Source: Minisyncoccota bacterium
GTDB taxonomy: Bacteria > Patescibacteriota > Minisyncoccia > Phycocordibacterales > CSBR16-193
DNA: 64,000 nt
Direction: 5' to 3'
NCBI GenBank assembly: GCA_040905715.1
Contig: JBBDRA010000003.1
Location: forward strand, 199,075 to 263,074
How positions within the stretch are numbered: the first letter of the stretch is position 1; every line of letters begins with the position of its first letter. The notes beneath the pieces were generated by a model. That model had not been told where the DNA came from. It ran no database searches and was given only the letters and a program-made list of their open reading frames with translations. Made by a program: the position numbers and the translations under genes. This document shows positions 1 to 64,000 of the stretch, piece after piece.

Positions 1-2
1 AT

Positions 3-590
3 CAAATGCAGCAGATCGGTTTCTCAAGCGCGAATGATCAGGATAAAGAAAATTACGATCATGCAAAAACTAAAGTAATGGAGAGCTTGAAGGAGTCGTT
101 CAAACCTGAGTTTTTGAATCGACTTGATGATATTGTCATGTTCGATATTCTTAGTCGCCAGGCAATACGGGGCATCGTGCGCAACCAGGTTGATATAGTG
201 AAAGATCGACTTGCTGAAAAAGAGATTACCTTGAAGGTTTCTAACAAGGTTATATCGTATCTTGCAGACGAGGGGTACGACCCACAGTACGGTGCGCGCC
301 CGCTTAAGCGCTTGATTCAAAGCAAGATCCTAACACCTGTTGCGTCGATGATGGTCTCACAAGGGGTGATGCGCGGTGGATCGGTCAAGGTTGATCTGGA
401 CGATAAAGGAGAATTTTCCTTCGATGTAAAGAAAGGGAAAAAAGGAAGCTTTATACGAGATAAAATTGAGATTGAAGATCAAAGCGCCTCAGAAAAGCCT
501 CAACAGAAAAAGACAACAACAAAGACATCTGCCAACACAAAGTCAAAACCAAAGCAAAAGAGGAAGGAGCCAGTGGGAGCGAAGAAGTAA
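3..590 (+). CDS. Clp-family AAA+ chaperone (ClpB/ClpC-like), C-terminal fragment; gene begins upstream of the window
   Basis: C-terminal small-domain motifs of ClpA/B/C D2 (EFLNRLDDIV, GARPLKRLIQ), then a K-rich tail and stop. Confidence 0.8.
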   Translation, partial: QMQQIGFSSANDQDKENYDHAKTKVMESLKESFKPEFLNRLDDIVMFDILSRQAIRGIVRNQVDIVKDRLAEKEITLKVSNKVISYLADEGYDPQYGARPLKRLIQSKILTPVASMMVSQGVMRGGSVKVDLDDKGEFSFDVKKGKKGSFIRDKIEIEDQSASEKPQQKKTTTKTSANTKSKPKQKRKEPVGAKK

Positions 591-603
591 AAAATACAAA
601 AAA

Positions 604-632
604 CAGCCCAAAGCAAATGGGCTGTTTTTTGT
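604..632 (+). terminator. rho-independent terminator after the clp fragment
   Basis: hairpin cagccca...tgggctg followed by a T-run. Confidence 0.7.
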
Positions 633-683
633 TGAACAACACGAGGAATTGAGTTAGAATGACCGTTCGTTGCCAGTTAGAAT

Positions 684-766
684 GCGTCGGTGGCAGAGCG
701 GTCAAATGCACGAGGCTGTAAACCTCGCGACTTCGGTCTTCGCAGGTTCGAATCCTGCCCGGCGCA
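684..766 (+). tRNA. tRNA-Tyr (anticodon GTA), class II long variable arm, no encoded CCA
   Basis: acceptor GCGTCGG/CCGGCGC; anticodon stem CGAGG/CCTCG with loop CTGTAAA; T-arm GCAGG-TTCGAAT-CCTGC. Confidence 0.9.
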
Positions 767-774
767 CAAAATTA

Positions 775-807
775 AAAACGACACTATTTATTTTAGTGTC
801 GTTTTTA
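775..807 (+). terminator. hairpin terminator downstream of tRNA-Tyr
   Basis: aaaacgacact...agtgtcgtttt with T-run. Confidence 0.6.
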
Positions 808-809
808 AT

Positions 810-1215
810 TTATAGTGGTGACAGGATTCGAACCGTAGGCGCCTAAAAACAAGGAGCCGTGCGACTATGTTTTTAGTGCGTTTCGACCGAAGGGAGAGGC
901 GAATCCTGCCCAGGAAAATTATTTGTGACCGAATCCCTATGTTTTCTAACTAGAGCGCCGGGAGATGAGCGAATTTCTTCGCTCGCGTCAGGATTCGAAG
1001 CGCCGGAACATATCGCGTAGCGATGTGAGGCGCCGGCAAGGAGTCTTAGTATTTTCGAAGCGAAGCGCACGAAAATACTTAGAACTCGCGGGGCCGAATC
1101 CTGCCCAGAAAAAATATTCTTAACTGAATCCAGCACACCCACACCCTTTTATCTCTCTCCCGAGGTTAAACCTCGGGAAACTCGGTTCGATTTAAGAGAA
1201 GGTAGATCCTGCCAC
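810..1215. repeat. degenerate tandem units carrying tRNA-Tyr 3'-end-like segments in direct and inverted orientation
   Basis: cgaatcctgcccag at 899-912 and 1097-1110 matches tRNA-Tyr 749-762; inverted ggattcgaa at 824-834 and 991-1000; the ~190-bp units align (caggattcgaa.cg / ggcgcc..caaggag / g.cgaatcctgcccag.aaaa.tatt); a further T-loop-like ggttcga...atcctgcc lies at 1184-1213. Confidence 0.6.
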
Positions 1216-1287
1216 ACACTCTTGCCCTTTCACTCCTGTTCCATTAGAGTTAACCTAGTTCTTTTGAACAAGAAAGGAGATGATTCG

Positions 1288-1926
1288 ATGGAACAGCAGC
1301 ATACCAGAAATTGGGTAATGAAATTTCTTCAGCAGAAGAAAGATCGTTTAAATTCAATCGTCGGCCAGTCGTGGAGAAGTATCACCGGATGGTTTTCCCG
1401 AGAGCAGAAGGGCCACGTCATTGATCCGTCAATCGCGCTGGCACACTTGAAGGGTTCTGTTCTCATAGACACGTTGCACGTGTCTGTCAGTGATTCAACA
1501 GATACGTTGCATGCAGATGCTGACCCGGGACAAAAAAGTGGATCGTATCACGTTGAGCTCGAAGGCAGGTTTACTCCTTCTCTCGAACAGTGTTCAGACG
1601 AGGGTATAACCGGCGATAAGGTGCTTCCTGAATCGGTGATGCTTGAAGTGATCACGCAGGCTGTTATGGCTGCGGTGGTTGATCATCTCGATCTCGAAGG
1701 TGGGAAGGTTATTAAGCCGCGACACGCTGATATCGATTGGTCCGGCGAGGTGCCCGCTGACTTTCGGTTCATCGTGACCATTCCGTCGATCGAGTTATCA
1801 CCGGATAACACAGAGGTGTTTGCCAAAAATATCATCGGAGAAGTGAGTGGCGCACGTGTCGTTACTGTGTCGTTGTTCACCTTTGCGATCATTGAGCAGC
1901 AGAAAAGTTCCACAAAAGTTTCATAG
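1288..1926 (+). CDS. hypothetical protein
   Basis: ORF with SD aaaggaga 7 nt upstream of the ATG; no recognisable family. Confidence 0.6.
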   Translation: MEQQHTRNWVMKFLQQKKDRLNSIVGQSWRSITGWFSREQKGHVIDPSIALAHLKGSVLIDTLHVSVSDSTDTLHADADPGQKSGSYHVELEGRFTPSLEQCSDEGITGDKVLPESVMLEVITQAVMAAVVDHLDLEGGKVIKPRHADIDWSGEVPADFRFIVTIPSIELSPDNTEVFAKNIIGEVSGARVVTVSLFTFAIIEQQKSSTKVS

Positions 1927-2017
1927 CCCCGTCACACTTTTTGGTAAGTAATCAGAAGTGTGGTGGGGCTTTTTCATTGTGCTTACTGCTTTTGTAAAAA
2001 TTTGCTACAGTTGCTCT

Positions 2018-3166
2018 ATGCAACCACGAGAATATAACTCAAACGCACTTCGTACCTGGATCGATGTTGATACCAAGGTACTTGAACACAACTACAATCT
2101 TTTTAGGGAGGTTCTCTCTAAAGAGACAACGTTGTGTGCGGTCGTTAAGTCAAACGCGTACGGGCACAGTCTCGTTGATTATGCTAAGCAGATGGAAGGG
2201 TTTGGCGTGGATTGGCTTGCGGTCGACACGCTTGTGGAAGGTCTTCGACTGCGCGAAGAAGGTATCACTGCACCGATATTGGTTCTGGGGTATACGCTGC
2301 CTGATATGTTCACAAAGGCAGCAGACAATGATATATCCATAATGATCTCCGGGTTTGAATCGCTCGGCCACGCGCTTCGGTATGCGGGCAAGAAACCTCT
2401 TAAGATTCATATTAAATGCGACACCGGAATGCATCGGCAAGGATTCTTGGAGGGTCAGATAAAAAAGGCGGTGCGAGACATTCGCAAAGCAGAGAATCCG
2501 AAGGTTGTGATTGAGGGCGTCTTCACACATTTTGCGGATGCCAAAAATCCATCCGAGCCGCGCCGGACGCAAGAACAAATAGAGATCTTCGAGAGGGTCA
2601 GACAAGAGTTCGTTGACGCAGGGCACTCACCTATTGTTCACGCTGCCGCTACGTCGACTACTGTTATCTTCCCTGAAGCACATTATGACATGGTGCGTGT
2701 CGGCATCGGTCTCTATGGCTTGTGGCCCTCTGTCGCTACCAAGCAGTATGCGCAAGAATGGCTTCCACTCCAACCCGTGCTTTCCTGGAAAAGTGTTGTA
2801 AGCGAGGTGAAGGCGGTCCCTGCCGGTTCGCAGTTCGGATACGGTTTTACCGAAAGCGTTGCTCGGGATTCAAAGATCGCGGTCATTCCGATCGGCTACT
2901 GGCACGGGTATCCACGCTCGCTTTCATCGATCGGTCATATGTTGATCCGTGGCAAGCGTGCCAAAGTGCTCGGCACCGTTTCGATGGATATAACGGTAGT
3001 TGATGTTACTGACATTAAGGGAGTTAAGGCAGGGGATGAAGTAATGCTTATTGGAAAAGACGGCAAAGACGACATTACTGCCGATGAGCTCGCCGGTATG
3101 ACCGGCACGATCAACTACGAGATCGTTACTCGTATCAATCCATTAATTAAGAGGTTTTACGTTTAG
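2018..3166 (+). CDS. alr: alanine racemase
   Basis: PLP-lysine motif AVVKSNAYGHS; full-length similarity to the Alr family; ATG at 2018 preferred over the upstream alternative start at 1958. Confidence 0.9.
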   Translation: MQPREYNSNALRTWIDVDTKVLEHNYNLFREVLSKETTLCAVVKSNAYGHSLVDYAKQMEGFGVDWLAVDTLVEGLRLREEGITAPILVLGYTLPDMFTKAADNDISIMISGFESLGHALRYAGKKPLKIHIKCDTGMHRQGFLEGQIKKAVRDIRKAENPKVVIEGVFTHFADAKNPSEPRRTQEQIEIFERVRQEFVDAGHSPIVHAAATSTTVIFPEAHYDMVRVGIGLYGLWPSVATKQYAQEWLPLQPVLSWKSVVSEVKAVPAGSQFGYGFTESVARDSKIAVIPIGYWHGYPRSLSSIGHMLIRGKRAKVLGTVSMDITVVDVTDIKGVKAGDEVMLIGKDGKDDITADELAGMTGTINYEIVTRINPLIKRFYV

Positions 3167-3287
3167 TATAAATTGTGACACGGCGTGTTGTACGAGTTAT
3201 CAAATACACACATGTATTTGATAAGTACGTTGATTTTGGTAGTGTTGCGGTGGGAAGACGGTAAAAACCTTTTTAAGGAGAAAACTC

Positions 3288-3545
3288 GTGCGTTGGAAAA
3301 AACGATTGCTGACGTTGGCAAAGTGTTGTTGGCTCGATAAACAAATCGCCACTCATTGGTTTGGTTGGGAAATGGATCCCGGTGATGCTGGAGCAAAGCC
3401 GGGAATTAATGCGTATCATTTTCACGTCCCGCCTGATCACAATATTGTGAACCTCACCGACTACTGGCCGCCGGCGAGATCACAAGCTGTAAAGGAGCGG
3501 GAACGAGCAATCAGGCGGGTGTTGAAACATCGGTTTATGCCATAA
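3288..3545 (+). CDS. hypothetical small protein (GTG start)
   Basis: SD aaggag 7 nt before the GTG; followed by a terminator. Confidence 0.45.
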   Translation: MRWKKRLLTLAKCCWLDKQIATHWFGWEMDPGDAGAKPGINAYHFHVPPDHNIVNLTDYWPPARSQAVKERERAIRRVLKHRFMP

Positions 3546-3589
3546 ATGTGCAAAATCAGGCATGATGTTCGTATGCAAGAAAAGCTCAA

Positions 3590-3626
3590 GCAGAAGGTAA
3601 CCGCACCTTCTGCTTTTTTTATTTTT
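3590..3626 (+). terminator. rho-independent terminator
   Basis: gcagaaggt...accttctgc plus a T7 run. Confidence 0.7.
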
Positions 3627-3643
3627 GTGGCACACTTGGTCGT

Positions 3644-4954
3644 ATGCGACAAAACATAGTACATCCGGGCGCAGATGAATTAAGTTACGAGATACGAGAG
3701 ATTGTTGAAGTAGCAAACCAGCTTCAGGCTGCCGGTCAGACGATCTACTGGGAGAACATAGGTGACCCGGTCGCCAAAGGTGAGAAGATCCCCGACTGGA
3801 TCAAGGAGAAGATCATCGAGGTCATCAAAACAGATGACAGTAGTTTTGGCTATTCTCCCACAAAGGGTGATGTAGGTGCGCGTGAGTACATAGCCCACGA
3901 GCGCAACATCGAAGGGGGGATACAGATCACCGCCGATGATATCCTGTTCTTCAATGGGCTTGGTGACGCTATTTCTAAAATATACGAATACGTTCATCCG
4001 GATGTTCGCGTCATCGGCCCAAACCCGGCCTACCCGACTCATTCCTCTGCTGAGGCAGCCCACGCCGGCTCTCATCATCTGACCTACCGTCTTGATCCCT
4101 ATAACAACTGGTATCCGGATCTGGAGGATCTGCGAAGTAAGGTGGAAAAAGATACGTCTATTGGCGGGATCATCCTGATCAATCCGGACAACCCGACGGG
4201 TATGGTGTATTCACAAGAAGTGATCGCCGGACTAGTGGATATTGCCCGTGAATTCAACTTGTTCATTATCTCCGATGAGATCTACTCGAACATTTTTTAT
4301 GGAGGTGTTGAGCATAAGAAATTAGCACAAGTGATCGGTGACGTGCCGGCGATCGCAATGCGCGGTATCTCAAAGGAGTTTCCATGGCCTGGTGCGCGGT
4401 GCGGTTGGGTCGAGTTTTATAATCGGGACAAGGATGAAACATTTAATCGGTACTGCCGTTCACTGGTCGACGCCAAGATGCTTGAGGTGTGTTCAACCAC
4501 GTTGCCGCAGAAAATGATCCCAAAGGTAATGGGAGACGAGCGGTATTATCCATATTTGGCTGAGCGTAATAAACAGTATGAAAAGAGAGCGCAGCAACTG
4601 TATGACGCGCTGGCAGATATCGAAGGTCTGGTGGTGAACAAAGCCAACGGCGCATTTTATATGACAGTAATGTTCAAGAAAGGGGTACTCACCGGCACTG
4701 AGATGATCCCGATCGAAAATGAGGATGCGAGGGGGATCGTTGCACCATATCTCAAAAATGGTCACGAGGCGGACAAACGCTTTGTTTATAACCTACTCGC
4801 TTCGACCGGTATTTGTGTCGTGCCGCTTTCGACCGGGTTCAATTCAGACCTCTTTGGTTTCCGGATCACGCTCCTCGAACGAGATGATGATACATTCGAG
4901 TATATAGTGGGTACCTTAAAAGACGCTATAGAGAAATATATTCAGAAAGCTTGA
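3644..4954 (+). CDS. class I/II PLP-dependent aminotransferase (alanine/aspartate aminotransferase-like)
   Basis: NPDNPTG motif, SKEF..PG.R motif, length 436 aa. Confidence 0.85.
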   Translation: MRQNIVHPGADELSYEIREIVEVANQLQAAGQTIYWENIGDPVAKGEKIPDWIKEKIIEVIKTDDSSFGYSPTKGDVGAREYIAHERNIEGGIQITADDILFFNGLGDAISKIYEYVHPDVRVIGPNPAYPTHSSAEAAHAGSHHLTYRLDPYNNWYPDLEDLRSKVEKDTSIGGIILINPDNPTGMVYSQEVIAGLVDIAREFNLFIISDEIYSNIFYGGVEHKKLAQVIGDVPAIAMRGISKEFPWPGARCGWVEFYNRDKDETFNRYCRSLVDAKMLEVCSTTLPQKMIPKVMGDERYYPYLAERNKQYEKRAQQLYDALADIEGLVVNKANGAFYMTVMFKKGVLTGTEMIPIENEDARGIVAPYLKNGHEADKRFVYNLLASTGICVVPLSTGFNSDLFGFRITLLERDDDTFEYIVGTLKDAIEKYIQKA

Positions 4955-5049
4955 TTTTCTGCTACTTTTCTTGTAATCTAGTTCAATACTTCATGTTTAT
5001 GCCCGTGGTGGCTTAATAGGCCTAATATGTAGCGCCTTATAATCAAATT

Positions 5050-5208
5050 ATGTCACAAGATAACCTAATAAAACTCCAGTGTGGAGACTGCAAACAGATC
5101 AACTATTGGTCTCGTAAGAATAAGAAGCTTGATCAGAACAAGATCACGCTTCAGAAGCACTGCAAGTGGTGCCGAAAGCACGCGGAGCACAAAGAGATGA
5201 AGAAATAG
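5050..5208 (+). CDS. rpmG: 50S ribosomal protein L33
   Basis: 52-aa ORF MSQDNLIKLQCGDCKQINY...CKWCRKHAEHKE with two CxxC pairs typical of L33; absent from the ORF track because it is under 60 aa. Confidence 0.85.
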   Translation: MSQDNLIKLQCGDCKQINYWSRKNKKLDQNKITLQKHCKWCRKHAEHKEMKK

Positions 5209-5231
5209 AAGGGGACAACCCATAAAAAAAG

Positions 5232-5260
5232 AAAAGCCCTTTATCAGGGCTTTTCTTTTT
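5232..5260 (+). terminator. rho-independent terminator after rpmG
   Basis: aaaagccct ttatc agggctttt followed by T-run. Confidence 0.7.
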
Positions 5261-5280
5261 GCTATAGTAACAGCGATCAA

Positions 5281-6948
5281 TTAGGGGCGTAGCTCACCTG
5301 GTAGAGCGTCGGTCTCCAAAACCGAAGGTAGCAGGTTCAAGTCCTGTCGCCCCTGCAATTTAGGATTTTTAGCGTAGATTTCACTCAAATCCCTTTTATC
5401 CTCGCCGTATTTAGGTGGTTCTAACCTATCGTGAATAGCGTCCACTGCTTTCTTCATTGATTTCATAGGAAATAGCAGATTATCCCAATCAATTCGCAGT
5501 ATTTTGTCTTTAAGGATTAGGTTCGAACCTAATGTAGCGAATATTTCTTTTTTCGTTTCCAAATTGTTACTTTCTCTAGCTTCGGCAAAGAGGGAAGACG
5601 CCTTTTCAGCAAAACTAAATCCACGTTCTGCTATCTCAAGCCAGTTATCTACACGCTTGTCTGTGCCCTTGAGAAGTTCTTGATATTTATCCTTCTCTTC
5701 AAGTAGTTTTTGTTTTCGCTCACGAAACTCTTCCTCACTAAGTTCATCATTGGCACGCATATCAATCAGGTTATCTAACCTGCGTACGCATGATTCATAT
5801 CCTCGCCTCTGTGAGCTGTAAATGAGTTCTCGGTCATCTACCTCCTTTGAGTTCATTTCCTTGAGCCGTGCCAGTGCCCAGTCTTTGAAATCAGTGGGTA
5901 TTTCTACAGATTCCAATTCTTTTGCTATTTGCTTTTCAAGCTCCTTTTCTTCAATCGGGGACTGACTGCAATTTGGGTCCTTTCGTTTCGTGCAGTGATA
6001 ATAGGTGTAATAGTGTGAGTTGCCATTCTTTTGGTGCTTCACTTTCTCCTCAGCTGTAATCATGGCTCCACACTCACCACATTTTAGAGGACCACGGTAG
6101 GCAATAGTATGTCGTTTTGGTCGTGTTGTATTTTCTCTGCCTAGCATTTGCTGTACTCGCTCATACTCTTCTCGAGTCACCAGAGGCTCATGTTTCCCCT
6201 TATAGGTATTACCGTCGTGCTCAATAACTCCCATATAGAAAGGATTAGTAAGTATCCTGTAGGCAGTACTTCTAGCGACTGGTTTGTTGCCACCTCGCTT
6301 TGTTTTACGAGTTCGCAGACCCCATTCATTATTTGCTATATCTAAAATCTGAGTCGGACGATAATTGCCTGTTAGCATTAAATCCCAAATCTTACGGATA
6401 AGGTTGAACCGCTCTGGGTCCTTGATGATGGTTTTTTCAGATTTGTCATTTAGGTAACCAATTGGCGGTAGGCTAGTAGCCCATCCTCTTTTTAGTCTAC
6501 CTAAGTTGCCTCGTTTTACATTTTTACTTAAATCAAGAACGAATTGGTTTGCTACTCCACTTTCCACATTAAATAGCAGTACATTATCTCCAGGGAGGTA
6601 TTCTCTGTCTACTGTTTGTATGCTCTGGAGTACGTTGCTTTGCAAGAGCCAGCTTAATCTACCACTGTCTACTGGATTGCGAGAGAGGCGGTTGATTTGC
6701 CAGCAAAGTATGCCGTCCGCTTCACCGTCCTCAACTCGTTGCAACATCTCCTCAAAAACAGGGCGATTGTTTGGAGTTTTTGCTGATTTCGATTCCGTAA
6801 GGTGTTCAATAATTTCAATGTTGAGATTATGAGCAAGTTCCGTGAGGCGGTTTGTTTGGTCCTCTATAGATTGTATCTGTCGGTCCTCACTCTCAGAGGA
6901 TTTCCGAGCATATAAAAAGTATCGTTTTTTGTTCGTATCTTTGCTCAT
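5281..6948 (-). CDS. large serine recombinase (resolvase N-terminal domain, recombinase domain, Zn-ribbon)
   Basis: N-terminal YFLYARKSSESEDRQ catalytic-serine motif; C-terminal CxxC..C zinc ribbon; coiled-coil; ATG at 6948 preferred (the listed 6984 start is TTG); the last 24 codons run antisense across tRNA-Trp. Confidence 0.9.
   Translation of the reverse strand: MSKDTNKKRYFLYARKSSESEDRQIQSIEDQTNRLTELAHNLNIEIIEHLTESKSAKTPNNRPVFEEMLQRVEDGEADGILCWQINRLSRNPVDSGRLSWLLQSNVLQSIQTVDREYLPGDNVLLFNVESGVANQFVLDLSKNVKRGNLGRLKRGWATSLPPIGYLNDKSEKTIIKDPERFNLIRKIWDLMLTGNYRPTQILDIANNEWGLRTRKTKRGGNKPVARSTAYRILTNPFYMGVIEHDGNTYKGKHEPLVTREEYERVQQMLGRENTTRPKRHTIAYRGPLKCGECGAMITAEEKVKHQKNGNSHYYTYYHCTKRKDPNCSQSPIEEKELEKQIAKELESVEIPTDFKDWALARLKEMNSKEVDDRELIYSSQRRGYESCVRRLDNLIDMRANDELSEEEFRERKQKLLEEKDKYQELLKGTDKRVDNWLEIAERGFSFAEKASSLFAEARESNNLETKKEIFATLGSNLILKDKILRIDWDNLLFPMKSMKKAVDAIHDRLEPPKYGEDKRDLSEIYAKNPKLQGRQDLNLLPSVLETDALPGELRP
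5283..5355 (+). tRNA. tRNA-Trp (anticodon CCA)
   Basis: AGGGGCG acceptor; anticodon loop CTCCAAA; T-arm GCAGG-TTCAAGT-CCTGT; close to the canonical bacterial tRNA-Trp. Confidence 0.9.
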
Positions 6949-6985
6949 ATAAAAACCCGAAAGGGACGGTCTGTGTTGAACCAAC

Positions 6986-7100
6986 TACACGTGGCAATCA
7001 CAGGGATAGACACGATAGCGGAGCAGACCGCCCCTCTCGGGCTACTATAGTATCTATCCCCGTGCATACACCTACGCATAGTTGGTTCAACAATTACATT
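6986..7100. promoter_or_regulatory. long imperfect palindrome between the recombinase start and the upstream gene
   Basis: tgttgaaccaacta ... tagttggttcaaca is a 14-bp perfect inverted repeat about 68 nt apart, with inner partial IRs (gggatagaca / tatctatcccc). Confidence 0.4.
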
Positions 7101-7103
7101 ATA

Positions 7104-8369
7104 TCATCTTTTCTCAAGTGAGGACCGAGTAATAAGCTCAAATCTATCAAGTGCTTCGTCCACAAAAGCAATGCCATTGGAGTAGGGTAAGTTCTTGGTT
7201 AGTTCTGATGCTTCACGTATCTTCTTTGTGAGACGTTCAGGATGACTTGGACTCCAGCAGCTGGCTACCAATTTACGGAGTTCTTTTACGCCACGGTCTT
7301 TAATAATACATGTCAGACCATAGGAAATAAAAGCCCGATTCATACTGTGCACCTCTCCTTTTTTTCTTGCTTCCTCAGCTATGTGAAGAAGCAGCTTAAA
7401 GTCGTCCGTGGGACCAATGAGTGCAAGTTGATTTTCTGGTCTTTGTACAAGTGTATGCCATGATTTAAGTAGTATTGTTTTGCTTAAGTTATCAGAAAAC
7501 AAATCCCTGAACGCCACATAGGTTTTTGGTTTTCTGTCCAAAACAGCGTTTATGTCTCGCTGAACCGCCTGCGTCTTTTTTATACGATATTCGAATCGAA
7601 ATACCTCTTGATTCTCGAGTCCGTACTTTTCAACGATACTTCTTTCACCCACAATTTTCCCTTTGTCTTTACGTTTCACTTTGGGTCGCATTGCGTCAGC
7701 TATTTTGTCGTAGAAAACACGTTCAACGGTTCCAGAATAGATATGAAGGACCTGCCCACCATTCTTGTTCTCTTTAGTGGTTATATCCACAGTTTTATTT
7801 ATATCTACTTGTTGTAACTCTGCGAGTATGTCTTGCAATCGTATATCTCGCGGAAGTATTACATTCTTACAGAAGTGGACACCTGACACACGAGCGTTCG
7901 CAATTACATTTGCTTCAACGATTATCCCAACACTTGAGAGTGATTTCTGAAGAACAGTAAGAGCTTCCCCTAGGTTCTTGTCAGACACTTCTTGCAAGCT
8001 GTTACCGTATAGGAGTTTGGGAAGTGAGAACTCTGCTATAAGTACATACAGAACCTCTTTGCGTTCTTTATCAAGCGTCTCCAGAACATCTACTTTTGGT
8101 AGATAGGTGTCTTGTGCTGGGGCTTTTAAAACGAAACGACGAAGGTAGTGTCGGTTTGATTGCTTTTCTGTGTCAGAAAGCTCGGTGTATTCTCTGCGAA
8201 CTATTTCTGGTAGAAACCGTTGTTTGTAACCAATTTTGAACTTGCCTGGTCCGTATATCTTTATGATGACAGTATCCATAGTATTTTTGTTGTTGGCGGT
8301 GTTTTTCAAGGAAACCTCTTTAATCAGGTAGATTCTCTGAGGTATGACAAACACTCTCTTTGGCTTCAT
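7104..8369 (-). CDS. hypothetical protein (island; possible replication/mobilisation function)
   Basis: long ORF with no recognisable motif; start uncertain (ATG at 8369 or 8279; the listed 8387 is TTG). Confidence 0.5.
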   Translation of the reverse strand: MKPKRVFVIPQRIYLIKEVSLKNTANNKNTMDTVIIKIYGPGKFKIGYKQRFLPEIVRREYTELSDTEKQSNRHYLRRFVLKAPAQDTYLPKVDVLETLDKERKEVLYVLIAEFSLPKLLYGNSLQEVSDKNLGEALTVLQKSLSSVGIIVEANVIANARVSGVHFCKNVILPRDIRLQDILAELQQVDINKTVDITTKENKNGGQVLHIYSGTVERVFYDKIADAMRPKVKRKDKGKIVGERSIVEKYGLENQEVFRFEYRIKKTQAVQRDINAVLDRKPKTYVAFRDLFSDNLSKTILLKSWHTLVQRPENQLALIGPTDDFKLLLHIAEEARKKGEVHSMNRAFISYGLTCIIKDRGVKELRKLVASCWSPSHPERLTKKIREASELTKNLPYSNGIAFVDEALDRFELITRSSLEKR

Positions 8370-8502
8370 GCTTAGAAGTAATCTCAATCAAACGGATGAG
8401 ACGTGAGCCTTTATCAAGAGCCTCGGCTTTGCTGATGTCTTTACCGAAATGTTTTCGATAGAGTGCCTGAAACTCGATTATGTGTTCATCCGTTAGTTGC
8501 AT
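8320..8502 (-). CDS. small hypothetical helical protein (possible regulator)
   Basis: 60-aa ORF with ATG start; overlaps the 5' end of the next ORF if that ORF starts at 8369. Confidence 0.35.
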   Translation of the reverse strand: MQLTDEHIIEFQALYRKHFGKDISKAEALDKGSRLIRLIEITSKHEAKESVCHTSENLPD

Positions 8503-8504
8503 GA

Positions 8505-8771
8505 CTAATCAGAGTAGAGCTTGTTTTTAAGAGCTTTCAGGTTGTCAAAGTACGACCGCGCCTTGACTTCTAATTGGTTAGAAAAATACTTATTGGCATG
8601 CTCCTCAATTTCTTTATCTCGTTTGAATACAAAAAGGACCTTACGAGAGTTTGTTTTCTCTAGTCCCTGAAGTTGGTAACCGCTAGACAGTAGTGCTGCC
8701 GAGGCTCCGAGGTCATACGTTGTGAAGACTGATGATGAGTCCTCGCGGAATGAGACTGCTTCTTGGTTCAT
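8505..8771 (-). CDS. small conserved hypothetical protein of the island
   Basis: 88-aa ORF with ATG start; resembles small proteins often linked to recombinases (DUF5659-like, low confidence). Confidence 0.45.
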   Translation of the reverse strand: MNQEAVSFREDSSSVFTTYDLGASAALLSSGYQLQGLEKTNSRKVLFVFKRDKEIEEHANKYFSNQLEVKARSYFDNLKALKNKLYSD

Positions 8772-8879
8772 GGTAATGATTTCTAAACTCCGAGTAATGC
8801 GGGTTTCTCTAAAGAAAAACCCAGTGCCTATAGTGGCAAACTGGGTTACTCAGATATGAAATCTACGCGAAATCTACGG

Positions 8880-10154
8880 TCAGGACCTCTTTTGTTTTCT
8901 ACGCCATTCTATTGCTAAACGCCTATTACGCTCCCTTTTACATTCGTCACTTTTACATATCTTTTGAGGTTTACCACCTCGTCTTAATGTTGGTGGGTAT
9001 TCATTGCCGCAAATCTCACATCTTGAGATTTCAAGAGGAACAGAGTGCATTGAAAGCATAGGGACTATCGCAGGTGAGGTGATTTTCTTTCCAGTAAGGC
9101 ATTCATAGTAAAAAGCTAAATATTGCACGAGTTCTAGATACCAGTTAGACAATCTGACCGCATTAGCGACTCCGTGTTTTACACCCAGCTTTTTCATTCG
9201 TACTGAATCTTTCTGAGAGATTTTTAAAATAGCGGGGGATTCGTGGGCTTTTATAAGAAGAGGATTCAAAAGGAAAGCCTGATGCAACAATGTTTCTATC
9301 CAATGAGGAATGTGCTCCTCTGTAACATTCGGGTTTTGCTTTTTAATCAAGTCAGCATAATGCTTACCTGTAATGGCTGAATAGTGACTCATAAAATCAT
9401 TCATGAGCTTGCTTCTTATTGGACCATTTCCACGACTTTTCCATATTGTTCTTGCTGCATCTTCAAAAAAACAATCCTGTAAATCTCTAATGTCGAGAAG
9501 TAGAGTTGCTACTTCATCCCAGTGTTTGCTCCCTTGCATTATCGTTTCCTTGTTAAGGTCGAGAAGCTCCTGCCAAGTTGTAAGTATTGCGTTAGAGTTT
9601 TGCTTAGGGTACTCAAGCGTCTTTTCCTTCCATCTTTCTATCTGGACGAGCGAATGTAACTGGTATGTAGCATAGTAGCTGTCACCTTTGTGCTTTGCGA
9701 GGGGCGTTATTAAGTTATTTTCTTCATACCAGCGTAAGTGTTTTTCGGGGATAATGAATCCCCTATGTCTATACAAGCCCCTAAGAGTATCCACGGTATG
9801 TAAGCGTTCAACGACTATTGTGGAGCTTCTGTGTTCGACTCTTTTTTTAAGAGATGTTGGGGTGTAAACAATTCTCTTCTGAATCTCCTTTGCCTCTTTC
9901 TCATTTTTTGTTGGTCTATAGGTTCGTATATTTTCACTAAGAATACCCCACATTTTTAGCCCCAGTTCCCTAGAAGTAGCAGCTTTAACCTCTTCTAGTC
10001 GTGCTGCATGTTCAAGTGATAACTTGTCCAACGTGTCTTTGTTTATAGTGAAATACGGACAATGCGTCTTTGACCTTTTGAAAGAGTTTTCTTGCTCTTT
10101 TACCCACTTATTATAAGAAGCGATAATCGCTCTTTTGGTTCTTTTTTCTGCCAT
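8880..10154 (-). CDS. hypothetical protein with C-terminal zinc ribbon
   Basis: 424 aa; C-terminal CEICGNEY...CKSDEC; basic termini. Confidence 0.6.
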   Translation of the reverse strand: MAEKRTKRAIIASYNKWVKEQENSFKRSKTHCPYFTINKDTLDKLSLEHAARLEEVKAATSRELGLKMWGILSENIRTYRPTKNEKEAKEIQKRIVYTPTSLKKRVEHRSSTIVVERLHTVDTLRGLYRHRGFIIPEKHLRWYEENNLITPLAKHKGDSYYATYQLHSLVQIERWKEKTLEYPKQNSNAILTTWQELLDLNKETIMQGSKHWDEVATLLLDIRDLQDCFFEDAARTIWKSRGNGPIRSKLMNDFMSHYSAITGKHYADLIKKQNPNVTEEHIPHWIETLLHQAFLLNPLLIKAHESPAILKISQKDSVRMKKLGVKHGVANAVRLSNWYLELVQYLAFYYECLTGKKITSPAIVPMLSMHSVPLEISRCEICGNEYPPTLRRGGKPQKICKSDECKRERNRRLAIEWRRKQKRS

Positions 10155-10292
10155 AGTAATTGTAATATGGTTCCCATACTAGCATCTTTATATACTTTCG
10201 AAATCTTGAAGTGTATGGTTTAATAAACCTACACAACTGAATATTGTTACGACCTAACCCTTAGGAATTGCTCTTGAGGCATGGTCCAAAAA

Positions 10293-10338
10293 CGCTACGA
10301 ACATAGAAAACCCGTCATCAGGGCGTTCGTAGCGTTGC
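10293..10338. promoter_or_regulatory. 12-bp inverted repeat in the divergent intergenic region of the island
   Basis: aacgctacgaac ...22 nt... gttcgtagcgtt. Confidence 0.35.
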
Positions 10339-10434
10339 CAGGGGAAACTCTGGTAGAGGTAACCGAAAGGTGCCTTCCTGGTGGCGGGCTTTGTGTATCT
10401 GCCGCCAGGCGTTACTAACTATTACTATTTTCGT

Positions 10435-11112
10435 ATGGAAGAACAAAATAAAAAATGGTATCAGAAGCCAGTTGGCATAATTGCTTTATTGGTCCTATTT
10501 TTTCCTGTAGGACTTTATTTAATGTGGAAGTACGCTGAGTGGGATAGGAATGTAAAGTGGGTTGTTACGGGGGGTGTTTTAGTGGTTATTATGATTGGTA
10601 CTGTCGCAGGTGAAGTAGACGAACAATCAACCTTGTCAGAGGGAGAAAACCAGGAAGAAAATAAATCGGTTGATGAATCTAACCTCACAACAGAAGAAAA
10701 AGTAACGCGGGCGGCTGAGGAAATCGTAGGTAATCACGACAGTGTCGAGGTAATGGTGTCTGAAGGAGATGCGTTTCTTATATTTGAGGAAGAAACTTTT
10801 TATACCATCGAATCGGCTGTTAGAGACACATATGAGTATTTTGTGAAATGGGGAGAGGAAGCACTTGCCTATGATGAAATCGGTTTTGTTTCTGTTGAGG
10901 CAAAAACGCAATTTACTGATGAAAAAGGTAGAACATCTATGGGCACAATTATTCGTGTCCAGATGAATGAAGAAAACTTTAATGAATTTGAGTGGAAGAA
11001 TCTTGATTTTAGACCTATTCACAATCAGATAGACGAGTACGGGACGTTGTTTGTCCATCCACAGGTCTGGAGAGAGGTAGACATGAACGAAGATGCATAC
11101 CTATCTTTGTAA
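10435..11112 (+). CDS. membrane-anchored hypothetical protein
   Basis: ATG at 10435 (the listed 10381 start is GTG); one N-terminal TM segment, acidic linker. Confidence 0.55.
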   Translation: MEEQNKKWYQKPVGIIALLVLFFPVGLYLMWKYAEWDRNVKWVVTGGVLVVIMIGTVAGEVDEQSTLSEGENQEENKSVDESNLTTEEKVTRAAEEIVGNHDSVEVMVSEGDAFLIFEEETFYTIESAVRDTYEYFVKWGEEALAYDEIGFVSVEAKTQFTDEKGRTSMGTIIRVQMNEENFNEFEWKNLDFRPIHNQIDEYGTLFVHPQVWREVDMNEDAYLSL

Positions 11113-11142
11113 AAAAGCAAATAGCTCTAGATATAGCTAGTT

Positions 11143-12324
11143 ATGAAAAATCTACTTAAAAAATATTGGGCACTGCCAAAGATATATCAATTTTGTATCG
11201 CTGCCGTGGTATTCGTGTGCCTTTTCTTGGTTTTACCCAATGTTATTGCGTATATTTTTGCCGCTGCCGTTTCTTACGATTTGATTGATAAGAAGGTTTG
11301 GAAATATAGTGCAGTATCATTTCTTGCAGTTGTTGCTTTTTCTTCGGGCGTTCTGTGGATTGACGGGAAAACAGATTCACAACCAGTTGAAAGTAGTAGT
11401 GTTACTCAATCTGTAGACAGTGCAGAGCATAGCGAATCTAACCAAAAAGCAAAAACTACAAACGAAAGTGCTACTACAAGCCAAAATAATGTAGCGGAAG
11501 TAGAAGCGAGCCAAGGAGAAAGTAGTCAGCAGGATAATGGAGATGAAGCAGAAACTGATATTACGGGTCAAGAAGAAAATAATGAACAGGATGACAAAGA
11601 CGAGGACTCACAAATTGAAACTGAATCCAATCAAGTTAATGAAGGAAATGACGAAATCAGTCAAGATTCTCTAGCTGAAAATGATAGTGTCGATGAACCA
11701 TACGAAGTTGTCGATGTCGTTGATGGGGACACGGTAAAGCTGAGTATTGATGATGAAGTGGAAACTATTCGTCTGATTGGTATCGATACACCCGAGACTG
11801 TGCATCCGTCTGAGCCAGTTGAGTGTTTTGGGAAGGAAGCGTCAAACAAGGCAAAGGAGCTGCTTTCTGGGAAAACAGTTGTGCTAGAGGCGGATGAGTC
11901 ACAAGGGACAAGAGACGCTTACGGTAGATTGCTTGGGTACGTTATTCTGCCTGGCGGCAGGAACTTCAACAAACTGATGATTGAACAAGGGTATGCGTAC
12001 GAATATACGTACTCTACACCGTATAAGTATCAGGACGCATTCAAGACGGCGGAACAAAATGCTCGAACAAGTGAAGTTGGTTTATGGGCTGATGGGGCGT
12101 GTGATGATTGGGAAGAGAAATCCGAACAAGAGGACCAAACGAGCGATAGTACAACGTCAGAAGGTAACTGGTATGTGAGCTCACATCATTCATCGAAGTA
12201 CTACTACTGCGAAGAGAGTGACGGCTGGAAGTCCCTTTCAGAAAGCTACTTAAAGGTCTATGAAAGCGAATCGGCACTGCTTGCTGACTTCCCAAACCAT
12301 ACCTTGCACGAGAGTTGTGAGTAA
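11143..12324 (+). CDS. membrane-anchored thermonuclease (staphylococcal nuclease homolog)
   Basis: motifs DGDTVKL, IRLIGIDTPE, DAYGRLLGYV, EQGYAYEY, GLWA align with S. aureus nuclease A; N-terminal TM; long acidic low-complexity linker. Confidence 0.85.
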   Translation: MKNLLKKYWALPKIYQFCIAAVVFVCLFLVLPNVIAYIFAAAVSYDLIDKKVWKYSAVSFLAVVAFSSGVLWIDGKTDSQPVESSSVTQSVDSAEHSESNQKAKTTNESATTSQNNVAEVEASQGESSQQDNGDEAETDITGQEENNEQDDKDEDSQIETESNQVNEGNDEISQDSLAENDSVDEPYEVVDVVDGDTVKLSIDDEVETIRLIGIDTPETVHPSEPVECFGKEASNKAKELLSGKTVVLEADESQGTRDAYGRLLGYVILPGGRNFNKLMIEQGYAYEYTYSTPYKYQDAFKTAEQNARTSEVGLWADGACDDWEEKSEQEDQTSDSTTSEGNWYVSSHHSSKYYYCEESDGWKSLSESYLKVYESESALLADFPNHTLHESCE

Positions 12325-12367
12325 CATTACCTATTGACAACATCTCACATTGTATTATTTTATCACT

Positions 12368-13060
12368 ATGAAAAGATTTTTAATTCTTACATCTCTCTGC
12401 GTAGCTTTCGTGTTCTCGGCGGTAGTACCTAACGTCGTTTCAGCAGATGTGTGGGTAGATGGGTACTATCGGAGTAACGGCACCTATGTTAATGGACATT
12501 ACCGAAGTAGCCCAGACGGTAACCCTTACAACAACTGGAGTTATCCTGGTAACACCAACCCATATACAGGAGAAACTGCTGACGGAAACGCGAATACTTA
12601 TTTAGATAACTACTACGACAATAGTAGTGGTTATGATAGTTACAACTGGAGTTACGATTCGTATGACTATGATTATGATAGTTATGACTCATATGATTAT
12701 GACTACGACAGCTATGACTCGTATGATTACAGTGATTCTTCGTATGACACTTACGACTACAGTTCTACCTACGACTCAACACCTAACTGCCCAATAAACT
12801 CCTATTACAGCAGTATTGATGATGCGTGCACGTGCTATTCTGGTTACGCTGCGCAAAATGGTTCTTGCGTGAGAGCAAGTTCAATTTGCAAAGACGAGTA
12901 TGGTTATAACGCTCGATACAACTCTTTAAGTAACTCGTGTGAATGTAGATATGGTTATATTTTCAGTGGGGGTGAGTGTGTAAGTAAAGACCAAGCCTGT
13001 GAGGACCAATTTGGATACGGGTATGACTATAATTCACTTAGCGGATATTGCGAGAAATAG
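12368..13060 (+). CDS. secreted protein with D/S/Y tandem repeats and a Cys-rich C-terminal region
   Basis: signal peptide MKRFLILTSLCVAFVFSAVVPNVVSA; (DSYDSYDYDY)n; C-terminal repeated C.C..GY...C modules. Confidence 0.6.
   Translation: MKRFLILTSLCVAFVFSAVVPNVVSADVWVDGYYRSNGTYVNGHYRSSPDGNPYNNWSYPGNTNPYTGETADGNANTYLDNYYDNSSGYDSYNWSYDSYDYDYDSYDSYDYDYDSYDSYDYSDSSYDTYDYSSTYDSTPNCPINSYYSSIDDACTCYSGYAAQNGSCVRASSICKDEYGYNARYNSLSNSCECRYGYIFSGGECVSKDQACEDQFGYGYDYNSLSGYCEK
12650..12780 (+). repeat. ~30-nt coding tandem repeat (about 4 copies)
   Basis: gactc(a/g)tatgattatgactacgacagctat units. Confidence 0.6.
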
Positions 13061-13069
13061 CAATTTACT

Positions 13070-13261
13070 ATGCCTAAAACCAACACTTCTACTGACTGTA
13101 AGTATTGTGGGGCTGAAAATAGCTCAATAAACTCTTTCTGTATTAAATGCGGTAGGAAAATTGAAACAGAAGAACTGACAAAATCTTCAGTTACTGGATG
13201 GTCTCTGGGCATCCTTTTGGGTGGAGTGTTTATAGCGTTATCTATAATACTTTATGGCTAA
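13070..13261 (+). CDS. zinc-ribbon membrane protein (paralog 1)
   Basis: N-terminal CKYCG...CIKCG; C-terminal TM helix. Confidence 0.55.
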   Translation: MPKTNTSTDCKYCGAENSSINSFCIKCGRKIETEELTKSSVTGWSLGILLGGVFIALSIILYG

Positions 13262-13263
13262 AT

Positions 13264-13698
13264 ATGAAAATACTTAAGATTATTACAATTATTGCAAATG
13301 TTCTCGCTCTCTTTGTTTTGTTAGTCTTATTAGACGGTGGAGATTTGAGTGGCGGTGGCTTCCTTTTCTTTCTGATTATTTTTGTACTTAACACTATATT
13401 TGTTATTCGCTTTCGAAAAATGAATACGAATAAAGGATGGATTGGTTTATTTTTGGAGCGGAAAGCGATGGAGGAAAAACGAAAAATAAGAGATTTAGAG
13501 GGAGGGTCCGAAAAGCAGGATGATACAGTTAAAGAAAAGCGGGAAGACGAGAAAAGGGAACAAGATTCTGAGCAGGTAGAGCAAGTAGACAGTTCACAGA
13601 GTACTGCGGGCGATGTAAAGTACTGTGGTCAATGTGGGGCTAAATCGGATATTGATGATATGTACTGTGAGCAGTGCGGAACTAAACACGAGATATAA
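13264..13698 (+). CDS. membrane protein with C-terminal zinc ribbon (paralog 2)
   Basis: ATG at 13264; 2 TM segments; CGQCG...CEQCG at the C-terminus. Confidence 0.55.
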   Translation: MKILKIITIIANVLALFVLLVLLDGGDLSGGGFLFFLIIFVLNTIFVIRFRKMNTNKGWIGLFLERKAMEEKRKIRDLEGGSEKQDDTVKEKREDEKREQDSEQVEQVDSSQSTAGDVKYCGQCGAKSDIDDMYCEQCGTKHEI

Positions 13699-13706
13699 AC
13701 ATTACT

Positions 13707-14402
13707 ATGAAATGCAGAGAGTGCGAAAAAGAGGTAAAAGATAGTGCAGTTTTTTGCTCTGATTGCGGATGCAAATTAAGTGGTCCTAAAGAATATAATT
13801 CTCCAGTAAATATCAATTACTATGCAAGTGACTGGAGGCAAACGAATACGTTATCAGTAGCTACTTTGGCTTATGTCGACCTTCTAGTGAAAGAAGATGG
13901 GTTATACATCATACAACTTCCTCGTTATCGTAGCGGTGTAATACTTGCATCCTTAGTCGGTTTATTAATCGCTAATTTTTTTGGTTTTTTGATTGGTTCG
14001 ACAATAGCTCACTCAGTGAATAAAGGTAAGCGTAGAGAGTTAAGGAAGAAATGGTTAAATAAAAATAATCAATTGGCTACCGATAGTTTTAAGGAGTACG
14101 TACTTTTACATATTCCACAATCAAACCTTGATGCTTCTCTTAAACTCAGGAGACGCAAGGTGGTCATTGAGTACGGTGGAAATAAGGTAGTTGCAAAGAA
14201 AAACAAAAAAGAAGTCAACAACTTACAGCGTGCTATAAATGGAGAAAAAGTTCCAATGCCGATTAGAGATGAGCAGCAGGCACAGGAAATACAAGAAGAT
14301 GAAGCAACGAAGAAAAAACAAGCAATTATTGTTTTATCAATTGTTGTAGGATTGTTTGCTTTTTTGTTGGGAGGTATCTTATTAGTAACTCTACTTATTT
14401 AA
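13707..14402 (+). CDS. zinc-ribbon membrane protein (paralog 3)
   Basis: N-terminal CRECEK...CSDCG; TM segments. Confidence 0.6.
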   Translation: MKCRECEKEVKDSAVFCSDCGCKLSGPKEYNSPVNINYYASDWRQTNTLSVATLAYVDLLVKEDGLYIIQLPRYRSGVILASLVGLLIANFFGFLIGSTIAHSVNKGKRRELRKKWLNKNNQLATDSFKEYVLLHIPQSNLDASLKLRRRKVVIEYGGNKVVAKKNKKEVNNLQRAINGEKVPMPIRDEQQAQEIQEDEATKKKQAIIVLSIVVGLFAFLLGGILLVTLLI

Positions 14403-14409
14403 CTAATAT

Positions 14410-15117
14410 ATGAATTGTTCGAACTGTAACAAGGAAATAAAAGAGGGTGCTAACTTCTGCTCTGCTTGTGGTACCGAGGCGGTTAATAATCCTGGTGGTG
14501 CAGTGAAAGTGCTAGGAGAAACAGATGAAAGGTCTCAGCTTGAAAGAAGTAAATATAATAAAGCTCGACTGCTTTGGATTCTTGTTCCGATTGCCTCTAT
14601 GTTCGTCTTAGCTATTCTTTGGGGTATTGTCTCATTTCTTGAGGAGGTTGCTCCGTCTTTAAGAGTTCTAGTGGAATTATTTAATGTTTTTGTTCCAATC
14701 TTTTTTGCTCTTGCTCTGATATTTATTCCAATTGGAATTGTAGTGGCTATTAGAATCACGAACAAAATAAAGAGATTGGGTGTTGAATATGACTCACGCT
14801 CTGGTAAAGGCGATGCGTCTATTGTTCCTGATGAAGTTAAGAAAGGTCTAAACTGGGGTCCAGGACTTGGTATTATATGGGGAGCTTACTTCAACATATG
14901 GAGCTCTCTTCTTGTGCTTATTCCATTAGTTAATCTAATCTGGTTTATCGTTGCTTTGGTTGAAGGAAACGAATGGATGTGGAGGAATAATAAATGGGTT
15001 TCCGTAGAGGAGTTTCAGGATTCACGTAGAAGATGGAATATAGCTGGTGCTACAGTACTGATAATCTCTCTTTCTCCATATCTGCTAGTCATACTGATAG
15101 CCTTAGCATCTGCTTAA
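14410..15117 (+). CDS. zinc-ribbon multi-pass membrane protein (paralog 4)
   Basis: N-terminal CSNCNK...CSACG; at least 5 TM segments. Confidence 0.6.
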   Translation: MNCSNCNKEIKEGANFCSACGTEAVNNPGGAVKVLGETDERSQLERSKYNKARLLWILVPIASMFVLAILWGIVSFLEEVAPSLRVLVELFNVFVPIFFALALIFIPIGIVVAIRITNKIKRLGVEYDSRSGKGDASIVPDEVKKGLNWGPGLGIIWGAYFNIWSSLLVLIPLVNLIWFIVALVEGNEWMWRNNKWVSVEEFQDSRRRWNIAGATVLIISLSPYLLVILIALASA

Positions 15118-15128
15118 TACGTTACCCT

Positions 15129-15296
15129 ATGAAACAGCACACAAAGTATTTTTTATTGTCTGGAACACTGGTCTTTATAGTTATCCAAGCAATAGGTAAC
15201 TATTCAACCTATAGTTTTTTATTGGCAGGTCTATGGCTTGGCTTTTGGGTTGGTGTTGATGTGAAAAATAGATACGAGAACTTCTTAAGTGAGTAA
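15129..15296 (+). CDS. small membrane protein
   Basis: 55-aa hydrophobic ORF starting ATG 15129. Confidence 0.4.
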   Translation: MKQHTKYFLLSGTLVFIVIQAIGNYSTYSFLLAGLWLGFWVGVDVKNRYENFLSE

Positions 15297-15313
15297 TAAA
15301 ATAACTTTTTTAT

Positions 15314-15493
15314 ATGCTAAATGGTTGGGCGATAATAATTGCAGTTGTTGCGGGTTTGTTTGCAGGAGCGATTACTAATGCCTTGCTTCAATTCATATTT
15401 GATTCTAACGAGGATTACTCTGGTAGTGCTTTTTTAGTAGGATGGCTTGTTTTGATGTCGATACTCTTTTTTTGGCGTATTATGTTTCACTAA
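15314..15493 (+). CDS. small membrane protein
   Basis: 59-aa hydrophobic ORF not in the track. Confidence 0.35.
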   Translation: MLNGWAIIIAVVAGLFAGAITNALLQFIFDSNEDYSGSAFLVGWLVLMSILFFWRIMFH

Positions 15494-15612
15494 GTGGCAA
15501 AAAATCTTTTAGGAGTCTTCAACCATCTCATGTGATTCAACCGAGAGCAGAAAACAATGATGAAAGGAGTGGCGGGGTATATAGTATTTTTGTTTTGATG
15601 GTTTGAGCAAAC

Positions 15613-16578
15613 ATGACGGAAAAGAATAGCATAACTAAAAGACAGCACTACGTCCCTCAGTTTTACCTGAAGAGGTTTGTAAACCCTGATGGTAAGCTAA
15701 ACATTCTTGATTGTGAAAGACGTAAAGTCGTTGCTTCAAGAGCACCCAGAAGTGTCTGTAAAGAGGATTACTTCTATGCTCTTAATGGTGAATTGGATGA
15801 AGTCAGCCAGTCTTTGGAGGAAGGGCTTCAGAAGATAGAAACTGATATTGCGAATGGTTATGACGATGTAGCAAAAAGGGTCTCTGATTTCAAAGAGATA
15901 ACGCACGATGATAAAATGCTCGTCGCGACTTTTATGTCCTTGCAGTACTTACGTGGACTTTATATGAGAAAGCAAACGAAAAGAATGGACGAGGACTTTA
16001 TCAAGAAAATCACTAGGCTACGGTATGGCTCTGGCAATATACATACATCGCTTGATAGGCTTGAAAATGAAACTGGAGAAAAACTATCAGAGAAAGAAAG
16101 GGAAGAGTTAATCGAGTTCGCTAAAAGCGGTGATTATAGAGTTGAAACAAATAACGCGTCCCACTTGCAGCTATTATCTCAGATTGAGGGTTTCAGAAAT
16201 CTGTTTTACGGGAAAAGATGGACTGTTTATGTTTCAAAATCCAGTAAGAAGTTCGTTACGTCTGATAATCCTGTGGCTGAAATGTTTCCAGAATGGACCG
16301 GTAGGTTTTTCTACGGACCATCTTTTTTTCAAAGAACTCACTATTTTGCAATGACTCCAGACATACTAATTGTTGCAGGTGATGTTTTGCGTGGTGAGAA
16401 AAGAGTAAAACGAAAAACACTTTTTGATAGCAGGGAGGGAAACGCTAAAATCCTCACGCTGAACTTCACTGTCTCTAGACACGCCATTGCTTATGCGTAT
16501 GCTAACGATAAGACCTTATTACAGGATATCGTGGACGGTGTTAATCTGTACGATAGGCAGCAAAGTAAAAAAGCATAA
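15613..16578 (+). CDS. DUF4238-family protein (candidate anti-phage defense protein)
   Basis: N-terminal HYVPQFYLKRF motif characteristic of DUF4238; 321 aa. Confidence 0.7.
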   Translation: MTEKNSITKRQHYVPQFYLKRFVNPDGKLNILDCERRKVVASRAPRSVCKEDYFYALNGELDEVSQSLEEGLQKIETDIANGYDDVAKRVSDFKEITHDDKMLVATFMSLQYLRGLYMRKQTKRMDEDFIKKITRLRYGSGNIHTSLDRLENETGEKLSEKEREELIEFAKSGDYRVETNNASHLQLLSQIEGFRNLFYGKRWTVYVSKSSKKFVTSDNPVAEMFPEWTGRFFYGPSFFQRTHYFAMTPDILIVAGDVLRGEKRVKRKTLFDSREGNAKILTLNFTVSRHAIAYAYANDKTLLQDIVDGVNLYDRQQSKKA

Positions 16579-16581
16579 AAT

Positions 16582-17079
16582 ATGTCACCAATAGTTCAAA
16601 TTGAGATTACTGCATCTGCTGTAGCTTGGTATGCAGCAATAGTCGCAACTCTGGTAGGAATTGCTCAGATTGTGGCTGTATGGAGGGACAGAAAGCATGT
16701 CAAAATAAAAATAGAGAAAGGAATAAGGATTATGGGTCCCGATGGTCCTGGTCCGTATGAAGAGAATACAGACTACGTTGCTATTCGTATTATTAATGCA
16801 GGGCGTAGAGAAGTTAGCATTCTCACCGCAGGTGCTAGTTTGTTAAAAGGGGGACAGCTTATCCCTACCGATATACTGAAGGCGGGAACGGTAACTCTAG
16901 GTGAAGGAAAACGATACGATGCTTTTGTAAAACAAGAGCAGTTAGATTTTTCTCAAATTGCTTATTTTTACGTAACAGATGCCACGGATTCAACTTATAA
17001 GAAACCAATCGCGAATCCCTTTAGACGTTTATATTGGTTTGTTAGAAGAAATGTTCAGATTTTTACAGGTTGTTTGTAG
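16582..17079 (+). CDS. small membrane-anchored protein, translationally coupled to the DUF4238 gene
   Basis: start 4 nt after the upstream stop; N-terminal TM (AWYAAIVATLVGIAQIVAVW). Confidence 0.55.
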   Translation: MSPIVQIEITASAVAWYAAIVATLVGIAQIVAVWRDRKHVKIKIEKGIRIMGPDGPGPYEENTDYVAIRIINAGRREVSILTAGASLLKGGQLIPTDILKAGTVTLGEGKRYDAFVKQEQLDFSQIAYFYVTDATDSTYKKPIANPFRRLYWFVRRNVQIFTGCL

Positions 17080-17186
17080 AAAAACTCACTCTCTCCTTCA
17101 AGCAAACAGGTTCTAACGTCGTCCATAAGTCCCTGCATCGTGAAATTAAAACCCCGACGAGGGGTTTTAATTTTGCGAAATTCAGA

Positions 17187-17205
17187 GGCGGCGACAGGAC
17201 TTGAA
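17187..17205 (-). repeat. inverted partial copy of the tRNA-Trp T-arm/acceptor region
   Basis: reverse complement ttcaagtcctgtcgccgcc matches the tRNA-Trp 3' region over 16 nt; lies 112 nt left of the right-hand 22-bp direct repeat. Confidence 0.5.
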
Positions 17206-17316
17206 AGACGGAGGCGGTACACAAGACGACCGTAGGGAGTGCTTGTCGCCGAGTCCGGGGAGAAAGCACTTAGTGAATGAAGACCGAAGGGATGAGTGAG
17301 CTTAGTGACTTGACCC

Positions 17317-17338
17317 CAAGTCCTGTCGCCCCTGCAAT
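17317..17338 (+). repeat. right-hand copy of the 22-bp direct repeat (attR-like)
   Basis: identical to 5338-5359. Confidence 0.7.
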
Positions 17339-17414
17339 AGTTGACAAGAAACATACATATGTTATTTCTATATATAGAAGACATATAGCTAGCCGGCCAG
17401 CTAGTATCGTCTTC

Positions 17415-17450
17415 AGGCCAGGTCCTACGGGATCCTGGCCTTTTTATTTT
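17415..17450 (+). terminator. rho-independent terminator
   Basis: aggccagg tcc...gga tcctggcct plus a T-run. Confidence 0.6.
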
Positions 17451-17487
17451 TCCACAACACAGAGTTTGACCTCTGATTAGACCGCTC

Positions 17488-17518
17488 TAAACACTAAACC
17501 CCCGGTCCTTAGTGTTTA
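17488..17518. repeat. palindromic repeat element taaacactaa...ttagtgttta (copy 1)
   Basis: 10-bp arms share sequence with the perfect 32-nt palindrome at 44595-44626. Confidence 0.4.
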
Positions 17519-17691
17519 GAATGAGTCTCGTACGCGGGCCTGAACTTTTTATTTTGTCACACACAGAGGCCAGACATCAGTAAGTAATCCATTGACGAGT
17601 TTTTGATGCTGTAGTTAAATAGAAATAGCGGATCAGTTCATTGTTTTTCTTCATTTCGTTTGACGCTTAGCGTCAGAAAGGAGGATACCCG

Positions 17692-17985
17692 ATGCGGTAT
17701 CTGATCCTGATAGCAGCGGTGGCACTGATGAGTGTCCCCGCGCTCGCGAATGCGCCTCCGGAGAATGTCGAGAGCGATACTTTTTATTTGATCAGCCTCG
17801 ACGTCATCCCGACGGCGGACATCGGCGAGCTTATGCCGGCAATGGCAGAAAAGCGGGATCGATTGTCTCCAACGCCTGTTTCCAGGATCGCGCCGGCATT
17901 CGCCAAGAGCATGAATGATTCGTGTCCGAAGGGAGGTGCGCCGGCGATTGCCGGCATGAGTACGCGTTCCCCACGCGGAGCGTAG
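17692..17985 (+). CDS. small secreted hypothetical protein
   Basis: SD gaaaggagga; signal peptide MRYLILIAAVALMSVPALA. Confidence 0.6.
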   Translation: MRYLILIAAVALMSVPALANAPPENVESDTFYLISLDVIPTADIGELMPAMAEKRDRLSPTPVSRIAPAFAKSMNDSCPKGGAPAIAGMSTRSPRGA

Positions 17986-18020
17986 CAACCTCACGGATGA
18001 GGATACCAAGAAAAGCACGG

Positions 18021-18047
18021 CCCCGGTTCGAGTGAACCGGGGTTTTA
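18021..18047 (+). terminator. rho-independent terminator
   Basis: ccccggttc gagtg aaccgggg plus TTTT. Confidence 0.6.
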
Positions 18048-18197
18048 TCGTGTAAGACTTCTGTTGTGATCTTGCAGTGGGTTCTTAAAACGTGTGGTGC
18101 CAGGTAGGTGGCGCGTTACGTATTTTGGGGATAAGTTATTTTGAGTCGGCATTAGCGTGATATACTTTAATTAGTATTAATAATTCACTATTTTTGT

Positions 18198-18392
18198 ATG
18201 GCTAAAAAAGTATATTATTACGTAGTTTCGATGGTCTTTTTTGTAGTTATGTTGCTTCACTTGGCCCGCATTGTTTACAGCTGGGATGCTGTGGTTGGCG
18301 GGGCAGTCATTCCTCTATGGGTCAGTTGGGCGGCCGTTGTGATAGCCGGGTATCTCTGTGCTCGCGGTTGGATGTTTGCAAAAAATGCTTAA
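18198..18392 (+). CDS. small membrane protein
   Basis: 64 aa, two hydrophobic helices. Confidence 0.5.
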   Translation: MAKKVYYYVVSMVFFVVMLLHLARIVYSWDAVVGGAVIPLWVSWAAVVIAGYLCARGWMFAKNA

Positions 18393-18403
18393 ATTATTGA
18401 TCT

Positions 18404-18808
18404 ATGGATACTATGAATGATCAAGATATACAACAAGAACAAGTTCAATCTACTACTCAAGACTCACATCTGAACACAGCGGGTCCTGAACAACAAGATA
18501 GAAAATCTACTGAGGAAGATAACGAATTACTCATGGGTATCTTGGCGTATCTGGGACCCCTTTTCCTTGTGCCGCTTTTGGCAGCGAAGGAAAATGATTT
18601 TGCTCAGTATCACGCTAAACAAGGTGCTGCATTATTTATTGGTGCTGTGGCGATCATGATGATAGCCTGGTTTCCGATCATCGGTTGGTTGATCGGTTTC
18701 GTCGCCTGGATCGCGTGGGTTGTGTTAACGATCATCGGTATCATGAATGTTGTACAGAAAAAGAAGAAGTCATTGCCGATCGTCGGCGGACTAGCGAAGC
18801 ATTTCTAG
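18404..18808 (+). CDS. DUF4870-like membrane protein
   Basis: ILAYLGPLFLVPLL...KENDFAQYHAKQG motif resembles DUF4870; N-terminal polar extension. Confidence 0.5.
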   Translation: MDTMNDQDIQQEQVQSTTQDSHLNTAGPEQQDRKSTEEDNELLMGILAYLGPLFLVPLLAAKENDFAQYHAKQGAALFIGAVAIMMIAWFPIIGWLIGFVAWIAWVVLTIIGIMNVVQKKKKSLPIVGGLAKHF

Positions 18809-18879
18809 TTCGAATTTTTAAACATAAGACCTTGCCTCTAGTTTGACACCCTTAGCAGTGATGCTGCGCAGGGTGTTTT

Positions 18880-19776
18880 TTATTGTAGAAATTTTTTTAC
18901 TGCTGCATGAATCTGCTTATCTTCATCAGGTCGGAACCACTGGATTCGGCTGTCCCGTTTAAACCAGGAACGTTGACGTTTGGCATACTGACCTATCGCT
19001 GTTGTAAGCTGGTCAACCATCTCTCCTTTTGAAAGATCTCCCTGGAGGTAGTAAGCGAGATATCGGTACTCGAGCCCGAGTTGTATCATTCGCTCGAATG
19101 GTAAACCGTTTTCATGAAGGTTTTTTGCTTCATTGATCATGCCGGCGTGTAAGCGCTTTTCAAGACGACTTTGTATTCGCTCTCGTAGTTCGTTCATTTC
19201 AAGCGTAAGACCTATTTCAAGCACGTCATACGGTGATGCGTTAGTTGAAAGGGGTGGCACTTTCCCCACATGCTCAACTACCTCAAGCGCGCGTATAAGT
19301 CGTCGTTTGTTATCCGGCTCGATAGTCGCTGCTCGCTGGGAGTCTTTTTCTTGAAGTTCGGCAAAAAGCTCCTCGGTGTTTTTCTGTTCGAGCGTTGCGC
19401 GAAGTTCTTCGTCGGGCGGAACTTCAGGAAACGCAACATTGTCAACAACTGCTTGGATATAAAAACCGGTTCCGCCAACTAGAATTGGAAGTTTATCTCT
19501 GGAGTGAATACTAGCAATAGTGTCTTGCGCTATCTTCTTATACTCCGTAACAGTTATCTGCTCGTCTGGCTCGGCAATGTCGAGTAAGTAGTGAGGGACA
19601 CCTTTCATCTCTTCGCGGGTGATCTTGCCTGTGCCGATATCAAGTCCGCGGTAGATCTGTCGCGAGTCGGCGGACACTACTTCGCCGTCGAATGCACGAG
19701 CGAGCTCAACCGCGAGGTCGCTTTTACCGGTCGCGGTCGGACCGAGTATGACGAGGAGTTTTTGTTTTTCGTTCAT
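18880..19776 (-). CDS. miaA: tRNA dimethylallyltransferase
   Basis: P-loop GPTATGKS; DSRQIYRGLDIGTGK; ATG at 19776 taken because the longer listed ORF runs into tRNA-Leu. Confidence 0.9.
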   Translation of the reverse strand: MNEKQKLLVILGPTATGKSDLAVELARAFDGEVVSADSRQIYRGLDIGTGKITREEMKGVPHYLLDIAEPDEQITVTEYKKIAQDTIASIHSRDKLPILVGGTGFYIQAVVDNVAFPEVPPDEELRATLEQKNTEELFAELQEKDSQRAATIEPDNKRRLIRALEVVEHVGKVPPLSTNASPYDVLEIGLTLEMNELRERIQSRLEKRLHAGMINEAKNLHENGLPFERMIQLGLEYRYLAYYLQGDLSKGEMVDQLTTAIGQYAKRQRSWFKRDSRIQWFRPDEDKQIHAAVKKFLQ

Positions 19777-19779
19777 CTG

Positions 19780-19861
19780 TGCCGGAGGTGGGACTTGAAC
19801 CCACATCCCTTGCGAGACACGATTTTGAGTCGTGCGCGTATACCAATTCCGCCACTCCGGC
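19780..19861 (-). tRNA. tRNA-Leu (anticodon CAA), class II
   Basis: minus-strand GCCGGAG...CTCCGGC acceptor; anticodon loop CTCAAAA; long variable arm; T-arm GTGGG-TTCAAGT-CCCAC. Confidence 0.88.
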
Positions 19862-19984
19862 AATCATCGTCAGCGTACTATAAAACAAGGGGTATTTCAA
19901 TTTACATGTGGTTCTGTGGACTGGGTTCGTGTGTTATACTGCAGCTATATCTAATTTCTAAAGCCTAGGACCTAACGCTAAACT

Positions 19985-21421
19985 ATGACCGGTTTTTATC
20001 AAGATTCTATATTTTGGGTTGAGGTGGATAAGATCCAACCAAACCCGTATCAACCCCGCAAAGAGTTCAACCAAGAGGAGCTACAGAGTTTGGCGGATTC
20101 AATTCGACAGTACGGGGTGCTTCAAGCGCTGGTTGTAACCAGAACTGAATACCAGAAAGAAGACGGCGGATTAGCTGTGCAGTACGAGCTTATTTCCGGT
20201 GAACGACGGTTGCGAGCAGCAAAGCTTGGCGGCGTAAAGCAGGTGCCGGTGATGATCCGAACCGGGGAGGACAGCACGCAGATGAAACTCGAACTCGCTA
20301 TTATTGAAAACATTCAGCGTGAAGAACTGAATGTGGTGGATCGGGCGCGAGCCTTTCAAAAACTAGTAGATGAATTCAGCTTTTCTCACGCCAAGATCGC
20401 GCAGAAGGTAGGTAAGAGTCGTGAGTACATCACTAACAACTTACGCGTGCTTTCGCTACCGGATAACATTCTTGATGACCTGAGTGCTGGTAAACTATCT
20501 GAGGGTCATGCACGACCATTGATGGCGCTTAAGGACAAGCCGGAGGAACAGGCGGTTTTACATAAAGAGATCATGTACAAGAAGATGAGTGTTCGCGAGG
20601 CCGAGCGAGTAGCACGAAAGATAGCGCACGAAAATACTCGCAAAAAAAGCGCTAATTACAATTCTGAGGTCGCCAGTTTAGAAAAGGAGTTTTCCCAGTC
20701 ACTTGGAACCAGGGTGCATATTGAAAAGCGCGATCAGGGAGGCAAGCTTACCATCGATTATTTTTCAGACGAAGATCTTCAGCAGTTGCTCGAGTTGTTC
20801 AAGCAGCATGGTGGATCAAAAAGCCCGACTGAGATGATGGAAAAATTCATTGCATCCAAGCAGGAGAAAAAGCAAGAGAGAGAGCAAACACAAAACCAAG
20901 GAAGCATTCAGGAGGAAAAACAAACAGTCGAAGGTTCGGTGTTGCAACAAACACCGGAAGAAAATCAGAATGAAAACCCGAGAGATGAAAAAGTTACACC
21001 AGATGAAAGTGATGGGACTATGTCTACAAATGTAACAGCGGGCGCGGGTACGGTTGCTTCGAGTGCTTCTGGTCAAGAGCCTGCACCGGCACCGGAAGAT
21101 CAACGTCAGGATGATTCTGTAGCGCAAGCCCAGTCTACAGATCAGTTTTCTCCAGAGTCCGTATTAACTTCAAATGAGTTACATGAACCTGTCGCAAATA
21201 AGGAGTCAAACGATACTCAAACACATGTATCGCAACCGGGTAGCGAAAGCGGTCAAGCGCAGTCTGAATCAGAGCCTGAATCAAGTCCGATAACCGCACA
21301 GTCGTTTGTGGAGGAGGAATACGGCACAGACAATGAACAGTCAAAGGATGCGCCGGAAACCCCTGAAGATGACACAACAACTGACGACGATTTGTATTCG
21401 GTTAAGAATTTTACGATATAG
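19985..21421 (+). CDS. parB: ParB/Spo0J-family partition protein with a long acidic/Q-rich C-terminal tail
   Basis: GERRLRAAKLGG motif and HTH region; low-complexity tail of ~170 aa. Confidence 0.85.
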   Translation: MTGFYQDSIFWVEVDKIQPNPYQPRKEFNQEELQSLADSIRQYGVLQALVVTRTEYQKEDGGLAVQYELISGERRLRAAKLGGVKQVPVMIRTGEDSTQMKLELAIIENIQREELNVVDRARAFQKLVDEFSFSHAKIAQKVGKSREYITNNLRVLSLPDNILDDLSAGKLSEGHARPLMALKDKPEEQAVLHKEIMYKKMSVREAERVARKIAHENTRKKSANYNSEVASLEKEFSQSLGTRVHIEKRDQGGKLTIDYFSDEDLQQLLELFKQHGGSKSPTEMMEKFIASKQEKKQEREQTQNQGSIQEEKQTVEGSVLQQTPEENQNENPRDEKVTPDESDGTMSTNVTAGAGTVASSASGQEPAPAPEDQRQDDSVAQAQSTDQFSPESVLTSNELHEPVANKESNDTQTHVSQPGSESGQAQSESEPESSPITAQSFVEEEYGTDNEQSKDAPETPEDDTTTDDDLYSVKNFTI

Positions 21422-21461
21422 CGATATAGATAGAGGCTTGCTACGCTAAGATCAATAAAAT

Positions 21462-21492
21462 AAATGGCTCACATTGCTTGTGAGCCATTTAT
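21462..21492. terminator. bidirectional hairpin between the convergent parB and topA
   Basis: aaatggctcaca ttgct tgtgagccattt flanked by T and A runs. Confidence 0.6.
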
Positions 21493-21498
21493 TTTCAC

Positions 21499-23718
21499 TT
21501 ATTTACCTTCCTGTTCTTTCTCCTTTTGCTTTTTTTCTTTCGCTTTCTGGCGTTTCTCCTTTTCTTTAAGTATTTCAAGTGCGCGATCGAGCTTTACTGT
21601 GTAGACGTCGTCATCTTTTTTAAGACTGGCGTACACATCGTTGTGCCACACGTACGGACCGAATCGGCCAATACTTGCTTTGACCGGTTCACCGGTTTTC
21701 GGATGATCGCCAAGATCGCGGGGAAGTGAAAGATACTTTTCTGCATCCTTCATGGTCAACTTTTCTAAGTCCATCTCTTTTGGAACACTGGCACGTTTCG
21801 GCTTTTCAGCTTTTTTGTCACCTTTCTCCGGTGATTCGCCAAGCTGGACGTATGGACCAAAGCGTCCGGTAAGCAGGTAAATATTTTCACCGGTCTTTGA
21901 GTGCTGGCCGATCGGCTCATCTTCTTTTATCTCCATTCCTTCAAGGGTTAGCGCGCCGTCACAATCAGGAAATGTCGAGCAGGAAAGGAACTTGCCGCCA
22001 CGTCCGAGTTTGATGACCATGGATTTGCCGCACTTGGGGCACTTGAATTTCTTGTCGGCTTTGCCAAGGTTGGTTATCTTTTCAATATCTTCTTTTGATT
22101 TAACAGTTTTAAGGAATGGCTTGTAAAACTCGTTCAGGGTGCCAACATAATCCCCGTTTCCTTCAGCAATATCATCAAGCTTCTGCTCCATTTGAGAGGT
22201 AAAGTCATCGTTAATGTACTCCATGAAGTGGCTCTCGAGAAAATCACTCACGACCATGCCGGTGTCTGTTGGTATAAGCGCCTTGCTCTCACTCAGAACA
22301 TACTCACGGTCCTGAAGTGTTTGAATAATAGAGGCATAGGTACTCGGTCGTCCGATACCTCGCTTTTCGAGCTCCTTAACGAGTCCGGCTTCTGAGTAGT
22401 GAGAGGGCGGTTGGGTTTCTTTGCCTTCAGTCGATATGTCTTTAAGATCTAACGGCTCACCGGCTTCAACTCCCGGCACCTCTGTTTCTTCGCCTCGTGC
22501 GCCCGGATCTGCTTTAAACCAGCCATCGAACGCGATCTGTGAACCGGTAACACGAAAGTCGGGCAGGTCGTTATCGACGGTGTTAGATACGATCGTGGTT
22601 CGAGTGATCTTGGCTGAAGCCATTTGCGAGGCAACCGTTCGCTGCCAGATAAGCTGATACACTTTTTGTTGGTCCGGATTATTGCCGGCTTTGTCTTTTG
22701 AGAAGGTGGTGGGACGAATCGCTTCGTGGGCTTCTTGCGCACTTTTGCTTTTCTTTGTGTAGGTGTGTGTTTCAAGGTACTCCTCACCATATTGCTTCTT
22801 TATCAGAGATGTGATCTGCGTGATCGCTTCCTTGGCAAGGTTCGTGCTGTCTGTACGCATATACGTGATGTGCCCTGCCTCGTACAGTTTCTGGGCCAGG
22901 CGCATTGTGCGCGACGGTGAGAAACCGAGCCGAGAGCTCGCTGCTTGTTGAAGGGTCGATGTGATGAACGGTGGTCGTGGCTTCCGGGTGACTGTTTGTT
23001 CTTTTACATCTTTGACGTGCCAATCTTTTTTCTTCGCAGTGGCGACGATATCCTTGGCTTTTTTCTCGTCCGTCGGTTCTTCTGAGCAGACGGCAACAAA
23101 ACCGGCCTTTTTCTTTGGTTTTAGATCAGCGGTTATTACCCAAAACGGGGTTGGGACAAATGCCTGAATCTCGCGCTCGCGCTCGGCGAGGATCCGGAGT
23201 GCAGGGGACTGAACGCGTCCGGCAGAAAGACCGTAGCGTAGTTTCTTCCAGATCAATCCGGAAAGGTCGTACCCAAAGAGTCGGTCAAGAACTCGCCGGG
23301 TTTCTTGGGCTTCCTTGAGATTGTGATCAATGTTGCGTGGATGCTTGATCGCTTCTTGAACAGCGTCCTTGGTGATCTCGTTAAAGACAATACGTTTGGC
23401 GTTCTTGATACCGGCAGCTTCTCGAACGTGCCAGGCGATCGCTTCGCCTTCTCGGTCGGGGTCAGTCGCGAGATATACATCTTTTGCTTTTGATACTGCT
23501 TCTTTGATACCCTCGACCACGTGCTCTTTTCCGGGCGTGATCTGGTAGTGAGGCTTGAAATCATTGTCGATCTCAACAGCGTCAGCGTTCTTCTTCGGCA
23601 GGTCACGAATGTGGCCAACCGATGCTTTAACGATAAAGTCACTGCCAAGATATTTCTTTATTGTCTTCTCCTTTGCCGGGGACTCAACAATAACGAGGTT
23701 CTTTTTAGTAGTTGTCAT
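21499..23718 (-). CDS. topA: DNA topoisomerase I
   Basis: N-terminal LVIVESPAKEKTI Toprim domain; C-terminal zinc ribbon; K-rich tail. Confidence 0.95.
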   Translation of the reverse strand: MTTTKKNLVIVESPAKEKTIKKYLGSDFIVKASVGHIRDLPKKNADAVEIDNDFKPHYQITPGKEHVVEGIKEAVSKAKDVYLATDPDREGEAIAWHVREAAGIKNAKRIVFNEITKDAVQEAIKHPRNIDHNLKEAQETRRVLDRLFGYDLSGLIWKKLRYGLSAGRVQSPALRILAEREREIQAFVPTPFWVITADLKPKKKAGFVAVCSEEPTDEKKAKDIVATAKKKDWHVKDVKEQTVTRKPRPPFITSTLQQAASSRLGFSPSRTMRLAQKLYEAGHITYMRTDSTNLAKEAITQITSLIKKQYGEEYLETHTYTKKSKSAQEAHEAIRPTTFSKDKAGNNPDQQKVYQLIWQRTVASQMASAKITRTTIVSNTVDNDLPDFRVTGSQIAFDGWFKADPGARGEETEVPGVEAGEPLDLKDISTEGKETQPPSHYSEAGLVKELEKRGIGRPSTYASIIQTLQDREYVLSESKALIPTDTGMVVSDFLESHFMEYINDDFTSQMEQKLDDIAEGNGDYVGTLNEFYKPFLKTVKSKEDIEKITNLGKADKKFKCPKCGKSMVIKLGRGGKFLSCSTFPDCDGALTLEGMEIKEDEPIGQHSKTGENIYLLTGRFGPYVQLGESPEKGDKKAEKPKRASVPKEMDLEKLTMKDAEKYLSLPRDLGDHPKTGEPVKASIGRFGPYVWHNDVYASLKKDDDVYTVKLDRALEILKEKEKRQKAKEKKQKEKEQEGK

Positions 23719-23838
23719 AGTGTACGTTTGTATAACAGGATAGCATAGAATGCAAGCTTGGCCAGATACTGTGACCTCAATGCTTCCGGTAAAAAAGGTT
23801 TGGAGAACCCGGATAAATTCACTAGGTATGTGAATCGT

Positions 23839-24714
23839 TCACAGACGAAAGAGTGATCCTCGCTCTTCTTTGATAACACTTTTCATCTCCAGCGCGGCAA
23901 TGGTCATGTTTGCTTTGCTGGTGCCGAGTCTGCTCAGGCGGATCACTTCATCGCGACCTCTCGGTTCAGCTAGAACCTTGAGGATGATCTGTTCGTCGCC
24001 TGAGTAATGTGACAGTTCAAGGGGCTCTTGCGTTACGGTCTCGCTTGTTAGAGCAAGTGCTTCGTGGAGGTCAACGGCCGACGTGATCGGCGTGGCTCCG
24101 TCACGGATCAGTTGGTGAGGGCCAACGCTTCCATCAGAGAATAGAGAGCCGGGTGTTGCCAGAACATCACGGTTGTACTCACCGGCTAGACGGGCAGTGA
24201 TAAGCGTGCCGGAGCGATCGCGGGCCTCAATGATCAGTATGGCATGCGAGAGACCGGCCATGATGCGATTGCGTTGCGGGAAGGCCCAGGGAGTGGACCG
24301 AAAGTCGGGTTCAAATTCAGAGACAAGTGCGCCGCCGCACTCAACGATCCGGTCGGCTAGACCGAGGTTGGAGCGGGGAGCGATCACCTTACGACCAAGT
24401 CCTGACCCCGGGACGGCTACGGTAGCGAGGCCGGCAGCTAATGCGGCTTCGTGGGCAAGCGCATCGATGCCGAGGGCAAGACCGGAAATGACTGTTACCG
24501 GCTTACCTCGAAGCGAACTGATGAGTGTGTCAACCACTTGTTTTCCATACGGAGAGTGTTTGCGAGAGCCGACCACGCACAATGTTGTATTCGTGTCCGG
24601 GGGCAGTGTCCCTTTTATGTACAACTGTTTCGGCGGGTCGGGAATCTCTTGGAGCAACAGTGGGAATTGAGCCGGCGCAAGCTTAAAAAGTTTCTCAGAG
24701 GTCATTTCCCGCAT
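23839..24714 (-). CDS. dprA: DNA processing protein DprA
   Basis: GSRKHSPYG and GLALGIDALAHEAAL motifs. Confidence 0.9.
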   Translation of the reverse strand: MREMTSEKLFKLAPAQFPLLLQEIPDPPKQLYIKGTLPPDTNTTLCVVGSRKHSPYGKQVVDTLISSLRGKPVTVISGLALGIDALAHEAALAAGLATVAVPGSGLGRKVIAPRSNLGLADRIVECGGALVSEFEPDFRSTPWAFPQRNRIMAGLSHAILIIEARDRSGTLITARLAGEYNRDVLATPGSLFSDGSVGPHQLIRDGATPITSAVDLHEALALTSETVTQEPLELSHYSGDEQIILKVLAEPRGRDEVIRLSRLGTSKANMTIAALEMKSVIKEERGSLFRL

Positions 24715-24770
24715 TGTAACACCTCGTGGTACTATACTAAATACAGAATACGATATACTGAATACTGCAT

Positions 24771-26042
24771 ATGTTAGATATACATTTCATTCGAGATAAT
24801 AAAGACCTAGTGCAAGAAGCTGCTCGTAAAAAACGGATCGATTTTGACGTAGCAAAACTTATCGAAGTAGACGATAGTCGTCGTAAGCTTCAGCAAGAGG
24901 TGGACGATCTGCGCGCGAAGCAGAACGTCGCAAGTAGCGCAATTGCGTCAATTGAGAACACCGAAGAGAAACAGCAAAAGATCGCAGAATCAAAAGAAGC
25001 AAAAGAGGCGCTCCAGAAGAAAGAAGAGGAGCTCAAAAGCGTAATGGAGGAGTGGAAGAATCTCATGATCGCTGTGCCTAATGTCCCCGACATGTCTGTG
25101 CCGGACGGCAATGACGAGAATGACAACCAGGAGGTCAAGCAGGTGGGTGAGAAGCCAACATTTTCGTTTGAACCAAAAGATCATGTTGAGTTAATGACCA
25201 ACCTCGGCATGGTTGATTTTGATAGGGGAACAAAGATCCATGGTTTTCGCGGATATGTGTTGATCGGAGATGGTGCCCTTCTCTCACACGCTATTTGGGA
25301 CTGTGCTCGTGATTTTTATCTGAAAAAGAACTTTACCTACGCACTCCCGCCTGCGATTGCAAAGAAAGAGTATTTCTATGGCACCGGACACCTTCCAACT
25401 GAGGCTGAGGATCTATATCAAACGCAAGATGACGACTATCTATCGGGCACCTCTGAGGTACCTATGATGGCGTATCACTCAGATGAAACACTTAAAAAAG
25501 AAGATTTGCCAAAACGGTATCTGGCTTTTTCTCCATGTTATCGACGTGAGGCGGGCAGCTATGGAAAGGACACCAAAGGACTGTTGCGCGTGCATGAATT
25601 TTATAAACTTGAGCAGCTTGTATTGTGTGAAGCAGATCACGAGCAATCGGTTCAATTTCATGAGGAGCTGAATCGAAACACTGAGGAGTTTCTTGAGTTG
25701 CTCGGTTTGCCGTATCGGCAAGTATTAATAAGCTCGGGAGATCTTTCCAGTGGAAAGGTGAAACAGTACGATACCGATCTTTGGATACCGTCTCAAAAAA
25801 CATACCGTGAGATATCCAGTGCATCGTATTATCACGATTTTCAATCTCGTCGATTTAATATTCGCTATGACGATGAGGGTAAGAAGCGGTATGTGCACTC
25901 ACTGAATGCCACCGCCATACCGACACCTCGCGTACTCATCTCGCTTATTGAAAATAACCAGCAGAGTGACGGGTCGGTTACGATTCCGGAAGCATTGCGT
26001 CCGTACCTCGGCGGACGTGAGGCGTTCACTCTGCGTTCATAG
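24771..26042 (+). CDS. serS: seryl-tRNA synthetase
   Basis: N-terminal coiled coil; class II motifs FSPCYRREAGSYGKDTKGLLRVHEF. Confidence 0.95.
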   Translation: MLDIHFIRDNKDLVQEAARKKRIDFDVAKLIEVDDSRRKLQQEVDDLRAKQNVASSAIASIENTEEKQQKIAESKEAKEALQKKEEELKSVMEEWKNLMIAVPNVPDMSVPDGNDENDNQEVKQVGEKPTFSFEPKDHVELMTNLGMVDFDRGTKIHGFRGYVLIGDGALLSHAIWDCARDFYLKKNFTYALPPAIAKKEYFYGTGHLPTEAEDLYQTQDDDYLSGTSEVPMMAYHSDETLKKEDLPKRYLAFSPCYRREAGSYGKDTKGLLRVHEFYKLEQLVLCEADHEQSVQFHEELNRNTEEFLELLGLPYRQVLISSGDLSSGKVKQYDTDLWIPSQKTYREISSASYYHDFQSRRFNIRYDDEGKKRYVHSLNATAIPTPRVLISLIENNQQSDGSVTIPEALRPYLGGREAFTLRS

Positions 26043-26053
26043 TATTTATTCTT

Positions 26054-27016
26054 ATGGCTCCACGACGGCGTAATGTAAAACCATACATGCGACGCCGACG
26101 GCGGCGCATAGCGCTTGTCGCCGTACTTTTTATCAGTGCTACTGTTTTAGTTTTCGGTAGTGCGTACATCGCCCGGCTCAGTTGGTGGACGGTACATGAT
26201 ATCGTTGTGCATGGAGCAGACGCGACATCGCCCAGCAAGATGAAGTTCGTCGCTGAGAAGAACTTGTCCGGCTCTTATGCCTGGATTATTCCGAAACGTA
26301 ACGCGCTGTTCTATCCGAAGTCAGCAATTCGGCAGGATCTTCTGGAAACATTCCCTCGAATCAGTGAGATAGATCTATCGCTCGATGGTTTTAGCAAGTT
26401 GGATATAACGATTCGGGAACGGCAAGCGTACGGAATGTGGTGCAACGACAAGATGTCGACAGCAACAAGCACCGATCAAGGAGACGAAGAGCACGAAGAC
26501 TGCTTCTTTCTCGATGGTCGTGGCTATATTTATGCAAGAGCAGCAACATTCTCAGATGAAGTGTACCTGACCTTCTATGGAGGCAGATTCGATCACGTGG
26601 GTGGTGGTGAGAAGAAAGAAGATTCAATCGTTGATGAAACGCATGCAAGCTCTACTTCCAGCGTTGCATCGTCTACCGATCCCATCGGCACCACTTTTCT
26701 TGCGAATGAATTTTCTGACTTAAGAGTGTTTCTTGAGCGACTTGAGCATCTAGGTCTGCGTCCACGATCTGTGTACGCGGATCTACCGCAGGATTTTCGT
26801 ATAGAACTAGATAACGGCAGCTACGTCATAATTAATCTCAAAAATGACCTCGAAAGTACCTTTGGGAATCTTCGATTACTGCTTGAAACAAGAGAGCTTG
26901 AACTTCAGGACGGTGACGGTGACTTCCGATTTTCCTCCATTGATCTTCGGTTTGGTAATCGTGTTTTTTATGAGCCACTGGAAAATGAGGATAGTGAAGA
27001 TGATTCTCCACAATAG
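26054..27016 (+). CDS. membrane-anchored protein, FtsQ/DivIB-like (POTRA-type)
   Basis: basic N-terminus, single TM, POTRA-like pattern (I.V.G......ERQAYGMW...FLDGRGYIYA). Confidence 0.45.
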   Translation: MAPRRRNVKPYMRRRRRRIALVAVLFISATVLVFGSAYIARLSWWTVHDIVVHGADATSPSKMKFVAEKNLSGSYAWIIPKRNALFYPKSAIRQDLLETFPRISEIDLSLDGFSKLDITIRERQAYGMWCNDKMSTATSTDQGDEEHEDCFFLDGRGYIYARAATFSDEVYLTFYGGRFDHVGGGEKKEDSIVDETHASSTSSVASSTDPIGTTFLANEFSDLRVFLERLEHLGLRPRSVYADLPQDFRIELDNGSYVIINLKNDLESTFGNLRLLLETRELELQDGDGDFRFSSIDLRFGNRVFYEPLENEDSEDDSPQ

Positions 27017-27066
27017 AGGTGCCGGCACTCGATTAAGCCGGAAGATCTCGTGATATACTGGTAGTA

Positions 27067-27459
27067 ATGTGGGTCCATTCTTTTCTCGTTGACTATGCAC
27101 TCTGGCACTATACGCGTGCCATCAGTGATGGTGTGCGTATTCTACGCAATTTTGTGTGGTTTTGTTTTCATTTCTTCTCTCTAGCTCTTCTTGCTCGAAC
27201 ATTATTCGCGCCGTTCGAGAAACTTGGCGAGCGGTATCCTCGCGGTTTTGATGTGCCTCAAATACTGTCTGCCTTTGTGGTAAATATTCTGATGCGTATC
27301 GTCGGGGCACTTAGCCGTCTGATTATTATAAGTGTTGGACTTCTTTGCATGGCAGGCGTAGTGCTCTTCGGAGTCATCGGTTTTATTGTCTGGATCATTT
27401 TTCCGTTTGCGGCACTTGGTGCCGGGGTGACCGGAATATTACTTATTATCGGGGTATGA
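27067..27459 (+). CDS. integral membrane protein, hypothetical
   Basis: 4 hydrophobic segments; stop overlaps the start of the next gene. Confidence 0.5.
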   Translation: MWVHSFLVDYALWHYTRAISDGVRILRNFVWFCFHFFSLALLARTLFAPFEKLGERYPRGFDVPQILSAFVVNILMRIVGALSRLIIISVGLLCMAGVVLFGVIGFIVWIIFPFAALGAGVTGILLIIGV

Positions 27460-29927
27460 ATTTTCAGGACCTTTTAAAACAGTCGAGGCGGTACGTACAC
27501 GCGATCCGATTCAACGATCTGCTGTCACTTTCGCATCGTTTGCAACTAAGCCATGTGCTTGAAGGGGCGATCGTTCTGAGCGTGTTGCTCATCGTTTTTT
27601 CGGTCGCCTCGGACATGTTTGACATCTCTCGCTTTGTCGGCTTCACGCTCCTTGCGTCAGGCTGTTGGCTTGTGTTGTTTGCTATTGATGCGTATGTCTT
27701 TTCGTACTATCTTCGAGAGTTTAGTTCATCGCCGTCTGTCACGTTCGAGCTGGCTGAAGTAGTTCTTTCAAGTGACCGCCATGATCTGACGGCAGGTCTT
27801 TTGGTGCATCCCCACGGAGATAGAATTTTGAGAAGACTTGGCCTTTCTATAGAGGACCTTGAGTCATTTTATGCTGATCGTCGAGAGACGGTGTCAACGG
27901 TAACAGTAAAGGATAGTCGGCCGATAGATGTTGCTCAGTACGCGATAGCTCTTTATAAAACAGATGAAGACCTCAGAACCTTTCTTTTTACCCGAGGAGT
28001 CACCGAGGAGGTCTTTGTGGGTGCGGTTGAGTGGGTGCACGCGGAGATAGTGGGCCGGAAGCAACGGTATCGATGGTGGAGCCTTGAGCGGCTTCGAGAG
28101 ATCCCCGGCATTGGAAAAGATTGGTCGTTCGGGAAGGCGTACCATCTTGAGCAGTATTCACGACCTGCAACATCTCTTGTGCGTGTGGGTAGCATCCTGC
28201 GCGATTACTATCGAAAAGAGGCGGACCGCCTGGAGTCTATACTGAGTCGCGGACGGAGTGCGAACGCTATATTGGTTGGAGAAGAGGGAAGCGGACTTCG
28301 AGATGCGGTGGCGGTTTTTGTTGATCGGATCTATCGTCAGACGATAACGCCCGAGCTGGAGCATTTTCGGGTGTATATCCTCAATACGGATCTTTTGATC
28401 GCTGATCATTCCTCGAAAAAGGAGTTTGAGGAGATGCTTGTCCGTATATTTGATGAAGCTTTAAAGACCGAGAATATTGTGATCGTTATTGAGCACTTGC
28501 CGACGTTCCTTGCAAACGCAGCTGAGCTGGGAAGTAATCCGGCAAGTCTTATTGAGGGGTATTTGGAAGATCCACGATTGCACGTCGTCGCAACCAGTTC
28601 GCCTGATGCATATTACGACCACCTTGAGCATGAGCCGCGGCTGAAGCGATGGTTCGACCGGGTGACAATGGAGCATGACGATCGCGAGAGGGTTATCTGG
28701 CTTTTAGAGGAGTTGGCAATGGAACGTGAGCGTCGGGATATTTTTGTAACGTATCCCGCTATACAGTCGGTGTATGATAATGCTAAACGATATTTAACCG
28801 GCGGGGTCATGCCAAACGTTGCACTTGATCTGCTCGAGGAGGTTATCTCGCTCGCACGAACCAAGCAGCAAGATCGAGTGACCAGGCGATCTGTAGACAA
28901 TGTAGTGGGAGAAAAAACCGGCGTGCCGACCGGAGAGGCAAGTAAAAATGAAAAAGAACGATTGCTTAACCTCGAAGATATTTTGCATAGTAAAATAGTT
29001 GGCCAGGATGCGGCGGTTGTTGCGGTGAGTGACGCGCTCCGGCGTTCACGAAGCGGAATAGGGAACCCCGATCGACCTCTTGGTGTATTTTTGTTCCTTG
29101 GACCTACCGGTGTCGGCAAAACAGAGACAGCCAAAGTGCTAGCGAATACGTTCTTTGATGGACACGATGACATAGTGCGCTTTGATATGACAGAATTTTC
29201 AGAGGGCGACTCGCTCTCCCGCTTGATCGGTAATGTTGGCACACAGACCACCGGCATGCTGTCGAGCGCAATAACTGACAATCCTTACAGTGTGCTCCTA
29301 CTTGATGAATTCGAAAAAACAACCAAGGATGTTCATAATTTGTTCTTGCAGATATTCGATGAAGGTGTATTTCATGACGCGTATGACAGTGAGGTGAACT
29401 GTCGTAACATGATCATTATCGCGACCTCTAATGCCGCCAGCGAGACTATTCACTCACTTATTAAGGAAAACGAGAAACTTGCACCACATAAAAATGAGAT
29501 CATCGACGGTTTGATCAGTTCTCACACATTTCGTCCTGAGTTGATCAACCGTTTTGATGAGGTGGTCCTGTTTCACCCTCTCTCACATGCTGAAACAGCC
29601 GCAGTGGCTGAACGGGAGCTGGCTAAGCTTCAGCTCAGACTTAATAAACGCGGTATAGCTTTTGAGATCACGCAAACCCTTATTGATTATCTGGTTGAGC
29701 ATGGGTACGATGAGAGATTCGGTGCACGAGCGATCCGCAGGATCATTGTTAGCGACATAGAGAAGGTAATATCTCATAAGTTACTGACGGGTGAGATAAA
29801 AAAGGGCGATACCGCAATTATTACCGAAAAAGATCTTACCTCACTGGCACAACCCGGCGTGATGCGTAAAGTAGCGGCGGGACTTAGCGGTCGTGCTTCG
29901 CACTCAGCTGCGGGGAGCGAGTTGTAG
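27456..29927 (+). CDS. atypical Clp-family AAA+ ATPase: membrane-anchored N-terminus, degenerate D1, intact D2
   Basis: D2: GPTGVGKT Walker A, LLLDEFEKT Walker B, GARAIRR sensor-2; D1-like region GEEGSGLRDAV lacks the GK(T/S); two N-terminal TM segments; ATG at 27456. Confidence 0.8.
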   Translation: MNFQDLLKQSRRYVHAIRFNDLLSLSHRLQLSHVLEGAIVLSVLLIVFSVASDMFDISRFVGFTLLASGCWLVLFAIDAYVFSYYLREFSSSPSVTFELAEVVLSSDRHDLTAGLLVHPHGDRILRRLGLSIEDLESFYADRRETVSTVTVKDSRPIDVAQYAIALYKTDEDLRTFLFTRGVTEEVFVGAVEWVHAEIVGRKQRYRWWSLERLREIPGIGKDWSFGKAYHLEQYSRPATSLVRVGSILRDYYRKEADRLESILSRGRSANAILVGEEGSGLRDAVAVFVDRIYRQTITPELEHFRVYILNTDLLIADHSSKKEFEEMLVRIFDEALKTENIVIVIEHLPTFLANAAELGSNPASLIEGYLEDPRLHVVATSSPDAYYDHLEHEPRLKRWFDRVTMEHDDRERVIWLLEELAMERERRDIFVTYPAIQSVYDNAKRYLTGGVMPNVALDLLEEVISLARTKQQDRVTRRSVDNVVGEKTGVPTGEASKNEKERLLNLEDILHSKIVGQDAAVVAVSDALRRSRSGIGNPDRPLGVFLFLGPTGVGKTETAKVLANTFFDGHDDIVRFDMTEFSEGDSLSRLIGNVGTQTTGMLSSAITDNPYSVLLLDEFEKTTKDVHNLFLQIFDEGVFHDAYDSEVNCRNMIIIATSNAASETIHSLIKENEKLAPHKNEIIDGLISSHTFRPELINRFDEVVLFHPLSHAETAAVAERELAKLQLRLNKRGIAFEITQTLIDYLVEHGYDERFGARAIRRIIVSDIEKVISHKLLTGEIKKGDTAIITEKDLTSLAQPGVMRKVAAGLSGRASHSAAGSEL

Positions 29928-29954
29928 GAATCTTGCGTATTTTGCACACTAATT

Positions 29955-29983
29955 TTGACGAATGATTGTTTTTATTCTATATT
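29955..29983 (+). promoter_or_regulatory. sigma70-like promoter (TTGACG-17-TATATT) giving a near-leaderless mRNA
   Basis: -10 ends 9 nt upstream of ATG 29993. Confidence 0.45.
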
Positions 29984-29992
29984 AATTGCTAT

Positions 29993-30469
29993 ATGGAAGA
30001 TTTTATTAAAAAACAGTTTCTTAGAGAGCGGTGGCAAGACGCTTCTGAAAAACAAACTCAACGTATTGAGGAAGAGGAAAGCGAAGCATTGAGATCGTAC
30101 CAACAGATCAAAAAAACTGTTGCAGATCTACCGGAGCATATATCGGAGGAAAATCGTGAGTTGATCAAAGAATACTTTGAGGAGCTACAGGAAAGTATTC
30201 AACGCTATGTTTCGTCTATCGACGCTTTTACCAAGGCACGGATCAGTAAAACCGACACTCAGGACATGACTCGCTTGGATGAAAGTCGGCGTCGTATGCA
30301 CGACGGCCTAATAACTGTTTTAGAAGTACTTGAACGACTACTTAAGAGGGAAGGACTTGACACATCATGGAGAAGTGTTATAGGATCTAATAGGACAAGA
30401 GTTAAAGAGTGGGCGCAGGAAGTGACTGGCCACATATCACGGGAGGCAGAAAGGAGCGTTGAAGAGTGA
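29993..30469 (+). CDS. hypothetical protein
   Basis: 158-aa ORF with ATG start; helical, charged. Confidence 0.55.
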   Translation: MEDFIKKQFLRERWQDASEKQTQRIEEEESEALRSYQQIKKTVADLPEHISEENRELIKEYFEELQESIQRYVSSIDAFTKARISKTDTQDMTRLDESRRRMHDGLITVLEVLERLLKREGLDTSWRSVIGSNRTRVKEWAQEVTGHISREAERSVEE

Positions 30470-30747
30470 CCATCCAGGAGCTCTATCAGTTCTGCAGGAG
30501 AAAAAGTGAGCTTGACCATGCGTGGCGCACTATGGCACTTGCTGCTATCGATCTCTGCTCTGCTCACAATCAAAAGGGCTGGGTTTCAGAGATAAAGAGT
30601 CAGCCGCTGCCGACCAATGGAGAACTTGAGAAGCTAAGGGTAAATTTCGAGAGCGCCAAGCAGGTACTTGTGGAGAAGTGTATTGCTCATCGGATCCCTG
30701 TGCCGGAATTCACGGCACGGGATGTCTACAACCTCGTCGCTCAATAA
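30466..30747 (+). CDS. hypothetical protein, GTG start overlapping the upstream stop (GTGA)
   Basis: the overlap suggests translational coupling. Confidence 0.5.
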   Translation: MTIQELYQFCRRKSELDHAWRTMALAAIDLCSAHNQKGWVSEIKSQPLPTNGELEKLRVNFESAKQVLVEKCIAHRIPVPEFTARDVYNLVAQ

Positions 30748-30751
30748 CCAG

Positions 30752-30783
30752 CTCCCCGAACAGTGTTTCGGGGAGTTTTTTTA
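30752..30783 (+). terminator. rho-independent terminator
   Basis: ctccccgaa...ttcggggag plus T7. Confidence 0.7.
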
Positions 30784-30913
30784 TGCTGACAAGTAATTAC
30801 TTGTACATTAAAGCGAAGAGGTATTTTGTACCTGGGTGCTCGATTGCAATATTTGACAAATATGATATAAATACTCCTGGTTTAGATTTCAGAAGTTCTT
30901 TCTAGGAGAAGAC

Positions 30914-31552
30914 ATGTTACATTCTGCTGGTGGAAATGGTGCAGGCAAAGTATCTGACCTCAGATTTTCTGAGGTGTACGATGTCGAGGTGGATTACAAT
31001 CGTCCTACCGCTGAGCTGGCGATTGACTACCATTTGCGTATCGCAACTGAGAGTGTGTTTGATGCAGTGTCTCATTCACACGATCGGCATGGCAACGTGA
31101 AGCAGCCCAAGAAAAAGTTCATTCGGATGGCTTCTGTTATGTATGAGCCTGATGGAGATCTCGACGGGGGGTTGGAAAATATGGTTATCCATAACCATCT
31201 CTGGCAAGCAAGGATGCGACCAGCCACGCTACATGAGCTCATTAGCTGGTACGCGATGGATCGGACCAGTAATCTCTTCTATCACGATGCTGAAGAAAGC
31301 GGGCTCATAGCGCTGGGCGATACGTTTGAGCAGGATGGTGATGATGAGGTGTATGCGCCGGTCATCTACGCCTTCGGTTGGCAACAGCTGTGCGACGAAG
31401 AAACAGCCGAAGAGATCGAAGGGGCTATCATGCAAGGCGAATCGTGTGCCATGGCTTTGCTGAAACGCGCCATTGTGCCATCGATCGACATCTACGGCAC
31501 AAGCGGCAAGCAGTGGGGTGAGTTTGCCGAGTTTGCTGTCGTGCTGATGTGA
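30914..31552 (+). CDS. hypothetical protein
   Basis: 212-aa ORF. Confidence 0.55.
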   Translation: MLHSAGGNGAGKVSDLRFSEVYDVEVDYNRPTAELAIDYHLRIATESVFDAVSHSHDRHGNVKQPKKKFIRMASVMYEPDGDLDGGLENMVIHNHLWQARMRPATLHELISWYAMDRTSNLFYHDAEESGLIALGDTFEQDGDDEVYAPVIYAFGWQQLCDEETAEEIEGAIMQGESCAMALLKRAIVPSIDIYGTSGKQWGEFAEFAVVLM

Positions 31553-31590
31553 TCGACCAAAGGTGTCTCTTGTGTCCTGTACAACACAAA

Positions 31591-31620
31591 AGAGCGAGTA
31601 TGAAACTCGCTCTTTTTTAT
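31591..31620 (+). terminator. rho-independent terminator
   Basis: agagcgag tatgaaa ctcgctct plus T6. Confidence 0.7.
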
Positions 31621-31676
31621 TACATGCTAGAGATAAATGAGCGGGGATGAGGTTTAGCCATGTTGGCGCAGGTATA

Positions 31677-31705
31677 TTGACATATATACAATATGATGTA
31701 TTATA
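31677..31705 (+). promoter_or_regulatory. sigma70-like promoter TTGACA-16-TATTAT
   Basis: perfect -35 hexamer. Confidence 0.5.
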
Positions 31706-31744
31706 TATTTCAGTATGTTGTTGCTTTTACATAAGGAGTTTCAG

Positions 31745-31978
31745 ATGAACATGATGTGTGAGTGCCCCGGTTGTTCGGCGAAGCGAATGGTCTTTCTAGT
31801 GATCTATCGTGAGGCCGTTGGCGAGTTCCCTTCGATCAAGAGGGGGTGGTGTCCGAATTGCGGCGAGCAGATCTTCTACTATCGAGATAGCGGTCGCGAC
31901 CGCTTTATCGGTCGTGATCAGTTGGTCGCGCTCGAAGAAAGTCGCTCGGTACAATTGGAGGCGCAGAAAGGAGAGTGA
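31745..31978 (+). CDS. small zinc-ribbon protein (cassette 1, gene A)
   Basis: SD taaggag; CECPGC ... CPNCG; 77 aa. Confidence 0.6.
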   Translation: MNMMCECPGCSAKRMVFLVIYREAVGEFPSIKRGWCPNCGEQIFYYRDSGRDRFIGRDQLVALEESRSVQLEAQKGE

Positions 31979-31980
31979 GA

Positions 31981-32058
31981 TGTCGTTCATTCGACTGACC
32001 TCGACAGGGAGAAAGATCCTGATCCTGGCGTTTCTTTTGTTTGCGGCGCTGTGTTGAA
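31981..32058 (+). CDS. 25-aa hydrophobic micropeptide (cassette 1, gene B)
   Basis: SD aaaggagag 6 nt upstream; MSFIRLTSTGRKILILAFLLFAALC; a paralog lies at 33885-33989. Confidence 0.55.
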
Positions 32059-32091
32059 ACAGGGTCGAAAGACGAAACTCCTTCTGGTTGC

Positions 32092-32131
32092 CCCCGATGG
32101 CTTGCGCGTGCAACCATCGGGGGTTTTATTT
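32092..32131 (+). terminator. strong rho-independent terminator
   Basis: cccccgatgg...ccatcggggg plus TTTTATTT. Confidence 0.75.
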
Positions 32132-32167
32132 ATCCGACAGATGATTATGTGATAGTGTTTTGATGAT

Positions 32168-33151
32168 ATGATCAGCGGTTTTTGGCAACAGCTTAATACA
32201 CCTATTATGGCACTGGCGCCGATGGCGGACGTGACCGACGCGGCATTCCGGCGCATTATCGCAAAATACGGCAAACCGGATGTGACATGGACCGAATTCG
32301 TCTCGGCCGACGGGCTTTTTTTAGGTGGGCGAGACTCGCTGATGCGTGATCTGTGGTTCGACGAATCAGAGCGGCCGATCGTGGCGCAGTTCTTTAGTCC
32401 GGATCCAAGCCGAATGAAGCAGGCGGCTGAGTTGGCAGTAGAGCTTGGATTTGACGGGATAGATCTGAATATGGGGTGTCCGGACTCGAGTGTCTGTAAG
32501 CAGGGCGCGGGCAGTGCTATGATCCGCACTCCCGAGTTGGCCCAAGATGTTGTGCGGGCAACAATGGACGGCGCCGGCGAGCTGCCTGTATCAGTCAAAA
32601 CCCGGTCCGGATATTCCTCAGACCGCGAGCTTGATGCCTGGATGAGCGCACTGATTGAAACACAGCCGGCGGCGATTACGGTTCATGCCCGAACCAAAAA
32701 GGATATGTCTAAAGTGCCGGCACGCTGGGAGCTACTGCCCCGCGTGGTTGAGTTGCGAGATCAGCATTCTCCCGATACCCGTATTCTGGGAAATGGAGAC
32801 GTGTCGAGTCTTGAGGAAGCGCATCGGCGGGTCGAGGAGACCGGCGTGGACGGAGTAATGATCGGTCGGGGAATATTCGGCAATCCGTGGTTTTTCAATA
32901 CTGACAGTGACGCGAGTACGGTTACGATCGAAGAGAAGCTTCGGGTGCTGGTGGAGCACACCAGACTTTTCGAGGAGTTGCTGGGCAACGAGAAGTCCTT
33001 TTACTTAATGAAAAAACATTTTAAGGCGTATGTATCCGGTTGGGAGGGGGCAAAAGAGCTACGAGGAAAGTTAATGGAGGCAGAGGATGCCGACGATGTG
33101 GAACAAACGATAAATACATATCTGACCCGAAAAACAGAGAAAAATACTTGA
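32168..33151 (+). CDS. dus: tRNA-dihydrouridine synthase
   Basis: ALAPMADVTDAAFRR, GIDLNMGCP, K..GAGSA motifs. Confidence 0.9.
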   Translation: MISGFWQQLNTPIMALAPMADVTDAAFRRIIAKYGKPDVTWTEFVSADGLFLGGRDSLMRDLWFDESERPIVAQFFSPDPSRMKQAAELAVELGFDGIDLNMGCPDSSVCKQGAGSAMIRTPELAQDVVRATMDGAGELPVSVKTRSGYSSDRELDAWMSALIETQPAAITVHARTKKDMSKVPARWELLPRVVELRDQHSPDTRILGNGDVSSLEEAHRRVEETGVDGVMIGRGIFGNPWFFNTDSDASTVTIEEKLRVLVEHTRLFEELLGNEKSFYLMKKHFKAYVSGWEGAKELRGKLMEAEDADDVEQTINTYLTRKTEKNT

Positions 33152-33175
33152 CAAATAATTTAATGATGTTATCTT
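33148..33175 (+). promoter_or_regulatory. sigma70-like promoter TTGACA-16-TATCTT
   Basis: perfect -35 hexamer overlapping the dus stop. Confidence 0.5.
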
Positions 33176-33241
33176 ATACCCACTGTGGTGAGATCGTCAC
33201 ACGAGTGACACACCGCAGGGTTCTTTCAGAGGAGCCTTTCT

Positions 33242-33346
33242 ATGAGGTCACCCCCGATGCAGCGTCACGAGGAGAATCTTGCTTTGAATAATTCCAGCAA
33301 CGGTGACAACAGCTCCGGCGACGGCGGCGCCTACGGCGGGCGCTGA
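33242..33346 (+). CDS. candidate 34-aa Gly/Ser/Asn-rich small protein
   Basis: GAGGAG 7 nt upstream of ATG; MRSPPMQRHEENLALNNSSNGDNSSGDGGAYGGR; about 180 nt of non-coding sequence to the terminator. Confidence 0.3.
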   Translation: MRSPPMQRHEENLALNNSSNGDNSSGDGGAYGGR

Positions 33347-33530
33347 CCCAGGCCGACGGCCGACTGTTTCCATGGTGGAGACAGTCTGAACGGGTACGCC
33401 CTTTAACCAGTGTAAAGCGCGGGAAGAGAGGTAAGCGACGAAGCACCCACACCCCGTAGTTTGGGGAGGGCTCGTTGACTGGAGGCGAAAGTCTCCTGTT
33501 GGCAAAAGAAAAAGATGCTTAGTGATTTTT

Positions 33531-33565
33531 AGGGCGGATTCTAAAATAGGATCCGCCCTTTTTCT
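33531..33565 (+). terminator. rho-independent terminator
   Basis: gggcggat...atccgccc plus TTTTT. Confidence 0.7.
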
Positions 33566-33602
33566 ATACGTCAGCGCTATCCTGCAGCTATGTCAGGAAC
33601 TA

Positions 33603-33630
33603 TTGACAAATTTTCAGGTAATCGTACAAT
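33603..33630 (+). promoter_or_regulatory. sigma70-like promoter TTGACA-16-TACAAT
   Basis: consensus hexamers. Confidence 0.5.
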
Positions 33631-33679
33631 AAAACTGTCGTTCTTTGCCTTAAGAAACCCGCAAGCGAAAGGCAGTGCT

Positions 33680-33922
33680 ATGGAAGGTTGCTAAACTCAG
33701 TGCCCGAGTTGCCACAATAACGTGATCGTTACAGACCTTGTCGACTCACCGTCGCAGGTTTCGGGGTTGCGTACGAAGGAAGGAACCTGTCCCTTCTGCG
33801 AGGAGAAGATTTACCGGGTCTTGGCAGGGAATATTGGGATCTGGTATACCCGAGAGTACATCGAAACAGCGAGGGGTATCTCCAATGATCGTTCGAAATC
33901 GCGTTCGCACGCGCATCGGTGA
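33680..33922 (+). pseudogene. decayed paralog of the small zinc-ribbon protein (cassette 2, gene A), in-frame TAA after codon 4
   Basis: ATG-GAA-GGT-TGC-TAA then in-frame TQCPSC...GTCPFCEEKIYRVLAG, homologous to GWCPNCGEQIFYYRDSG of 31745-31978. Confidence 0.45.
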
Positions 33923-33989
33923 GCCCCGGGAACACTTTCCGCGCAAGATCATTATTCTCGCGGCCCTCGTGTTCGCGGCGCTCTGCTAA
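33885..33989 (+). CDS. 34-aa hydrophobic micropeptide (cassette 2, gene B)
   Basis: MIVRNRVRTRIGEPREHFPRKIIILAALVFAALC; C-terminal 15 aa about 70% identical to cassette 1, with mostly synonymous or conservative nucleotide differences. Confidence 0.5.
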   Translation: MIVRNRVRTRIGEPREHFPRKIIILAALVFAALC

Positions 33990-34004
33990 TGGACATCTGA
34001 ACAA

Positions 34005-34029
34005 AAACCCGCTTCTCGAGCGGGTTTTC
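34005..34029 (+). terminator. rho-independent terminator
   Basis: cccgct tctcg agcggg plus TTTT. Confidence 0.65.
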
Positions 34030-34038
34030 TTATAGGTA

Positions 34039-34066
34039 TTGACAAAAATACTATATTTAGTATAAT
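34039..34066 (+). promoter_or_regulatory. sigma70 promoter TTGACA-16-TATAAT with about 150-nt structured leader
   Basis: perfect consensus hexamers; the leader contains several hairpins before ATG 34223. Confidence 0.55.
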
Positions 34067-34222
34067 CATACGCAGACAATTCACAGCGACAGGGAGTTGC
34101 TGTTTAAAATATACGTTCGTTGGAAAGGGAAGAGAGAGAGAGCTCCGTACGGTGGAATCCGTGCGTTAACCAGCCTTTACTAAAGGCAGTGAACGGAAGC
34201 ACCTACACAGTAGGAGCGTCTC

Positions 34223-34528
34223 ATGTTTGGATGCGATGAAGGTAAGCGGAAAATGCAAGGTGTTGCTTTGGCGGTCGGCCTGTTCGTGGGAATGATGATG
34301 TTCGTCATTCTTTCGGGAGGTTGCACAACCCAGGTCGGCACCGGACGCATGGTCGGATTTGAAGCCGGCGTCGGTCTGTCGCTTGGAGAGAACACGTCTC
34401 TTCAGACGACGTCCAAAGACGAAACGGAAAGCGGGCGGAACATAACCGGTCGCAGTCCGTATGCCGGCAAATCGAGCACCGATACCTCGGCTGACGGTCG
34501 GCGTCAGGCGTGGGACACCCGTTTCTAA
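34223..34528 (+). CDS. small secreted protein or lipoprotein, hypothetical
   Basis: SD aggag; hydrophobic signal-like segment ending LSGGC. Confidence 0.5.
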   Translation: MFGCDEGKRKMQGVALAVGLFVGMMMFVILSGGCTTQVGTGRMVGFEAGVGLSLGENTSLQTTSKDETESGRNITGRSPYAGKSSTDTSADGRRQAWDTRF

Positions 34529-34539
34529 GGAGGTTCAGG

Positions 34540-35040
34540 ATGAAATTTGACCTAACACCTTCTCAGAAAACGGCCGTCTGGTTTTTCGGGTTCTGGGTCG
34601 TGCTACTGCTCATCGGAGCATTTGCCGGTACTCAGGACCAGTGGGGACAGACCGCAGTGTATGTTGCCGGCGGATTCCTCTGGCTTGCGCTGATGCAGTT
34701 TCTTGCAGTGTCAGTGCTCTCGCGTATCATTCTTGGTTTCATTTTGCTGATCGCGTCACTTGGCAGTACGGTTATTTTTTCTGTGACGCTGGCGAACGCG
34801 ATCGAGCACATCGATCCGTTGATGGTGTGGAGCACAACGCTTCACCATGCTCAGGTGATCGTGATGATGCCTCGGCAGATATTCGAGGGAGCGAGTCAAT
34901 GGGTCGCAACCGGTGACCCTGACGCGTTTCGACAGACCGGTTGCGCCGGACATCATCTTTTTCTGGCACTCCTTATTGGTATCGCTGTAATAGCGATGGT
35001 AGCAAAGGGAATGTCAGGATGGGCCCGAACTTCTTCTTGA
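34540..35040 (+). CDS. integral membrane protein, hypothetical
   Basis: SD aaggagg; 4-5 TM segments. Confidence 0.55.
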   Translation: MKFDLTPSQKTAVWFFGFWVVLLLIGAFAGTQDQWGQTAVYVAGGFLWLALMQFLAVSVLSRIILGFILLIASLGSTVIFSVTLANAIEHIDPLMVWSTTLHHAQVIVMMPRQIFEGASQWVATGDPDAFRQTGCAGHHLFLALLIGIAVIAMVAKGMSGWARTSS

Positions 35041-35072
35041 ACCATTACCGCCACATCGAGCGGTGTATTGAA

Positions 35073-35107
35073 CCCCACAGGTATCGCTACCACCTGTGGG
35101 GTTTTTC
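35073..35107 (+). terminator. rho-independent terminator
   Basis: ccccacaggt...acctgtgggg plus TTTTT. Confidence 0.7.
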
Positions 35108-35127
35108 TATAGGAGGGCTGCTGACTA

Positions 35128-35236
35128 TTGACAAAATATTTGTGTGTATGATATACAAAGGTCAGTTCAGAACCTTGCCCCCCCTCAGCCGACGAAGTGT
35201 GCGCCCCCCCCAGCACACTTCGTCGGTTTTTTATTT
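35128..35236 (+). ncRNA. candidate small RNA: TTGACA promoter-like hexamer, then ~70 nt, then a strong terminator
   Basis: TTGACA at 35128; 14-bp stem ccgacgaagtgtgc/gcacacttcgtcgg with a C-rich loop and T6; no ORF. Confidence 0.25.
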
Positions 35237-35286
35237 TTAACTATTATTTAACATGGGGCACTGTCTTTCTGTTATAATACATTTCT

Positions 35287-36324
35287 ATGTCAGAATCAGC
35301 TCTCTATCGAAGATATCGCCCGCAGAAATTTTCTGATGTGATCGGTCAGGAACATGTAGTGAAAGCGATCGAAGGCGCGATCAAGAATGAAACGTTCGCT
35401 CACGCGTATCTTTTCTCCGGTACGCGCGGTACCGGCAAGACCTCTATTGCCAGGATTTTCGCCAAGGAGATCGGGGTGAGTCAAAACGATCTCTACGAGA
35501 TAGACGCCGCCTCTAATCGCGGTATCGATGATGTACGTGAACTACGTGACTCAGTGAGCGGTATGCCAATGGAGTCTCCGTATAAGGTCTACATCATAGA
35601 TGAAGTACACATGCTCACCAAGGAAGCCTTTAACGCGCTTCTTAAAACACTCGAGGAGCCGCCGAAGCATGTATTGTTTATGCTTGCTACAACCGAGCTT
35701 CATAAACTGCCGGACACCGTTGTGTCCCGCTGTCAGACATTTCACCTACGACAGCCGAACCAAACGATTCTTCGCGATGTAGTGCTACGGGTTGCGGAAG
35801 AAGAAGGCTACGAACTGGAGGGAAGTTCAGCAGATCTGATCGCGCTGTTGGGTGAGGGGAGTTTTCGTGACACGCTGGGTATGCTTCAAAAAGTGCTTTC
35901 TGCATCCGGTGGCAAGAAGATAAAGGAAGAAGAGGTGGAGCAGATAACCGGAGCCCCTCGATCCGAAACGATCAACAAGCTGATCAAGGCTATCGGCACC
36001 AAGGATCTTGCTGAGGCGCTAACGGTTATTCACGCGGCGTCCGCGCAAAATTCGGACATGCGTTTGCTCATCTCGCTACTTCTGCAAAAGCTTCGTTCGA
36101 TACTGTTGCTTCGATTCGCTGCCGGCCTTGAGGAGGATCTCAAAGATGAGCTTTCAGAAGATGATTTTGCGTTTCTCTCTGAGAAAGCAAAAGATAAAGA
36201 TTTTGTATTGACCGCTGAGACCATCCGCGAACTTCTCGACGCATTTGAGCAGACCGGTCGAGCCGCAGTGATTGAGCTTCCCTTGGAGCTTGCGTTGACC
36301 CGATTGTTGGGTGACGTTGAGTAA
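35287..36324 (+). CDS. dnaX: DNA polymerase III subunit gamma/tau (short form)
   Basis: YRPQKFSDVIGQEHV, GTRGTGKTS, SRCQ motifs; extended -10 TGtTATAAT ends 8 nt before the ATG (leaderless). Confidence 0.85.
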   Translation: MSESALYRRYRPQKFSDVIGQEHVVKAIEGAIKNETFAHAYLFSGTRGTGKTSIARIFAKEIGVSQNDLYEIDAASNRGIDDVRELRDSVSGMPMESPYKVYIIDEVHMLTKEAFNALLKTLEEPPKHVLFMLATTELHKLPDTVVSRCQTFHLRQPNQTILRDVVLRVAEEEGYELEGSSADLIALLGEGSFRDTLGMLQKVLSASGGKKIKEEEVEQITGAPRSETINKLIKAIGTKDLAEALTVIHAASAQNSDMRLLISLLLQKLRSILLLRFAAGLEEDLKDELSEDDFAFLSEKAKDKDFVLTAETIRELLDAFEQTGRAAVIELPLELALTRLLGDVE

Positions 36325-36359
36325 GAAGAGATTTTGGTGTAGTGTAGAATATAAAATAT

Positions 36360-36433
36360 TGCCCGGTCGTCTAATGGCAGGACAGCGGCTTTTGGAGCCG
36401 TTAATTGGGGTTCGAGTCCCTGCCGGGCAGCCA
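36360..36433 (+). tRNA. tRNA-Gln (anticodon TTG) with encoded CCA
   Basis: U1:A72 acceptor TGCCCGG/CCGGGCA, G73, anticodon loop TTTTGGA, T-loop TTCGAGT. Confidence 0.85.
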
Positions 36434-36665
36434 AGGAATGAAATGACGAGGATGCCCGGCAGGGCGCAGCCGAATTTGTGTTTTTTGCTAGCGAAGCGCT
36501 CCATATCCAAAAAAGCACAAATTCGCTTCGCTGTATTTTCGATAGAAAACACAAGAAGATTTGAGTTATAAATGAAAAAACGCGTCGCGCGGACTCGAAA
36601 AGGTTCTTCTGATATTTTGTGAGGAACGAAACAAAATATCGAAAACCTGTACAGAATTCGTAGAA

Positions 36666-36686
36666 TTCGAGTCCCTGCCGGGCAGC
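36666..36686 (+). repeat. 21-bp direct repeat of the tRNA-Gln 3' end
   Basis: ttcgagtccctgccgggcagc identical to 36411-36431; an inverted 12-nt copy lies at 36450-36461. Confidence 0.6.
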
Positions 36687-36746
36687 AACTGTTGTGATAC
36701 GACATATAGTAATTCAGCCGCTAAGACGGTAGCTTAGTGTGTTATA

Positions 36747-37349
36747 ATGAACACATTATCAGTAACTGACTTATTACGTATGTTAGATACGATCATAACT
36801 AAGACAAAAGACACTATTACAGCTGCGGTCAAAGGGACAGCCGATGTGCTGGGAACGCTTCGCAGCAGCGTTAAGGATCTTGTTGTAGATACGCTCAAGG
36901 ACGCCGGTGAGGTAACCGGTACGGCGATTGAGGTTGTATCAGGAGTTGTAAAGGGAGCTATCACCGGAGCATCAGAGATGGGCACTTCTGCTGTTGAGGC
37001 CTCATCCGATGTTGTAAGTGGTGCCGTGCACGGAGTTTCGGAGGCGGGCGGTGATATTATTGTCGCAGCCAAAGAGGCAACGCGCGGTGTGGTACAAGGA
37101 GCTTCGGAGGTTGGCGGTGATGTCGGTACTGCTGCTGTAAACGGTGTGCGCGGAGCCATCAAGGCAACGCAGGACATTGGCGGTGACACCGGAGAGACAG
37201 CCAAGTCGGCAGTTCTTGGTGCGGTTCGTGCCGCCGATGAGATCGGCGACGAGACCGGTAAGACTGTTCGAGACGCTCTTCTGGCAAGTGCTGAGCTGCC
37301 AAGGGATATCGTGGAAGCTGCTATCGGAAAAGAAGAAAAGGAAGAGTAA
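36747..37349 (+). CDS. tandem-repeat protein (about 11-residue periodicity, G/A/V/S/E-rich)
   Basis: repeats such as GVVKGAITGASEMG / GAVHGVSEAGGD / GVVQGASEVGGD. Confidence 0.6.
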   Translation: MNTLSVTDLLRMLDTIITKTKDTITAAVKGTADVLGTLRSSVKDLVVDTLKDAGEVTGTAIEVVSGVVKGAITGASEMGTSAVEASSDVVSGAVHGVSEAGGDIIVAAKEATRGVVQGASEVGGDVGTAAVNGVRGAIKATQDIGGDTGETAKSAVLGAVRAADEIGDETGKTVRDALLASAELPRDIVEAAIGKEEKEE

Positions 37350-37407
37350 GAAGTTTTCGTTCCTTAGTAACTTAGTCTTCTTCGCGAAGCAATAACACAT
37401 ATTCTAG

Positions 37408-37436
37408 AAAAACCGCCCGAAAGGGTGGTTTTTCTG
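37408..37436 (+). terminator. rho-independent terminator
   Basis: aaccgccc gaaa gggtggtt plus TTTTT. Confidence 0.65.
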
Positions 37437-37449
37437 TTAAAATAGCATA

Positions 37450-37857
37450 ATGGCCATACTTTCTAAAAACACCTGGAAACGTCACGCAAATCCATGGAGC
37501 GGCTGGACGCGTGTGCTCGCGATGCCTGTTATTGCTGTGGGACTCTATCTACAAAGCTACTGGATACTTGGTCTGGCGGTGGTTTGGCTTATCGTTAATC
37601 CACTTATTTTTCCAAAACCCAAAAGCACGAATAACTGGATGAGTCGGGGTGTCCTAGGAGAAGAAAAGTACTACGCCGACGGCAAAAAGCTGAAAAGAGA
37701 TCTGCCAACACTTCTGAATAGTATAAATGTACCGGTATTTATAGCCTTCATCTATTTCGGCTGGACCGGGCAACTTATTCCGCTTATTCTTTCCGGGCTC
37801 CTCGTAATGACACTTAAATTCTGGTTCATTGATCGCATGAATCTCTTGGTGAAGTAA
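37450..37857 (+). CDS. integral membrane protein, hypothetical
   Basis: 3-4 TM segments. Confidence 0.55.
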   Translation: MAILSKNTWKRHANPWSGWTRVLAMPVIAVGLYLQSYWILGLAVVWLIVNPLIFPKPKSTNNWMSRGVLGEEKYYADGKKLKRDLPTLLNSINVPVFIAFIYFGWTGQLIPLILSGLLVMTLKFWFIDRMNLLVK

Positions 37858-37910
37858 CTACGATCAAACCACATTTTGTATAATGCATATACGTGTTAGC
37901 GTGAATATAT

Positions 37911-38087
37911 ATGAATAAAAACAAACTTCACCTTGGCACGGGACTTATCTGGGGAGCTGTATTGATCGGCACTTCACTCCTCACTGAAGCAGAGCCGGGA
38001 AGAATGCTTGACTGGGAATTGATGTGGGTGATCGTCGGAGGATTCTTGTTGCAGAGCCTACTCATTAACGTCTATTTCAAAAAGTAG
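37911..38087 (+). CDS. small membrane protein (58 aa)
   Basis: TATAAT at 37879-37884; hydrophobic ORF not in the track. Confidence 0.4.
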   Translation: MNKNKLHLGTGLIWGAVLIGTSLLTEAEPGRMLDWELMWVIVGGFLLQSLLINVYFKK

Positions 38088-38097
38088 AGTACGCTTC

Positions 38098-38455
38098 ATG
38101 AAAACAACCCCGGAACACGATAAGAGAATGGCAACAATGACCTTTGCGGAAGTGTATCCGCACTACGTGGCAAAGGTAGAGCGAAAAGGCAGAACAAAAG
38201 AGGAGTTGCACCGGGTCATACACTGGCTGACCGGTTTTGATGATACAACAATACATTGATGAGAACGCAACATTTGAAACCTTCTTTGCAAATGCAACGC
38301 TCAACCCCAACGCTCACCTCATAACCGGCGTAATATGCGGCTACCGAGTAGAAGAAATTGAGAATCCGCTCACCCAAAAGGTACGTTACCTCGACAAACT
38401 CGTCGACGAGCTAGCCAAAGGCAAACCGATTGAGAAGATTCTGCGGAAAGAGTAA
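38098..38455 (+). pseudogene. DUF2200-family gene interrupted by a frameshift near 38240-38259
   Basis: 5' frame [47 protein letters not shown] then stop; 3' frame ..[60 protein letters not shown]; together they match the conserved DUF2200 layout. Confidence 0.6.
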
Positions 38456-38601
38456 CCAGTGAAAGATTGAATGTATCGTAGCGAGTCCGTAGGACGAAGC
38501 GAGATACGAGATATGTTATCTGCATGCTGGTACAAAGCCGGCTCCATCGAAAAACCTTTTTTAATTTATGTGCTAGTATTTATCAATTAGTATTATATAC
38601 A

Positions 38602-39273
38602 ATGACTATGAAATACATTGTTTTCAGTATTGTTATGGTAGCGATTATGGTGGCAGGAGTAGGGGGTTCAACGTCTACCGCTCACGCTATGAATAAAGCA
38701 GAGCTTATCGAAGCAATGGCTTCAAAAGCAGGGTTAAGTAAGGCAGACAGCAAAAAAGCTCTTGAAGGATTTCTAGATGCAGGAACTGACGCCTTAAAGA
38801 AAGGAGATAGACTCTCACTTATTGGTTTTGGTTCTTTCTCAGTATCGAAGCGAGCAGAACGTGGTGGAAGTGTGAATGAAGTAGAGTTCTTCCCTGAGGT
38901 ACGCAGTAAAGGAGCAGAAAAACGACATGCTGGTGAGACTGTTACCGGAGAAGAAATTGTAAAAATCCTGTCGGATAGATGTGCAAAAGAAAGTAAAGAA
39001 CGAGAAGGCGAAGCACGTTGCCCGGCATACGAAAAAATGCTTGACGCGCTTATTTCAGTTACCTCGGATGAACTTGTTCGGGGAGAGTTTGTCGAGTGGG
39101 GAACGGAAGAGTGGGGTGATTTTGGTACATTGCAATCGGCAATGGCTACCAGTATCAGCAAGCGATCAGCTCGTACCGGTCGAAATCCGCAAACCGGTAA
39201 AGAGATCAAAATAGCCGCAAAGAATACAGTAAAATTTAAAGCAGGCGCTGAGCTTTCTAAAGCAGTGAATTAA
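38602..39273 (+). CDS. HU/IHF-family DNA-binding domain protein with a signal peptide and a ~100-aa insertion
   Basis: signal or TM segment MKYIVFSIVMVAIMVAGVGG; MNKAELIEAMASKAGLSK...GFGSFSV and C-terminal RNPQTGKEIKIAAKNTVKFKAGAELSKAVN are HU halves split by the insertion. Confidence 0.75.
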   Translation: MTMKYIVFSIVMVAIMVAGVGGSTSTAHAMNKAELIEAMASKAGLSKADSKKALEGFLDAGTDALKKGDRLSLIGFGSFSVSKRAERGGSVNEVEFFPEVRSKGAEKRHAGETVTGEEIVKILSDRCAKESKEREGEARCPAYEKMLDALISVTSDELVRGEFVEWGTEEWGDFGTLQSAMATSISKRSARTGRNPQTGKEIKIAAKNTVKFKAGAELSKAVN

Positions 39274-39560
39274 GCCATACATTTTTGAAAGAAAAACCGG
39301 CGTATACTACGTCGGTTTTTCTGTGCATGCTTGATGAATACAAGGTTGTGTAGACTATACGTAGTAGACAAACAAGGATGCTGTTTACAACAAGAGAAAT
39401 GGGGCAAGCTATCGTTTGTGGTTGTGAGTTTCGACAGCTTGCCGGGATGTTAAAACAGGGAGTAACCGCTCCTCTTTTTTATAACGCGCTTAGCGAAGCT
39501 TGTAAAATACTATCGGTTCTGTATGGTGTACTGGTTCATGGATTAAAAAGGAGATATACC

Positions 39561-39779
39561 ATGAAAGCGCTATTTTATTTTGTATGCATGATCGCCTGTC
39601 TGATTGTGGCCGTGCTGTTGTTCTTTTCTATTCGAGCTGAAGGGTATGAGCTGTGGCAACGGTCAGCCGCAACTCTTGCAGCGCCGTTCTTCTTTTTTCT
39701 CGCGCTCTGGTTTGCATCACTCGGCCTTGTTGCGGCCGCTGAGAAATGTGCTCCGGATACGCCGGGAGGAAAGGAGTAG
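39561..39779 (+). CDS. small membrane protein
   Basis: SD aaaaggag; 2 TM segments; the longer listed ORF lacks an RBS. Confidence 0.45.
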   Translation: MKALFYFVCMIACLIVAVLLFFSIRAEGYELWQRSAATLAAPFFFFLALWFASLGLVAAAEKCAPDTPGGKE

Positions 39780-39931
39780 TTTCGTTCCGTCTGTCTCTGC
39801 CCTCTATCCGCATACCACCTGATCCCTTCGGGTGGTTTTATGTACAGTACCGGGGTGTGGTGTTGACAAAGTTATTTATTATACTTATTGTTTACTCAGT
39901 TTAAGCACATACAAACAAAAAAGGATATCCT

Positions 39932-40375
39932 GTGCCATTGAAATATAGGATCGAGTTCGTCTATAGTGATCCGAGAAGTGTCATCATTCACCTTTCCGAG
40001 AAACTCTTGTGGGCAGACGAAGACGGTCAGTGGACGATGTTTGATTTTGCCGGCGGCGGTGTAAAGGATCAGGTAGATGAGTGCCCTCGGTATCTAATCG
40101 ATCTTCTCAACATGGACGGCGTTGAGAGTGTGAGGGTCAGAGCTCATCATCTGTTGATCGAGATCGCTGAGTTGGAAACCATCATCAGTGTGCTGGGGTC
40201 GGTGCTGTACCTGCTTGCCGGCAACATTGTCGGGGGTGCCGATGATCTTGAAGAAGACGGAACACCGTTCATGCAGGTTCCTGACGAAAACGGGAACATG
40301 ATACGAACGGAAGTTGGGTTTGAAAATGCACGATTACCCTCTGTCGGCAACAACAAGGGCAGCACGACTAGCTAA
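39932..40375 (+). CDS. hypothetical protein (GTG start)
   Basis: SD aaaaagga; 147 aa. Confidence 0.5.
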   Translation: MPLKYRIEFVYSDPRSVIIHLSEKLLWADEDGQWTMFDFAGGGVKDQVDECPRYLIDLLNMDGVESVRVRAHHLLIEIAELETIISVLGSVLYLLAGNIVGGADDLEEDGTPFMQVPDENGNMIRTEVGFENARLPSVGNNKGSTTS

Positions 40376-40421
40376 GCCGCTCGCTGGACCGTTTTGATTC
40401 GTTCTCTTTCTCCCTCATCCT

Positions 40422-40450
40422 AAAGCAGCCCCATGGCTGCTTTTTTCTTT
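40422..40450 (+). terminator. rho-independent terminator
   Basis: aaagcagcc ccat ggctgcttt plus T6. Confidence 0.7.
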
Positions 40451-40649
40451 TCCACAAATTGCCGGTCTCGTTGTGTGTCACTCCTAATCCTTAATAATCC
40501 ATACTGAACGAAGCAAATCTTTGAATTGACTTTCAGGTACTTCGCTATATAGTGAGGTCGGAACTTTTAATCGTGCCAGAAACTCCGGTCTCCTTTACCG
40601 GATGCCCGGTGCGTCACCGGGTTCTTTGCATGATAGAGGAGTGTGTCCT

Positions 40650-41201
40650 ATGAAGATGTGGAATCGAACCACGATGGAATGGCGTTGTGATTTGGCATAT
40701 GCCGGCCTCGAGATAAATATCCCGGTTGATGATATGCCCGGCCGGGATGATCTTGTGCACTCGATCAGCGCCTGCAAAGCGGTATCACAGCCCGACCAAT
40801 GCGGCCGTCTAGAGCTTCAGATCAAGCGCTGTGTGATAACCCCGACCACCAAACACGAAGATATCATCGAGCGCCTGAAGGAGATATGCCAGGCAGTTCG
40901 TGAAAATGAGCACGGTTTCAATGGTGTCGGGCTTCGCGAGAAGGGTATTGAGAAAGGGAAGTACCCGATCTGGTTCACGATGAGCCGCGACCTTTCGTTC
41001 TGCGACGCGGCGATAAAACTGGTCCGCGGCATCTTTGATGGCCTCGGAGTAGAAGACAAACACCGTATGCGCCTGTCCAGCTTCAGGATCACTCAGGAGA
41101 CACTTGTTCCGGTCGATGAGGGTTGGATAACGTATGCACGTTGGCTTCGTATGTACCACCGCCTCAATGCGTTTTCATTGGATGAAGTGTGCGGAGCATA
41201 A
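40650..41201 (+). CDS. hypothetical protein
   Basis: SD gaggag before ATG 40650. Confidence 0.5.
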   Translation: MKMWNRTTMEWRCDLAYAGLEINIPVDDMPGRDDLVHSISACKAVSQPDQCGRLELQIKRCVITPTTKHEDIIERLKEICQAVRENEHGFNGVGLREKGIEKGKYPIWFTMSRDLSFCDAAIKLVRGIFDGLGVEDKHRMRLSSFRITQETLVPVDEGWITYARWLRMYHRLNAFSLDEVCGA

Positions 41202-41226
41202 CAGCACATTTCGCTCGCTACAAACA

Positions 41227-41259
41227 ACGCCAGGCAATAAACTTGCCTGGCGTTTATTT
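41227..41259 (+). terminator. hairpin terminator (weak U-tract)
   Basis: acgccaggcaa taaac ttgcctggcgt. Confidence 0.5.
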
Positions 41260-41394
41260 ATGTCCTGTGGGTATAGAGACCTCTCAGTACTTCTTTTTTC
41301 TCAGTTTCTATAGTATCGTACGGCGTGGAATACTCTCGTCGAGTACCTATTTGTTCTTCGACACTCTTTCAGTTTCTTGAAAGGAATATGTGCC

Positions 41395-42786
41395 ATGAGC
41401 CAGAACACACTGTTCGACAAGATTTGGAGCGCTCACAGCGTTCGGGTTTTGCCCACTGGGCAGACCCAGCTTTTCATCGGGCTGCATCTCATTCATGAGG
41501 TGACCAGCCCGCAGGCATTCGACATGTTGCGCAAGCGGGAGCTCACGGTTCGCTTTCCGAAGCGAACCTTTGCCACCGTGGATCACATCGTGCCGACCAC
41601 CGAGGAGGGTCGCGAGCGTCCGTTCCTGGACGTCATCGCCGATGATATGCTCACGCATATCGAGCAAAACTGCCGAGAATTTGACATTACTTTCTTCGGC
41701 CTCGGCCACGAGGGGCAAGGCATTGTCCATGTCATTGGCCCGGAGTTGGGACTGACCCAGCCCGGCTTGACCATTGCCTGCGGCGATAGCCATACCTCGA
41801 CGCACGGCGCCTTTGGTGCCATCGCGTTCGGTATCGGCACTACGCAGGTGTTCAACGTCCTGGCAACGCAGTGCCTTTTGCTCAAGAAGCCGAAGGTTCG
41901 GCAGATCAAGGTTAACGGCGAGCTGCCTCCCGGCGTGTTCGCCAAGGACATTATCCTGGCGATCATCGGGAAGCTCGGCGTGAAGGGCGGCATCGGCTAT
42001 GCCTACGAATACACCGGCTCGGCGGTTGATGGGCTGGACATGGAAGGTCGTATGACCATCTGCAATATGTCCATCGAGGGCGGTGCCACCTGCGGGTACA
42101 TCAACCCCGATCAGACGACCGTTGAGTACCTCAAGGGTCGTGCCTTTGTGCCGAAGGGCGCACGGTTCGACCAGGCCGCGAAGCAGTGGCTTGAGCTCAG
42201 CTCGGGGTCTGACGCTGTCTATGACGACGTTGTGGAGATCGACGGCAACTCGCTCTCACCGATGACCACGTGGGGTATCACCCCCGGCCAGGTCGTCGGT
42301 ATGGACGATCCGATTCCGAACGATGCCGACCCTGAGGCTCTTTCTTTCATGGGTCTCACGGTCGGCCAGAGGATCATCGGTACCAAGATCGATGTTGCCT
42401 TCATTGGCTCGTGCACCAACGGTCGCATCAGCGACCTGCGGGAAGCGGCTCGCGCCATCACTGAGCATGGTCTCACGGTGGCCTCGCATGTTACCGCCCT
42501 GGTTGTTCCCGGCTCAGAGTCGGTGCGCAAGCAGGCGGAGACAGAAGGGCTTCATGAGATCTTTCGGAACGCCGGCTTTGAATGGCGTGAAGCCGGGTGC
42601 TCGATGTGCCTGGCTATGAACCCTGACAAGCTCGAAGGGTCGCAGCGTTGTGCCGCTTCGTCAAACCGCAACTTCAAGGGCCGGCAGGGCAGTCCGACCG
42701 GACGCACCCACCTGATGTCGCCGGCGTCTGTTGTTGCCTCGGCTGCGGCCGGGGAGATCGCCTCTCTCCAGCAGCTTGTAGCCTGA
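41395..42786 (+). CDS. leuC: 3-isopropylmalate dehydratase large subunit (aconitase family)
   Basis: full-length LeuC similarity, GDSHT motif; SD aaagga; markedly GC-rich relative to its surroundings. Confidence 0.9.
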
Positions 42787-42822
42787 ATTCCCCGAAACGT
42801 TCAGATAAAAAGGAACAAAGCT

Positions 42823-43431
42823 ATGACTTCACCGGCAGATATGGCAATTACACGGATCGGGGGGAGGGCATTTCACCTTGCCGGCGCTGACGTTGACACC
42901 GACCGGATCATTCCGGCTCGGTACCTCAGGTGCGTGACCTTCGATGGCCTCGAACAGCACGTGTTCGAAGACGACCGAGCGCAGCTGAACGGACAGCATC
43001 CCTTCGATCTTTCTGAGAACATCGGCCGCAGTGTCCTCATCGTGGATGCCAATTTCGGCTGCGGCTCAAGCCGTGAGCACGCCGTCGCCGCGATCCAGCG
43101 GTGGGGTATCAAGGTTATCATCGGCCAGTCGTTCGCCGAGATCTTCCGGGGGAACGCGACGGCCAACGGTTTGGTCTGTGTCGATGTTTCTGAGCAAGAT
43201 CACGCTCGCATTCTACACGAGCTCGGCAAAAAGGATTCTGGGGTTATCATCTACCTCGACACTTTGAGGGCAGAGTTGAAGAGGTCTGCAGAATCGATGG
43301 CGATCACTATGCCTTTCGCCGATCGCGACATGCTCGTGGGCGGCACCTACGACACGACCGCAACCCTGCTCCAGGCCGGCGACCAGATCGAGGAGACCGC
43401 ATCGCGTCTTCCGTACATGGTGACTGATTAG
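42823..43431 (+). CDS. leuD: 3-isopropylmalate dehydratase small subunit
   Basis: LeuD swivel-domain motifs (GCGSSREHA, RIIPARYL). Confidence 0.9.
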   Translation: MTSPADMAITRIGGRAFHLAGADVDTDRIIPARYLRCVTFDGLEQHVFEDDRAQLNGQHPFDLSENIGRSVLIVDANFGCGSSREHAVAAIQRWGIKVIIGQSFAEIFRGNATANGLVCVDVSEQDHARILHELGKKDSGVIIYLDTLRAELKRSAESMAITMPFADRDMLVGGTYDTTATLLQAGDQIEETASRLPYMVTD

Positions 43432-43465
43432 TCTCCGTGAAGAAACTGAAAGAATCTAAACCACA

Positions 43466-43501
43466 GACCCGCTGTCCGTTACGGACACGCGGGTCTTTTT
43501 T
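43466..43501 (+). terminator. rho-independent terminator
   Basis: agacccgctgtccgt...acggacacgcgggtct plus T6. Confidence 0.7.
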
Positions 43502-43510
43502 ATCAGTGCC

Positions 43511-43542
43511 GGCGGCGCCTTGGTTCCGGCGCATGGTTGTTT
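43511..43542 (+). repeat. 32-bp perfect direct repeat, copy 1 (copy 2 at 44455-44486)
   Basis: ggcggcgccttggttccggcgcatggttgttt is identical at both positions. Confidence 0.8.
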
Positions 43543-43667
43543 TTCAAGAACATGTGCTCAGTCAAATGCTCCAGGTTGTGTTATTCCTCCTAATCTTCAA
43601 TGATCCGTTTTTGTATATGAAAACCCCCTCTCTTGAGAGAGGGGGAAGGGGTTCGGTGCGTGGAGCC

Positions 43668-44354
43668 TCAGTGTGCCAGCAGGTCGATCACGTCGTGTAT
43701 TCGGGGCAGGAATGGCGAAGAGCGCAGGAGCTTTGCCACTGCAACCGCTCCGTGGCCATAGGGTGCGCCGCCATTGATCTTGCATGAGTACTCAAGTGGC
43801 ACGCCGGAAACCTCGACTGTTATCATGTGCCAAGCATGCCAGTCCAGATTCTCTTCAGGGACGCCAAGCGCAAGCTGCTCACCCCGGTCTCTGATAGAAC
43901 GGGTGTTCTCGTTTGGAATGTTCAGGATCTCCTGAATTTTCCACAGTGTACCCGGCACACTTGTCTTGGTGCTTTGGTGACTCTCGGTGACCCATGCTTC
44001 CCAATTAAAGAACTGGGGTTCTAAGTAATCACGAAGCTGTACAAGCTGATTCAGCAGGTAGATAACCGGAAAAGCCAGGTTCGGCGCTCTCACGACCGGT
44101 ATTCTTTTGGCCGCGTTGAACAGTGGCTGTTCGTGAAGTCCTGTCGAGGCCATGATGAACGGGGCGCCTTGATCGCAGCAGAGCGCCAGAGCGTCATCCA
44201 GCTGTCTGCCTGAACCAGTATGGATACATACGGCATCATCCATTGGTCTTGGTTGCTTCGGGTCGTACTGCGACACCGAGACGTTATGTTCTTCGCATGC
44301 CGCAATGATGGCGCTGGCAAGCTTCCCGCACCCAACTATGAGAATGTGCATTTG
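43668..44354 (-). CDS. divergent dihydrodipicolinate reductase (DapB)-family protein
   Basis: N-terminal Rossmann region ILIVGCGKLA; C-terminal motifs TESHQSTKTSVPGTL (compare E.HH.K.DAPSGTA) and GAVAVAKLL; flanked by the 32-bp direct repeats. Confidence 0.65.
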   Translation of the reverse strand, partial: QMHILIVGCGKLASAIIAACEEHNVSVSQYDPKQPRPMDDAVCIHTGSGRQLDDALALCCDQGAPFIMASTGLHEQPLFNAAKRIPVVRAPNLAFPVIYLLNQLVQLRDYLEPQFFNWEAWVTESHQSTKTSVPGTLWKIQEILNIPNENTRSIRDRGEQLALGVPEENLDWHAWHMITVEVSGVPLEYSCKINGGAPYGHGAVAVAKLLRSSPFLPRIHDVIDLLAH

Positions 44355-44454
44355 TTGTCTTTCTTCTAAAAGGTACTCGATCTTCTTAATTAGCCAGCTC
44401 AAAATATAGCACGGCACCCTAGCAGGTCAACGATAGGTGGCGATTGTTGATGAT

Positions 44455-44486
44455 GGCGGCGCCTTGGTTCCGGCGCATGGTTGTTT
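44455..44486 (+). repeat. 32-bp perfect direct repeat, copy 2
   Basis: identical to 43511-43542. Confidence 0.8.
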
Positions 44487-44552
44487 CGTCGACGAGCTCG
44501 CCAAAGGCAAGGCGACGGAGAAGATCCTGCGGAAAGGGTACCGGGTTGGGTG
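44487..44552 (+). pseudogene. orphan 3' fragment of a second DUF2200 gene copy
   Basis: encodes [21 protein letters not shown], about 85% nucleotide identity to 38398-38456. Confidence 0.5.
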
Positions 44553-44594
44553 AATAGGGGTAGAAAGGAAGAAAAGAAGTAAAAGGATACAAAA

Positions 44595-44626
44595 TAAACA
44601 CTAAAGACCGGGGTCTTTAGTGTTTA
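44595..44626. repeat. perfect 32-nt palindrome taaacactaaagaccggggtctttagtgttta (copy 2 of the palindromic element)
   Basis: arms identical to 17488-17518. Confidence 0.45.
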
Positions 44627-44670
44627 GGGATGAAAACATCACTGTTCCTTGTCTGTGGTATAATTAAACT

Positions 44671-44865
44671 ATGAATTTATTTCAATCATATAGATATACA
44701 TGGTGGCAGATCGGTATTTTTAAGCTGGCGCTCTTGGGTATCGGTGTCGCTATTGGCGCGCAATGGCACGAGTTGCTTGCTGAATACTTGGTGCCGATCC
44801 TCTTGGTAGCGCTGGTCGCTACGGTCTATATTATGTACGTCTCGATCAAGCAGGTGAGGGGGTAA
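44671..44865 (+). CDS. small membrane protein
   Basis: 64 aa, 2 TM segments. Confidence 0.45.
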   Translation: MNLFQSYRYTWWQIGIFKLALLGIGVAIGAQWHELLAEYLVPILLVALVATVYIMYVSIKQVRG

Positions 44866-45061
44866 ACTTGCTTTTACCGTCTGCTCTAAGTATTGAACGA
44901 AAGCATACTAAAAGCCCGCGGTTGTGGTAGTGTTCCTTCTGCTGATCGGGTTGAAATTGCTGATCTGGCCGTGGTCTAAGTGAGGCAAGTATGGGGTTGA
45001 ACCTCATTATTTACAATGTGGGTGTAACTGCTGCGTAAGCGGGGTATGCTTTCGTGTTAAA

Positions 45062-45538
45062 ATGATACCTATGAACATTCTTAAACTAATGATCGCGATC
45101 GTAGTGCCGCTTGCGGTCGGGTTTCTCGGGTCGCTGGTGACCATGCCGGCGATCGACAGTTGGTACGTCGAGCTTGCAAAGCCGGCGCTGAATCCGCCGA
45201 GCTGGGTGTTCGGACCTGCCTGGACCGCTCTGTATGTGTTGATGGGTGTTGCGGCGTTTCTGGTCTGGAGAAAAGGGCTTGAGAGTAAGGGTGTACGGGT
45301 TGCGTTGGGACTCTTTGCAGCTCAGCTTGTACTGAACGGTATCTGGTCTTTTATTTTCTTCGGACTGCAGAATCCGATCGTTGCGCTTATTGATATCGCT
45401 GTGTTGTGGATCCTTATTGTGTTCACGATGATCGCGTTCTATCGTGTCTCACCGGTGGCAATGTGTCTGCTCGTTCCGTATCTTCTGTGGGTGAGCTTTG
45501 CTACGTACTTGAACGCGGCGATCGCTATGCTGAATTAA
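45062..45538 (+). CDS. tspO: TspO/MBR family tryptophan-rich sensory protein
   Basis: WY.EL.KP..NPPSWVFGPAWTALY motif, 5 TM segments. Confidence 0.85.
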   Translation: MIPMNILKLMIAIVVPLAVGFLGSLVTMPAIDSWYVELAKPALNPPSWVFGPAWTALYVLMGVAAFLVWRKGLESKGVRVALGLFAAQLVLNGIWSFIFFGLQNPIVALIDIAVLWILIVFTMIAFYRVSPVAMCLLVPYLLWVSFATYLNAAIAMLN

Positions 45539-45717
45539 ACCCGGGATCAGTTTTACCAACTGTTTTTGATGGGTGCGATTTTAATTAGCTCAATAGTGCC
45601 ACTCTTTCTTTTTCATCTATATCGAGGTTCAAAAAAATAACTACCTGAGTATAAAATTTCAACACAGAGGCCAGACCTCTGTGTTGGTGGGGAGAGATGT
45701 GGAGGGGGTGAACGAGT

Positions 45718-45969
45718 CTACTTCTCGTAGACCTTTCGCCACCAGTAGAAGCCTTGTTGGAGACCGAGTGCGAGACCGGCAAACCAGAGGGCGAAGGCGC
45801 CGATGCGATGAATAACGTGCCATGTTTCTATTGAGAGGCCGTAGAATGATCCTTCTGCCATAAATACCAGCAGAATAGGATACTCGATGCCGACGTGGAT
45901 CACGGTGCTGATCAGTAGGCCTAAAAACGTAAAGGCAAGGATGTATATGTATTTTTTAGCACGTTTCAT
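45718..45969 (-). CDS. small membrane protein
   Basis: 83 aa, 3 hydrophobic segments. Confidence 0.45.
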   Translation of the reverse strand: MKRAKKYIYILAFTFLGLLISTVIHVGIEYPILLVFMAEGSFYGLSIETWHVIHRIGAFALWFAGLALGLQQGFYWWRKVYEK

Positions 45970-46119
45970 TGTATTTATACTCTAGCATAGACAGTGGTTC
46001 GGTTGTGTGTGGATATACAAAAAGCCCTCGAAGTCTCATATGGTAGTCTCATGCGGTAGACAGGGTAGTTTTTATCAGATCAAAAGTATGCTAGGATATA
46101 ATTCAAATAAATATTATAT

Positions 46120-46869
46120 ATGAAAAATCGAACACGCATTATAGCAATTCTAGTACTTGTTTTCGCGGTTGGCCTTCTCGGATGGTTGTTTTTTGCCGGG
46201 GCAGGGTCTTCTGGGGGGAATCAAGTGGTTTCAGAAGAGATTCCGTCGGTTGTTGTTTTAGATTTTTATGATCCGTGGGTATCAGCATTAAAGGATCCTG
46301 ACACCGATCCATATCAGAAAGGGTTAGCAGAAGCCCCTATCCTTAGTGAAGAACTGCGAGCAAAACTTGCAGCCGCACAGGAGCGTCCGGAAGGCGAACC
46401 GGATCCGGTTCTGTGTCAGACTGGTGTACCCGGCGGTATTTCAGCCAGACCTATATTTGAAGACGATGAAAGTGCCCAGGTGCTGGTGATGGCGACGAGA
46501 CAAGAATTGCCCGGCCAGGCTGTGGTTACCCTCACGAAACTAAATAACGGATGGTATATTGATGACATTGAGTGTTCTTCAGGAGAAACTGCACCGGAGA
46601 GAGAGTTTAGTTTTGAGAGAGAGGGGTACTTGCTTAAGGATGTGCCGGCACCGCTCGATCCTCAGTATTGGCATATTGTTTTCGAACAAAACAATCAACA
46701 AGGTCACACAGCACCGCTTTTCTTCGGCGCAGAAAGCATGTGTGAAGATGAAAGCGGAGTAGAGTCGGTATGTAACCCTGATCAATTTACAGAAGCTTCA
46801 AAGGTGATGGTTAAGGGAGAAATGTCCGAGACAGGTGTTGAGGTTAAGCGCTTGGAGTTGATCGAGTAA
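46120..46869 (+). CDS. membrane-anchored hypothetical protein
   Basis: N-terminal TM; 249 aa. Confidence 0.55.
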   Translation: MKNRTRIIAILVLVFAVGLLGWLFFAGAGSSGGNQVVSEEIPSVVVLDFYDPWVSALKDPDTDPYQKGLAEAPILSEELRAKLAAAQERPEGEPDPVLCQTGVPGGISARPIFEDDESAQVLVMATRQELPGQAVVTLTKLNNGWYIDDIECSSGETAPEREFSFEREGYLLKDVPAPLDPQYWHIVFEQNNQQGHTAPLFFGAESMCEDESGVESVCNPDQFTEASKVMVKGEMSETGVEVKRLELIE

Positions 46870-46889
46870 ACTTAGGAAAATAATTTTAA

Positions 46890-46918
46890 ATAGCCCACGC
46901 GTAAGTGTGGGCTATTTA
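46890..46918 (+). terminator. hairpin terminator
   Basis: tagcccac gcgtaa gtgggcta then TTTAT. Confidence 0.5.
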
Positions 46919-47075
46919 TCTGTGTCACTATAGTAACTACATGAGGCGAGGGCTTTTGTGGTGTTACATTAATATAGTGAGATTGAGGGCTATACATAAA
47001 AATGATATAGTCAACATCAAAAGAGTACCTTCAGTCAGGTGAACTTTAGTCATTAGCATTTATTAATTGTAAATT

Positions 47076-50000
47076 ATGAGACAGCGTACATATAAAGTAT
47101 TACGAACCACATTTTCATTTATAACGATGCTTGCCATGGTGGCATCACTAACGGCGGGGTCATTTGTCCCGCAGGCGGTGCAGGCACAGGGGGAGGATGA
47201 AGGTGGAGAAAGTGGCTCGGTGACTGGAATCGAGATCACTGAAGGGGGTGATCAAGTGATCGGAGTTGATGAGGAGTCTGATGTTTTAGTTGTGACGTCT
47301 ATTGATAGCAATGGTGATCCGGTTGATGCGGATAAAAAGCTGGATCTAACTTTTGAGTCAAGTTCAGAGAATGGAGAGTTTTCTGGAGCAAATCAAACAA
47401 GTGATAACTGTTCGGGCAACTTCTCAACTGATTATACAAGTCATATATCTACAAACAGTTCTAATAAATCTTTTTGTTACAAAGACAGTACGCCTGGAAC
47501 ACACACAATAACGATAAGTGTAGACGGGGAAGACTGGGAGGCAGAGACAGAGATCACTGTTGAGGAGGCGGGAGACGGAGAAGTGGCTGGAGTTAACGAT
47601 ATTCCCGGTGATGGTGAATATGAATTTCCAAGTACAAACGAAGACAATAAAGAAAAGACTGTTCCCGGACGCGAAGGACAGGACGCTCCGTACGTTGAGT
47701 TGGTCGAGTCGCGTGTCGGTGAGGTTGAGCTCAAGTTCTTGAACAACACGAACTCACTAGCTGAGTTTGAGTATCGAATTGATGGTGAAGAAGTCTCCGG
47801 AGATGATCACCCGGTTGTTATCGGCGACGTTATCTACCCGACTGTTTCCGTTGACGGCCGAGATGAGGAAGACGAGGTGACCGAAACTGAAACGTTCGAA
47901 GCTGATGAGAAAGTGGAGGTCCGTCTAGCGCTCGGAGGTGAGCGGGACTGGGACTTTGATTGGGTGTCTTTTGAAGTTCAGAAAGACTCTGACAGCAACG
48001 AAGACGAGACACTCTCAGTGCCACAGTTGATACAGCCTGAAGACGGTTCGGTAATGCAAAATGTTGAATTTACACAAACTTGGAGTGAAGTAGATGATGC
48101 GGTTGAGTACGAATACCGAAGCTGTAATAACGATCCGGAAGAAGAATCGTGTGATCTAAAGTACGAAGACACCTATACTGATACTGAAAAAACCGTTGAC
48201 GCCGGACAACCGGACAGCGTCTTCTGGTGGCAGGTGCGCGCAGTTGATGATGAGGGAAATACGAGCGACTGGAGCGAGGCATGGAAGCTGGTTATTGAGA
48301 ATACTAATGGTGGTGGAGGATCCTCATCAGGAGATGAAGACACAGAAGACCCTGAGACAGAAGAACTTGCAGACGGCAAGCCGGGAGACAATAGTACATG
48401 GAACGGCCCTATTACCGTTGCCGGAACGTCGACTGATAACGAAGGTGTAAGCCACGTAAACATCTATATCAAAGAAGCTGGTGATGGTGATGTATATGGA
48501 GACGGCTATGGCGATCCGATCAAAACGATCTACAATGATGATAATGATAGCCCATTCGTCTGGGAGACTACTATTGAACCGGAAGAAGGCGGAACGTATG
48601 ACATAAAAGTTTCGGCAGTTGATACGTCCGGAAACGAAGAGAGTAGCGCGTACGCCTACAATGTTACGTATAACAGTGGAGATGAGACCGTGCCGGAGAT
48701 GTCTGACCTTACAATGTATGTTGAGCGGAACGGAAATTATGAAGAGTCGTCCGTTGTTAAGCCGGGCGATAACGTGCGAATTGAAGTAGACGCAACTGAC
48801 GACGGATCAGGAATTGAGGATGTAGAGTTCCGTGTTCAGTCTCAAGACAAGCAGTACGTTGCACTTACGTCTGTAGATAGCGCTGTTGAGGGTGATACGT
48901 ATCGTTTTGAGTACCAGGTGCCAACTGACGGTAAGTACATCAATACGCACAATCCGATGAACGAAGATGATGACGGTCACTTTTATTGGGTGCGGGCGAC
49001 AGATGAAGAAGGAAACTATCACCACGGTATAAGTGATGATTTCACGTTCGACAAGACTCATCCGGAGGTGTTAGTGGTCTCACCGGAAGTGGATGAGTAT
49101 GTAAGTGGAGATGTAGAATTTAAGGCTGAACTTACAGATAATTATAAACTTGCTGATTACCGCGTCATTGTTCACTACAAAGAAGGCGGGGTAAATGACA
49201 GAGTTTACTTTGGAGACTGGACACCGATCAATAATCCGGGAAGTGAGAACACAGTCACTCATAACTGGGACTCGACCGTGGAGGAGAACGGCGAATACCA
49301 CGTACGTATTTTTGCGCGAGATGAGGCGGGGAATACGGCAGAGCATCACGAAACTGAGGATCGGCACTTCCATGTGGATAATACTGACCCAGAAGGAGAG
49401 ATCGAGTATAACGGCGGGGATGTAATTGATAATGTGCGCTACTTGAAATCAATAGAGGACTTTTCATTTGAAGGAACCTTTAGTGACAACATGGAGCTTG
49501 ACCGAACCTCATACGTGGTTTGGGAGGTTGATGAGGAATTCAAAAACCGAAGCCTTTACTGTGGCAACTGGAATGAAAACGCTTCCACCAATGTTGCTCT
49601 TAGCGGTTCAAGCGACACTATTAATGAAGTTGTTAAAGATTGCGGTCCAGCGAAAGACTGGGGTAATGGAAATTACGAGATCGGACATCGTGTTCACGAC
49701 GAAGCAGGCAACTCTATCAGTCTAAACCAGCCGACAGAGAAGTTTGTAATTGACGGTAGTAAGCCGGTTGTTGAAGTTCTTGCTCCTGAAGATGGTCTCG
49801 TAACCAACTCTGATTTCGAGATCGAGATCAAGGGAAGTGATGAAGACTCAGGTCTAAAACAACTTGTTATTAATCTCACCAAGGATGGAAGCCACTACGC
49901 TTCGTGTTTGAACGAGGGCGTGGGCGGTGAGGAAGAGTACACAGCAAGCTGTGCTATAGACGTTGATGATCTTGGAAACGGATCATACGGCTTTAAAACA

Positions 50001-51347
50001 AACGTTCGTGATCGAGCTGATAACCTAAGTAATACGGAAATACAGAGTTTCGAAATTGATATTGATAAGCCAAAGGCGATTATCACCAGTCCAGAGAATG
50101 GATCGGTCATCCCGTCAGATATTGTGGTCGAAGGAGAGGCTAGTGACGATGAGACCGGAATTGATCACGTAAAGTATACAGTGACACAGATCGATGAGAT
50201 CGGAGGAAGCTATGCCGGATCGATCGAAAACGGAGTCGCCGTGTACGACAATTCAGAGAAAACCTTTGAGTTCCCGGTAGATGAACTTGAAACTGGTTTT
50301 TACAGGCTCAAGGTTCAGGCTTTTGACGAAGCAGGTAACTGGAAGTACCACTACGTTGACGTTGAGGTAGATAACACAGAAGATCCGACGACCACTATTG
50401 TAGCGCCGACCGGAATTGTGGGGGCTGTATTTACGGTAAGCGGAAAAGCAAATGCTGATTCAGACGTGGGACTTAATCGAGTATATGTGCAGCTTGTAAA
50501 TCGTCAGGACAATAATCGATATGGTGGTACTACTATTCATCTTATTGGTGAAGGAGAGAGCGCAGACTGGTCACGAGAATATAATGCAAATGAACTTGGC
50601 CTTCCAGACGGTGACTATGCAGCACACGTATCTGTAGTTGATAGAGATGGAAATACCGGTTCAGCTGGCTGGACAGAAAACTTCACAGTAGACAGTACCG
50701 CACCGTCCGGATCGTTTATTCACGAAAATCCTCAAAGCGGGATAGATACAATAGAAGTTGTGATCGAAGAGAACGGTTCGGCCGGACTTGGCCAGCAGCA
50801 GGTGGTAATGCGAAATTCTGAAGGTGTTGTTGTCGGGAACTTCTTCTACAATGTCGAGACCGAAGCTGTTCGGGTTGATGAGATGGACGACGAAGATGTA
50901 AACATTACTTACAGTGGAGATGAGGTTGCAGGCATTATCCAGATCGAATTCGATACAAATGAACTCGAGAACGGCGAGTACAATCTACGCCTTTTCACAA
51001 AGGATCAGGTTGGAAACGGTCAGTCAGCGATCTACGGAACAAGCGTGATCGATAATGGCGAGCCGGAAGCCTTGTTGCAAACCGATAATTCATTTCAAAT
51101 AACCGGTGGGTATAATCCACAGTCTGTGGGTGGTCAGAACAATGGCGAAGGACAAGTGCTTGGTATCCAAACCACCGGCGACCAGGGTCTCTCTGTTGAG
51201 GATATTCAGAAACTCAATGCGATCATTGAATCACTCTATGTTCTGCTTGGTTCACTTGACCAAATGTCAGAGGAAGACCGAGAGGAAACAAGCAAGAAGA
51301 TCAGTGATATCGTGTCTGCTCTAACTGCTATAATAGTTAACAACTAA
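47076..51347 (+). CDS. giant secreted cell-surface protein with multiple bacterial Ig-like/FN3-like domains (1423 aa)
   Basis: signal peptide; recurring V.A.D.AGN and WW.VRAVD.EGN.S.WSE motifs; acidic composition. Confidence 0.8.
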   Translation: MRQRTYKVLRTTFSFITMLAMVASLTAGSFVPQAVQAQGEDEGGESGSVTGIEITEGGDQVIGVDEESDVLVVTSIDSNGDPVDADKKLDLTFESSSENGEFSGANQTSDNCSGNFSTDYTSHISTNSSNKSFCYKDSTPGTHTITISVDGEDWEAETEITVEEAGDGEVAGVNDIPGDGEYEFPSTNEDNKEKTVPGREGQDAPYVELVESRVGEVELKFLNNTNSLAEFEYRIDGEEVSGDDHPVVIGDVIYPTVSVDGRDEEDEVTETETFEADEKVEVRLALGGERDWDFDWVSFEVQKDSDSNEDETLSVPQLIQPEDGSVMQNVEFTQTWSEVDDAVEYEYRSCNNDPEEESCDLKYEDTYTDTEKTVDAGQPDSVFWWQVRAVDDEGNTSDWSEAWKLVIENTNGGGGSSSGDEDTEDPETEELADGKPGDNSTWNGPITVAGTSTDNEGVSHVNIYIKEAGDGDVYGDGYGDPIKTIYNDDNDSPFVWETTIEPEEGGTYDIKVSAVDTSGNEESSAYAYNVTYNSGDETVPEMSDLTMYVERNGNYEESSVVKPGDNVRIEVDATDDGSGIEDVEFRVQSQDKQYVALTSVDSAVEGDTYRFEYQVPTDGKYINTHNPMNEDDDGHFYWVRATDEEGNYHHGISDDFTFDKTHPEVLVVSPEVDEYVSGDVEFKAELTDNYKLADYRVIVHYKEGGVNDRVYFGDWTPINNPGSENTVTHNWDSTVEENGEYHVRIFARDEAGNTAEHHETEDRHFHVDNTDPEGEIEYNGGDVIDNVRYLKSIEDFSFEGTFSDNMELDRTSYVVWEVDEEFKNRSLYCGNWNENASTNVALSGSSDTINEVVKDCGPAKDWGNGNYEIGHRVHDEAGNSISLNQPTEKFVIDGSKPVVEVLAPEDGLVTNSDFEIEIKGSDEDSGLKQLVINLTKDGSHYASCLNEGVGGEEEYTASCAIDVDDLGNGSYGFKTNVRDRADNLSNTEIQSFEIDIDKPKAIITSPENGSVIPSDIVVEGEASDDETGIDHVKYTVTQIDEIGGSYAGSIENGVAVYDNSEKTFEFPVDELETGFYRLKVQAFDEAGNWKYHYVDVEVDNTEDPTTTIVAPTGIVGAVFTVSGKANADSDVGLNRVYVQLVNRQDNNRYGGTTIHLIGEGESADWSREYNANELGLPDGDYAAHVSVVDRDGNTGSAGWTENFTVDSTAPSGSFIHENPQSGIDTIEVVIEENGSAGLGQQQVVMRNSEGVVVGNFFYNVETEAVRVDEMDDEDVNITYSGDEVAGIIQIEFDTNELENGEYNLRLFTKDQVGNGQSAIYGTSVIDNGEPEALLQTDNSFQITGGYNPQSVGGQNNGEGQVLGIQTTGDQGLSVEDIQKLNAIIESLYVLLGSLDQMSEEDREETSKKISDIVSALTAIIVNN

Positions 51348-51399
51348 CCGTTGCTAGAAAGAAATCCGGTAGTAAGAATAAAGGCAGTAAATGTAGAAA

Positions 51400-51436
51400 A
51401 ACAAAACCACTTACGTTGTAGGTGGTTTTGTTTTTG
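51400..51436 (+). terminator. rho-independent terminator
   Basis: aaaaccacttacgttgtaggtggtttt plus T5. Confidence 0.65.
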
Positions 51437-51526
51437 AAGGTACCTTCTTGGCGATAGTATTGATTGACAATCAGTGTAAGTGGTTGTAATTTGAACGTAG
51501 TACTTATACGTATAAAATGTATATCT

Positions 51527-51760
51527 ATGAAAAATATACTTGTATCCGGTTTTTTGGCAGTGTTCGTGTTCTCCGTCTTTGCAGTGCCGGCGCAGGCGCT
51601 CGAGAAGGACTTCGACACTATCGATAACGCACCTGAGGAAAAAGAGCGAGGCATGTCAGCCAAGCAATGGGAAAAACTAGAAAAAGTACTTCGAGATACT
51701 CCCAACGGCGACAAAGTAGTGCGTATTCTCAAGAAAAGGTTGCCGGGAATCATTAATTAA
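51527..51760 (+). CDS. small secreted hypothetical protein
   Basis: signal peptide MKNILVSGFLAVFVFSVFAVPAQA. Confidence 0.5.
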   Translation: MKNILVSGFLAVFVFSVFAVPAQALEKDFDTIDNAPEEKERGMSAKQWEKLEKVLRDTPNGDKVVRILKKRLPGIIN

Positions 51761-51848
51761 CAAGTACAGACAATTAATTTCCTTACAAAACTCCACGTAT
51801 ATGTGGTGTTTTGTTTTACATATTTTAAATTTCCTGTACCGTGTGGTG

Positions 51849-53339
51849 ATGTCTCGTAATGACGGAATACTCAGTTTTAAGGAAGTTTCTTTTGAACACG
51901 GACCGAACAATCCGATCCTCGATGAGGTGAATTTTGTAGTACGCCGCGGTTCCAAGCTGACATTGATGGGTCAGAACGGCGCAGGCAAGAGCACTATCTT
52001 TGGCTTGATCACTCAAAAATACGAGCCGGAGGAGGGGTCTATTAATTTTCACGGTAAACCCTCAATTGCCACGGCTCGCCAGGTTATTCCACGTGAGGAA
52101 CTCGACCTAACGGTTCGTGATTTCTTTCAGAACTGCTTCTCAGAAAAAATATACGCCATTGATCCGAAGATCGACGAGGTTCTTGAGGTGGTTAACCTCA
52201 AGGCACCGTACGATCGAACCATTCGCTCTTTCTCCGGCGGACAGCAGGCACGTCTCCTTCTTGCTTCTGCTTTGATCCAGGATCCGGACATTCTTCTTCT
52301 CGACGAGCCGACCAACAACCTCGATAAAGAAGGCATTGCGCACCTGACTGACTTTCTGGTCGGCTACCAGAAGACCTGCTTGGTTATCTCGCATGACGCA
52401 GACTTTCTTAACGCCTTTACTCACGGCGTGCTCTATCTTGATGTTCACACACATAACGTTGAGCAGTATGTCGGCGACTACTTCGATGTGGTTGAGGAAA
52501 TATCTGTTCGTATAGAGAAAGAAAACAGAAAGAACGCTCAGCTTGCCAAGAAAGCTCAGGAGAAGAAAGACCAGGCAAATGTTTTTGCTAATAAAGGTGG
52601 GGGCATGAGACTCGTTGCCAAGCGAATGCGTGCCGTGGCCGAGGAAATGGAGGAAGACGCTGTCGACGTACGACGAGAAGACAAAGTTATTCGGTCGTTT
52701 ACGATCCCCGCTCAGGAGGATACACCTCCGGAGATCCTCAAAATATCGTCGGTCAAAGTTATAAAAGACCACGTATCCAAAGATAAAAAAGTGGACTTGC
52801 TGGTGCGGCGGCGTGACCATGTGCAGCTGATCGGACCCAACGGTATTGGCAAGACAACACTGCTTGAGTCGCTCACTCATTCACCGCTAAAGAGTGAAGA
52901 GCAAAAAGAACCCTCACACGTTCTTTCTTCGGGTGTGAAGGTCGGGTACTATTGCCAGGATTTCTCAACGCTTGATTTTGAAAAGACACCGTATGAGACA
53001 CTTTTGGAAGTGATGGATCGCAAACACGAAGAAGAGATGCGTTCAGTTGCGGCCGGTTTTTTGATAACGCGTGATCTTATTAATACAAAAATAGGACACC
53101 TCTCGGAGGGGCAGAAAGGCCTGGTTGCGTTCGCTCGACTTGTGCTTCTTCGGCCGGGATTGCTTATTCTCGATGAGCCGACCAACCACATTAACTTCCG
53201 TCATGTGCCGGTAATCGCGAAAGCACTCGATGAGTATAACGGCGCAATGATCATTGTGAGCCACGTTCCGGAATTTATGGAGCAGATCCGTATCGACCAG
53301 GTTGTCGATCTGGAGAAACTACGCAGAAAAAACAGATAG
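51849..53339 (+). CDS. ABC-F family ATPase (two ABC domains, no TM domain)
   Basis: GQNGAGKST / LSGGQQ / LLLDEP and GPNGIGKTT / LSEGQK / LILDEPTNH. Confidence 0.85.
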   Translation: MSRNDGILSFKEVSFEHGPNNPILDEVNFVVRRGSKLTLMGQNGAGKSTIFGLITQKYEPEEGSINFHGKPSIATARQVIPREELDLTVRDFFQNCFSEKIYAIDPKIDEVLEVVNLKAPYDRTIRSFSGGQQARLLLASALIQDPDILLLDEPTNNLDKEGIAHLTDFLVGYQKTCLVISHDADFLNAFTHGVLYLDVHTHNVEQYVGDYFDVVEEISVRIEKENRKNAQLAKKAQEKKDQANVFANKGGGMRLVAKRMRAVAEEMEEDAVDVRREDKVIRSFTIPAQEDTPPEILKISSVKVIKDHVSKDKKVDLLVRRRDHVQLIGPNGIGKTTLLESLTHSPLKSEEQKEPSHVLSSGVKVGYYCQDFSTLDFEKTPYETLLEVMDRKHEEEMRSVAAGFLITRDLINTKIGHLSEGQKGLVAFARLVLLRPGLLILDEPTNHINFRHVPVIAKALDEYNGAMIIVSHVPEFMEQIRIDQVVDLEKLRRKNR

Positions 53340-53376
53340 AGAAATAAATAAAAGGCTGCGTGATATACTTATTATA

Positions 53377-54513
53377 ATGCACCGCTTTATGAACTTTCAG
53401 CAGATACGTTTCGTTTTTGTCGGTTGTCTGTTAGCCGGGGTGATCTCGCTGTCTTTTGCCGGTGTTGTTCAGGCTCAGTCGGAGCAAGAAGAGGATCTTG
53501 AGATCGTATCGGCAACAGTGACGCGTATTTTTGAAACCCGGGAGCAGGAGCTACCGGGCCTCGATCGGACGGTGACTCTTCAGACGGTCGAATTTCGAGT
53601 TACCGAGGGAGAGGCTGAAGGGAGACTCGTTGAGCTCGAACAAGATCTTGCTGTGCTGGAGCCGGGGCAGAAGGTTTTTCTTTCAGTGCTCGAGACGGAT
53701 GAAGGAGTACAGTATTCGCTCTATGAACTTGATCGTCGCACGCCGTTGCTTATCCTCGGCCTTGTTTTTGCGGCTACTGTTGTGGCGATCGGTGGATGGC
53801 AGGGAATGCGGTCGCTGGTGAGTCTGGCAATAAGTTTTTTCGCAATACTATACGTTTTGCTACCACTGCTGACACATGGATACTCTCCGGTTCTGGTCAG
53901 TATTGCAATTGGAGTAGCGATCTTGACGTTGGCCATATATATAACTCACGGTGTAAGCCGGCAGTCATCGGTCGCGTTATTCGGCACGCTTATTGCCATT
54001 ACCTTCAGTGGATTACTCGCGCACGGTGCGGTTGAATGGATCACGTTGACCGGCTTTGCCAGTGAGGCTTCGTCGTATCTTAGCGTGACAAGTGATTCGA
54101 TCACGAACTTTCGTGGATTGCTTTTAGGAGGGATAATTATCGGTATGCTGGGTGCGCTTGATGATATTGCCATTATTCAAGTTTCAATGGTCAACGAATT
54201 CAAACGGGCAAAGACGGATCTTTCGTCGTTTGAAATATTTATGCGAGCAATGCGTGTTGGGCGCGAGCACGCCGCTTCGCTCGTGAACACGCTGGTGCTG
54301 GCGTATGTGGGTGTAGCGCTTCCGCTTCTTTTATTGATCGTTGGCGCAAACGTATCGTTCGGCGTTCTTGTCAGCAGTGAGCTGTTTGCTACAGAGATCG
54401 TCCGTACCCTGGTGGGCAGTATCGGGTTAATACTCACCGTACCGATAACAACTCTTTTCGCTACTATCTGGTTAACGGGTGATGAAGAAACTGCTCACGA
54501 TCACCATCACTAG
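53377..54513 (+). CDS. YibE/F-family membrane protein
   Basis: N-terminal TM, extracytoplasmic domain, then about 6 TM segments typical of YibE/F; alternative leaderless start at 53389 right after TATAAT 53373-53378. Confidence 0.6.
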   Translation: MHRFMNFQQIRFVFVGCLLAGVISLSFAGVVQAQSEQEEDLEIVSATVTRIFETREQELPGLDRTVTLQTVEFRVTEGEAEGRLVELEQDLAVLEPGQKVFLSVLETDEGVQYSLYELDRRTPLLILGLVFAATVVAIGGWQGMRSLVSLAISFFAILYVLLPLLTHGYSPVLVSIAIGVAILTLAIYITHGVSRQSSVALFGTLIAITFSGLLAHGAVEWITLTGFASEASSYLSVTSDSITNFRGLLLGGIIIGMLGALDDIAIIQVSMVNEFKRAKTDLSSFEIFMRAMRVGREHAASLVNTLVLAYVGVALPLLLLIVGANVSFGVLVSSELFATEIVRTLVGSIGLILTVPITTLFATIWLTGDEETAHDHHH

Positions 54514-54589
54514 AGTAGATATCTGTATGTGAATAGCAGTACACATGTGTAGTGCGGTTGTGCTGCTTAATTAGTGGTACTATTTATTA

Positions 54590-55591
54590 ATGACTCAGCA
54601 CTATTCTAAAAAACACTATCCTAAAAAATCTGCGGGCAGGAAGGCAACGCGGTCTGTTATAACTGCGCGAGGCGATGAAACGCTCGGCCAGGTCGAAAAA
54701 CGACTTCATAGTGAGGTAGATTCGCTTAAGATGCTCCAGTATGTCTATGTTCTCGATGAGGAGGACAAACTTCTCGGTGTTTTCTCTATGAGAGATCTCT
54801 TTACCCGGCCGGCAAATGTACAAGCGCATGAGGTTATGTCAGATTCGCTTCTTTGGGTTCATCCGCATACAGACCAAGAAGTCGTCGCCACGAAAGCACT
54901 TAAGAACGGCATCCGAGCCATGCCTGTTATAGATAAAGACGGGGTCTTTCTCGGTGTCGTAACAGCTGACGCTATTTTTGGGATCCTATCGGAAGAGCAC
55001 AGCGAGGACTTGCTCTATATGGGAGGAGTTGAACAAGGCTACTCGGCAAGCGCGATCATAAGTGAGCGTCTCTTGGTGTTGCTGAGGGCGCGGCTGCCGT
55101 GGCTTTTGATCGGGTTGGCCGGAGGCTTGGTGGCAGCGCTGCTCGTTGAACGGTTTGAAGCGGTTCTGGAGAATTATATCGTCTTAGCATTTTTCCTGCC
55201 GCTTGTTGTGTACATGAGCGACGCGGTCGCCAATCAAACGCTTACCATACTCATTAGAGCGATGGCTTTGGACGATGCGTTTTCCCGGAGGCGGTACATT
55301 GTACGTGAGCTCGGTCTGGGTACCTCGCTCGCTTTTATTATGGGCGTGCTACTCTTCCTGGTCACTCTGGGATGGTTCGGTGATCCGATGCTTGGCCTGG
55401 TGCTCGGCGTCGCCTTGTTCCTCGCGGTCATTGTGGCTGTTTTGGTTGCGCTCGGCATGACCTTTCTTTTGGTTTCATTGAAAAAAGATCCTGCTGTTGG
55501 GAGCGGTCCGTTCGCCACGATCATCATCGACCTTGTTACTATACTGATCTATTTTACGATCGCGGCTTTGTTTCTTCCGGTTCTCGGGTGA
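54590..55591 (+). CDS. mgtE: magnesium transporter MgtE (CBS pair plus MgtE TM domain, lacks the N domain)
   Basis: PWLLIGL...FLPLVVYMSDAVANQT..IRAMALDD and GSGPFATIIIDLVTILIYF align with the MgtE TM domain. Confidence 0.8.
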   Translation: MTQHYSKKHYPKKSAGRKATRSVITARGDETLGQVEKRLHSEVDSLKMLQYVYVLDEEDKLLGVFSMRDLFTRPANVQAHEVMSDSLLWVHPHTDQEVVATKALKNGIRAMPVIDKDGVFLGVVTADAIFGILSEEHSEDLLYMGGVEQGYSASAIISERLLVLLRARLPWLLIGLAGGLVAALLVERFEAVLENYIVLAFFLPLVVYMSDAVANQTLTILIRAMALDDAFSRRRYIVRELGLGTSLAFIMGVLLFLVTLGWFGDPMLGLVLGVALFLAVIVAVLVALGMTFLLVSLKKDPAVGSGPFATIIIDLVTILIYFTIAALFLPVLG

Positions 55592-55887
55592 GGGCATAGG
55601 ATCGTTCCTTGTGTGGGGTGATAATGGTGTAGGGTAATGGTGTTTTAGTGTGGTATTCTGGATCTAGTCGCTTTTCTTCCTTTTAGGACCACTATTTCCG
55701 ATTGAGCGGTTCCGCATACTTCTCGCCGTTTATGAGCGCGCTGGTTCTCGTGGGCGCGATCGTTGTGACGTTGTCGGTGGGGGCATATCAGTTCTCGAGA
55801 ATTGAGGTATAGGAATTCTATGCACCGGTGTGCTGTAATGAGTTTAGCGGATCAAGACTCTATATAACATAGTGTCTCGTAAACAAA

Positions 55888-56823
55888 GTGCGTATGGAAC
55901 AACAGCCTCTGTCAGAACATAAAGAAAAGAATCACTACACACCCGGGTCAGTAGGCGAGCGCGTGCGCTTGTTTTTTATCGGTTTTGCTATGGGCGTCGC
56001 GGATCTAATACCGGGTATTTCCGGCGGCACGATCGCGCTTATCGCTAATGTGTATGATGAGCTTGTTGCGTCTATCAAGGTCACTACAAACACAGCGGTG
56101 AGTCTCTTTTTAAAAGGTAAATCGAGAGAGGCGGTCCGGGTGATCCCGTTCGGTTTCTTAGTGCCGCTTCTCGCAGGGCTTTTATTTGCTGTATTTTCTA
56201 TGGCAAATATCTTGTCTCGGCTTTTTGATTCGTATGCTGAATTTGTCTGGTCTTTTTTCTTCGGTCTGATCGCTGCCTCGGTCTTTGTTGTTTTCCGGCG
56301 TGTTCAGATCCGTTCAACGGGCGTGCTTATAAGCGCACTAATCGGCGCGGTTGCGTCGTATATGATCACCGGCCTTATCCCGGTGGAGACACCTGCTACA
56401 GCATTGTTGTTGTTTTTGAGCGGAGCGATCGCTATTACCGCAATGATCCTGCCCGGTATTTCCGGTTCATTTATTTTAATAATACTTGGAAAATATCAGC
56501 AGATACTTGCTGCGGTCGTCGAACGTGATGTTATGACGCTGGGTATTTTCCTCTTGGGAATACTTACGGGACTAGCCCTTTTTTCGCGCGTGATCAGCTA
56601 CTTTTTGCGGACGCATCACGATATAACTATTGCTTTGCTGACCGGATTTATTATCGGTTCGATTCGCACGGTCTGGCCATGGAAGGAGACGACGCCGATC
56701 GGTGTCGAGGTGAATGTTCTGCCGGAAGTATTTGATCTGAGTGTTGGTATTTCTATCGCGCTCGCACTTATCGGTGCAACTATTATTTTGGTGGTTGATA
56801 GGCTAGAAGTGGGGAAGAAGTAA
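55888..56823 (+). CDS. DUF368 family membrane protein
   Basis: GFAMGVADLIPGISGGTIAL signature, repeated PGISGS, 7-8 TM segments. Confidence 0.65.
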   Translation: MRMEQQPLSEHKEKNHYTPGSVGERVRLFFIGFAMGVADLIPGISGGTIALIANVYDELVASIKVTTNTAVSLFLKGKSREAVRVIPFGFLVPLLAGLLFAVFSMANILSRLFDSYAEFVWSFFFGLIAASVFVVFRRVQIRSTGVLISALIGAVASYMITGLIPVETPATALLLFLSGAIAITAMILPGISGSFILIILGKYQQILAAVVERDVMTLGIFLLGILTGLALFSRVISYFLRTHHDITIALLTGFIIGSIRTVWPWKETTPIGVEVNVLPEVFDLSVGISIALALIGATIILVVDRLEVGKK

Positions 56824-56846
56824 GAGGTTTTGATATACTGATATAT

Positions 56847-57185
56847 ATGCAAACACAACAACACAGCGATATTATAATTACTTCTACCGAGTCCCTTCCC
56901 GGCAAAGAGATCTCGGAAATTTTGGGATTGGTTCGAGGGAACACAATTCGAGCACGACATCTTGGTAGTGATATCGGTGCCTCACTTAAAAGTCTGGTCG
57001 GCGGTGAGATCAAAGGGTACGTTAAGGTTATGACCGATTCTCGAGAGAAGGCTGTTGAGCGGATGCTCGATGAGGCAAGAGTACTCGGTGCAGACGCGAT
57101 AGTAGCGACCCGCTTTACAACATCACAGGTCATGGACGGCGCGGCGGAAATAATGGTATACGGAACCGCTGTCACATTAAAGTAG
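56847..57185 (+). CDS. YbjQ/UPF0145 family protein
   Basis: 112 aa; GGEIKGYV...GADAIV pattern of the YbjQ family. Confidence 0.7.
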   Translation: MQTQQHSDIIITSTESLPGKEISEILGLVRGNTIRARHLGSDIGASLKSLVGGEIKGYVKVMTDSREKAVERMLDEARVLGADAIVATRFTTSQVMDGAAEIMVYGTAVTLK

Positions 57186-57460
57186 GCCAGAAGATCCTCC
57201 TTTATTTATGAGGTGTAACAATACGGTTCGGCCGGTGTCATAATATATAACTATGCGTACCTCGGCGTCCTGTTAAAGGTGCGCATGTTTTGGATATGGA
57301 AAAGTTTTATTCATTTTTTGCGATGGCCGTGCTCCTGGCGTCTTTGCTATTTGGAGCATACCTCGTTAAAGCTGCGTTTGAGGGCCTGTGAGAACTGGTC
57401 TAGATAGTGCGTCGTTCCGTGTATGTTTGTGTTTATAAGCTAGTAGTTCTCTATAGTAAT

Positions 57461-57916
57461 ATGCTTACCCTCGTTCCCTCGATCAGTATCAATGCATCAA
57501 AAGAGAAGGTATGGGAAACTATGCTGGATGATCTCACGTATCGTGAATGGACGAGCGAGTTTAGAGAAGGGTCGCACTACGTCGGTGACTGGAGCGAGGG
57601 AAGCAAAATACTTTTTCTAGCTCCGGACAAAACAGGCGATGTGAGTTCGGGTATGGTGAGTAAGGTCAAAGAGAGCAGACCGTGTGAATTTCTAGCGCTG
57701 GAACATCTCGGTGTTGTGGTAGATGGTAAAGAAGATCTGTCGAGTGAGGCGACACAAGGGTTGGCCGGTGCACTTGAGTGCTATACCTTGAGGGATCTTG
57801 GTGGTGGGATTACTGAGGTTGTTGTTGAAATGGATTGTGAAGAAAAGGAACAAAAGGTTCTCGAGCAAGCGTGGCTAAGGGCGCTCAAGAAGCTTAAGGA
57901 GTTATCTGAAAAATAA
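57461..57916 (+). CDS. SRPBCC (AHSA1/polyketide-cyclase-like) domain protein
   Basis: KEKVWETMLDDLTYREWTSEF helix-grip start; 151 aa. Confidence 0.5.
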   Translation: MLTLVPSISINASKEKVWETMLDDLTYREWTSEFREGSHYVGDWSEGSKILFLAPDKTGDVSSGMVSKVKESRPCEFLALEHLGVVVDGKEDLSSEATQGLAGALECYTLRDLGGGITEVVVEMDCEEKEQKVLEQAWLRALKKLKELSEK

Positions 57917-57921
57917 ATACT

Positions 57922-58335
57922 ATGAAAACAACACTTAATCCGTACATCATGTTTGACGATGCTACTGCTGACGCTATGAAATTCTATCAGTCGGTATTTG
58001 GAGGAGACCTTGAAATGCAAACGTACGGTGAAGCCGGTATGGCACAGTCTTCACCGCAGAAAGATAGGATCATTCATGCTTCGCTAACAAGTGACGTCAT
58101 TGCTATAATGGCAAGCGATATAGATCCGAAACACAGTCCGACACTGATGGTGGGGAATAATGTCGCTTTAAGTATTGTTGGTTCTGATAAAGAACTCTTA
58201 ACTGAGTATTTTTTAAAGCTTTCAATGGGAGGTACGGTTGAAATGCGACTCGAAAAACAGTTCTGGGGCGACCTGTTCGGCTCACTGGAAGACAAGTTTG
58301 GGATCCACTGGATGGTTAATATATCTGAGGAGTAA
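57922..58335 (+). CDS. VOC-family protein (PhnB-like)
   Basis: NPYIMFDD..ADAMKFY ... FGIHWMVN typical of the PhnB-like fold. Confidence 0.7.
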   Translation: MKTTLNPYIMFDDATADAMKFYQSVFGGDLEMQTYGEAGMAQSSPQKDRIIHASLTSDVIAIMASDIDPKHSPTLMVGNNVALSIVGSDKELLTEYFLKLSMGGTVEMRLEKQFWGDLFGSLEDKFGIHWMVNISEE

Positions 58336-58379
58336 GTGTTTCTCTTATACGAAAAGTAATAGATCAAGTGCTGTTGTTT

Positions 58380-58408
58380 GAACGCCTCAACGCGTTGAGG
58401 CGTTGAAC
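58380..58408. promoter_or_regulatory. near-perfect 28-nt palindrome between convergent or adjacent genes
   Basis: gaacgcctcaacgcgttgaggcgttgaac; no U-tract. Confidence 0.4.
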
Positions 58409-58431
58409 AGAGGTCTGGTATACTCAGGGTA

Positions 58432-58941
58432 ATGGAGATCAGATCAACGATGACGTCAGCCATATCAGGATCAACATTTGATGTGATATATCGAGAAGCT
58501 GATCCGGTTCAGGATCTCAAGGGCGCATCGTTGCAGGGAGTTCATGCGTATTGTTTTTATGATGACAGACTTGTTATAGTCTATGCTGAATCAAAAGGAT
58601 ACTGGACACCGCCCGGTGGCGGTATCGAAGAACGCGAATCATTTGAAGAGGCGGTAGTGCGAGAAGTGCAAGAGGAAACAAATATGAAAGTGCTTCATCA
58701 GGAGTTTATCGGATACCAGGACATCTTTGAGCCTGGTAGGGTTATTCGTCAGACTCGGTCGTTTTGTATTGTTGAACCGTATGGTGATTTTATCTCTGAC
58801 CCCGACGGTGAGATAACTGAGATAAAGCAGATAGAGCCAGGTGAGTATAAAAAGTATTTTGATTGGGGAGAGATTGGCGATCATATTTTTGACAGAGTAA
58901 TACAGTGTAAAAGTAGGTATGAGAGTAAGTATGAAAGCTAG
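58432..58941 (+). CDS. NUDIX hydrolase
   Basis: Nudix box GGGIEERESFEEAVVREVQEETNM. Confidence 0.8.
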   Translation: MEIRSTMTSAISGSTFDVIYREADPVQDLKGASLQGVHAYCFYDDRLVIVYAESKGYWTPPGGGIEERESFEEAVVREVQEETNMKVLHQEFIGYQDIFEPGRVIRQTRSFCIVEPYGDFISDPDGEITEIKQIEPGEYKKYFDWGEIGDHIFDRVIQCKSRYESKYES

Positions 58942-58974
58942 TATGAGAGCAAGGATCTATAGTTACGTCGCGGT

Positions 58975-59223
58975 ATGAACTACACTGTTTATATTCTCGA
59001 ATGCGCTGACGGGACGTTGTATACCGGATCCACTAATGATCTGGAGAAGCGGTTACATCAGCATAACCATGCAAAAGCCGGCGCTCACTACACCAAGATT
59101 CGGCGTCCGGTGACTCTTGCATACTCAGAGCGGTTCGAAACCATGAGTGAGGCACGGAAACGTGAGTGTGAACTGAAAAAACTTACGCGCGAGGAGAAAA
59201 TACTTCTGATCAGCAGTAGCTAG
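58975..59223 (+). CDS. GIY-YIG nuclease-domain protein (UPF0213-like)
   Basis: YTVYILECADGTLYTGSTNDLEKRLHQH. Confidence 0.75.
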   Translation: MNYTVYILECADGTLYTGSTNDLEKRLHQHNHAKAGAHYTKIRRPVTLAYSERFETMSEARKRECELKKLTREEKILLISSS

Positions 59224-59285
59224 CGTGGTCGTTTTACGGCTTGATATGATAGCATGAATAAAATCATGGTATAGGAAAAGTTTGT

Positions 59286-60248
59286 ATGTATTACTGGAAA
59301 CGAAGTGTGGTTGCGATAGCTATGGTGGCATTAGGGAGTGCGATCATCTTTTTTGCGTCTCAGGAAACCTCTACGGTGGAATTTTCAAGGAGCGAAAGTA
59401 GTGTAGATACCGCCAAAACCCAAGAGGCCGGTACCAGTAGCTCACAACAAGTGAGTGAAGACGAGCTGTTGCCGGACATTAGAGTGTTTGAGCCGCGAGA
59501 CGTAAAAGTTGTCGAGAAGGATGACCGAACGCTGCTTGTTTTTAGTACGATCTATTACAACCAGGGAGAGGGTCCGCTTGAGCTGGTGGCCGACCCGGAT
59601 ACAGCTGATGAAGAAGGGGATGTTGAGCGCAGTGTATTTCAGAACATTTATAATAACGAGGATGAAATACGCCAGGTACAGGTGGGTACGTTCGTGTGGC
59701 ATGGTGAGCATGGCCATTATCACTTCTCTGACTTTGTGGACTTTCGTCTTGAGCCGACTTCAAAAACAACAGATGAACATGGTGTTGCTGCTGATGATAT
59801 CTCTGCGAAAAATAAAGCTACTTTCTGCGTACGTGATGTGAGCCGGGTCTATGCCGGAGTAGAGAGTGCGCCCGATGACGCAATATATCGAGTTTGTGAC
59901 AAGGAGAAACAAGGCGTTTCAGTGGGGTGGGGCGACACCTACTTTTTTGATTATCCGGATCAGGATATTGACGTGACCGATCTGCCGGCCGGAGAATACC
60001 GTTTGGTATTTGAGGGAAATCCCGAACGGAGATTCCGAGAGTCGAATCACGAGAACAATGTAAGCTGGGCTTTGATAGAACTTGACCCTGAGTCACAGAC
60101 AGTAGATGTGCTTGAGCTTGAACCGTCAGATCCACCGGAGGTTGAGCACTTGTATCCGGAGCAGGATTTTGAGAGCGGTGCGTCAGATATTGAGTATATA
60201 AATCAATGGGAAACCGCAAAGAAGCATAGAAATACAGAAAGGGAATAG
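59286..60248 (+). CDS. membrane-anchored lysyl oxidase (LOX)-like copper amine oxidase domain protein
   Basis: WHGEHGHYH (compare the LOX copper site WHSCHQHYH); KATFCVRD, GWGDTYFFDYPDQDIDVTDLPAGEYRL, ESNHENNV align with the LOX catalytic-domain blocks, including the Lys and Tyr that form the LTQ cofactor. Confidence 0.65.
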   Translation: MYYWKRSVVAIAMVALGSAIIFFASQETSTVEFSRSESSVDTAKTQEAGTSSSQQVSEDELLPDIRVFEPRDVKVVEKDDRTLLVFSTIYYNQGEGPLELVADPDTADEEGDVERSVFQNIYNNEDEIRQVQVGTFVWHGEHGHYHFSDFVDFRLEPTSKTTDEHGVAADDISAKNKATFCVRDVSRVYAGVESAPDDAIYRVCDKEKQGVSVGWGDTYFFDYPDQDIDVTDLPAGEYRLVFEGNPERRFRESNHENNVSWALIELDPESQTVDVLELEPSDPPEVEHLYPEQDFESGASDIEYINQWETAKKHRNTERE

Positions 60249-60381
60249 TGCATCAGGCAGGATTTGCCAATAAGAATAAACTAAGCTATAGTAGTAATCC
60301 TACTGGAGCCCCTCCGTACGCGGGGTTTTCTTTTTTACACAGATAGTACGTAGAGATTAGACAAGAAGTTTAAACATTAGT

Positions 60382-62187
60382 ATGGAAATTCGAAATATAG
60401 CTATTATTGCCCACGTAGACCACGGCAAGACCACTCTGACTGATGAGATCATCAAGCAGACCGGAACCGGTAAGCAGGGAGTCTCTATGGACTCTAATGA
60501 TCTCGAAAAGGAGCGAGGAATCACTATCTACGCCAAGAACACCTCGGCGTACTATAAAGATACGAAGATCAATATTCTGGATACACCGGGTCACGCTGAC
60601 TTTGGCTCTGAGGTTGAGCGTGTACTGCGTTCGGTGGATTCAGTACTGTTGGTTGTGGATGCAGCCGAAGGTCCGATGCCGCAGACCAAATTCGTTTTGA
60701 AAAAGTCGCTTGAGTTAGGGCTCAAGCCGATTCTTGTTTTAAATAAAATAGATAAACCGGGAGCTGATGTTGAGAAAGCACATGAAGCAGTGTACGAGCT
60801 TTTCTTTGACCTTGGCGCAACCGACGAGCAGCTTGATTTTGAGACGGTGTATGCGATAGGTGTGGAGGGTGTGGCCAAACGAACCATGGAGGAGGAGGCA
60901 AAAGATCTCTCTCCGATCCTAGACCTTATCCTCGAGAAAGTAGAGCCTGCTTACAGCGACGAGAGAAAGGCAGAGCCTCTAAAGGCTCAGGTGTTTAACC
61001 TTGCGTATGATAACTTTCTTGGGCGTATGGGTATTTGCCGCGTGTATGCCGGCACAGTAAAGAAGAATCAGAGTGTGTTCGTGAAAACAGAAGGAAAAGA
61101 AACCTTTAGTGGCAAGGTGAGCAAACTCTTTACCTTCGAGGGTATTGAAAAAATGGAGGTAGATGAAGCGGTGACCGGAGACATTGTGATGATCGCCGGT
61201 ATTCCGGACATTTTTATCGGCCAGACCCTTCTTGACTCAGAAGAAGGAGAGCCGTTGCCGGCTATTGAGGTGGATGAGCCGACGCTGTCGTTCAATATGC
61301 TTGTGAACGACTCACCGTTTGGTGGAAAGGTTGGTAAGTATCTCACGTCACGCCAGATACGAGATAGGCTTGAGAAGGAGCTTGAGGTAAACGTAGGCTT
61401 ACGGGTTGATTTCTCTAATGACAATGCGTTCAAGGTCTACGGTCGAGGCGAGCTTCATCTTGCGGTACTTATCGAGAATATGCGACGCGAAGGGTTTGAG
61501 CTTTCTGTGTCTCAACCTGAGGTTATTGTTAAAGATGTCGATGGGGTAAAGAGCGAACCGTTTGAAGAGGTTACGATTCTTGTACCGGAGGGTATGTCCG
61601 GAACGGTTATCGAAAAACTTTCTAACCGACGCGGATCAATGATGGACATGAAGCAAGAGGGAACGCAGAGCAGAATAACGTTTCATGTGCCAACACGCGG
61701 TCTTCTGGGATATCGAGGCGAGTTTGTGGTAGATACCAAAGGTGAAGGGATAATGACCAGTGTGTTTCATTCATTTCAGCCGTATGCCGGAGTGATCAAC
61801 AAGACCGAGTATGGCTCAATGGTATCGATGGCCAACGGCAAAGCGCTTGCGTTTGCTCTGGCAACACTTCAGGAGCGCGGCGTACTGTATATAGACCCGG
61901 GAACAGAGGTGTACGAAGGAATGGTGATCGGCTACACCACAAAGGGTGAGGACATGGTCGTGAATCCAACTAAAGGAAAGCAGCTTACAAACATGCGTGC
62001 CTCCGGTTCAGACGGTACGGTTCAGTTGGCTCCACCGCTTAAGCTTACTCTTGAGCAGGCACTTGGAGCGATGCTTGATGATGAGTATCTAGAGGTAACA
62101 CCGGAAGCGATCCGGCTGCGTAAGCGATACCTGACCGAAAATGATCGCAAGAAGCATGGTCGGCAAACGGTTAAAGCAGGGGAATAA
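60382..62187 (+). CDS. typA: translational GTPase TypA/BipA
   Basis: AIIAHVDHGKTTL, DTPGHADF, NKIDKP; 601 aa. Confidence 0.95.
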   Translation: MEIRNIAIIAHVDHGKTTLTDEIIKQTGTGKQGVSMDSNDLEKERGITIYAKNTSAYYKDTKINILDTPGHADFGSEVERVLRSVDSVLLVVDAAEGPMPQTKFVLKKSLELGLKPILVLNKIDKPGADVEKAHEAVYELFFDLGATDEQLDFETVYAIGVEGVAKRTMEEEAKDLSPILDLILEKVEPAYSDERKAEPLKAQVFNLAYDNFLGRMGICRVYAGTVKKNQSVFVKTEGKETFSGKVSKLFTFEGIEKMEVDEAVTGDIVMIAGIPDIFIGQTLLDSEEGEPLPAIEVDEPTLSFNMLVNDSPFGGKVGKYLTSRQIRDRLEKELEVNVGLRVDFSNDNAFKVYGRGELHLAVLIENMRREGFELSVSQPEVIVKDVDGVKSEPFEEVTILVPEGMSGTVIEKLSNRRGSMMDMKQEGTQSRITFHVPTRGLLGYRGEFVVDTKGEGIMTSVFHSFQPYAGVINKTEYGSMVSMANGKALAFALATLQERGVLYIDPGTEVYEGMVIGYTTKGEDMVVNPTKGKQLTNMRASGSDGTVQLAPPLKLTLEQALGAMLDDEYLEVTPEAIRLRKRYLTENDRKKHGRQTVKAGE

Positions 62188-62194
62188 CTAATAC

Positions 62195-62221
62195 AAAAAA
62201 GCGGCTTCAGCCGCTTTTTTA
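62195..62221 (+). terminator. rho-independent terminator
   Basis: gcggct tc agccgc plus T7. Confidence 0.8.
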
Positions 62222-62237
62222 CTACCGATTCGCAATG

Positions 62238-62654
62238 TTATTTTGCCGGATGGATCGTTCGCCAAGTTTTACGCGCCAGTTTTTTTGTACGCTGAACGTT
62301 GGAAACCGCGGCAAGAGCTCGAATAACTCGAAGGGATCGGGCGATACGAAGAATGCGAAGTGAACGTGTTGCCTCAGCATTGATCGGTACAGACGAGAGC
62401 AGGTTGAGCCAGTTCTCCTTGGCGTATCTGTTCCGTCGGGTGCTTGTTGTAAAACCGACGATGAAATCCGCAAGAAATATCCAGGCGACGGCAAGATCAA
62501 AGCTCTGAAGAATAACAAGCTGGTCCGGAGGAGGTGATAGCAGCATCTCGTAGGCGAGAAACAGAAGGCTCAGTATTGCCATCACCCCGAGCGTGGATTC
62601 ATAGAGGTATCCGTGCTGGGCTTTATATATCTGGGTTCGAATGAAGGTGCTCAT
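62238..62654 (-). CDS. voltage-sensor-domain-only membrane protein (S1-S4, no pore)
   Basis: S4 RSLRILRIARSLRVIRAL with Arg every third residue; three preceding TM helices; 138 aa; 22 nt downstream of the P-type ATPase stop. Confidence 0.6.
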   Translation of the reverse strand: MSTFIRTQIYKAQHGYLYESTLGVMAILSLLFLAYEMLLSPPPDQLVILQSFDLAVAWIFLADFIVGFTTSTRRNRYAKENWLNLLSSVPINAEATRSLRILRIARSLRVIRALAAVSNVQRTKKLARKTWRTIHPAK

Positions 62655-62676
62655 AGAAGATATTCACGCAGGATCG

Positions 62677-64000
62677 TTAGCGTTTTTCGTTGTGACGCCG
62701 TGCAACCTTCCAGATCTCATCTACTACGATAACTGATAGGGCAACCGGAATGATCATGAGCCAGTACATTGCCGCGATCGGCTCGAAGCCGAGAAGGTTT
62801 GAGAGAAATGGTGTGTAGAGTGCTGAAACATGAAGAATGATAACAAGCGTGAATGCCCCCAGCAGGTACTTGTTGGCAGCCATGCTCTCCTGGAAAACAG
62901 AGTCGTAGTCTGAGCGACAAGTCCAGATCTTGGTCCACTGGAAGGCAGCCATGGTCGTTACTGCTACGGTAATAGCATACGGCAGGGTTTCATGAGAAAG
63001 AGCGAACACAAACATTCCGAGTGAACCGACAACCATTGTCCCGGCCTTGATCGACATACGCTGAAGCATAAATCCTTCCACGATCCACTTGCTTGGTTTG
63101 GGAAATGAGCGTCGAAGCAAATTCTTTTCCTTTGGTTCCATGGCAAGCGCAACATCGAGGAATCCATCGGTAACGAAGTTTAACCAGATGATCTGTGCGG
63201 CGGTGATCGGAACCGGCAGACCGACTGCTAGTGCGGTGATAATAATAAAGATCTCACCAAGACTGGTCGTAAAGAGGAAAAGTGTTACTTTCTTGATGTT
63301 CTGATGGATCGCTCGGCCTTCTTCGATAGCTGCGGCGATACTTGAGATGTTGTCATCCATCAGCACTAGGTCTGATGCCTCTTTGGCAACTTCGGTCCCT
63401 TGTTTACCCATTGCTACACCGAGATTAGCAGAGACGAGTGAAAGCGCGTCATTCACTCCGTCGCCGGTCATGGCGATCGTTTCACCGCGGGCTTTAAAGG
63501 CGGCGATGATGCGCAGTTTATGATCCGGAGAGACACGGGCAAACACACTGACATTTTCGACGCGCTCAGCAAGCTCGCTATCGCTGAGGTTGTCGATCTC
63601 TACTCCTTCCATGATACCGTCACCATCCTTGTAGATCCCCGAGGCTTTCGCGATCGCTTGAGCGGTGATCTTATGGTCGCCGGTTATCATCATCATGCGC
63701 ACGCCAGCGCCTTCAATGGTCGCAACCGATTCCGCAACATTTTCTCGTAGTGCATCTCGCATAGCATACAGACCTTCGAATGTGAGACCGGAAATATCAT
63801 CCGGGGAGAGTGAATCTTTTTCAAGAGAATGTTTGGCAAACGCAAGCACGCGATATCCGTTTCCTGACAGTTCGTTAATCTGACCGGTTATCTTCTCTCG
63901 TGCATCTTCTGTTAGCTCGATGGCATTGTCTCCTTCGAAATGTTTGTCGCATTTCTCGAGCAGGATCTCCGGCGCACCTACAACGACCATCATTTTCTCG
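62677..64000 (-). CDS. P-type cation-transporting ATPase (type II-like), C-terminal part; gene continues beyond the window end
   Basis: MTGDGVNDALSL hinge motif, ITGDHKITA, C-terminal TM bundle. Confidence 0.85.
   Translation of the reverse strand, partial: EKMMVVVGAPEILLEKCDKHFEGDNAIELTEDAREKITGQINELSGNGYRVLAFAKHSLEKDSLSPDDISGLTFEGLYAMRDALRENVAESVATIEGAGVRMMMITGDHKITAQAIAKASGIYKDGDGIMEGVEIDNLSDSELAERVENVSVFARVSPDHKLRIIAAFKARGETIAMTGDGVNDALSLVSANLGVAMGKQGTEVAKEASDLVLMDDNISSIAAAIEEGRAIHQNIKKVTLFLFTTSLGEIFIIITALAVGLPVPITAAQIIWLNFVTDGFLDVALAMEPKEKNLLRRSFPKPSKWIVEGFMLQRMSIKAGTMVVGSLGMFVFALSHETLPYAITVAVTTMAAFQWTKIWTCRSDYDSVFQESMAANKYLLGAFTLVIILHVSALYTPFLSNLLGFEPIAAMYWLMIIPVALSVIVVDEIWKVARRHNEKR

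What the first reader, a model, noticed from the sequence alone, without database searches (positions are those of the whole stretch)
5283..17338. A 12-kb integrative island at tRNA-Trp with a large serine recombinase and membrane/secreted cargo
A perfect 22-bp direct repeat (caagtcctgtcgcccctgcaat) is present at the 3' end of tRNA-Trp (5338-5359) and again at 17317-17338. Immediately inside the left repeat lies a 555-aa large serine recombinase, followed by hypothetical minus-strand genes. A plus-strand block then encodes a membrane-anchored staphylococcal-nuclease homolog, a D/S/Y-repeat Cys-rich secreted protein, four paralogous zinc-ribbon membrane proteins, and a DUF4238 plus membrane-protein pair. 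In other bacteria, tRNA-Trp is conventionally followed by secE-nusG. Here that position is occupied by the island, which supports an insertion.
Basis: partly seen in the sequence, partly recalled or inferred. Interest (0 to 1): 0.65.

Follow-up and report, generated by a model that had tools for sequence, protein, structure and literature searches.

The report
Serine-integrase island inserted in tRNA-Trp
A 12-kb mobile element sits in the tRNA-Trp gene of a tiny-genome Paceibacterota (CPR) bacterium; its large serine integrase belongs to a big, poorly described clade whose genes end inside tRNA genes, a target this integrase class was thought to use rarely.

Summary
A perfect 22-bp direct repeat, made of the last 18 nt of tRNA-Trp plus 4 nt, bounds an 11,979-bp unit (5338-17338). 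The unit has 40.4% GC against 48.2% outside. At its left end is an intact 555-aa large serine recombinase (LSR).

New points:
- The LSR reading frame crosses attL and runs antisense through the whole tRNA. Its last 18 residues are host-encoded; an excised circle would give 541 aa.
- This is a clade trait. 74 of the 120 closest homologues end in T-loop-antisense peptides, and eight to nine of thirteen related loci checked show a tRNA, or a tRNA 3' part, at the LSR 3' end (Trp, Asn, Gln; some with group I introns).
- The element shares a backbone with elements that have other cargo and other flanks: DUF5659, then a ~393-aa protein weakly like rolling-circle initiators, then the LSR.
- A LOOT RNA (Rfam RF03000) heads the cargo block.

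The cargo is membrane and secreted proteins, a nuclease and a DUF4238 pair. There are no capsid or conjugation genes.

No empty site was found, and the secE-nusG argument fails. "Four paralogous zinc-ribbon proteins" is overstated.

Verdict: a real integrative element, and a new variant of a known kind.

The parts
5283..5355 (+). Host tRNA-Trp(CCA); its last 18 nt form part of the attL core
   Evidence: ARAGORN; Rfam tRNA 67 bits; preceded by rpmG at 5050-5208
5338..5359 (.). attL core, left copy of the 22-bp direct repeat
   Evidence: Exact match, 2 copies, 0 expected
5281..6948 (-). Large serine recombinase, 555 aa. Residues 530-537 are encoded by the core and 538-555 by antisense host tRNA. 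The stop TAA is at 5281-5283.
   Evidence: Pfam and PHROG hits; catalytic R15-K16-S17 invariant in alignment A1; ORF geometry
7104..8279 (-). 391-aa conserved backbone protein, candidate rolling-circle replication initiator (distant G2P/Phage_CRI-like)
   Evidence: 254 homologues at 53-72% identity. 3 of 45 members hit PF05144, best E 8.7e-6. AF2 pLDDT 90.6. BFVD viral matches at E 3e-7, TM 0.55, unnamed. No PDB match. Adjacent to an LSR in L237 and L238.
8320..8502 (-). 60-aa protein; a gene of 60-63 aa follows DUF5659 in L237, L088 and L239 as well
   Evidence: Sequence similarity is not significant; only position and size are conserved.
8505..8771 (-). DUF5659 protein (88 aa), conserved partner of this LSR clade; candidate regulator or directionality factor (inference)
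   Evidence: Pfam 4e-11. 56% and 37% identical to the DUF5659 genes of L087 and L088. Also present in L237, L238 and L239. Fold search uninformative.
8880..10154 (-). 424-aa near-orphan protein with a weak MerR-like stretch (137-231) and a C-terminal Cys cluster
   Evidence: No Pfam hit; TIGR02044 E 0.019; 27 representatives among 1.84 billion proteins; unrelated to the proteins at the same position in relatives
10251..10376 (+). LOOT RNA (RF03000) heading the cargo block, in the divergent intergenic region
   Evidence: 75.6 bits against a gathering score of 46.4. Same position in L088 (83.8 bits) and L238 (72 bits). An extra conserved box lies 3' of it.
10435..11112 (+). 225-aa protein with two TM segments
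11143..12324 (+). Membrane-anchored staphylococcal-type nuclease with an acidic/Ser-rich linker
   Evidence: Pfam SNase 1e-27; NucI 5e-34; PADLOC SNc+LTD 8e-49; TM segment 17-35
12368..13060 (+). Secreted D/S/Y-repeat protein with 11 Cys
   Evidence: Translation; signal-like segment 6-24; phrog_29674 2e-10
13264..15117 (+). Three zinc-ribbon membrane proteins (144, 231 and 235 aa)
   Evidence: Zn_Ribbon_1 hits, weak to 5e-7; TM segments; only 23 aa shared between two of them
15129..15493 (+). Two small proteins (55 and 59 aa), the second with two TM segments
15613..17079 (+). DUF4238 protein (321 aa) plus a 165-aa TM protein; candidate defence pair
   Evidence: Pfam 7e-36; PADLOC DUF4238-Pers 5e-9
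17317..17338 (.). attR core, right copy of the repeat (element-borne copy of the tRNA 3' end)
17416..17451 (+). Hairpin plus T-run; probable native terminator of tRNA-Trp, displaced 12 kb by the insertion
   Evidence: Fold of 17339-17460 has z = -5.7, against z = -0.08 for the stretch after attL; sequence

Best explanation
An 11,979-bp integrative element sits in the 3' part of the tRNA-Trp gene of a Candidatus Paceibacterota genome.

Shown:
- The element is bounded by a 22-bp repeat that duplicates the tRNA 3' end, so the tRNA stays intact.
- A complete large serine recombinase gene lies at the tRNA-proximal edge, convergent with the tRNA.
- The LSR ORF crosses the att core and reads antisense through the tRNA.

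Inferred:
- A circular form carrying attP, whose core is embedded in the last codons of the LSR gene, recombined with attB in the tRNA. The crossover lies somewhere in the 22-bp core.
- Integration swaps the LSR tail from ...QDLGSSH (541 aa) to ...QDLNLLPSVLETDALPGELRP (555 aa).
- Integration also places the LSR gene opposite the tRNA promoter with no terminator between them. This could damp integrase expression in the integrated state.
- Excision would need a directionality factor. DUF5659 or the 60-aa protein are the candidates.
- The 391-aa G2P-like protein may replicate the excised circle by a rolling-circle mechanism.

The cargo is led by a LOOT RNA. It encodes envelope and secreted proteins, a membrane-anchored nuclease and a DUF4238/TM pair. 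The element has no capsid, packaging or conjugation genes, so transfer must rely on other routes.
For: - Repeat and tRNA. LSR domains and invariant catalytic residues. ORF geometry.
- GC 0.404 against 0.482, with no overlap of 2-kb windows. Displaced terminator.
- The integrated state is 100% identical in independent assemblies across both junctions.
- Clade trait: 74 of 120 homologues end in T-loop-antisense tripeptides, against 0.085 expected per 35 aa.
- tRNA, or a tRNA 3' exon followed by a group I intron, lies at the LSR 3' end in L089 (Asn), L215 (Trp), L239 (Gln), L237, L088 and L216.
- Shared backbone with different cargo and flanks in L087, L088, L237, L238 and L239.
- Rep-like evidence. 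LOOT.
Against: - No empty attB and no attP junction was found. All assemblies of this species that cover a junction show the occupied state, so current mobility is unproven.
- A 22-bp identity is long for a serine integrase. No clear dyad marks a crossover.
- Related loci show no distal tRNA-end repeat of 12 nt or more within 10 kb. Their far ends are therefore undefined, and their crossover may lie elsewhere.
- The Rep assignment is weak: 3 of 45 members, the query itself gets no hit, and there is no PDB or phage-database match.
- Nothing is known about a directionality factor.
Confidence: 0.85

Rival explanations
1. A decayed prophage or phage satellite: the remnant of a larger virus, or a helper-dependent satellite, that kept only its integrase, replication gene and some accessory genes.
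For: phrog_95 integrase hit; SNase and DUF4238 match phage families. Distant LSR relatives sit at the ends of IMG/VR viral contigs. The 391-aa model matches viral proteins in BFVD.
Against: No capsid, portal, terminase, tail or lysis hit in Pfam, PHROGs or NCBIfam. No close relative of the LSR, the 391-aa or the 424-aa protein in IMG/VR or of the 391-aa protein in GenBank phages. Related elements of similar size carry restriction-modification or DGR cargo, not virion genes. Perfect repeats and intact ORFs argue against decay.
Confidence: 0.08
2. An inovirus-like (filamentous ssDNA) prophage: a rolling-circle initiator plus a run of small membrane proteins that serve as coat and adsorption proteins.
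For: G2P/Phage_CRI-like signal. Size of 12 kb. A one-strand block of small TM proteins and a secreted repeat protein.
Against: The hallmark Zot/pI-type morphogenesis ATPase is absent; no P-loop ATPase hit anywhere in the island. The TM proteins have no match to coat families. Relatives with the same backbone carry restriction-modification or DGR cargo instead.
Confidence: 0.04
3. Ancestral chromosomal region; the repeat and the recombinase are unrelated to any insertion. The repeat would be a leftover of another event and the LSR a resolvase or invertase.
For: No empty site was seen. The island is fixed and identical in all available assemblies of the species.
Against: A 22-bp exact copy of a tRNA 3' end, 12 kb away, is not expected by chance. 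The compositional break coincides with the repeats. The LSR has the full integrase architecture and abuts the repeat. The same arrangement recurs at other tRNAs in other genomes.
Confidence: 0.03

Closest known systems
Serine-integrase prophages and islands (phiC31, Bxb1, A118, phiFC1, TP901-1; SCCmec Ccr; XisF)
   Same: Same enzyme architecture: resolvase, recombinase and zinc-ribbon domains. Weak hits to XisF and CcrA/B/C. 25-27% identity to phiFC1-type integrases. The integrase gene sits next to att.
   Different: The target is a tRNA gene. Mageeney et al. 2020 (PMC7192596) found tRNA use in only 14 of 297 serine-integrase elements and called it previously unreported. The identity block is 22 bp, and the ORF runs across att into the target. 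The host is a CPR bacterium.
Tyrosine-integrase tRNA islands, including Prochlorococcus tycheposons (Hackl et al., bioRxiv 10.1101/2020.12.28.424599)
   Same: Small cargo-carrying elements in streamlined genomes. They integrate at tRNA 3' ends, leave a partial tRNA copy, have the integrase next to the tRNA, and carry a replication module plus variable cargo.
   Different: Tycheposons use tyrosine recombinases. No Phage_integrase domain is present here. The backbone genes (DUF5659, 391-aa protein, LOOT) are unrelated.
Actinomycete integrative elements such as pSAM2 (own knowledge; review PMC2440964 listed)
   Same: An element of about 11 kb, integrated in a tRNA gene, that replicates by rolling circle after excision.
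   Different: pSAM2 uses a tyrosine integrase with Xis and carries a Tra (FtsK-like) transfer gene. None of these is present here.
Integration-dependent systems of mycobacteriophages, with attP inside a gene so that integration changes the product's C-terminus (own knowledge, Broussard et al. 2013)
   Same: attP lies within the 3' end of a coding gene, so integrated and excised forms encode different C-termini.
   Different: There the affected gene is the repressor, with a tagged tyrosine integrase and a shown regulatory role. Here it is the serine integrase itself, and no function of the swap has been shown.
LOOT RNA motif (Rfam RF03000; Weinberg et al. 2017, PMC5737381)
   Same: Passes the curated threshold with full-length matches.
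   Different: The family has no assigned function, and the text held for PMC5737381 gave no description of the motif. Here it is placed on an integrative-element family, 50-70 nt upstream of the first cargo gene.

Membership tests
Large serine recombinase (serine integrase) | N-terminal resolvase catalytic domain with the serine nucleophile | tested here: met
   PF00239 8e-17; Y13, R15, K16, S17 and Q24 invariant among 35 homologues
Large serine recombinase (serine integrase) | Recombinase domain plus zinc beta-ribbon domain | tested here: met
   PF07508 2e-12 and PF13408 5e-9
Large serine recombinase (serine integrase) | Coiled-coil insertion that controls directionality | tested here: inconclusive
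   Only a sub-threshold SHOCT hit at residues 390-416; no coiled-coil prediction was run
Large serine recombinase (serine integrase) | attP x attB recombination at a 2-nt crossover | not testable with these tools
   Needs an in vitro or in vivo assay; the dyad analysis was uninformative
tRNA-integrated genomic island | Direct repeat that duplicates part of the tRNA, leaving the tRNA intact | tested here: met
tRNA-integrated genomic island | Integrase gene at the tRNA-proximal end | tested here: met
tRNA-integrated genomic island | Composition unlike the host | tested here: met
tRNA-integrated genomic island | Sporadic presence: an empty site in relatives | tested here: inconclusive
   No relatives with a comparable locus were retrieved. 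The genome and metagenome scans were uninformative. All same-species contigs that cover a junction are occupied.
Prophage | Capsid, portal, terminase or tail genes | tested here: not met
   No such hit in Pfam, PHROGs or NCBIfam
ICE / IME | Relaxase, coupling protein or type IV secretion genes | tested here: not met
   No such hit
Inovirus | pI/Zot-like morphogenesis ATPase | tested here: not met
   No ATPase domain in any island protein
Tycheposon | tRNA-specific tyrosine recombinase | tested here: not met
   No Phage_integrase hit; the recombinase is of the serine type
Rolling-circle initiator of the G2P/Phage_CRI family (391-aa protein) | Significant match to PF05144, or a fold match to a known initiator with catalytic Tyr and metal-binding motifs | tested here: inconclusive
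   The query has no hit. 3 of 45 family members match, best E 8.7e-6. BFVD matches at E 3e-7 are unnamed. No PDB match. Motifs were not assigned.
LOOT RNA (RF03000) | Score above Rfam's gathering threshold over the full model | tested here: met
   75.6 bits against 46.4, model positions 1-121
DUF4238 defence candidate | Match to the defence-system model and protection against phage | tested here: inconclusive
   Pfam DUF4238 7e-36, but PADLOC DUF4238-Pers only 5e-9. Phenotype is not testable here.

The most novel reading that the evidence does not exclude
The island represents a large, so far undescribed clade of serine integrases, abundant in CPR/Patescibacteria, that systematically targets tRNA genes. 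The att core is embedded in the last codons of the integrase gene, so integration fuses the integrase to antisense host tRNA. That fusion may act as a switch between the integrated and excised states. These integrases mobilise a modular family of small elements (DUF5659, a rolling-circle-type or primase replication module, and a LOOT RNA leader) that shuttle restriction-modification, DGR, defence and cell-envelope cargo among ultra-small bacteria. On this reading the orphan LOOT RNA is a regulatory or origin element of that mobile-element family.
Probability: 0.4. Interest if true: 0.8.

Novelty: new variant of a known kind. Interest (0 to 1): 0.62.

Why it matters
- Serine integrases are prized genome-engineering tools. 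Their natural targets were thought to be mostly protein genes, and tRNA use was rare and unvalidated (PMC7192596).
- A whole clade with tRNA targets would give many integrase/att pairs with predictable, universally conserved landing sites. The 20-nt tRNA-Trp end used here is shared by very many bacteria.
- It would also revise the view that tRNA targeting is a tyrosine-integrase speciality.
- It gives a first concrete picture of a mobile-element family in Patescibacteria, whose horizontal gene transfer is poorly understood.
- It gives genomic context to two orphan families, DUF5659 and the LOOT RNA.
- The cargo (surface proteins, an external nuclease) fits the epibiotic, nucleotide-scavenging lifestyle of these bacteria. 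That link rests on general knowledge of CPR biology and is an inference.

Tried and rejected
- Empty site, genome scan: the genome-contig scan with the left-flank aminotransferase returned only relatives of 67% identity or less, from many phyla, with no tRNA-Trp nearby. The gene is horizontally mobile, so the scan said nothing about synteny.
- Empty site, metagenome scan: the 20-mer core returned 120+ ordinary tRNA-Trp genes of high-GC soil bacteria. The core is too conserved for this use.
- Empty site, exact-protein look-ups: look-ups of flank genes gave only occupied or truncated contigs.
- Contig breaks: breaks at the tRNA in other assemblies looked like att polymorphism. Sequence shared between species within tRNA-Trp explains them better.
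- IMG/VR: no close relatives of the LSR, the 391-aa or the 424-aa protein. No strict LOOT pattern match.
- Crossover: a dyad-symmetry scan for the crossover found no clear centre.
- Distal repeats: searches for a distal att repeat in related loci found none.
- Promoters and terminators: consensus counts did not differ from shuffles.
- SecE: the 64-aa flank ORF was rejected as SecE. Ten further window ORFs were screened for secE/nusG and none matched.
- 424-aa protein: no homology to the large proteins at the same position in related elements.

Full report
OBSERVATION.
ARAGORN and Rfam place tRNA-Trp(cca) at 5283-5355/6 on the + strand. The 22-mer CAAGTCCTGTCGCCCCTGCAAT occurs exactly twice, at 5338-5359 and 17317-17338. 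No further copy appears even with 3 mismatches, and none in 100 shuffles. It covers the last 4 nt of the T-loop, the 3' T-stem, the 3' acceptor strand, the discriminator and 4 nt beyond. The repeat unit is 11,979 bp.

GC is 0.404 inside the unit against 0.482 in the rest of the window. All 20 two-kb windows inside (0.372-0.423) lie below all 96 outside (0.440-0.593).

HOST AND COPIES.
Flank and island proteins are on record as Candidatus Paceibacterota MAG proteins. The window comes from a 523-kb contig. The integrated state is 100% identical across the left junction in GCA_040881535.1 (L211) and across the right junction in GCA_040879545.1 (L003) and a Logan contig (L005).

Other contigs break inside the tRNA. 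The tRNA-Trp 3' 20-mer is shared by very many unrelated bacteria, so I read these breaks as assembly effects, not att polymorphism.

No empty site and no circular junction was found.

THE RECOMBINASE.
The gene at 5281-6948(-) encodes 555 aa with Resolvase, Recombinase and Zn_ribbon_recom domains. It matches phrog_95 'integrase' at 1e-68 and gives weak XisF/Ccr hits. The R15-K16-S17 catalytic stretch is invariant among 35 homologues. The protein is only 25-27% identical to known phage serine integrases such as phiFC1.

The ORF does not stop before the repeat. Residues 530-537 (LQGRQDL) are encoded by the core. Residues 538-555 (NLLPSVLETDALPGELRP) are encoded by antisense tRNA, and the stop TAA overlaps the first tRNA base. 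Joining the ends into a circle gives ...LQGRQDLGSSH*, 541 aa.

The exact protein is not on record. The NCBI accession numbering leaves no slot for it, so it is probably unannotated because it overlaps the tRNA. This last point is an inference.

A CLADE TRAIT.
More than 5,400 homologues exist. The best are 50-57% identical, and those that carry names come mainly from CPR phyla.

Among the top 120, 74 carry a tripeptide in their last 35 residues that is the antisense translation of the tRNA T-loop (DSN 49, IRT 10, VRT 10, GLE 8, ESN 5). The expectation from the rest of the proteins is 0.085 per 35 aa. Most of the others stop at ...LL(R/P)G...LLRR or ...LLRW. In L089 and L088 these codons lie in the acceptor or T-stem antisense.

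At the DNA level, the LSR 3' end overlaps or abuts the following:
- tRNA-Asn (L089).
- tRNA-Trp (L215, 38% identical LSR).
- tRNA-Gln (L239).
- tRNA 3' exons followed by group I introns (L237, L088, L216).
- tRNA 3' parts: T-arm and acceptor antisense in L213 and L217; L087 shows only a partial T-arm before its contig ends.

Mageeney et al. 2020 found tRNA use by serine integrases in 14 of 297 elements, against 44.5% for tyrosine integrases. They stated that such use had not been reported before and needed experimental proof (PMC7192596). My literature searches found no description of a tRNA-targeting serine-integrase clade in CPR. The library is not exhaustive.

BACKBONE.
Reading away from the LSR, the island has a 391-aa protein, a 60-aa protein, DUF5659 (88 aa) and a 424-aa protein.

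The 391-aa family has 254 detected members, the listed ones 53-72% identical and about 393 aa long. In L237 and L238 it again lies between DUF5659 and an LSR. The query itself has no Pfam hit, but 3 of 45 members match PF05144 (G2P/Phage_CRI N-terminal), best E 8.7e-6. A confident AF2 model (pLDDT 90.6) has no PDB match. It does match four unnamed viral proteins in BFVD (E 3e-7 to 5e-5, TM up to 0.55-0.59). I read it as a probable, unproven rolling-circle initiator.

DUF5659 accompanies the LSR in the window, L087, L088, L237, L238 and L239. Its fold gave no lead.

The 424-aa protein is a near-orphan, with 27 representatives among 1.84 billion proteins. It is unrelated to the large proteins at the same position elsewhere.

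In relatives the replication slot may instead hold a primase zinc ribbon plus AAA_25 (L088), a Toprim protein (L241) or a tyrosine recombinase (L087). Their cargo is restriction-modification systems, a DGR or others. The family is therefore modular.

LOOT RNA.
Rfam finds a full-length LOOT RNA (RF03000) at 10251-10376(+), at 75.6 bits against a gathering score of 46.4. It lies in the divergent region between the 424-aa gene and the cargo block. LOOT occurs at the same backbone/cargo boundary, 50-70 nt upstream of the first cargo gene, in L088 and L238. It is absent from L237 and L087.

The three copies also share a box, CTGGyGGsGrGmTTTGTG, just 3' of the model. The function is unknown. The position suggests a leader or regulator of cargo expression; an origin role is not excluded.

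CARGO.
Eight of the 10 plus-strand products have TM-like or signal-like segments. The cargo includes:
- A membrane-anchored SNase (Pfam 1e-27; PADLOC SNc+LTD 8e-49).
- A secreted D/S/Y-repeat protein with 11 Cys.
- Three zinc-ribbon membrane proteins. They are not four and are not paralogous beyond a 23-aa ribbon.
- A DUF4238 protein with a TM partner (Pfam 7e-36; PADLOC 5e-9).
These rest.

No virion, packaging, lysis, relaxase or secretion genes were detected.

INSERTION EVIDENCE BEYOND THE REPEAT.
The 122 nt right of attR fold strongly (z = -5.7). They contain a GC-rich hairpin followed by TTTTTATTTTT at 17416-17451. The stretch right of attL does not fold beyond chance (z = -0.08). In a reconstructed empty site this terminator would follow tRNA-Trp by 78 nt. 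In the occupied site the tRNA transcript has no terminator before it runs antisense into the LSR gene.

The secE-nusG argument fails. rpmG-tRNA-Trp is present, but the right flank holds a 97-aa ORF, a 64-aa TM ORF that is not SecE, DUF4870 and miaA. None of ten further ORFs tested is SecE or NusG.

MECHANISM.
Shown: the repeat, the intact tRNA, the intact LSR at the edge, and the ORF/att/tRNA overlap.

Inferred:
- LSR-catalysed attP x attB recombination within the 22-bp core. The left edge of the identity lies in the middle of the T-loop, but no dyad identifies the crossover.
- A tail swap on integration.
- Possible antisense damping of LSR expression by tRNA transcription.
- Excision aided by an unknown directionality factor; DUF5659 is the candidate.
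- Rolling-circle replication of the circle by the 391-aa protein.
- Transfer by means not encoded on the element.

CAVEATS.
- Related loci show no distal tRNA-end repeat of 12 nt or more within 10 kb. Their far ends, and hence their crossover positions, are unknown.
- Activity of this copy is unproven.

VERDICT.
As a single island it is a new member of a familiar class. Three things make it a new variant of a known kind, of moderate to high interest: the tRNA-targeting serine-integrase clade with att embedded in the gene's end, the new modular backbone, and the LOOT association.

Noticed in passing
window 10251-10376 (+); L088 5375-5501 (-); L238 6694-6818 (-): A LOOT RNA (RF03000), an orphan structured RNA, sits at the backbone/cargo boundary of three related integrative elements. 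A further conserved box, CTGGyGGsGrGmTTTGTG, lies just 3' of the Rfam model.
   Followed up: partly
L237 12838-13161 (-); L088 11630-11920 (-); L216 7621-7862 (-): Group I introns interrupt the tRNA genes that abut the LSR genes in related loci. ARAGORN therefore misses these tRNAs. This fits the recent report of group I introns in Patescibacteria tRNA genes (PMC13011429, listed).
   Followed up: partly
window 5281-6948 (-): The intact LSR seems to have no protein accession in the NCBI record: the numbering goes MEX2563879, one slot, then MEX2563881. It is also not on record as an exact protein. It is probably skipped or marked pseudo because it overlaps the tRNA.
   Followed up: partly
window 17283-17290 vs 5320-5327: The octamer ACCGAAGG (tRNA anticodon-stem/variable region) also occurs 26 nt left of the attR core. 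This is either a degenerate longer tRNA copy in attP or chance (about 1-2%).
   Followed up: no
L151 (Ga0136601_1000026), three core copies spaced 135 bp apart: An unrelated metagenome contig has a tRNA-Trp followed by two partial copies of the same 20-mer at 135-bp spacing. This suggests serial integration scars at tRNA-Trp in another organism.
   Followed up: no
L241 / L242 (P0064 loci): The same LSR element and 3 kb of downstream sequence occur in two contigs that diverge about 3 kb beyond the LSR (near locus position 14,500). This may be a nested or tandem mobile region. The protein occurs on at least 24 contigs.
   Followed up: no
window 3644-4954 (+): The left-flank aminotransferase has its best relatives (62-67% identity) scattered over Ignavibacteria, Spirochaetia, FCPU426 and several CPR groups. 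This suggests horizontal transfer of the gene.
   Followed up: no
window 18880-19863 (-) and 19779-19861 (-): The longest miaA ORF (TTG start) overlaps tRNA-Leu(caa) on the same strand. The real miaA start is probably downstream of the tRNA; other assemblies aa.
   Followed up: no
window 47076-51347 (+): A 1,423-aa protein with many bacterial Ig-like domains; a probable large surface protein of this CPR bacterium.
   Followed up: no

Follow-up and report, generated by a model that had tools for sequence, protein, structure and literature searches.

Two neighbouring plus-strand genes lie at the distal end of a recombinase-bearing island within the window, the whole 64,000-nt stretch of DNA analysed here, which belongs to the genome of a member of Candidatus Paceibacterota (CPR). 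The first encodes a 321-aa DUF4238 protein and the second a 165-aa protein with a predicted N-terminal membrane helix; the features of the island are collected in Table 1. A sequence-only reading had taken the two genes as a coupled pair, carried as island cargo and acting as a candidate anti-phage or abortive-infection module. Much of its description is borne out: both open reading frames are present, the second starts close behind the first, the pair sits where the cargo ends, and a nuclease, here a membrane-anchored SNase, is encoded nearby.

Table 1. Coordinates of the island features in the window, with strand and basis of each assignment
Feature	Position	Strand	Basis
Large serine recombinase (integrase)	5281..6984	-	Pfam Resolvase, Recombinase, Zn_ribbon_recom; phrog_95 integrase E=2.4e-69
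tRNA-Trp (CCA), island integration target	5283..5356	+	ARAGORN; Rfam tRNA, 67.2 bits
attL, left copy of 22-nt repeat CAAGTCCTGTCGCCCCTGCAAT, tRNA-Trp 3' end	5338..5359	.	Repeat search, 100% identity; alignment
Minus-strand backbone genes	7104..10154	-	ORFs
427-aa protein, backbone	7104-8387	-	ORF; 50% identical to L003 island gene
60-aa protein, backbone	8320-8502	-	ORF; 42% identical to L003 island gene
DUF5659 protein, backbone	8505-8771	-	DUF5659 E=4.4e-11
424-aa protein, backbone	8880-10154	-	ORF
LOOT RNA (RF03000), start of plus-strand cargo string	10251..10376	+	Rfam 75.6 bits vs gathering score 46.4
Other cargo, membrane/secreted proteins	10381..15493	+	ORFs
Membrane-anchored SNase nuclease	11143-12324	+	SNase E=1.1e-27
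Zinc-ribbon membrane proteins	13198-15117	+	Zn_Ribbon_1
DUF4238 protein, 321 aa, start MTEKNSITKRQHYVPQFYLKRF; candidate stand-alone anti-phage protein	15613..16578	+	Pfam PF14022; PADLOC model; AlphaFold
165-aa protein: predicted N-terminal membrane helix, Ig-like beta-sandwich, basic C-terminal helix	16582..17079	+	AlphaFold pLDDT 71.7
Strong 18-bp hairpin, A-/T-tract flanked, 59 nt past stop codon; probable terminator	17138..17178	+	Fold -25.1 kcal/mol, z=-6.5; inverted repeat
Inverted copy of att core GGCGACAGGACTTG, 113 nt from attR	17190..17203	.	Inverted repeat, 14 nt, 100% complementary
attR, right copy of 22-nt repeat, right island end	17317..17338	.	Repeat search; alignment

The island is a 12-kb integrative element that encodes a large serine recombinase and has tRNA-Trp as its insertion site. 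It combines a three-domain recombinase with flanking repeats, one of them in the tRNA 3' end, and with a deviant base composition (GC of 0.37-0.42 within, against 0.44-0.53 in the 5-kb flank on each side). The direct repeat is an exact match of 22 nt at both edges, and alignment of the two copies confines the identity to this core. The recombinase ORF runs over attL into the antisense of tRNA-Trp, and in the excised form of the island the predicted C-terminus of the recombinase changes. No capsid, portal or terminase genes were found in the island by inspection of ORFs or by domain and phage-family searches. A sister island (L003) encodes counterparts of the recombinase (43% identity), of two backbone proteins and of the DUF4238 protein (65% identity), and LOOT RNA is equally placed in this and in a second sister island (L122).

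LOOT RNA heads a string of plus-strand cargo that consists, apart from the two terminal genes, of membrane and secreted proteins rather than classical defence genes; PADLOC models match none of this remaining cargo except for the generic SNase domain. The DUF4238 stop codon (TAA, 16576-16578) is separated from the ATG of the 165-aa gene by 3 nt. Same-strand gaps of 7-30 nt are usual in the island, so this spacing is not special here. Downstream of the second gene, the hairpin at 17138-17178 is probably the terminator that ends the cargo string; a simple terminator scan made no call at this position.

Judged by its sequence, the first gene product belongs to the DUF4238 family, as an intact and distant member. 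It matches the Pfam HMM over the full length, with residues 10-300 aligned to positions 1-280 of 281 (124.6 bits with a cutoff of 27; E=6.6e-36), confirming an assignment previously made from the motif HYVPQFYLKRF alone. This motif occupies residues 12-22, and a second one, FVTSDNP, residues 214-220. In an alignment of 11 sequences that covers the P2-type, the type embedded in restriction-modification (R-M) operons and the type of locus L184 (see below), the corresponding patterns H-x-x-x-Q-x-Y-L-x-x-F and F-x-T-S-D-N-P are invariant, and the window protein keeps all residues that are invariant across the family: H12, Q16, Y18, L19, F22, E69, E76, W203, F214, TSDNP and N284. The polar residues among them (H12, Q16, E69, E76, TSDNP at 216-220 and N284) would be compatible with an enzymatic active site. 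The AlphaFold model (pLDDT 89.3) is that of a compact soluble protein with neither signal peptide nor membrane segment, and no solved structure related to its fold was found. The PADLOC model of the family (PDLC03000, DUF4238-Pers) gives a match of 34.2 bits that is significant and covers nearly the full length, yet is weak (E=4.6e-9; residues 6-292, profile positions 2-283 of 309).

The sequence-only reading named DUF4238 as a single-gene anti-phage system, and this is correct: a single DUF4238 protein from a P2 hotspot confers strong resistance to T7, with a molecular function that is unknown (Rousset et al. 2022, PMC9122126). This P2-type protein of E. coli is the only family member that has been studied experimentally, and no mechanistic study of the family turned up in a literature search. 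In the P2-like phage pro483, DUF4238 stands alone, flanked by the genes for the replication nickase and the portal protein. The P2-type protein is only about 23% identical to that of the window, a distance that, together with the score of 34 bits on the PADLOC defence model, counts against reading the window gene as a defence gene of the same kind. CPR phage biology is poorly known, and 'anti-phage' is an extrapolation in this setting.

The relatives of the window gene occur in two kinds of neighbourhood, mobile elements and defence loci. Genes with 63% identity (L124-126) lie inside an operon of HsdR and methylase/specificity genes, and in L210 the order is HsdM-DUF4238-HsdS with overlapping codons, with AbiEii and DUF5677 nearby. 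In L120, DUF4238 overlaps a SIR2_2 gene by 4 nt; neighbours elsewhere include GmrSD_N and a weak HEPN-like match that falls below the Pfam cutoff (21.3 versus 22 bits). A serine recombinase is found within 6 kb of DUF4238 in 10 loci, and other copies adjoin tyrosine integrases or a Mu-type transposase. The R-M operons, the SIR2 overlap and the serine-recombinase loci support the defence-cargo part of the sequence-only reading.

The proximity to serine recombinases also invites a different explanation, namely that DUF4238 works for the island that carries it, for instance by controlling recombination directionality or by assisting the recombinase in some other way. The directionality factors of serine integrases are diverse and hard to recognise, and in some of the 10 loci the two genes are directly adjacent (L015, L125). 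Many DUF4238 genes have no serine recombinase nearby, because of which this role appears highly improbable; they are found in P2-like phages, which use a tyrosine integrase, in R-M operons and next to tyrosine integrases or a Mu-type transposase, and the position of DUF4238 relative to the recombinase varies.

The second gene product has the N-terminal membrane helix that had been predicted for it, with a hydrophobic stretch ASAVAWYAAIVATLVGIAQIVAVW followed by RDRKH and an AlphaFold helix at residues 11-37. The protein had looked like an orphan in a word-indexed homology search, which returned two distant matches; the upstream gene fragments in these two loci are not DUF4238. An exhaustive profile search overturned this view and recovered 983 cluster representatives at E<=1e-3. 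The family is unnamed, with no match in Pfam, PADLOC (v2.0.0) or NCBIfam, and no relatives were found in viral contigs or plasmids. Its members are about 140-175 aa long, with a single membrane anchor and a conserved beta-sandwich, which by the positive-inside rule would face the cytoplasm. Structure searches with the model return weak matches to generic Ig-like or ApaG-like sandwiches only (TM ~0.35), which are uninformative for function, and the soluble domain shows no pore-forming or enzymatic signature.

The neighbourhoods of the family are more telling. R-M components are present in 17 of 66 non-redundant loci, and in 12 of the 39 loci that extend over at least 4 kb. The gene repeatedly has hsdM and hsdS, or mod and res, on its two sides, and often overlaps the hsdM/hsdS codons; HsdS lies directly downstream in 10 of the 66 loci, HsdM upstream in several, and HsdR is present in 9. 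Overall, members of the family are embedded in no fewer than 10 independent Type I operons and in 2 non-redundant Type III operons. KAP NTPase, SNF2, NOV_C, AAA_13 and REase_MTES_1575 genes are also found beside family members. The slot between hsdM and hsdS is common to this family and DUF4238 (L210).

These neighbourhoods bear on the possibility that neither gene serves defence, that the pair instead contributes to the CPR cell surface or an episymbiotic lifestyle, and that the defence-like neighbourhoods of its relatives arise only because mobile genes tend to cluster. The surrounding cargo, with its membrane and secreted proteins, its anchored SNase and no further PADLOC system, would suit such a role, as would a DUF4238 fold that lacks a solved relative and an established mechanism. 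Embedding in R-M operons with overlapping codons is nevertheless specific and recurrent for both families, a DUF4238 member is experimentally active against T7, and the DUF4238 protein of the window is modelled as a soluble protein with neither signal peptide nor membrane segment, so that a non-defence role seems improbable.

Whether the two genes belong together is a separate question. The 165-aa protein had been proposed as a coupled partner of DUF4238, and its co-conservation is not supported: a gene of the 165-aa family is missing from all 87 usable, non-redundant DUF4238 loci, and after the DUF4238 genes most similar to that of the window (60-65% identity) comes an unrelated gene or none, as in L003 with its unrelated 238-aa gene. 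As the second gene is absent from these 87 relatives, DUF4238 is probably autonomous. Seen from the other family, the pair is present in 1 of 43 usable loci, L184. There DUF4238 again precedes the 165-aa gene and overlaps it by 32 nt; the mobile element concerned is unrelated to the island and has a D5-type primase. Both proteins of L184 are highly diverged from those of the window. An earlier custom DUF4238 HMM was insensitive to this copy, scoring 33 bits where the Pfam HMM gives 96.5; an HMM rebuilt from 241 DUF4238 sequences again recovers the pair in the window and L184 only. Nor does the pair extend across the L184 clade, a DUF4238 protein with 68% identity (P0274) having no partner. A conserved two-gene module is thus not supported. 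The same order in diverged proteins nonetheless hints at functional coupling rather than mere stacking, and an optional coupling of the two genes is possible. In L011, moreover, DUF4238 is followed by a gene homologous to the one that comes after a 165-aa family member in L146 (E=1.8e-24); this shared partner family, which links the two families, and the L184 pair both run counter to the reading of independent genes given below.

The weaker form of the two-gene idea is kept alive by the R-M association of the 165-aa family and by the one independent recurrence of the gene order. In a true two-gene system, DUF4238 would sense infection and the membrane-anchored protein, restrained by its partner, would act as the effector, for instance in a membrane-disrupting abortive infection; RonA caged by HsdMS offers a parallel, and at other loci R-M complexes would take the place of DUF4238 as its partner. 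Consistent with this are the tight spacing in the window and the overlap in L184, in two unrelated elements, the overlap of other DUF4238 genes with interchangeable effector-type genes (SIR2 and the weak HEPN-like match), the overlap of the 165-aa family with hsdM/hsdS codons, as would suit stoichiometric synthesis with their products, and the precedent of Ronin, a small membrane-helix effector encoded with hsdM/hsdS. Against it stand the locus counts, the lack of the partner in the next of kin of each DUF4238 copy (65% and 68% identity), the validated DUF4238 that acts as a single gene, the short gaps that are usual in a compact genome, and a generic Ig-like sandwich with neither a pore-forming nor an enzymatic signature. 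A dedicated two-gene system is consequently unlikely, if worth keeping in view.

The reading preferred here, which is held to be reasonably probable, is that two portable defence-type genes are stacked as terminal cargo of the island. DUF4238 would be a stand-alone protein acting against phage or foreign DNA, as the anti-phage activity of a family member suggests, and the 165-aa protein would belong to a separate, uncatalogued family instead of being a dedicated DUF4238 partner. Both families may consist of portable genes with shared points of entry, namely the position between hsdM and hsdS and the end of the cargo in serine-recombinase islands, and in the window the two would have come to lie side by side and would probably be co-transcribed. 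That the locus carries defence cargo is well supported.

A more speculative view, likewise unlikely, is that the 165-aa protein represents a new class of membrane-anchored accessories or effectors, widespread and able to plug into Type I/III R-M, DUF4238, KAP NTPase and SNF2 modules. Such a protein would be either an abortive-infection effector caged by its partner or a tether to the membrane where phage DNA enters. Of the two genes in the window, DUF4238 would then supply the sensor and the 165-aa gene the output, which would give a first mechanistic handle on DUF4238. If the family merely stacks beside defence genes, the arrangement is ordinary defence-island clustering.

DUF4238 is a validated defence family without an established mechanism, and any natural partner or regulator is therefore a lead. 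The locus extends the family to CPR bacteria, in which phage defence is little studied, and shows the same DUF4238 clade moving between serine-recombinase islands and the interiors of R-M operons. The 165-aa family may be the more useful by-product: it is sizeable, absent from Pfam, PADLOC v2 and NCBIfam, and, by 'guilt-by-embedding', a new defence-associated candidate.

Compared with known tRNA-targeting large-serine-recombinase islands, the window island has the same recombinase domain set, a repeat that regenerates the tRNA 3' end, a low GC content and variable cargo. It differs from typical members in its 22-nt identity, which is long for such a crossover site, in a recombinase ORF that crosses attL and in the LOOT RNA that heads the cargo. 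With Rst_DUF4238, the 'DUF4238' system of PADLOC (Rousset et al. 2022), the window gene shares the full length of the Pfam family, the invariant residues and a place in the variable cargo of a mobile element. In contrast, it resides in a CPR host and in a tRNA-Trp serine-recombinase island rather than in a P2-like prophage hotspot, away from the P2-type location between replication and portal genes; it also differs in its low identity and PADLOC score and in the tightly spaced second gene.

For the 165-aa family, the nearest parallel is Ronin (RonA + HsdMS, Silas et al. 2023 preprint, bioRxiv 10.1101/2023.04.06.535777), likewise a small one-helix membrane protein tightly linked to hsdM and hsdS, which could serve as a mechanistic model of a partner-caged effector. 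RonA has 61 aa and no folded domain, whereas the 165-aa family, at about 140-175 aa, has a conserved beta-sandwich. Ronin lacks hsdR, unlike the 9 loci of the family that contain it, and in the window no R-M gene adjoins the 165-aa gene.

Other genes are likewise found inside R-M operons. PrrC combines an ABC ATPase with an anticodon nuclease, and TgvAB is GmrSD-like; the 165-aa family differs from both in having neither an enzymatic domain nor a PADLOC v2.0.0 match. Embedding of this kind is a criterion for nominating new defence genes ('guilt-by-embedding', Payne et al. 2024), and DUF4238, through L210 and L124-126, and the 165-aa family, through no fewer than 10 non-redundant loci, share it with PrrC, TgvAB and the candidates of that study.

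The two genes at the end of the island, which lies on a ~523-kb contig in a metagenome-assembled genome of Candidatus Paceibacterota (phylum Minisyncoccota, CPR), are probably best understood as two portable defence-type genes that have common insertion niches and have been stacked at the cargo end of this serine-recombinase island of a CPR bacterium. Identity between the two copies of the att repeat is restricted to the 22-nt core, and the GC content is 0.37-0.42 between the repeats vs 0.44-0.53 in the flanking 5 kb on each side. Capsid, portal and terminase genes are absent from the island, which rules out a prophage and therefore identifies an integrative island. Beyond the LOOT RNA, closely spaced genes for membrane and secreted proteins form a plus-strand string that the DUF4238 gene and the 165-aa gene terminate. 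The sequence-only reading had called both ORFs and placed them at the distal end of a recombinase-bearing island, near a nuclease and membrane proteins; both ORFs were recovered at the coordinates in the table, and the setting described is also correct. Only 3 nt separate the DUF4238 TAA stop from the ATG of the 165-aa gene, but such tight packing is no special feature, since neighbouring genes on one strand of the island are typically spaced 7-30 nt apart.

Coordinates of features in the window and of RNA elements in related islands (locus positions for L003, L120 and L122)
Feature	Position	Strand	Remarks
Large serine recombinase	5281-6984	-	adjoins tRNA; Resolvase, Recombinase, Zn_ribbon_recom; phrog_95 integrase, E=2.4e-69
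tRNA-Trp	5283-5356		
attL	5338-5359		exact 22-nt direct repeat CAAGTCCTGTCGCCCCTGCAAT; 3' end of tRNA-Trp
Four further backbone genes	within 7104-10154	-	beyond recombinase
LOOT RNA (RF03000)	10251-10376	+	75.6 bits
Membrane-anchored SNase	11143-12324	+	cargo gene in plus-strand string
DUF4238 gene	15613-16578	+	ORF, 321 aa, N-terminus MTEKNSITKRQHYVPQFYLKRF
165-aa gene	16582-17079	+	ORF, 165 aa
Strong hairpin	17138-17178		3' of last gene; -25.1 kcal/mol, z=-6.5; 139 nt before attR
Inverted copy of att core	17190-17203		perfect, 14 nt; 113 nt inside attR
attR	17317-17338		second copy of 22-nt repeat CAAGTCCTGTCGCCCCTGCAAT
GC-rich segment	41000-44000		GC 0.55-0.60 vs ~0.47 elsewhere; ORFs of 469, 202, 249 aa
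LOOT RNA, L003	4592-4713	+	90.8 bits
LOOT RNA, L122	5208-5328	+	86.3 bits
SAM riboswitch (RF00162), L120	7186-7296	+	69.3 bits; 76 nt upstream of same-strand gene string

Several further features of the stretch were recorded. The recombinase ORF continues through attL into the antisense of tRNA-Trp (5281-5360), so that the final 18 codons, those past the 22-nt att core, come from the host; with the island ends joined, the recombinase is predicted to have 553 aa and another C-terminal tail, compared with 567 aa in the integrated form. None of Pfam, NCBIfam and PADLOC recognises the backbone proteins of 427 and 424 aa, and the former, 50% conserved in the sister island L003, is thus a candidate for a replication or mobilisation function in this island family. 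The SNase matches PADLOC model C3a212 (SNc+LTD; E=7.8e-49) in its nuclease domain only, probably a generic domain match rather than a defence call. An Rfam scan of the GC-rich segment returned neither rRNA nor any other Rfam family.

The DUF4238 assignment was borne out by an end-to-end match to PF14022 (E=6.6e-36; 124.6 bits, gathering score 27), and the PADLOC defence model PDLC03000 matches nearly the whole length, if weakly (34.2 bits, E=4.6e-9). The description of DUF4238 as a single-gene anti-phage system is likewise correct: a P2-hotspot DUF4238, cloned as a single protein, conferred strong T7 resistance, its molecular function being unknown (Rousset et al. 2022, PMC9122126), and a literature search found no later mechanistic work on DUF4238. 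In the annotated P2-like phage pro483 the gene stands alone, flanked by those for the replication nickase and the portal protein; its product shares 23.4% identity with the window protein over 92% of its length. An alignment covering the window clade, the P2 type, the R-M-embedded type and the L184 type (from a metagenome locus discussed below) leaves H12, Q16, Y18, L19, F22, E69, E76, W203, F214, T216-S217-D218-N219-P220 and N284 invariant; the window protein retains every one and therefore looks intact, and the H/E/E/D/N set may comprise catalytic residues. Its AlphaFold model is confident (pLDDT 89.3, pTM 0.85), but Foldseek retrieved no solved structure related to it (best E=0.67), and a profile search of PDB sequences gave zero matches; among viral proteins, only an uncharacterised one from Stenotrophomonas phage Smp131 matches in structure. 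What is new here is a distant member of a family already known as defence.

About 130 loci with DUF4238 relatives were gathered. At 60-65% identity, these include the sister island L003 (recombinase 43%, 427-aa protein 50% and 60-aa protein 42% identical to those of the window), the serine-recombinase island L120, where the DUF4238 gene and a SIR2_2 gene share 4 nt, L122, where it occupies the distal end of a serine-recombinase/Toprim-AAA_25 primase island, and L124-126, where it lies within an HsdR plus methylase/specificity operon. In the more distant L210 its neighbours on either side are HsdM and HsdS, with overlapping codons, and AbiEii and DUF5677 genes lie close by. Tightly adjacent to DUF4238 relatives there are also a GmrSD_N gene and a weak HEPN-like one (21.3 vs the Pfam cutoff of 22 bits), and 10 loci have a large serine recombinase within 6 kb of DUF4238. 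Island, SIR2 and R-M neighbourhoods thus support well, for this DUF4238 clade, the mobile, defence-cargo context proposed from sequence. A non-defence role for the pair appears unlikely, and an accessory role to the large serine recombinase very improbable.

In three related serine-recombinase islands (the window, L003, L122) the LOOT RNA separates the backbone on the minus strand from the first cargo gene on the plus strand. It heads a same-strand string that includes DUF4238, as the last gene in L122 and with at least one more same-strand gene after it in L003 and the window, and may act as leader or regulator for the cargo module. A scan of 17 further loci with DUF4238 or 165-aa-family genes detected no LOOT RNA. 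In L120, an island in a Gammaproteobacteria MAG, the string after the SAM riboswitch encodes 79-aa, 91-aa, DUF4238 and SIR2_2 proteins; speculatively, if the riboswitch governs this string, SAM depletion (e.g. by a phage SAM hydrolase) could turn the defence operon on.

The proposal that the downstream gene is a co-conserved partner did not stand. Neither tblastn nor a family HMM detected 165-aa homologues in the collected DUF4238 loci, the family follows DUF4238 in 0/87 loci (full-length loci made non-redundant at 90% identity, each with 600 nt or more on the 3' side), and the genes tightly 3' of DUF4238 elsewhere show no mutual relationship. An obligate sensor plus membrane-effector module, as first envisaged, is a minority view, possible but doubtful. 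In its favour, the gene order recurs in the independent locus L184, where a bona fide DUF4238 (Pfam 96.5 bits) and a 165-aa-family gene overlap by 32 nt in an element that encodes a D5-type primase; the 165-aa copies of L184 and the window share 31% identity, and between their DUF4238 proteins only a local alignment is obtained (27% over 96 residues). However, with a 241-sequence DUF4238 HMM this was the only pair among 43 non-redundant 165-aa-family loci with enough upstream sequence, and the closest DUF4238 relative of L184 (68% identity) lacks the partner; the single recurrence is suggestive, not decisive.

Both families also share niches. The hsdM-hsdS slot is occupied by members of each, and L204, a 165-aa-family locus, carries a serine recombinase with 63% identity to the one in the DUF4238-SIR2 island L005/L120. 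The proteins (roughly 245-266 aa) following DUF4238 in L011 and a 165-aa member in L146 are homologous (27% over 230 aa, E=1.8e-24), and therefore a third uncharacterised family partners both; at the same position L174 encodes a DUF5677 protein. On the reading of two stacked genes, the window DUF4238 would most likely be an autonomous anti-phage protein, and the 165-aa protein an accessory with R-M complexes as usual partners.

The window 165-aa protein has zero matches in Pfam, PADLOC, PHROGs and NCBIfam, 44 family members have no consistent match in PADLOC v2.0.0 or Pfam, and neither family nor DUF4238-to-165-aa architecture appears in the catalogues searched. Two distant homologues were all that a word-indexed search returned; when 1.84 billion cluster representatives were searched exhaustively with a profile, 983 matched at E<=1e-3 and 44 at E<=1e-30, most of them 140-175 aa long. 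Conserved in the family are a membrane helix at the N-terminus (SASxVAWYAAIVAT) with RDR after it, the motifs NxGRRPVTI, ELxEGK and DATGRxY and, often, a basic-aromatic C-terminal helix. In the window model (pLDDT 71.7), helix 11-37 is followed by a beta-sandwich (40-142) and then a C-terminal helix, with only generic Ig-like/ApaG-like folds matching in the PDB (TM ~0.35); by the positive-inside rule, the charge distribution suggests a cytoplasmic sandwich.

Eighty metagenome loci and the two first matches yielded 66 non-redundant genes, with none in the viral contigs or plasmids searched. R-M components lie near 17 of the 66 (12/39 of those of at least 4 kb), and the recurrent order is HsdM (N6_Mtase + HsdM_N), 165-aa gene, HsdS (Methylase_S), where stop and start codons usually overlap. 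In 10 non-redundant loci HsdS is directly 3', and nine loci include HsdR, which makes these complete Type I systems. The gene also separates Type III Mod from Res in L180, L203 and L205 (two of them non-redundant). Other tight neighbours include KAP NTPase, SNF2 helicase with DUF5677, NOV_C, AAA_13, REase_MTES_1575 and an RNase HII-like protein. Such embedding is the 'guilt-by-embedding' signature of the Payne et al. 2024 preprint (cf. TgvAB in Vibrio, PMC11411939). It also recalls Ronin, in which RonA, a single-helix protein of 61 aa, serves as a cell-death effector held inactive by HsdMS (bioRxiv 10.1101/2023.04.06.535777); Ronin, however, lacks hsdR and RonA lacks a folded domain, whereas the 165-aa family has a beta-sandwich and occurs with HsdR.

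What the first reader, a model, noticed from the sequence alone, without database searches (positions are those of the whole stretch)
31677..34029. Two paralogous cassettes: small zinc-ribbon protein plus hydrophobic micropeptide, each with its own promoter and terminator
Cassette 1 runs from 31677 to 32131. It has a TTGACA-16-TATTAT promoter, a 77-aa protein with CECPGC...CPNCG, and then, 2 nt later, a 25-aa peptide MSFIRLTSTGRKILILAFLLFAALC with an excellent SD, followed by a strong terminator. Cassette 2 runs from 33603 to 34029. It has a TTGACA-16-TACAAT promoter, a homologous zinc-ribbon ORF (GTCPFCEEKIYRVLAG versus GWCPNCGEQIFYYRDSG), and a 34-aa peptide ending RKIIILAALVFAALC, again followed by a terminator. 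The peptides share the C-terminal motif RKI(L/I)IL-A(F/A)L(L/V)FAALC. Their nucleotide differences are mostly synonymous or conservative, which indicates selection on the peptide rather than on an RNA structure. The architecture is a short basic N-terminus plus a single C-terminal TM helix. This resembles type I toxins and membrane-stress micropeptides, but pairing with a zinc-ribbon protein is not a described system that I can name.
Basis: partly seen in the sequence, partly recalled or inferred. Interest (0 to 1): 0.7.

Follow-up and report, generated by a model that had tools for sequence, protein, structure and literature searches.

The report
Conserved membrane micropeptide, duplicated, with zinc-ribbon neighbour
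The two cassettes are real, but the lasting part is a 25-34-residue membrane peptide from an unnamed family that always ends ...FAALC-stop; the zinc-ribbon gene is an add-on seen in one narrow lineage and is broken in two of its three known copies.

Summary
The window comes from a 'Candidatus Paceibacterota' (CPR) genome. Both cassettes exist: a near-consensus promoter, a small Cys4 ORF, a micropeptide ORF with a strong ribosome-binding site, and a hairpin terminator.

- The cassette-2 zinc-ribbon frame has an in-frame TAA at codon 5 (33692-33694), present in three independent assemblies. Only one CxxC knuckle can be translated.
- The only orthologue found (L005) has a 1-nt deletion in its zinc-ribbon gene.
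- pep2 starts at 33885.

The zinc-ribbon protein has one homologue cluster among 1.84 billion representatives. The micropeptide belongs to at least 57 clusters of 29-32-aa proteins ending R-[RK]-K-I-L-I-L-x-x-L-x-F-A-A-L-C-stop. It matches no Pfam, NCBIfam or PDB entry. Substitutions are strongly third-position biased.

In 11 GC-rich loci, two of them named Phycisphaerae, the peptide gene stands alone with no zinc ribbon. It lies divergent from an uncharacterised secreted protein, ~600-690 aa where complete.

Best reading: an autonomous tail-anchored membrane micropeptide, probably an accessory subunit of a membrane protein. It was duplicated here together with a dispensable, lineage-specific zinc-ribbon gene. 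A type I toxin, lipobox signal peptide, leader peptide or RiPP precursor is not supported. Function is inferred, not shown.

The parts
31677..31704 (+). Cassette 1 promoter, TTGACA-16-TATTAT
   Evidence: It matches 11 of 12 consensus positions. Both hexamers are conserved in the orthologous locus L005 while the flanks diverge.
31745..31978 (+). ZR1: intact 77-aa Cys4 zinc-ribbon protein with a C-terminal helix
   Evidence: ORF with an AAGGAG ribosome-binding site. Against L005 there are 20 synonymous and 17 nonsynonymous codon changes in this frame, versus 2/28 and 3/25 in the other two frames. Only one homologue cluster exists among 1.84 billion representatives. The AlphaFold2 model has four strands and a helix at pLDDT 65.
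31980..32057 (+). pep1: 25-aa micropeptide MSFIRLTSTGRKILILAFLLFAALC
   Evidence: AAGGAG lies 6 nt upstream and the ATG is 1 nt after the ZR1 stop. A family profile built without it scores it E = 3.4e-6 among 2729 six-frame segments. The L005 orthologue is MSFIRLTPTGRKVLILSLLVFAALC.
32090..32134 (+). Cassette 1 intrinsic terminator
   Evidence: Hairpin of -27.7 kcal/mol (z = -4.7) followed by UUUUAUUUAU. L005 keeps the hairpin after base changes on both arms, -26.9 kcal/mol.
33603..33630 (+). Cassette 2 promoter, TTGACA-16-TACAAT
   Evidence: It matches 11 of 12 consensus positions.
33680..33922 (+). ZR2: relic of the zinc-ribbon paralogue, with an in-frame TAA at 33692-33694
   Evidence: The frame reads MEGC*TQCPSCHNN...GTCPFCEEKIY. 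BLASTP against ZR1 gives E = 7e-5. The TAA is present in three independent assemblies. No start codon lies between the TAA and the first CxxC.
33885..33989 (+). pep2: 34-aa micropeptide MIVRNRVRTRIGEPREHFPRKIIILAALVFAALC
   Evidence: GAGGGG lies 8 nt upstream. The family profile scores it E = 1.3e-6. A public gene-calling pipeline called it as a gene (P0009).
34004..34033 (+). Cassette 2 intrinsic terminator, readable on both strands
   Evidence: Hairpin of -15.0 kcal/mol (z = -4.2) followed by UUUUCUUAU. The scan also called it on the minus strand.

Best explanation
**Shown**
- Each cassette is a self-contained, strongly signalled transcription unit.
- Its conserved product is a 25-34-aa micropeptide of an unnamed family. 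The family has a variable, positively charged N-terminal part, then the nearly invariant tail R-[RK]-K-I-L-I-L-x-x-L-x-F-A-A-L-C, and a stop codon directly after the Cys.
- The ZR-peptide unit exists in two related CPR organisms.
- The zinc-ribbon frame carries a clear protein-coding substitution pattern in the orthologue comparison (20 synonymous against 17 nonsynonymous codon changes), and this copy, ZR1, is intact.
- ZR2 carries a nonsense codon, and the L005 copy carries a 1-nt deletion.

**Inferred**
- The cassette was duplicated as a unit.
- The peptide inserts N-in/C-out as a tail-anchored helix.
- Its membrane segment is far more conserved than a simple anchor needs. It therefore most likely docks onto a conserved membrane protein as a small accessory or regulatory subunit, with the terminal Cys at or beyond the outer face.
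- The zinc-ribbon protein is a lineage-specific cytoplasmic gene, co-transcribed and translationally coupled upstream of the peptide. It is at most an optional helper, because the peptide gene is kept where ZR is broken or absent.
For: **Family membership**
- Profile searches find at least 57 clusters of 29-32-aa proteins. All 49 sequences read end in ...ALC.
- A profile built without the window or L005 sequences hits only pep1 and pep2 in the window.

**Coding selection**
- Across 13 DNA copies, entropy by codon position is 0.71/0.37/1.26.
- Pairwise codon changes are 518 synonymous against 323 nonsynonymous in frame, and 103/778 and 10/821 in the other frames.
- The stop codon always follows the Cys.

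**Autonomy from ZR**
- The ZR profile finds nothing in 11 peptide-bearing loci.
- ZR has one homologue cluster in 1.84 billion representatives.
- ZR2 has a nonsense codon, and L005 ZR has a frameshift.

**Expression signals**
-.

**Topology**
- The N-terminal part has net charge +3 to +5.
- The last 13 residues have mean Kyte-Doolittle hydropathy of 2.5-3.2.

**Organism**
-.
Against: - There is no experimental evidence of translation, membrane insertion or any partner.
- The hydrophobic stretch is only about 13-14 residues, which is short for a bilayer-spanning helix.
- ZR1 is intact and the orthologue comparison shows a protein-coding substitution pattern. Its stop lies 1 nt from the pep1 start, and the pair was duplicated together, so a real ZR-peptide functional link in this lineage is not excluded.
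- The L005 frameshift could be an assembly error: it rests on one low-coverage 1.2-kb contig.
- Peptides under 29 aa are not called by gene finders. My two large DNA scans used a pattern that misses the common ...LTFAALC type. The distribution in CPR genomes is therefore essentially unsampled.
Confidence: 0.55

Rival explanations
1. Obligate two-gene module. The zinc-ribbon protein and the peptide act together, for example as a holdase or insertion helper, a membrane-tethered regulator, or an antitoxin-like partner.
For: - The ZR1 stop and the pep1 start are 1 nt apart, and the ribosome-binding site lies inside ZR1.
- The same arrangement is seen in L005.
- The pair was duplicated as a unit, in the same relative frame.
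- The ZR frame shows a protein-coding substitution pattern between orthologues.
- The 60 nt around the ZR-stop/peptide-start junction are unusually conserved between the window and L005.
Against: - Two of the three known ZR copies are disrupted while the peptide stays intact.
- Eleven other peptide loci have no ZR.
- ZR has no relatives beyond one cluster.
Confidence: 0.2
2. Type I-toxin-like or membrane-damaging peptide. A small hydrophobic peptide depolarises the membrane when expressed.
For: - Size and hydrophobicity fit.
- The genes are stand-alone with their own promoter and terminator.
- There are two copies.
Against: - No antisense promoter overlaps either ORF. The only minus-strand site near cassette 2 (34079-34050, 9 of 12) runs straight into the two-way terminator.
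- The peptides have a near-consensus promoter, a strong ribosome-binding site and an unstructured initiation region, z = +0.4 to +1.6.
- The membrane segment is nearly invariant.
- The gene position is fixed in the GC-rich lineage.
Confidence: 0.1
3. Signal-peptide-like element. The ORF is a free lipoprotein-type signal peptide that is processed at the Cys, or released as a hydrophobic signalling peptide in the manner of enterococcal pheromones cut from lipoprotein signal peptides (from my own knowledge).
For: - The layout is a positively charged region, then a 12-13-residue hydrophobic region, then Cys.
- The hydrophobic stretch has signal-peptide length rather than membrane-span length.
Against: - Position -1 is Leu in all 49 sequences read. 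The lipobox needs Gly, Ala or Ser there (PROSITE PS51257 rule, from my own knowledge).
- Nothing follows the Cys.
Confidence: 0.07
4. Leader peptide or attenuator. Translation of pep1 controls read-through of terminator 1 into dus.
For: - dus starts 38 nt after terminator 1 with no promoter call in between.
- L005 has the same arrangement.
- Weak, sub-threshold Trp and Leu leader hits lie at cassette 2.
Against: - Cassette 2 is followed by a perfect promoter belonging to the next gene.
- In the GC-rich loci the downstream gene is convergent.
- The amino-acid sequence itself is conserved, which leader peptides do not need.
- The Rfam hits sit on the terminator hairpin and fall below the gathering score.
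Confidence: 0.05
5. RiPP precursor whose C-terminal Cys is modified, as in AviCys-type peptides.
For: - The C-terminal Cys is invariant.
- Thr is common five residues before it.
Against: - No modifying enzyme lies in any neighbourhood.
- That Thr is Leu, Val or Phe in many members, including both window copies.
Confidence: 0.03

Closest known systems
Bacterial small single-pass membrane proteins that act as accessory or regulatory subunits (AcrZ, MgrB, MgtS, KdpF, CydX; the tail-anchored Prli42 of Listeria). Named from my own knowledge.
   Same: They are 25-50 aa, with a short polar or basic end and one hydrophobic helix. They have no enzymatic domain and are encoded as independent small genes.
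   Different: There is no sequence relation: no Pfam, NCBIfam or PDB match. No partner is known. The membrane segment is unusually invariant and the protein always ends in Cys. The genes are not in an operon with a membrane complex.
Type I toxins (Ibs, TisB, Hok, Fst, Ldr). Named from my own knowledge.
   Same: They are short hydrophobic peptides encoded by stand-alone genes, sometimes in several copies.
   Different: There is no antisense RNA gene signal. The ribosome-binding sites are open and strong. Sequence and synteny are deeply conserved rather than patchy.
Lipoprotein signal peptides
   Same: They share the order basic region, then hydrophobic region, then Cys.
   Different: The lipobox rule fails because position -1 is Leu, and there is no mature protein after the Cys.
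Small Cys4 zinc-ribbon micro-proteins (e.g. the HVO_2753-like and Lar-like families)
   Same: ZR1 has two CxxC knuckles about 26 residues apart and is under 80 aa. It gives weak hits to PHROG 6422, Lar-like (E 0.036 and 0.011), and to an HVO_2753-like PDB chain (E 8.7).
   Different: All hits are below any curated cut-off. There is no significant structural match.

Membership tests
Unnamed '...FAALC-stop' micropeptide family (P0007-P0064) | ORF of about 25-35 codons with its own start codon | tested here: met
   pep1 is 25 aa and pep2 is 34 aa. Family members are 29-32 aa.
Unnamed '...FAALC-stop' micropeptide family (P0007-P0064) | C-terminal R-[RK]-K-I-L-I-L-x-x-L-x-F-A-A-L-C with a stop codon directly after the Cys | tested here: met
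   Both window copies and all 11 other DNA copies fit.
Unnamed '...FAALC-stop' micropeptide family (P0007-P0064) | Significant score against a profile built without the query sequences | tested here: met
   E = 1.3e-6 and 3.4e-6. The next hit among 2729 segments has E = 0.09.
Unnamed '...FAALC-stop' micropeptide family (P0007-P0064) | Divergent neighbour: a large signal-peptide protein of unknown function (~600-690 aa where complete), as in the GC-rich loci | tested here: not met
   No homologue lies in the 64-kb window, by hmmsearch and blastp. The rest of the genome was not searched.
Type I toxin-antitoxin | Small hydrophobic peptide ORF | tested here: met
Type I toxin-antitoxin | Antisense or adjacent sRNA gene with its own promoter overlapping the toxin mRNA | tested here: inconclusive
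   The consensus scan finds no minus-strand promoter inside either cassette. The one at 34079-34050 meets the terminator at once. A consensus scan cannot exclude weak promoters.
Type I toxin-antitoxin | Toxin translation held down by a sequestered ribosome-binding site or a structured 5' region | tested here: not met
   AAGGAG and GAGGGG lie at ideal spacing. The initiation regions fold no better than shuffles, z = +0.4 to +1.6.
Type I toxin-antitoxin | Toxicity on over-expression | not testable with these tools
   This needs an experiment.
Lipoprotein signal peptide (lipobox) | [LVI][ASTVI][GAS]-Cys, followed by a mature protein | tested here: not met
   The tail is A-A-L-C in all 49 sequences read except one (P0041, I-A-L-C), and position -1 is Leu in every one. 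A stop follows the Cys.
Leader-peptide attenuator | A regulated gene directly downstream on the same strand in all members | tested here: not met
   This holds only for cassette 1 and dus. Cassette 2 is followed by a separate promoter. The GC-rich loci have convergent neighbours.
RiPP precursor with C-terminal Cys | Adjacent modification enzymes | tested here: not met
   The neighbours are ClpB-like, dus, dnaX and hypothetical genes in the window, and mdh, RtcB, GH3 and AXE1 elsewhere.
Curated zinc-ribbon families (Pfam, PHROGs, PADLOC) | Score above the family cut-off | tested here: not met
   The best Pfam scores are 16-21 bits against cut-offs of about 27. The PHROG Lar-like hits have E 0.01-0.04. 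PADLOC gives only E 0.005-0.04 hits to the candidate family PDC-S06, for ZR2 only, and nothing for ZR1.

The most novel reading that the evidence does not exclude
The ...FAALC-stop peptide is a previously unrecognised small subunit or ligand of a membrane machine shared by a CPR bacterium and Phycisphaerae-type bacteria, or a gene passed between them. If it was passed, for instance between an episymbiont and its host lineage, it may serve in cell-cell or envelope interaction. In that reading the invariant terminal Cys and the strong preference for a TAG stop in the GC-rich lineage mark a specific chemical or translational feature.
Probability: 0.12. Interest if true: 0.75.

Novelty: new member of a known kind. 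Interest (0 to 1): 0.45.

Why it matters
- Micropeptides under 30 aa are invisible to standard annotation. This one shows family-wide coding selection and an almost invariant membrane segment. It occurs in two very distant bacterial groups, so it is a well-defined candidate for experimental work on small membrane proteins.
- Cultivable Phycisphaerae may carry the peptide, which would make such work practical. No cultured strain was tested here.
- For genome scanning, the case shows that a neat 'two-gene system' can be one old conserved gene plus a young, decaying passenger.

Tried and rejected
1. **ZR1 structure.** AlphaFold2 gave pLDDT 65 and Foldseek against the PDB gave nothing with E below 1. 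PDB sequence search, Pfam, NCBIfam and PADLOC gave nothing usable.
2. **Programmed frameshift fusing ZR to the peptide.** The peptide frame is open upstream in all three copies. But substitutions there are almost all nonsynonymous, 2 synonymous against 28. The peptide also keeps its own ribosome-binding site and ATG, and it stands alone elsewhere. Rejected.
3. **Stop-codon recoding to rescue ZR2.** TAA ends 12 of 30 long ORFs, and it ends pep2 itself. Rejected.
4. **Disulfide anchoring of the large secreted neighbour through the terminal Cys.** That protein has no invariant Cys. Rejected.
5. **Identity of the large neighbour.** No Pfam or PDB match was found, even with a profile.
6. **Horizontal transfer judged from GC content.** The cassettes are 50-60% GC, but so are dus and other neighbours. 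Undecided. The GC3 value printed for pep2 in that call used the wrong frame and is not used.
7. **Virus carriage.** No match in IMG/VR.
8. **DNA-pattern scans.** The scans demanded a hydrophobic codon before FAALC, so they missed the common LTFAALC type. They under-count the family. One hit, L007, was a chance match inside a 293-aa ORF.
9. **Literature.** No paper contains the motif as a peptide. Searching for LOOT RNA gave no help with taxonomy.
Full report
**Origin of the window**

Six housekeeping proteins of the window are identical to NCBI entries named 'MAG... [Candidatus Paceibacterota bacterium]', on a contig of 523 kb. The window is therefore chromosomal DNA of a CPR (Patescibacteria) bacterium. 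It has 46.8% GC, four tRNAs and a LOOT RNA.

**What is at the coordinates: cassette 1**
- The promoter TTGACA-16-TATTAT lies at 31677-31704 and matches 11 of 12 positions.
- An AAGGAG ribosome-binding site precedes a 77-aa ORF, ZR1, at 31745-31978. It carries CECPGC...CPNCG.
- One base after the ZR1 TGA, the 25-codon ORF pep1 (31980-32057) begins, with AAGGAG 6 nt upstream of its ATG.
- A -27.7 kcal/mol hairpin with a U-run follows.

**What is at the coordinates: cassette 2**
- The promoter TTGACA-16-TACAAT lies at 33603-33630.
- The zinc-ribbon-like frame starts at ATG 33680.
- The 34-codon pep2 runs 33885-33989, with GAGGGG 8 nt upstream.
- A -15 kcal/mol hairpin with a U-run follows.

- The cassette-2 zinc-ribbon frame reads MEGC-TAA-TQCPSCHNN... 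The stop at 33692-33694 lies upstream of the first CxxC.
- No start codon lies between that stop and the knuckle. The longest translatable product starts at GTG 33722 and has only one CxxC.
- The same TAA is in Logan assemblies of three separate sequencing runs.
- TAA is the commonest stop of long ORFs here, 12 of 30.
- ZR2 is therefore a nonsense relic.

**Are the cassettes paralogous and more than chance?**
- ZR1 versus ZR2 gives BLASTP E = 7e-5 over both knuckles.
- A ZR profile hits only these two places in the window.
- The peptide lies in the +1 frame relative to ZR in both cassettes.
- The last 16 codons of the two peptides, stop included, share 13 of 16 residues at 69% nucleotide identity. 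The differences fall 4/2/9 by codon position, and the other two frames agree in only 5-6 of 15 residues.

**The zinc-ribbon protein is nearly an orphan**
- The word-indexed search returned only ZR1 itself.
- The exhaustive HMMER search of 1.84 billion representatives found one true relative, P0002. The other hits were repeat proteins.
- P0002 lies on L005, a 1.2-kb contig with the same layout upstream of dus.

Comparison of the window with L005:

| Region | Synonymous codon changes | Nonsynonymous codon changes |
|---|---|---|
| First 11 codons of ZR | 4 | 0 |
| Alignable remainder of ZR (55 codons) | 16 | 17 |
| Same bases of that remainder read in the +1 frame | 2 | 28 |
| Same bases of that remainder read in the +2 frame | 3 | 25 |

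- ZR is, or recently was, a real protein-coding gene.
- L005 nevertheless lacks one base in the 30 nt after CPGCS, which splits the gene.
- Restoring a single G gives a full-length homologue. I cannot tell a real mutation from an assembly error.
- ZR1 matches no curated family above cut-off and no PDB sequence.
- Its model has four strands and a C-terminal helix at pLDDT 65, with no significant structural neighbour.

**The micropeptide is not an orphan**
- A degenerate DNA pattern for its tail found a Phycisphaerae MAG and related metagenome contigs with ...RKILILAALFFAALC-stop.
- Profile searches of the protein collection then gave at least 57 clusters of 29-32-aa proteins. All 49 sequences I read end in ...ALC, most as RRKILILxLLTFAALC.
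- A profile built from these alone hits exactly pep2 (E = 1.3e-6) and pep1 (E = 3.4e-6) among 2729 six-frame segments of the window. Both alignments run to the last residue.
- Thirteen DNA copies show entropy of 0.71/0.37/1.26 by codon position.
- Their pairwise codon changes are 518 synonymous against 323 nonsynonymous in frame, versus 103/778 and 10/821 off frame.
- A stop codon comes directly after the Cys every time. This is selection on a translated peptide.
- The family has no Pfam, NCBIfam or PDB match. No paper in the library holds the motif as a peptide.

**Context elsewhere**
- I fetched loci for nine further family members. Together with those from the DNA scans, they have 60-66% GC.
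- Two sequences carry Phycisphaerae names: L006 and P0031.
- In the eight loci where the neighbour was extracted and compared, the peptide gene lies divergent from a large signal-peptide protein.
- The gap is usually 80-190 nt as called. The exception is L012, where the called gap is about 660 nt but the neighbour ORF can be extended to within about 360 nt.
- This neighbour is 668-690 aa in five complete copies, and 595 aa as called (697 aa if extended) in a sixth. Copies are 31-60% identical to the L011 copy. It has no Pfam or PDB match.
- The downstream gene varies: mdh, RtcB, GH3 or AXE1.
- The ZR profile finds nothing in any of 11 peptide-bearing loci.
- The window has no homologue of the large protein.

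**Interpretation**
- The conserved unit is the peptide.
- Its N-terminal part has net charge +3 to +5. Its last 13 residues are strongly hydrophobic. This predicts an N-in, tail-anchored orientation, which is an inference.
- A membrane segment this invariant across such distant genomes suggests a specific helix-helix contact with a conserved membrane partner rather than simple anchoring.
- ZR is a lineage-specific upstream gene, translationally coupled to the peptide. It was duplicated with the peptide and then lost in one copy.

**Against the type I toxin reading**
- No antisense promoter lies within either cassette.
- The ribosome-binding sites are strong and open, with z = +0.4 to +1.6 against shuffles.
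- The gene position is fixed in the GC-rich lineage.
- The peptide survives where ZR is broken.

**Against the other readings**
- Lipobox signal peptide: position -1 is always Leu and nothing follows the Cys.
- Attenuator: downstream genes are convergent elsewhere.
- RiPP precursor: no modifying enzymes lie nearby.

**Limits**
- No expression data exist.
- Peptides under 29 aa are absent from protein collections.
- My two large DNA scans used a pattern that misses the common LTFAALC type, so the spread of the family in CPR genomes is unknown.
- The direction of any transfer between CPR and Phycisphaerae is also unknown. GC content does not decide it.

**Verdict**
- The 'zinc-ribbon plus peptide system' reading is only partly right.
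- What is new is an unannotated, well-conserved micropeptide family of unknown function.

Noticed in passing
window 33148-33565 (+): A promoter (TTGACA-16-TATCTT with an extended TG) and a 13-bp-stem terminator (33531-33559) bracket a unit of about 385 nt. It has no convincing ORF and no Rfam match. It folds much better than shuffles (z = -3.97, 0 of 100 shuffles as stable). It is a candidate structured non-coding RNA between dus and cassette 2.
   Followed up: partly
window 34039-34528 (+): A perfect TTGACA-16-TATAAT promoter (12 of 12) is followed by a leader of about 155 nt and a 101-aa ORF with a signal- or lipoprotein-like N-terminus. This is the fourth strong promoter within 2.5 kb.
   Followed up: no
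window 32131-32168: dus starts 38 nt after the cassette-1 terminator with no promoter call in between, and L005 has the same arrangement. dus may depend on read-through from the cassette-1 promoter.
   Followed up: no
L011 3839-5908, L018 3809-5815, L019 3798-5849, L021 3840-5912 and others (minus strand): A conserved large signal-peptide protein lies divergent from the micropeptide gene in the eight GC-rich loci compared. It is 668-690 aa in five complete copies, with 51 invariant columns and no invariant Cys. It has no Pfam or PDB match. It is an uncharacterised gene pair in its own right.
   Followed up: partly
L006, L008, L011, L016, L018-L022: stop codon of the micropeptide: Nine of ten GC-rich copies end in TAG, although TAG ends only about 19% of long ORFs in the same loci. 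The binomial P is about 3e-6, ignoring shared ancestry. Sequence after the stop is not conserved, so read-through is unlikely. The preference is unexplained.
   Followed up: partly
window 31955-32015 versus L005 335-395: About 60 nt spanning the ZR stop and the first 12 peptide codons differ at only 4 bases and show no synonymous change, although the loci are 84% identical overall. The segment is not unusually structured. This may reflect a constraint on translational coupling.
   Followed up: partly
window 5281-6984 (-) and 5283-5356 (+): A large serine recombinase ORF (XisF/Ccr-like, E = 1e-25) abuts or overlaps tRNA-Trp. This suggests an integrated element at a tRNA site.
   Followed up: no
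window 10251-10376 (+): A LOOT RNA (Rfam RF03000) scores 75.6 bits against a gathering score of 46.4.
   Followed up: no
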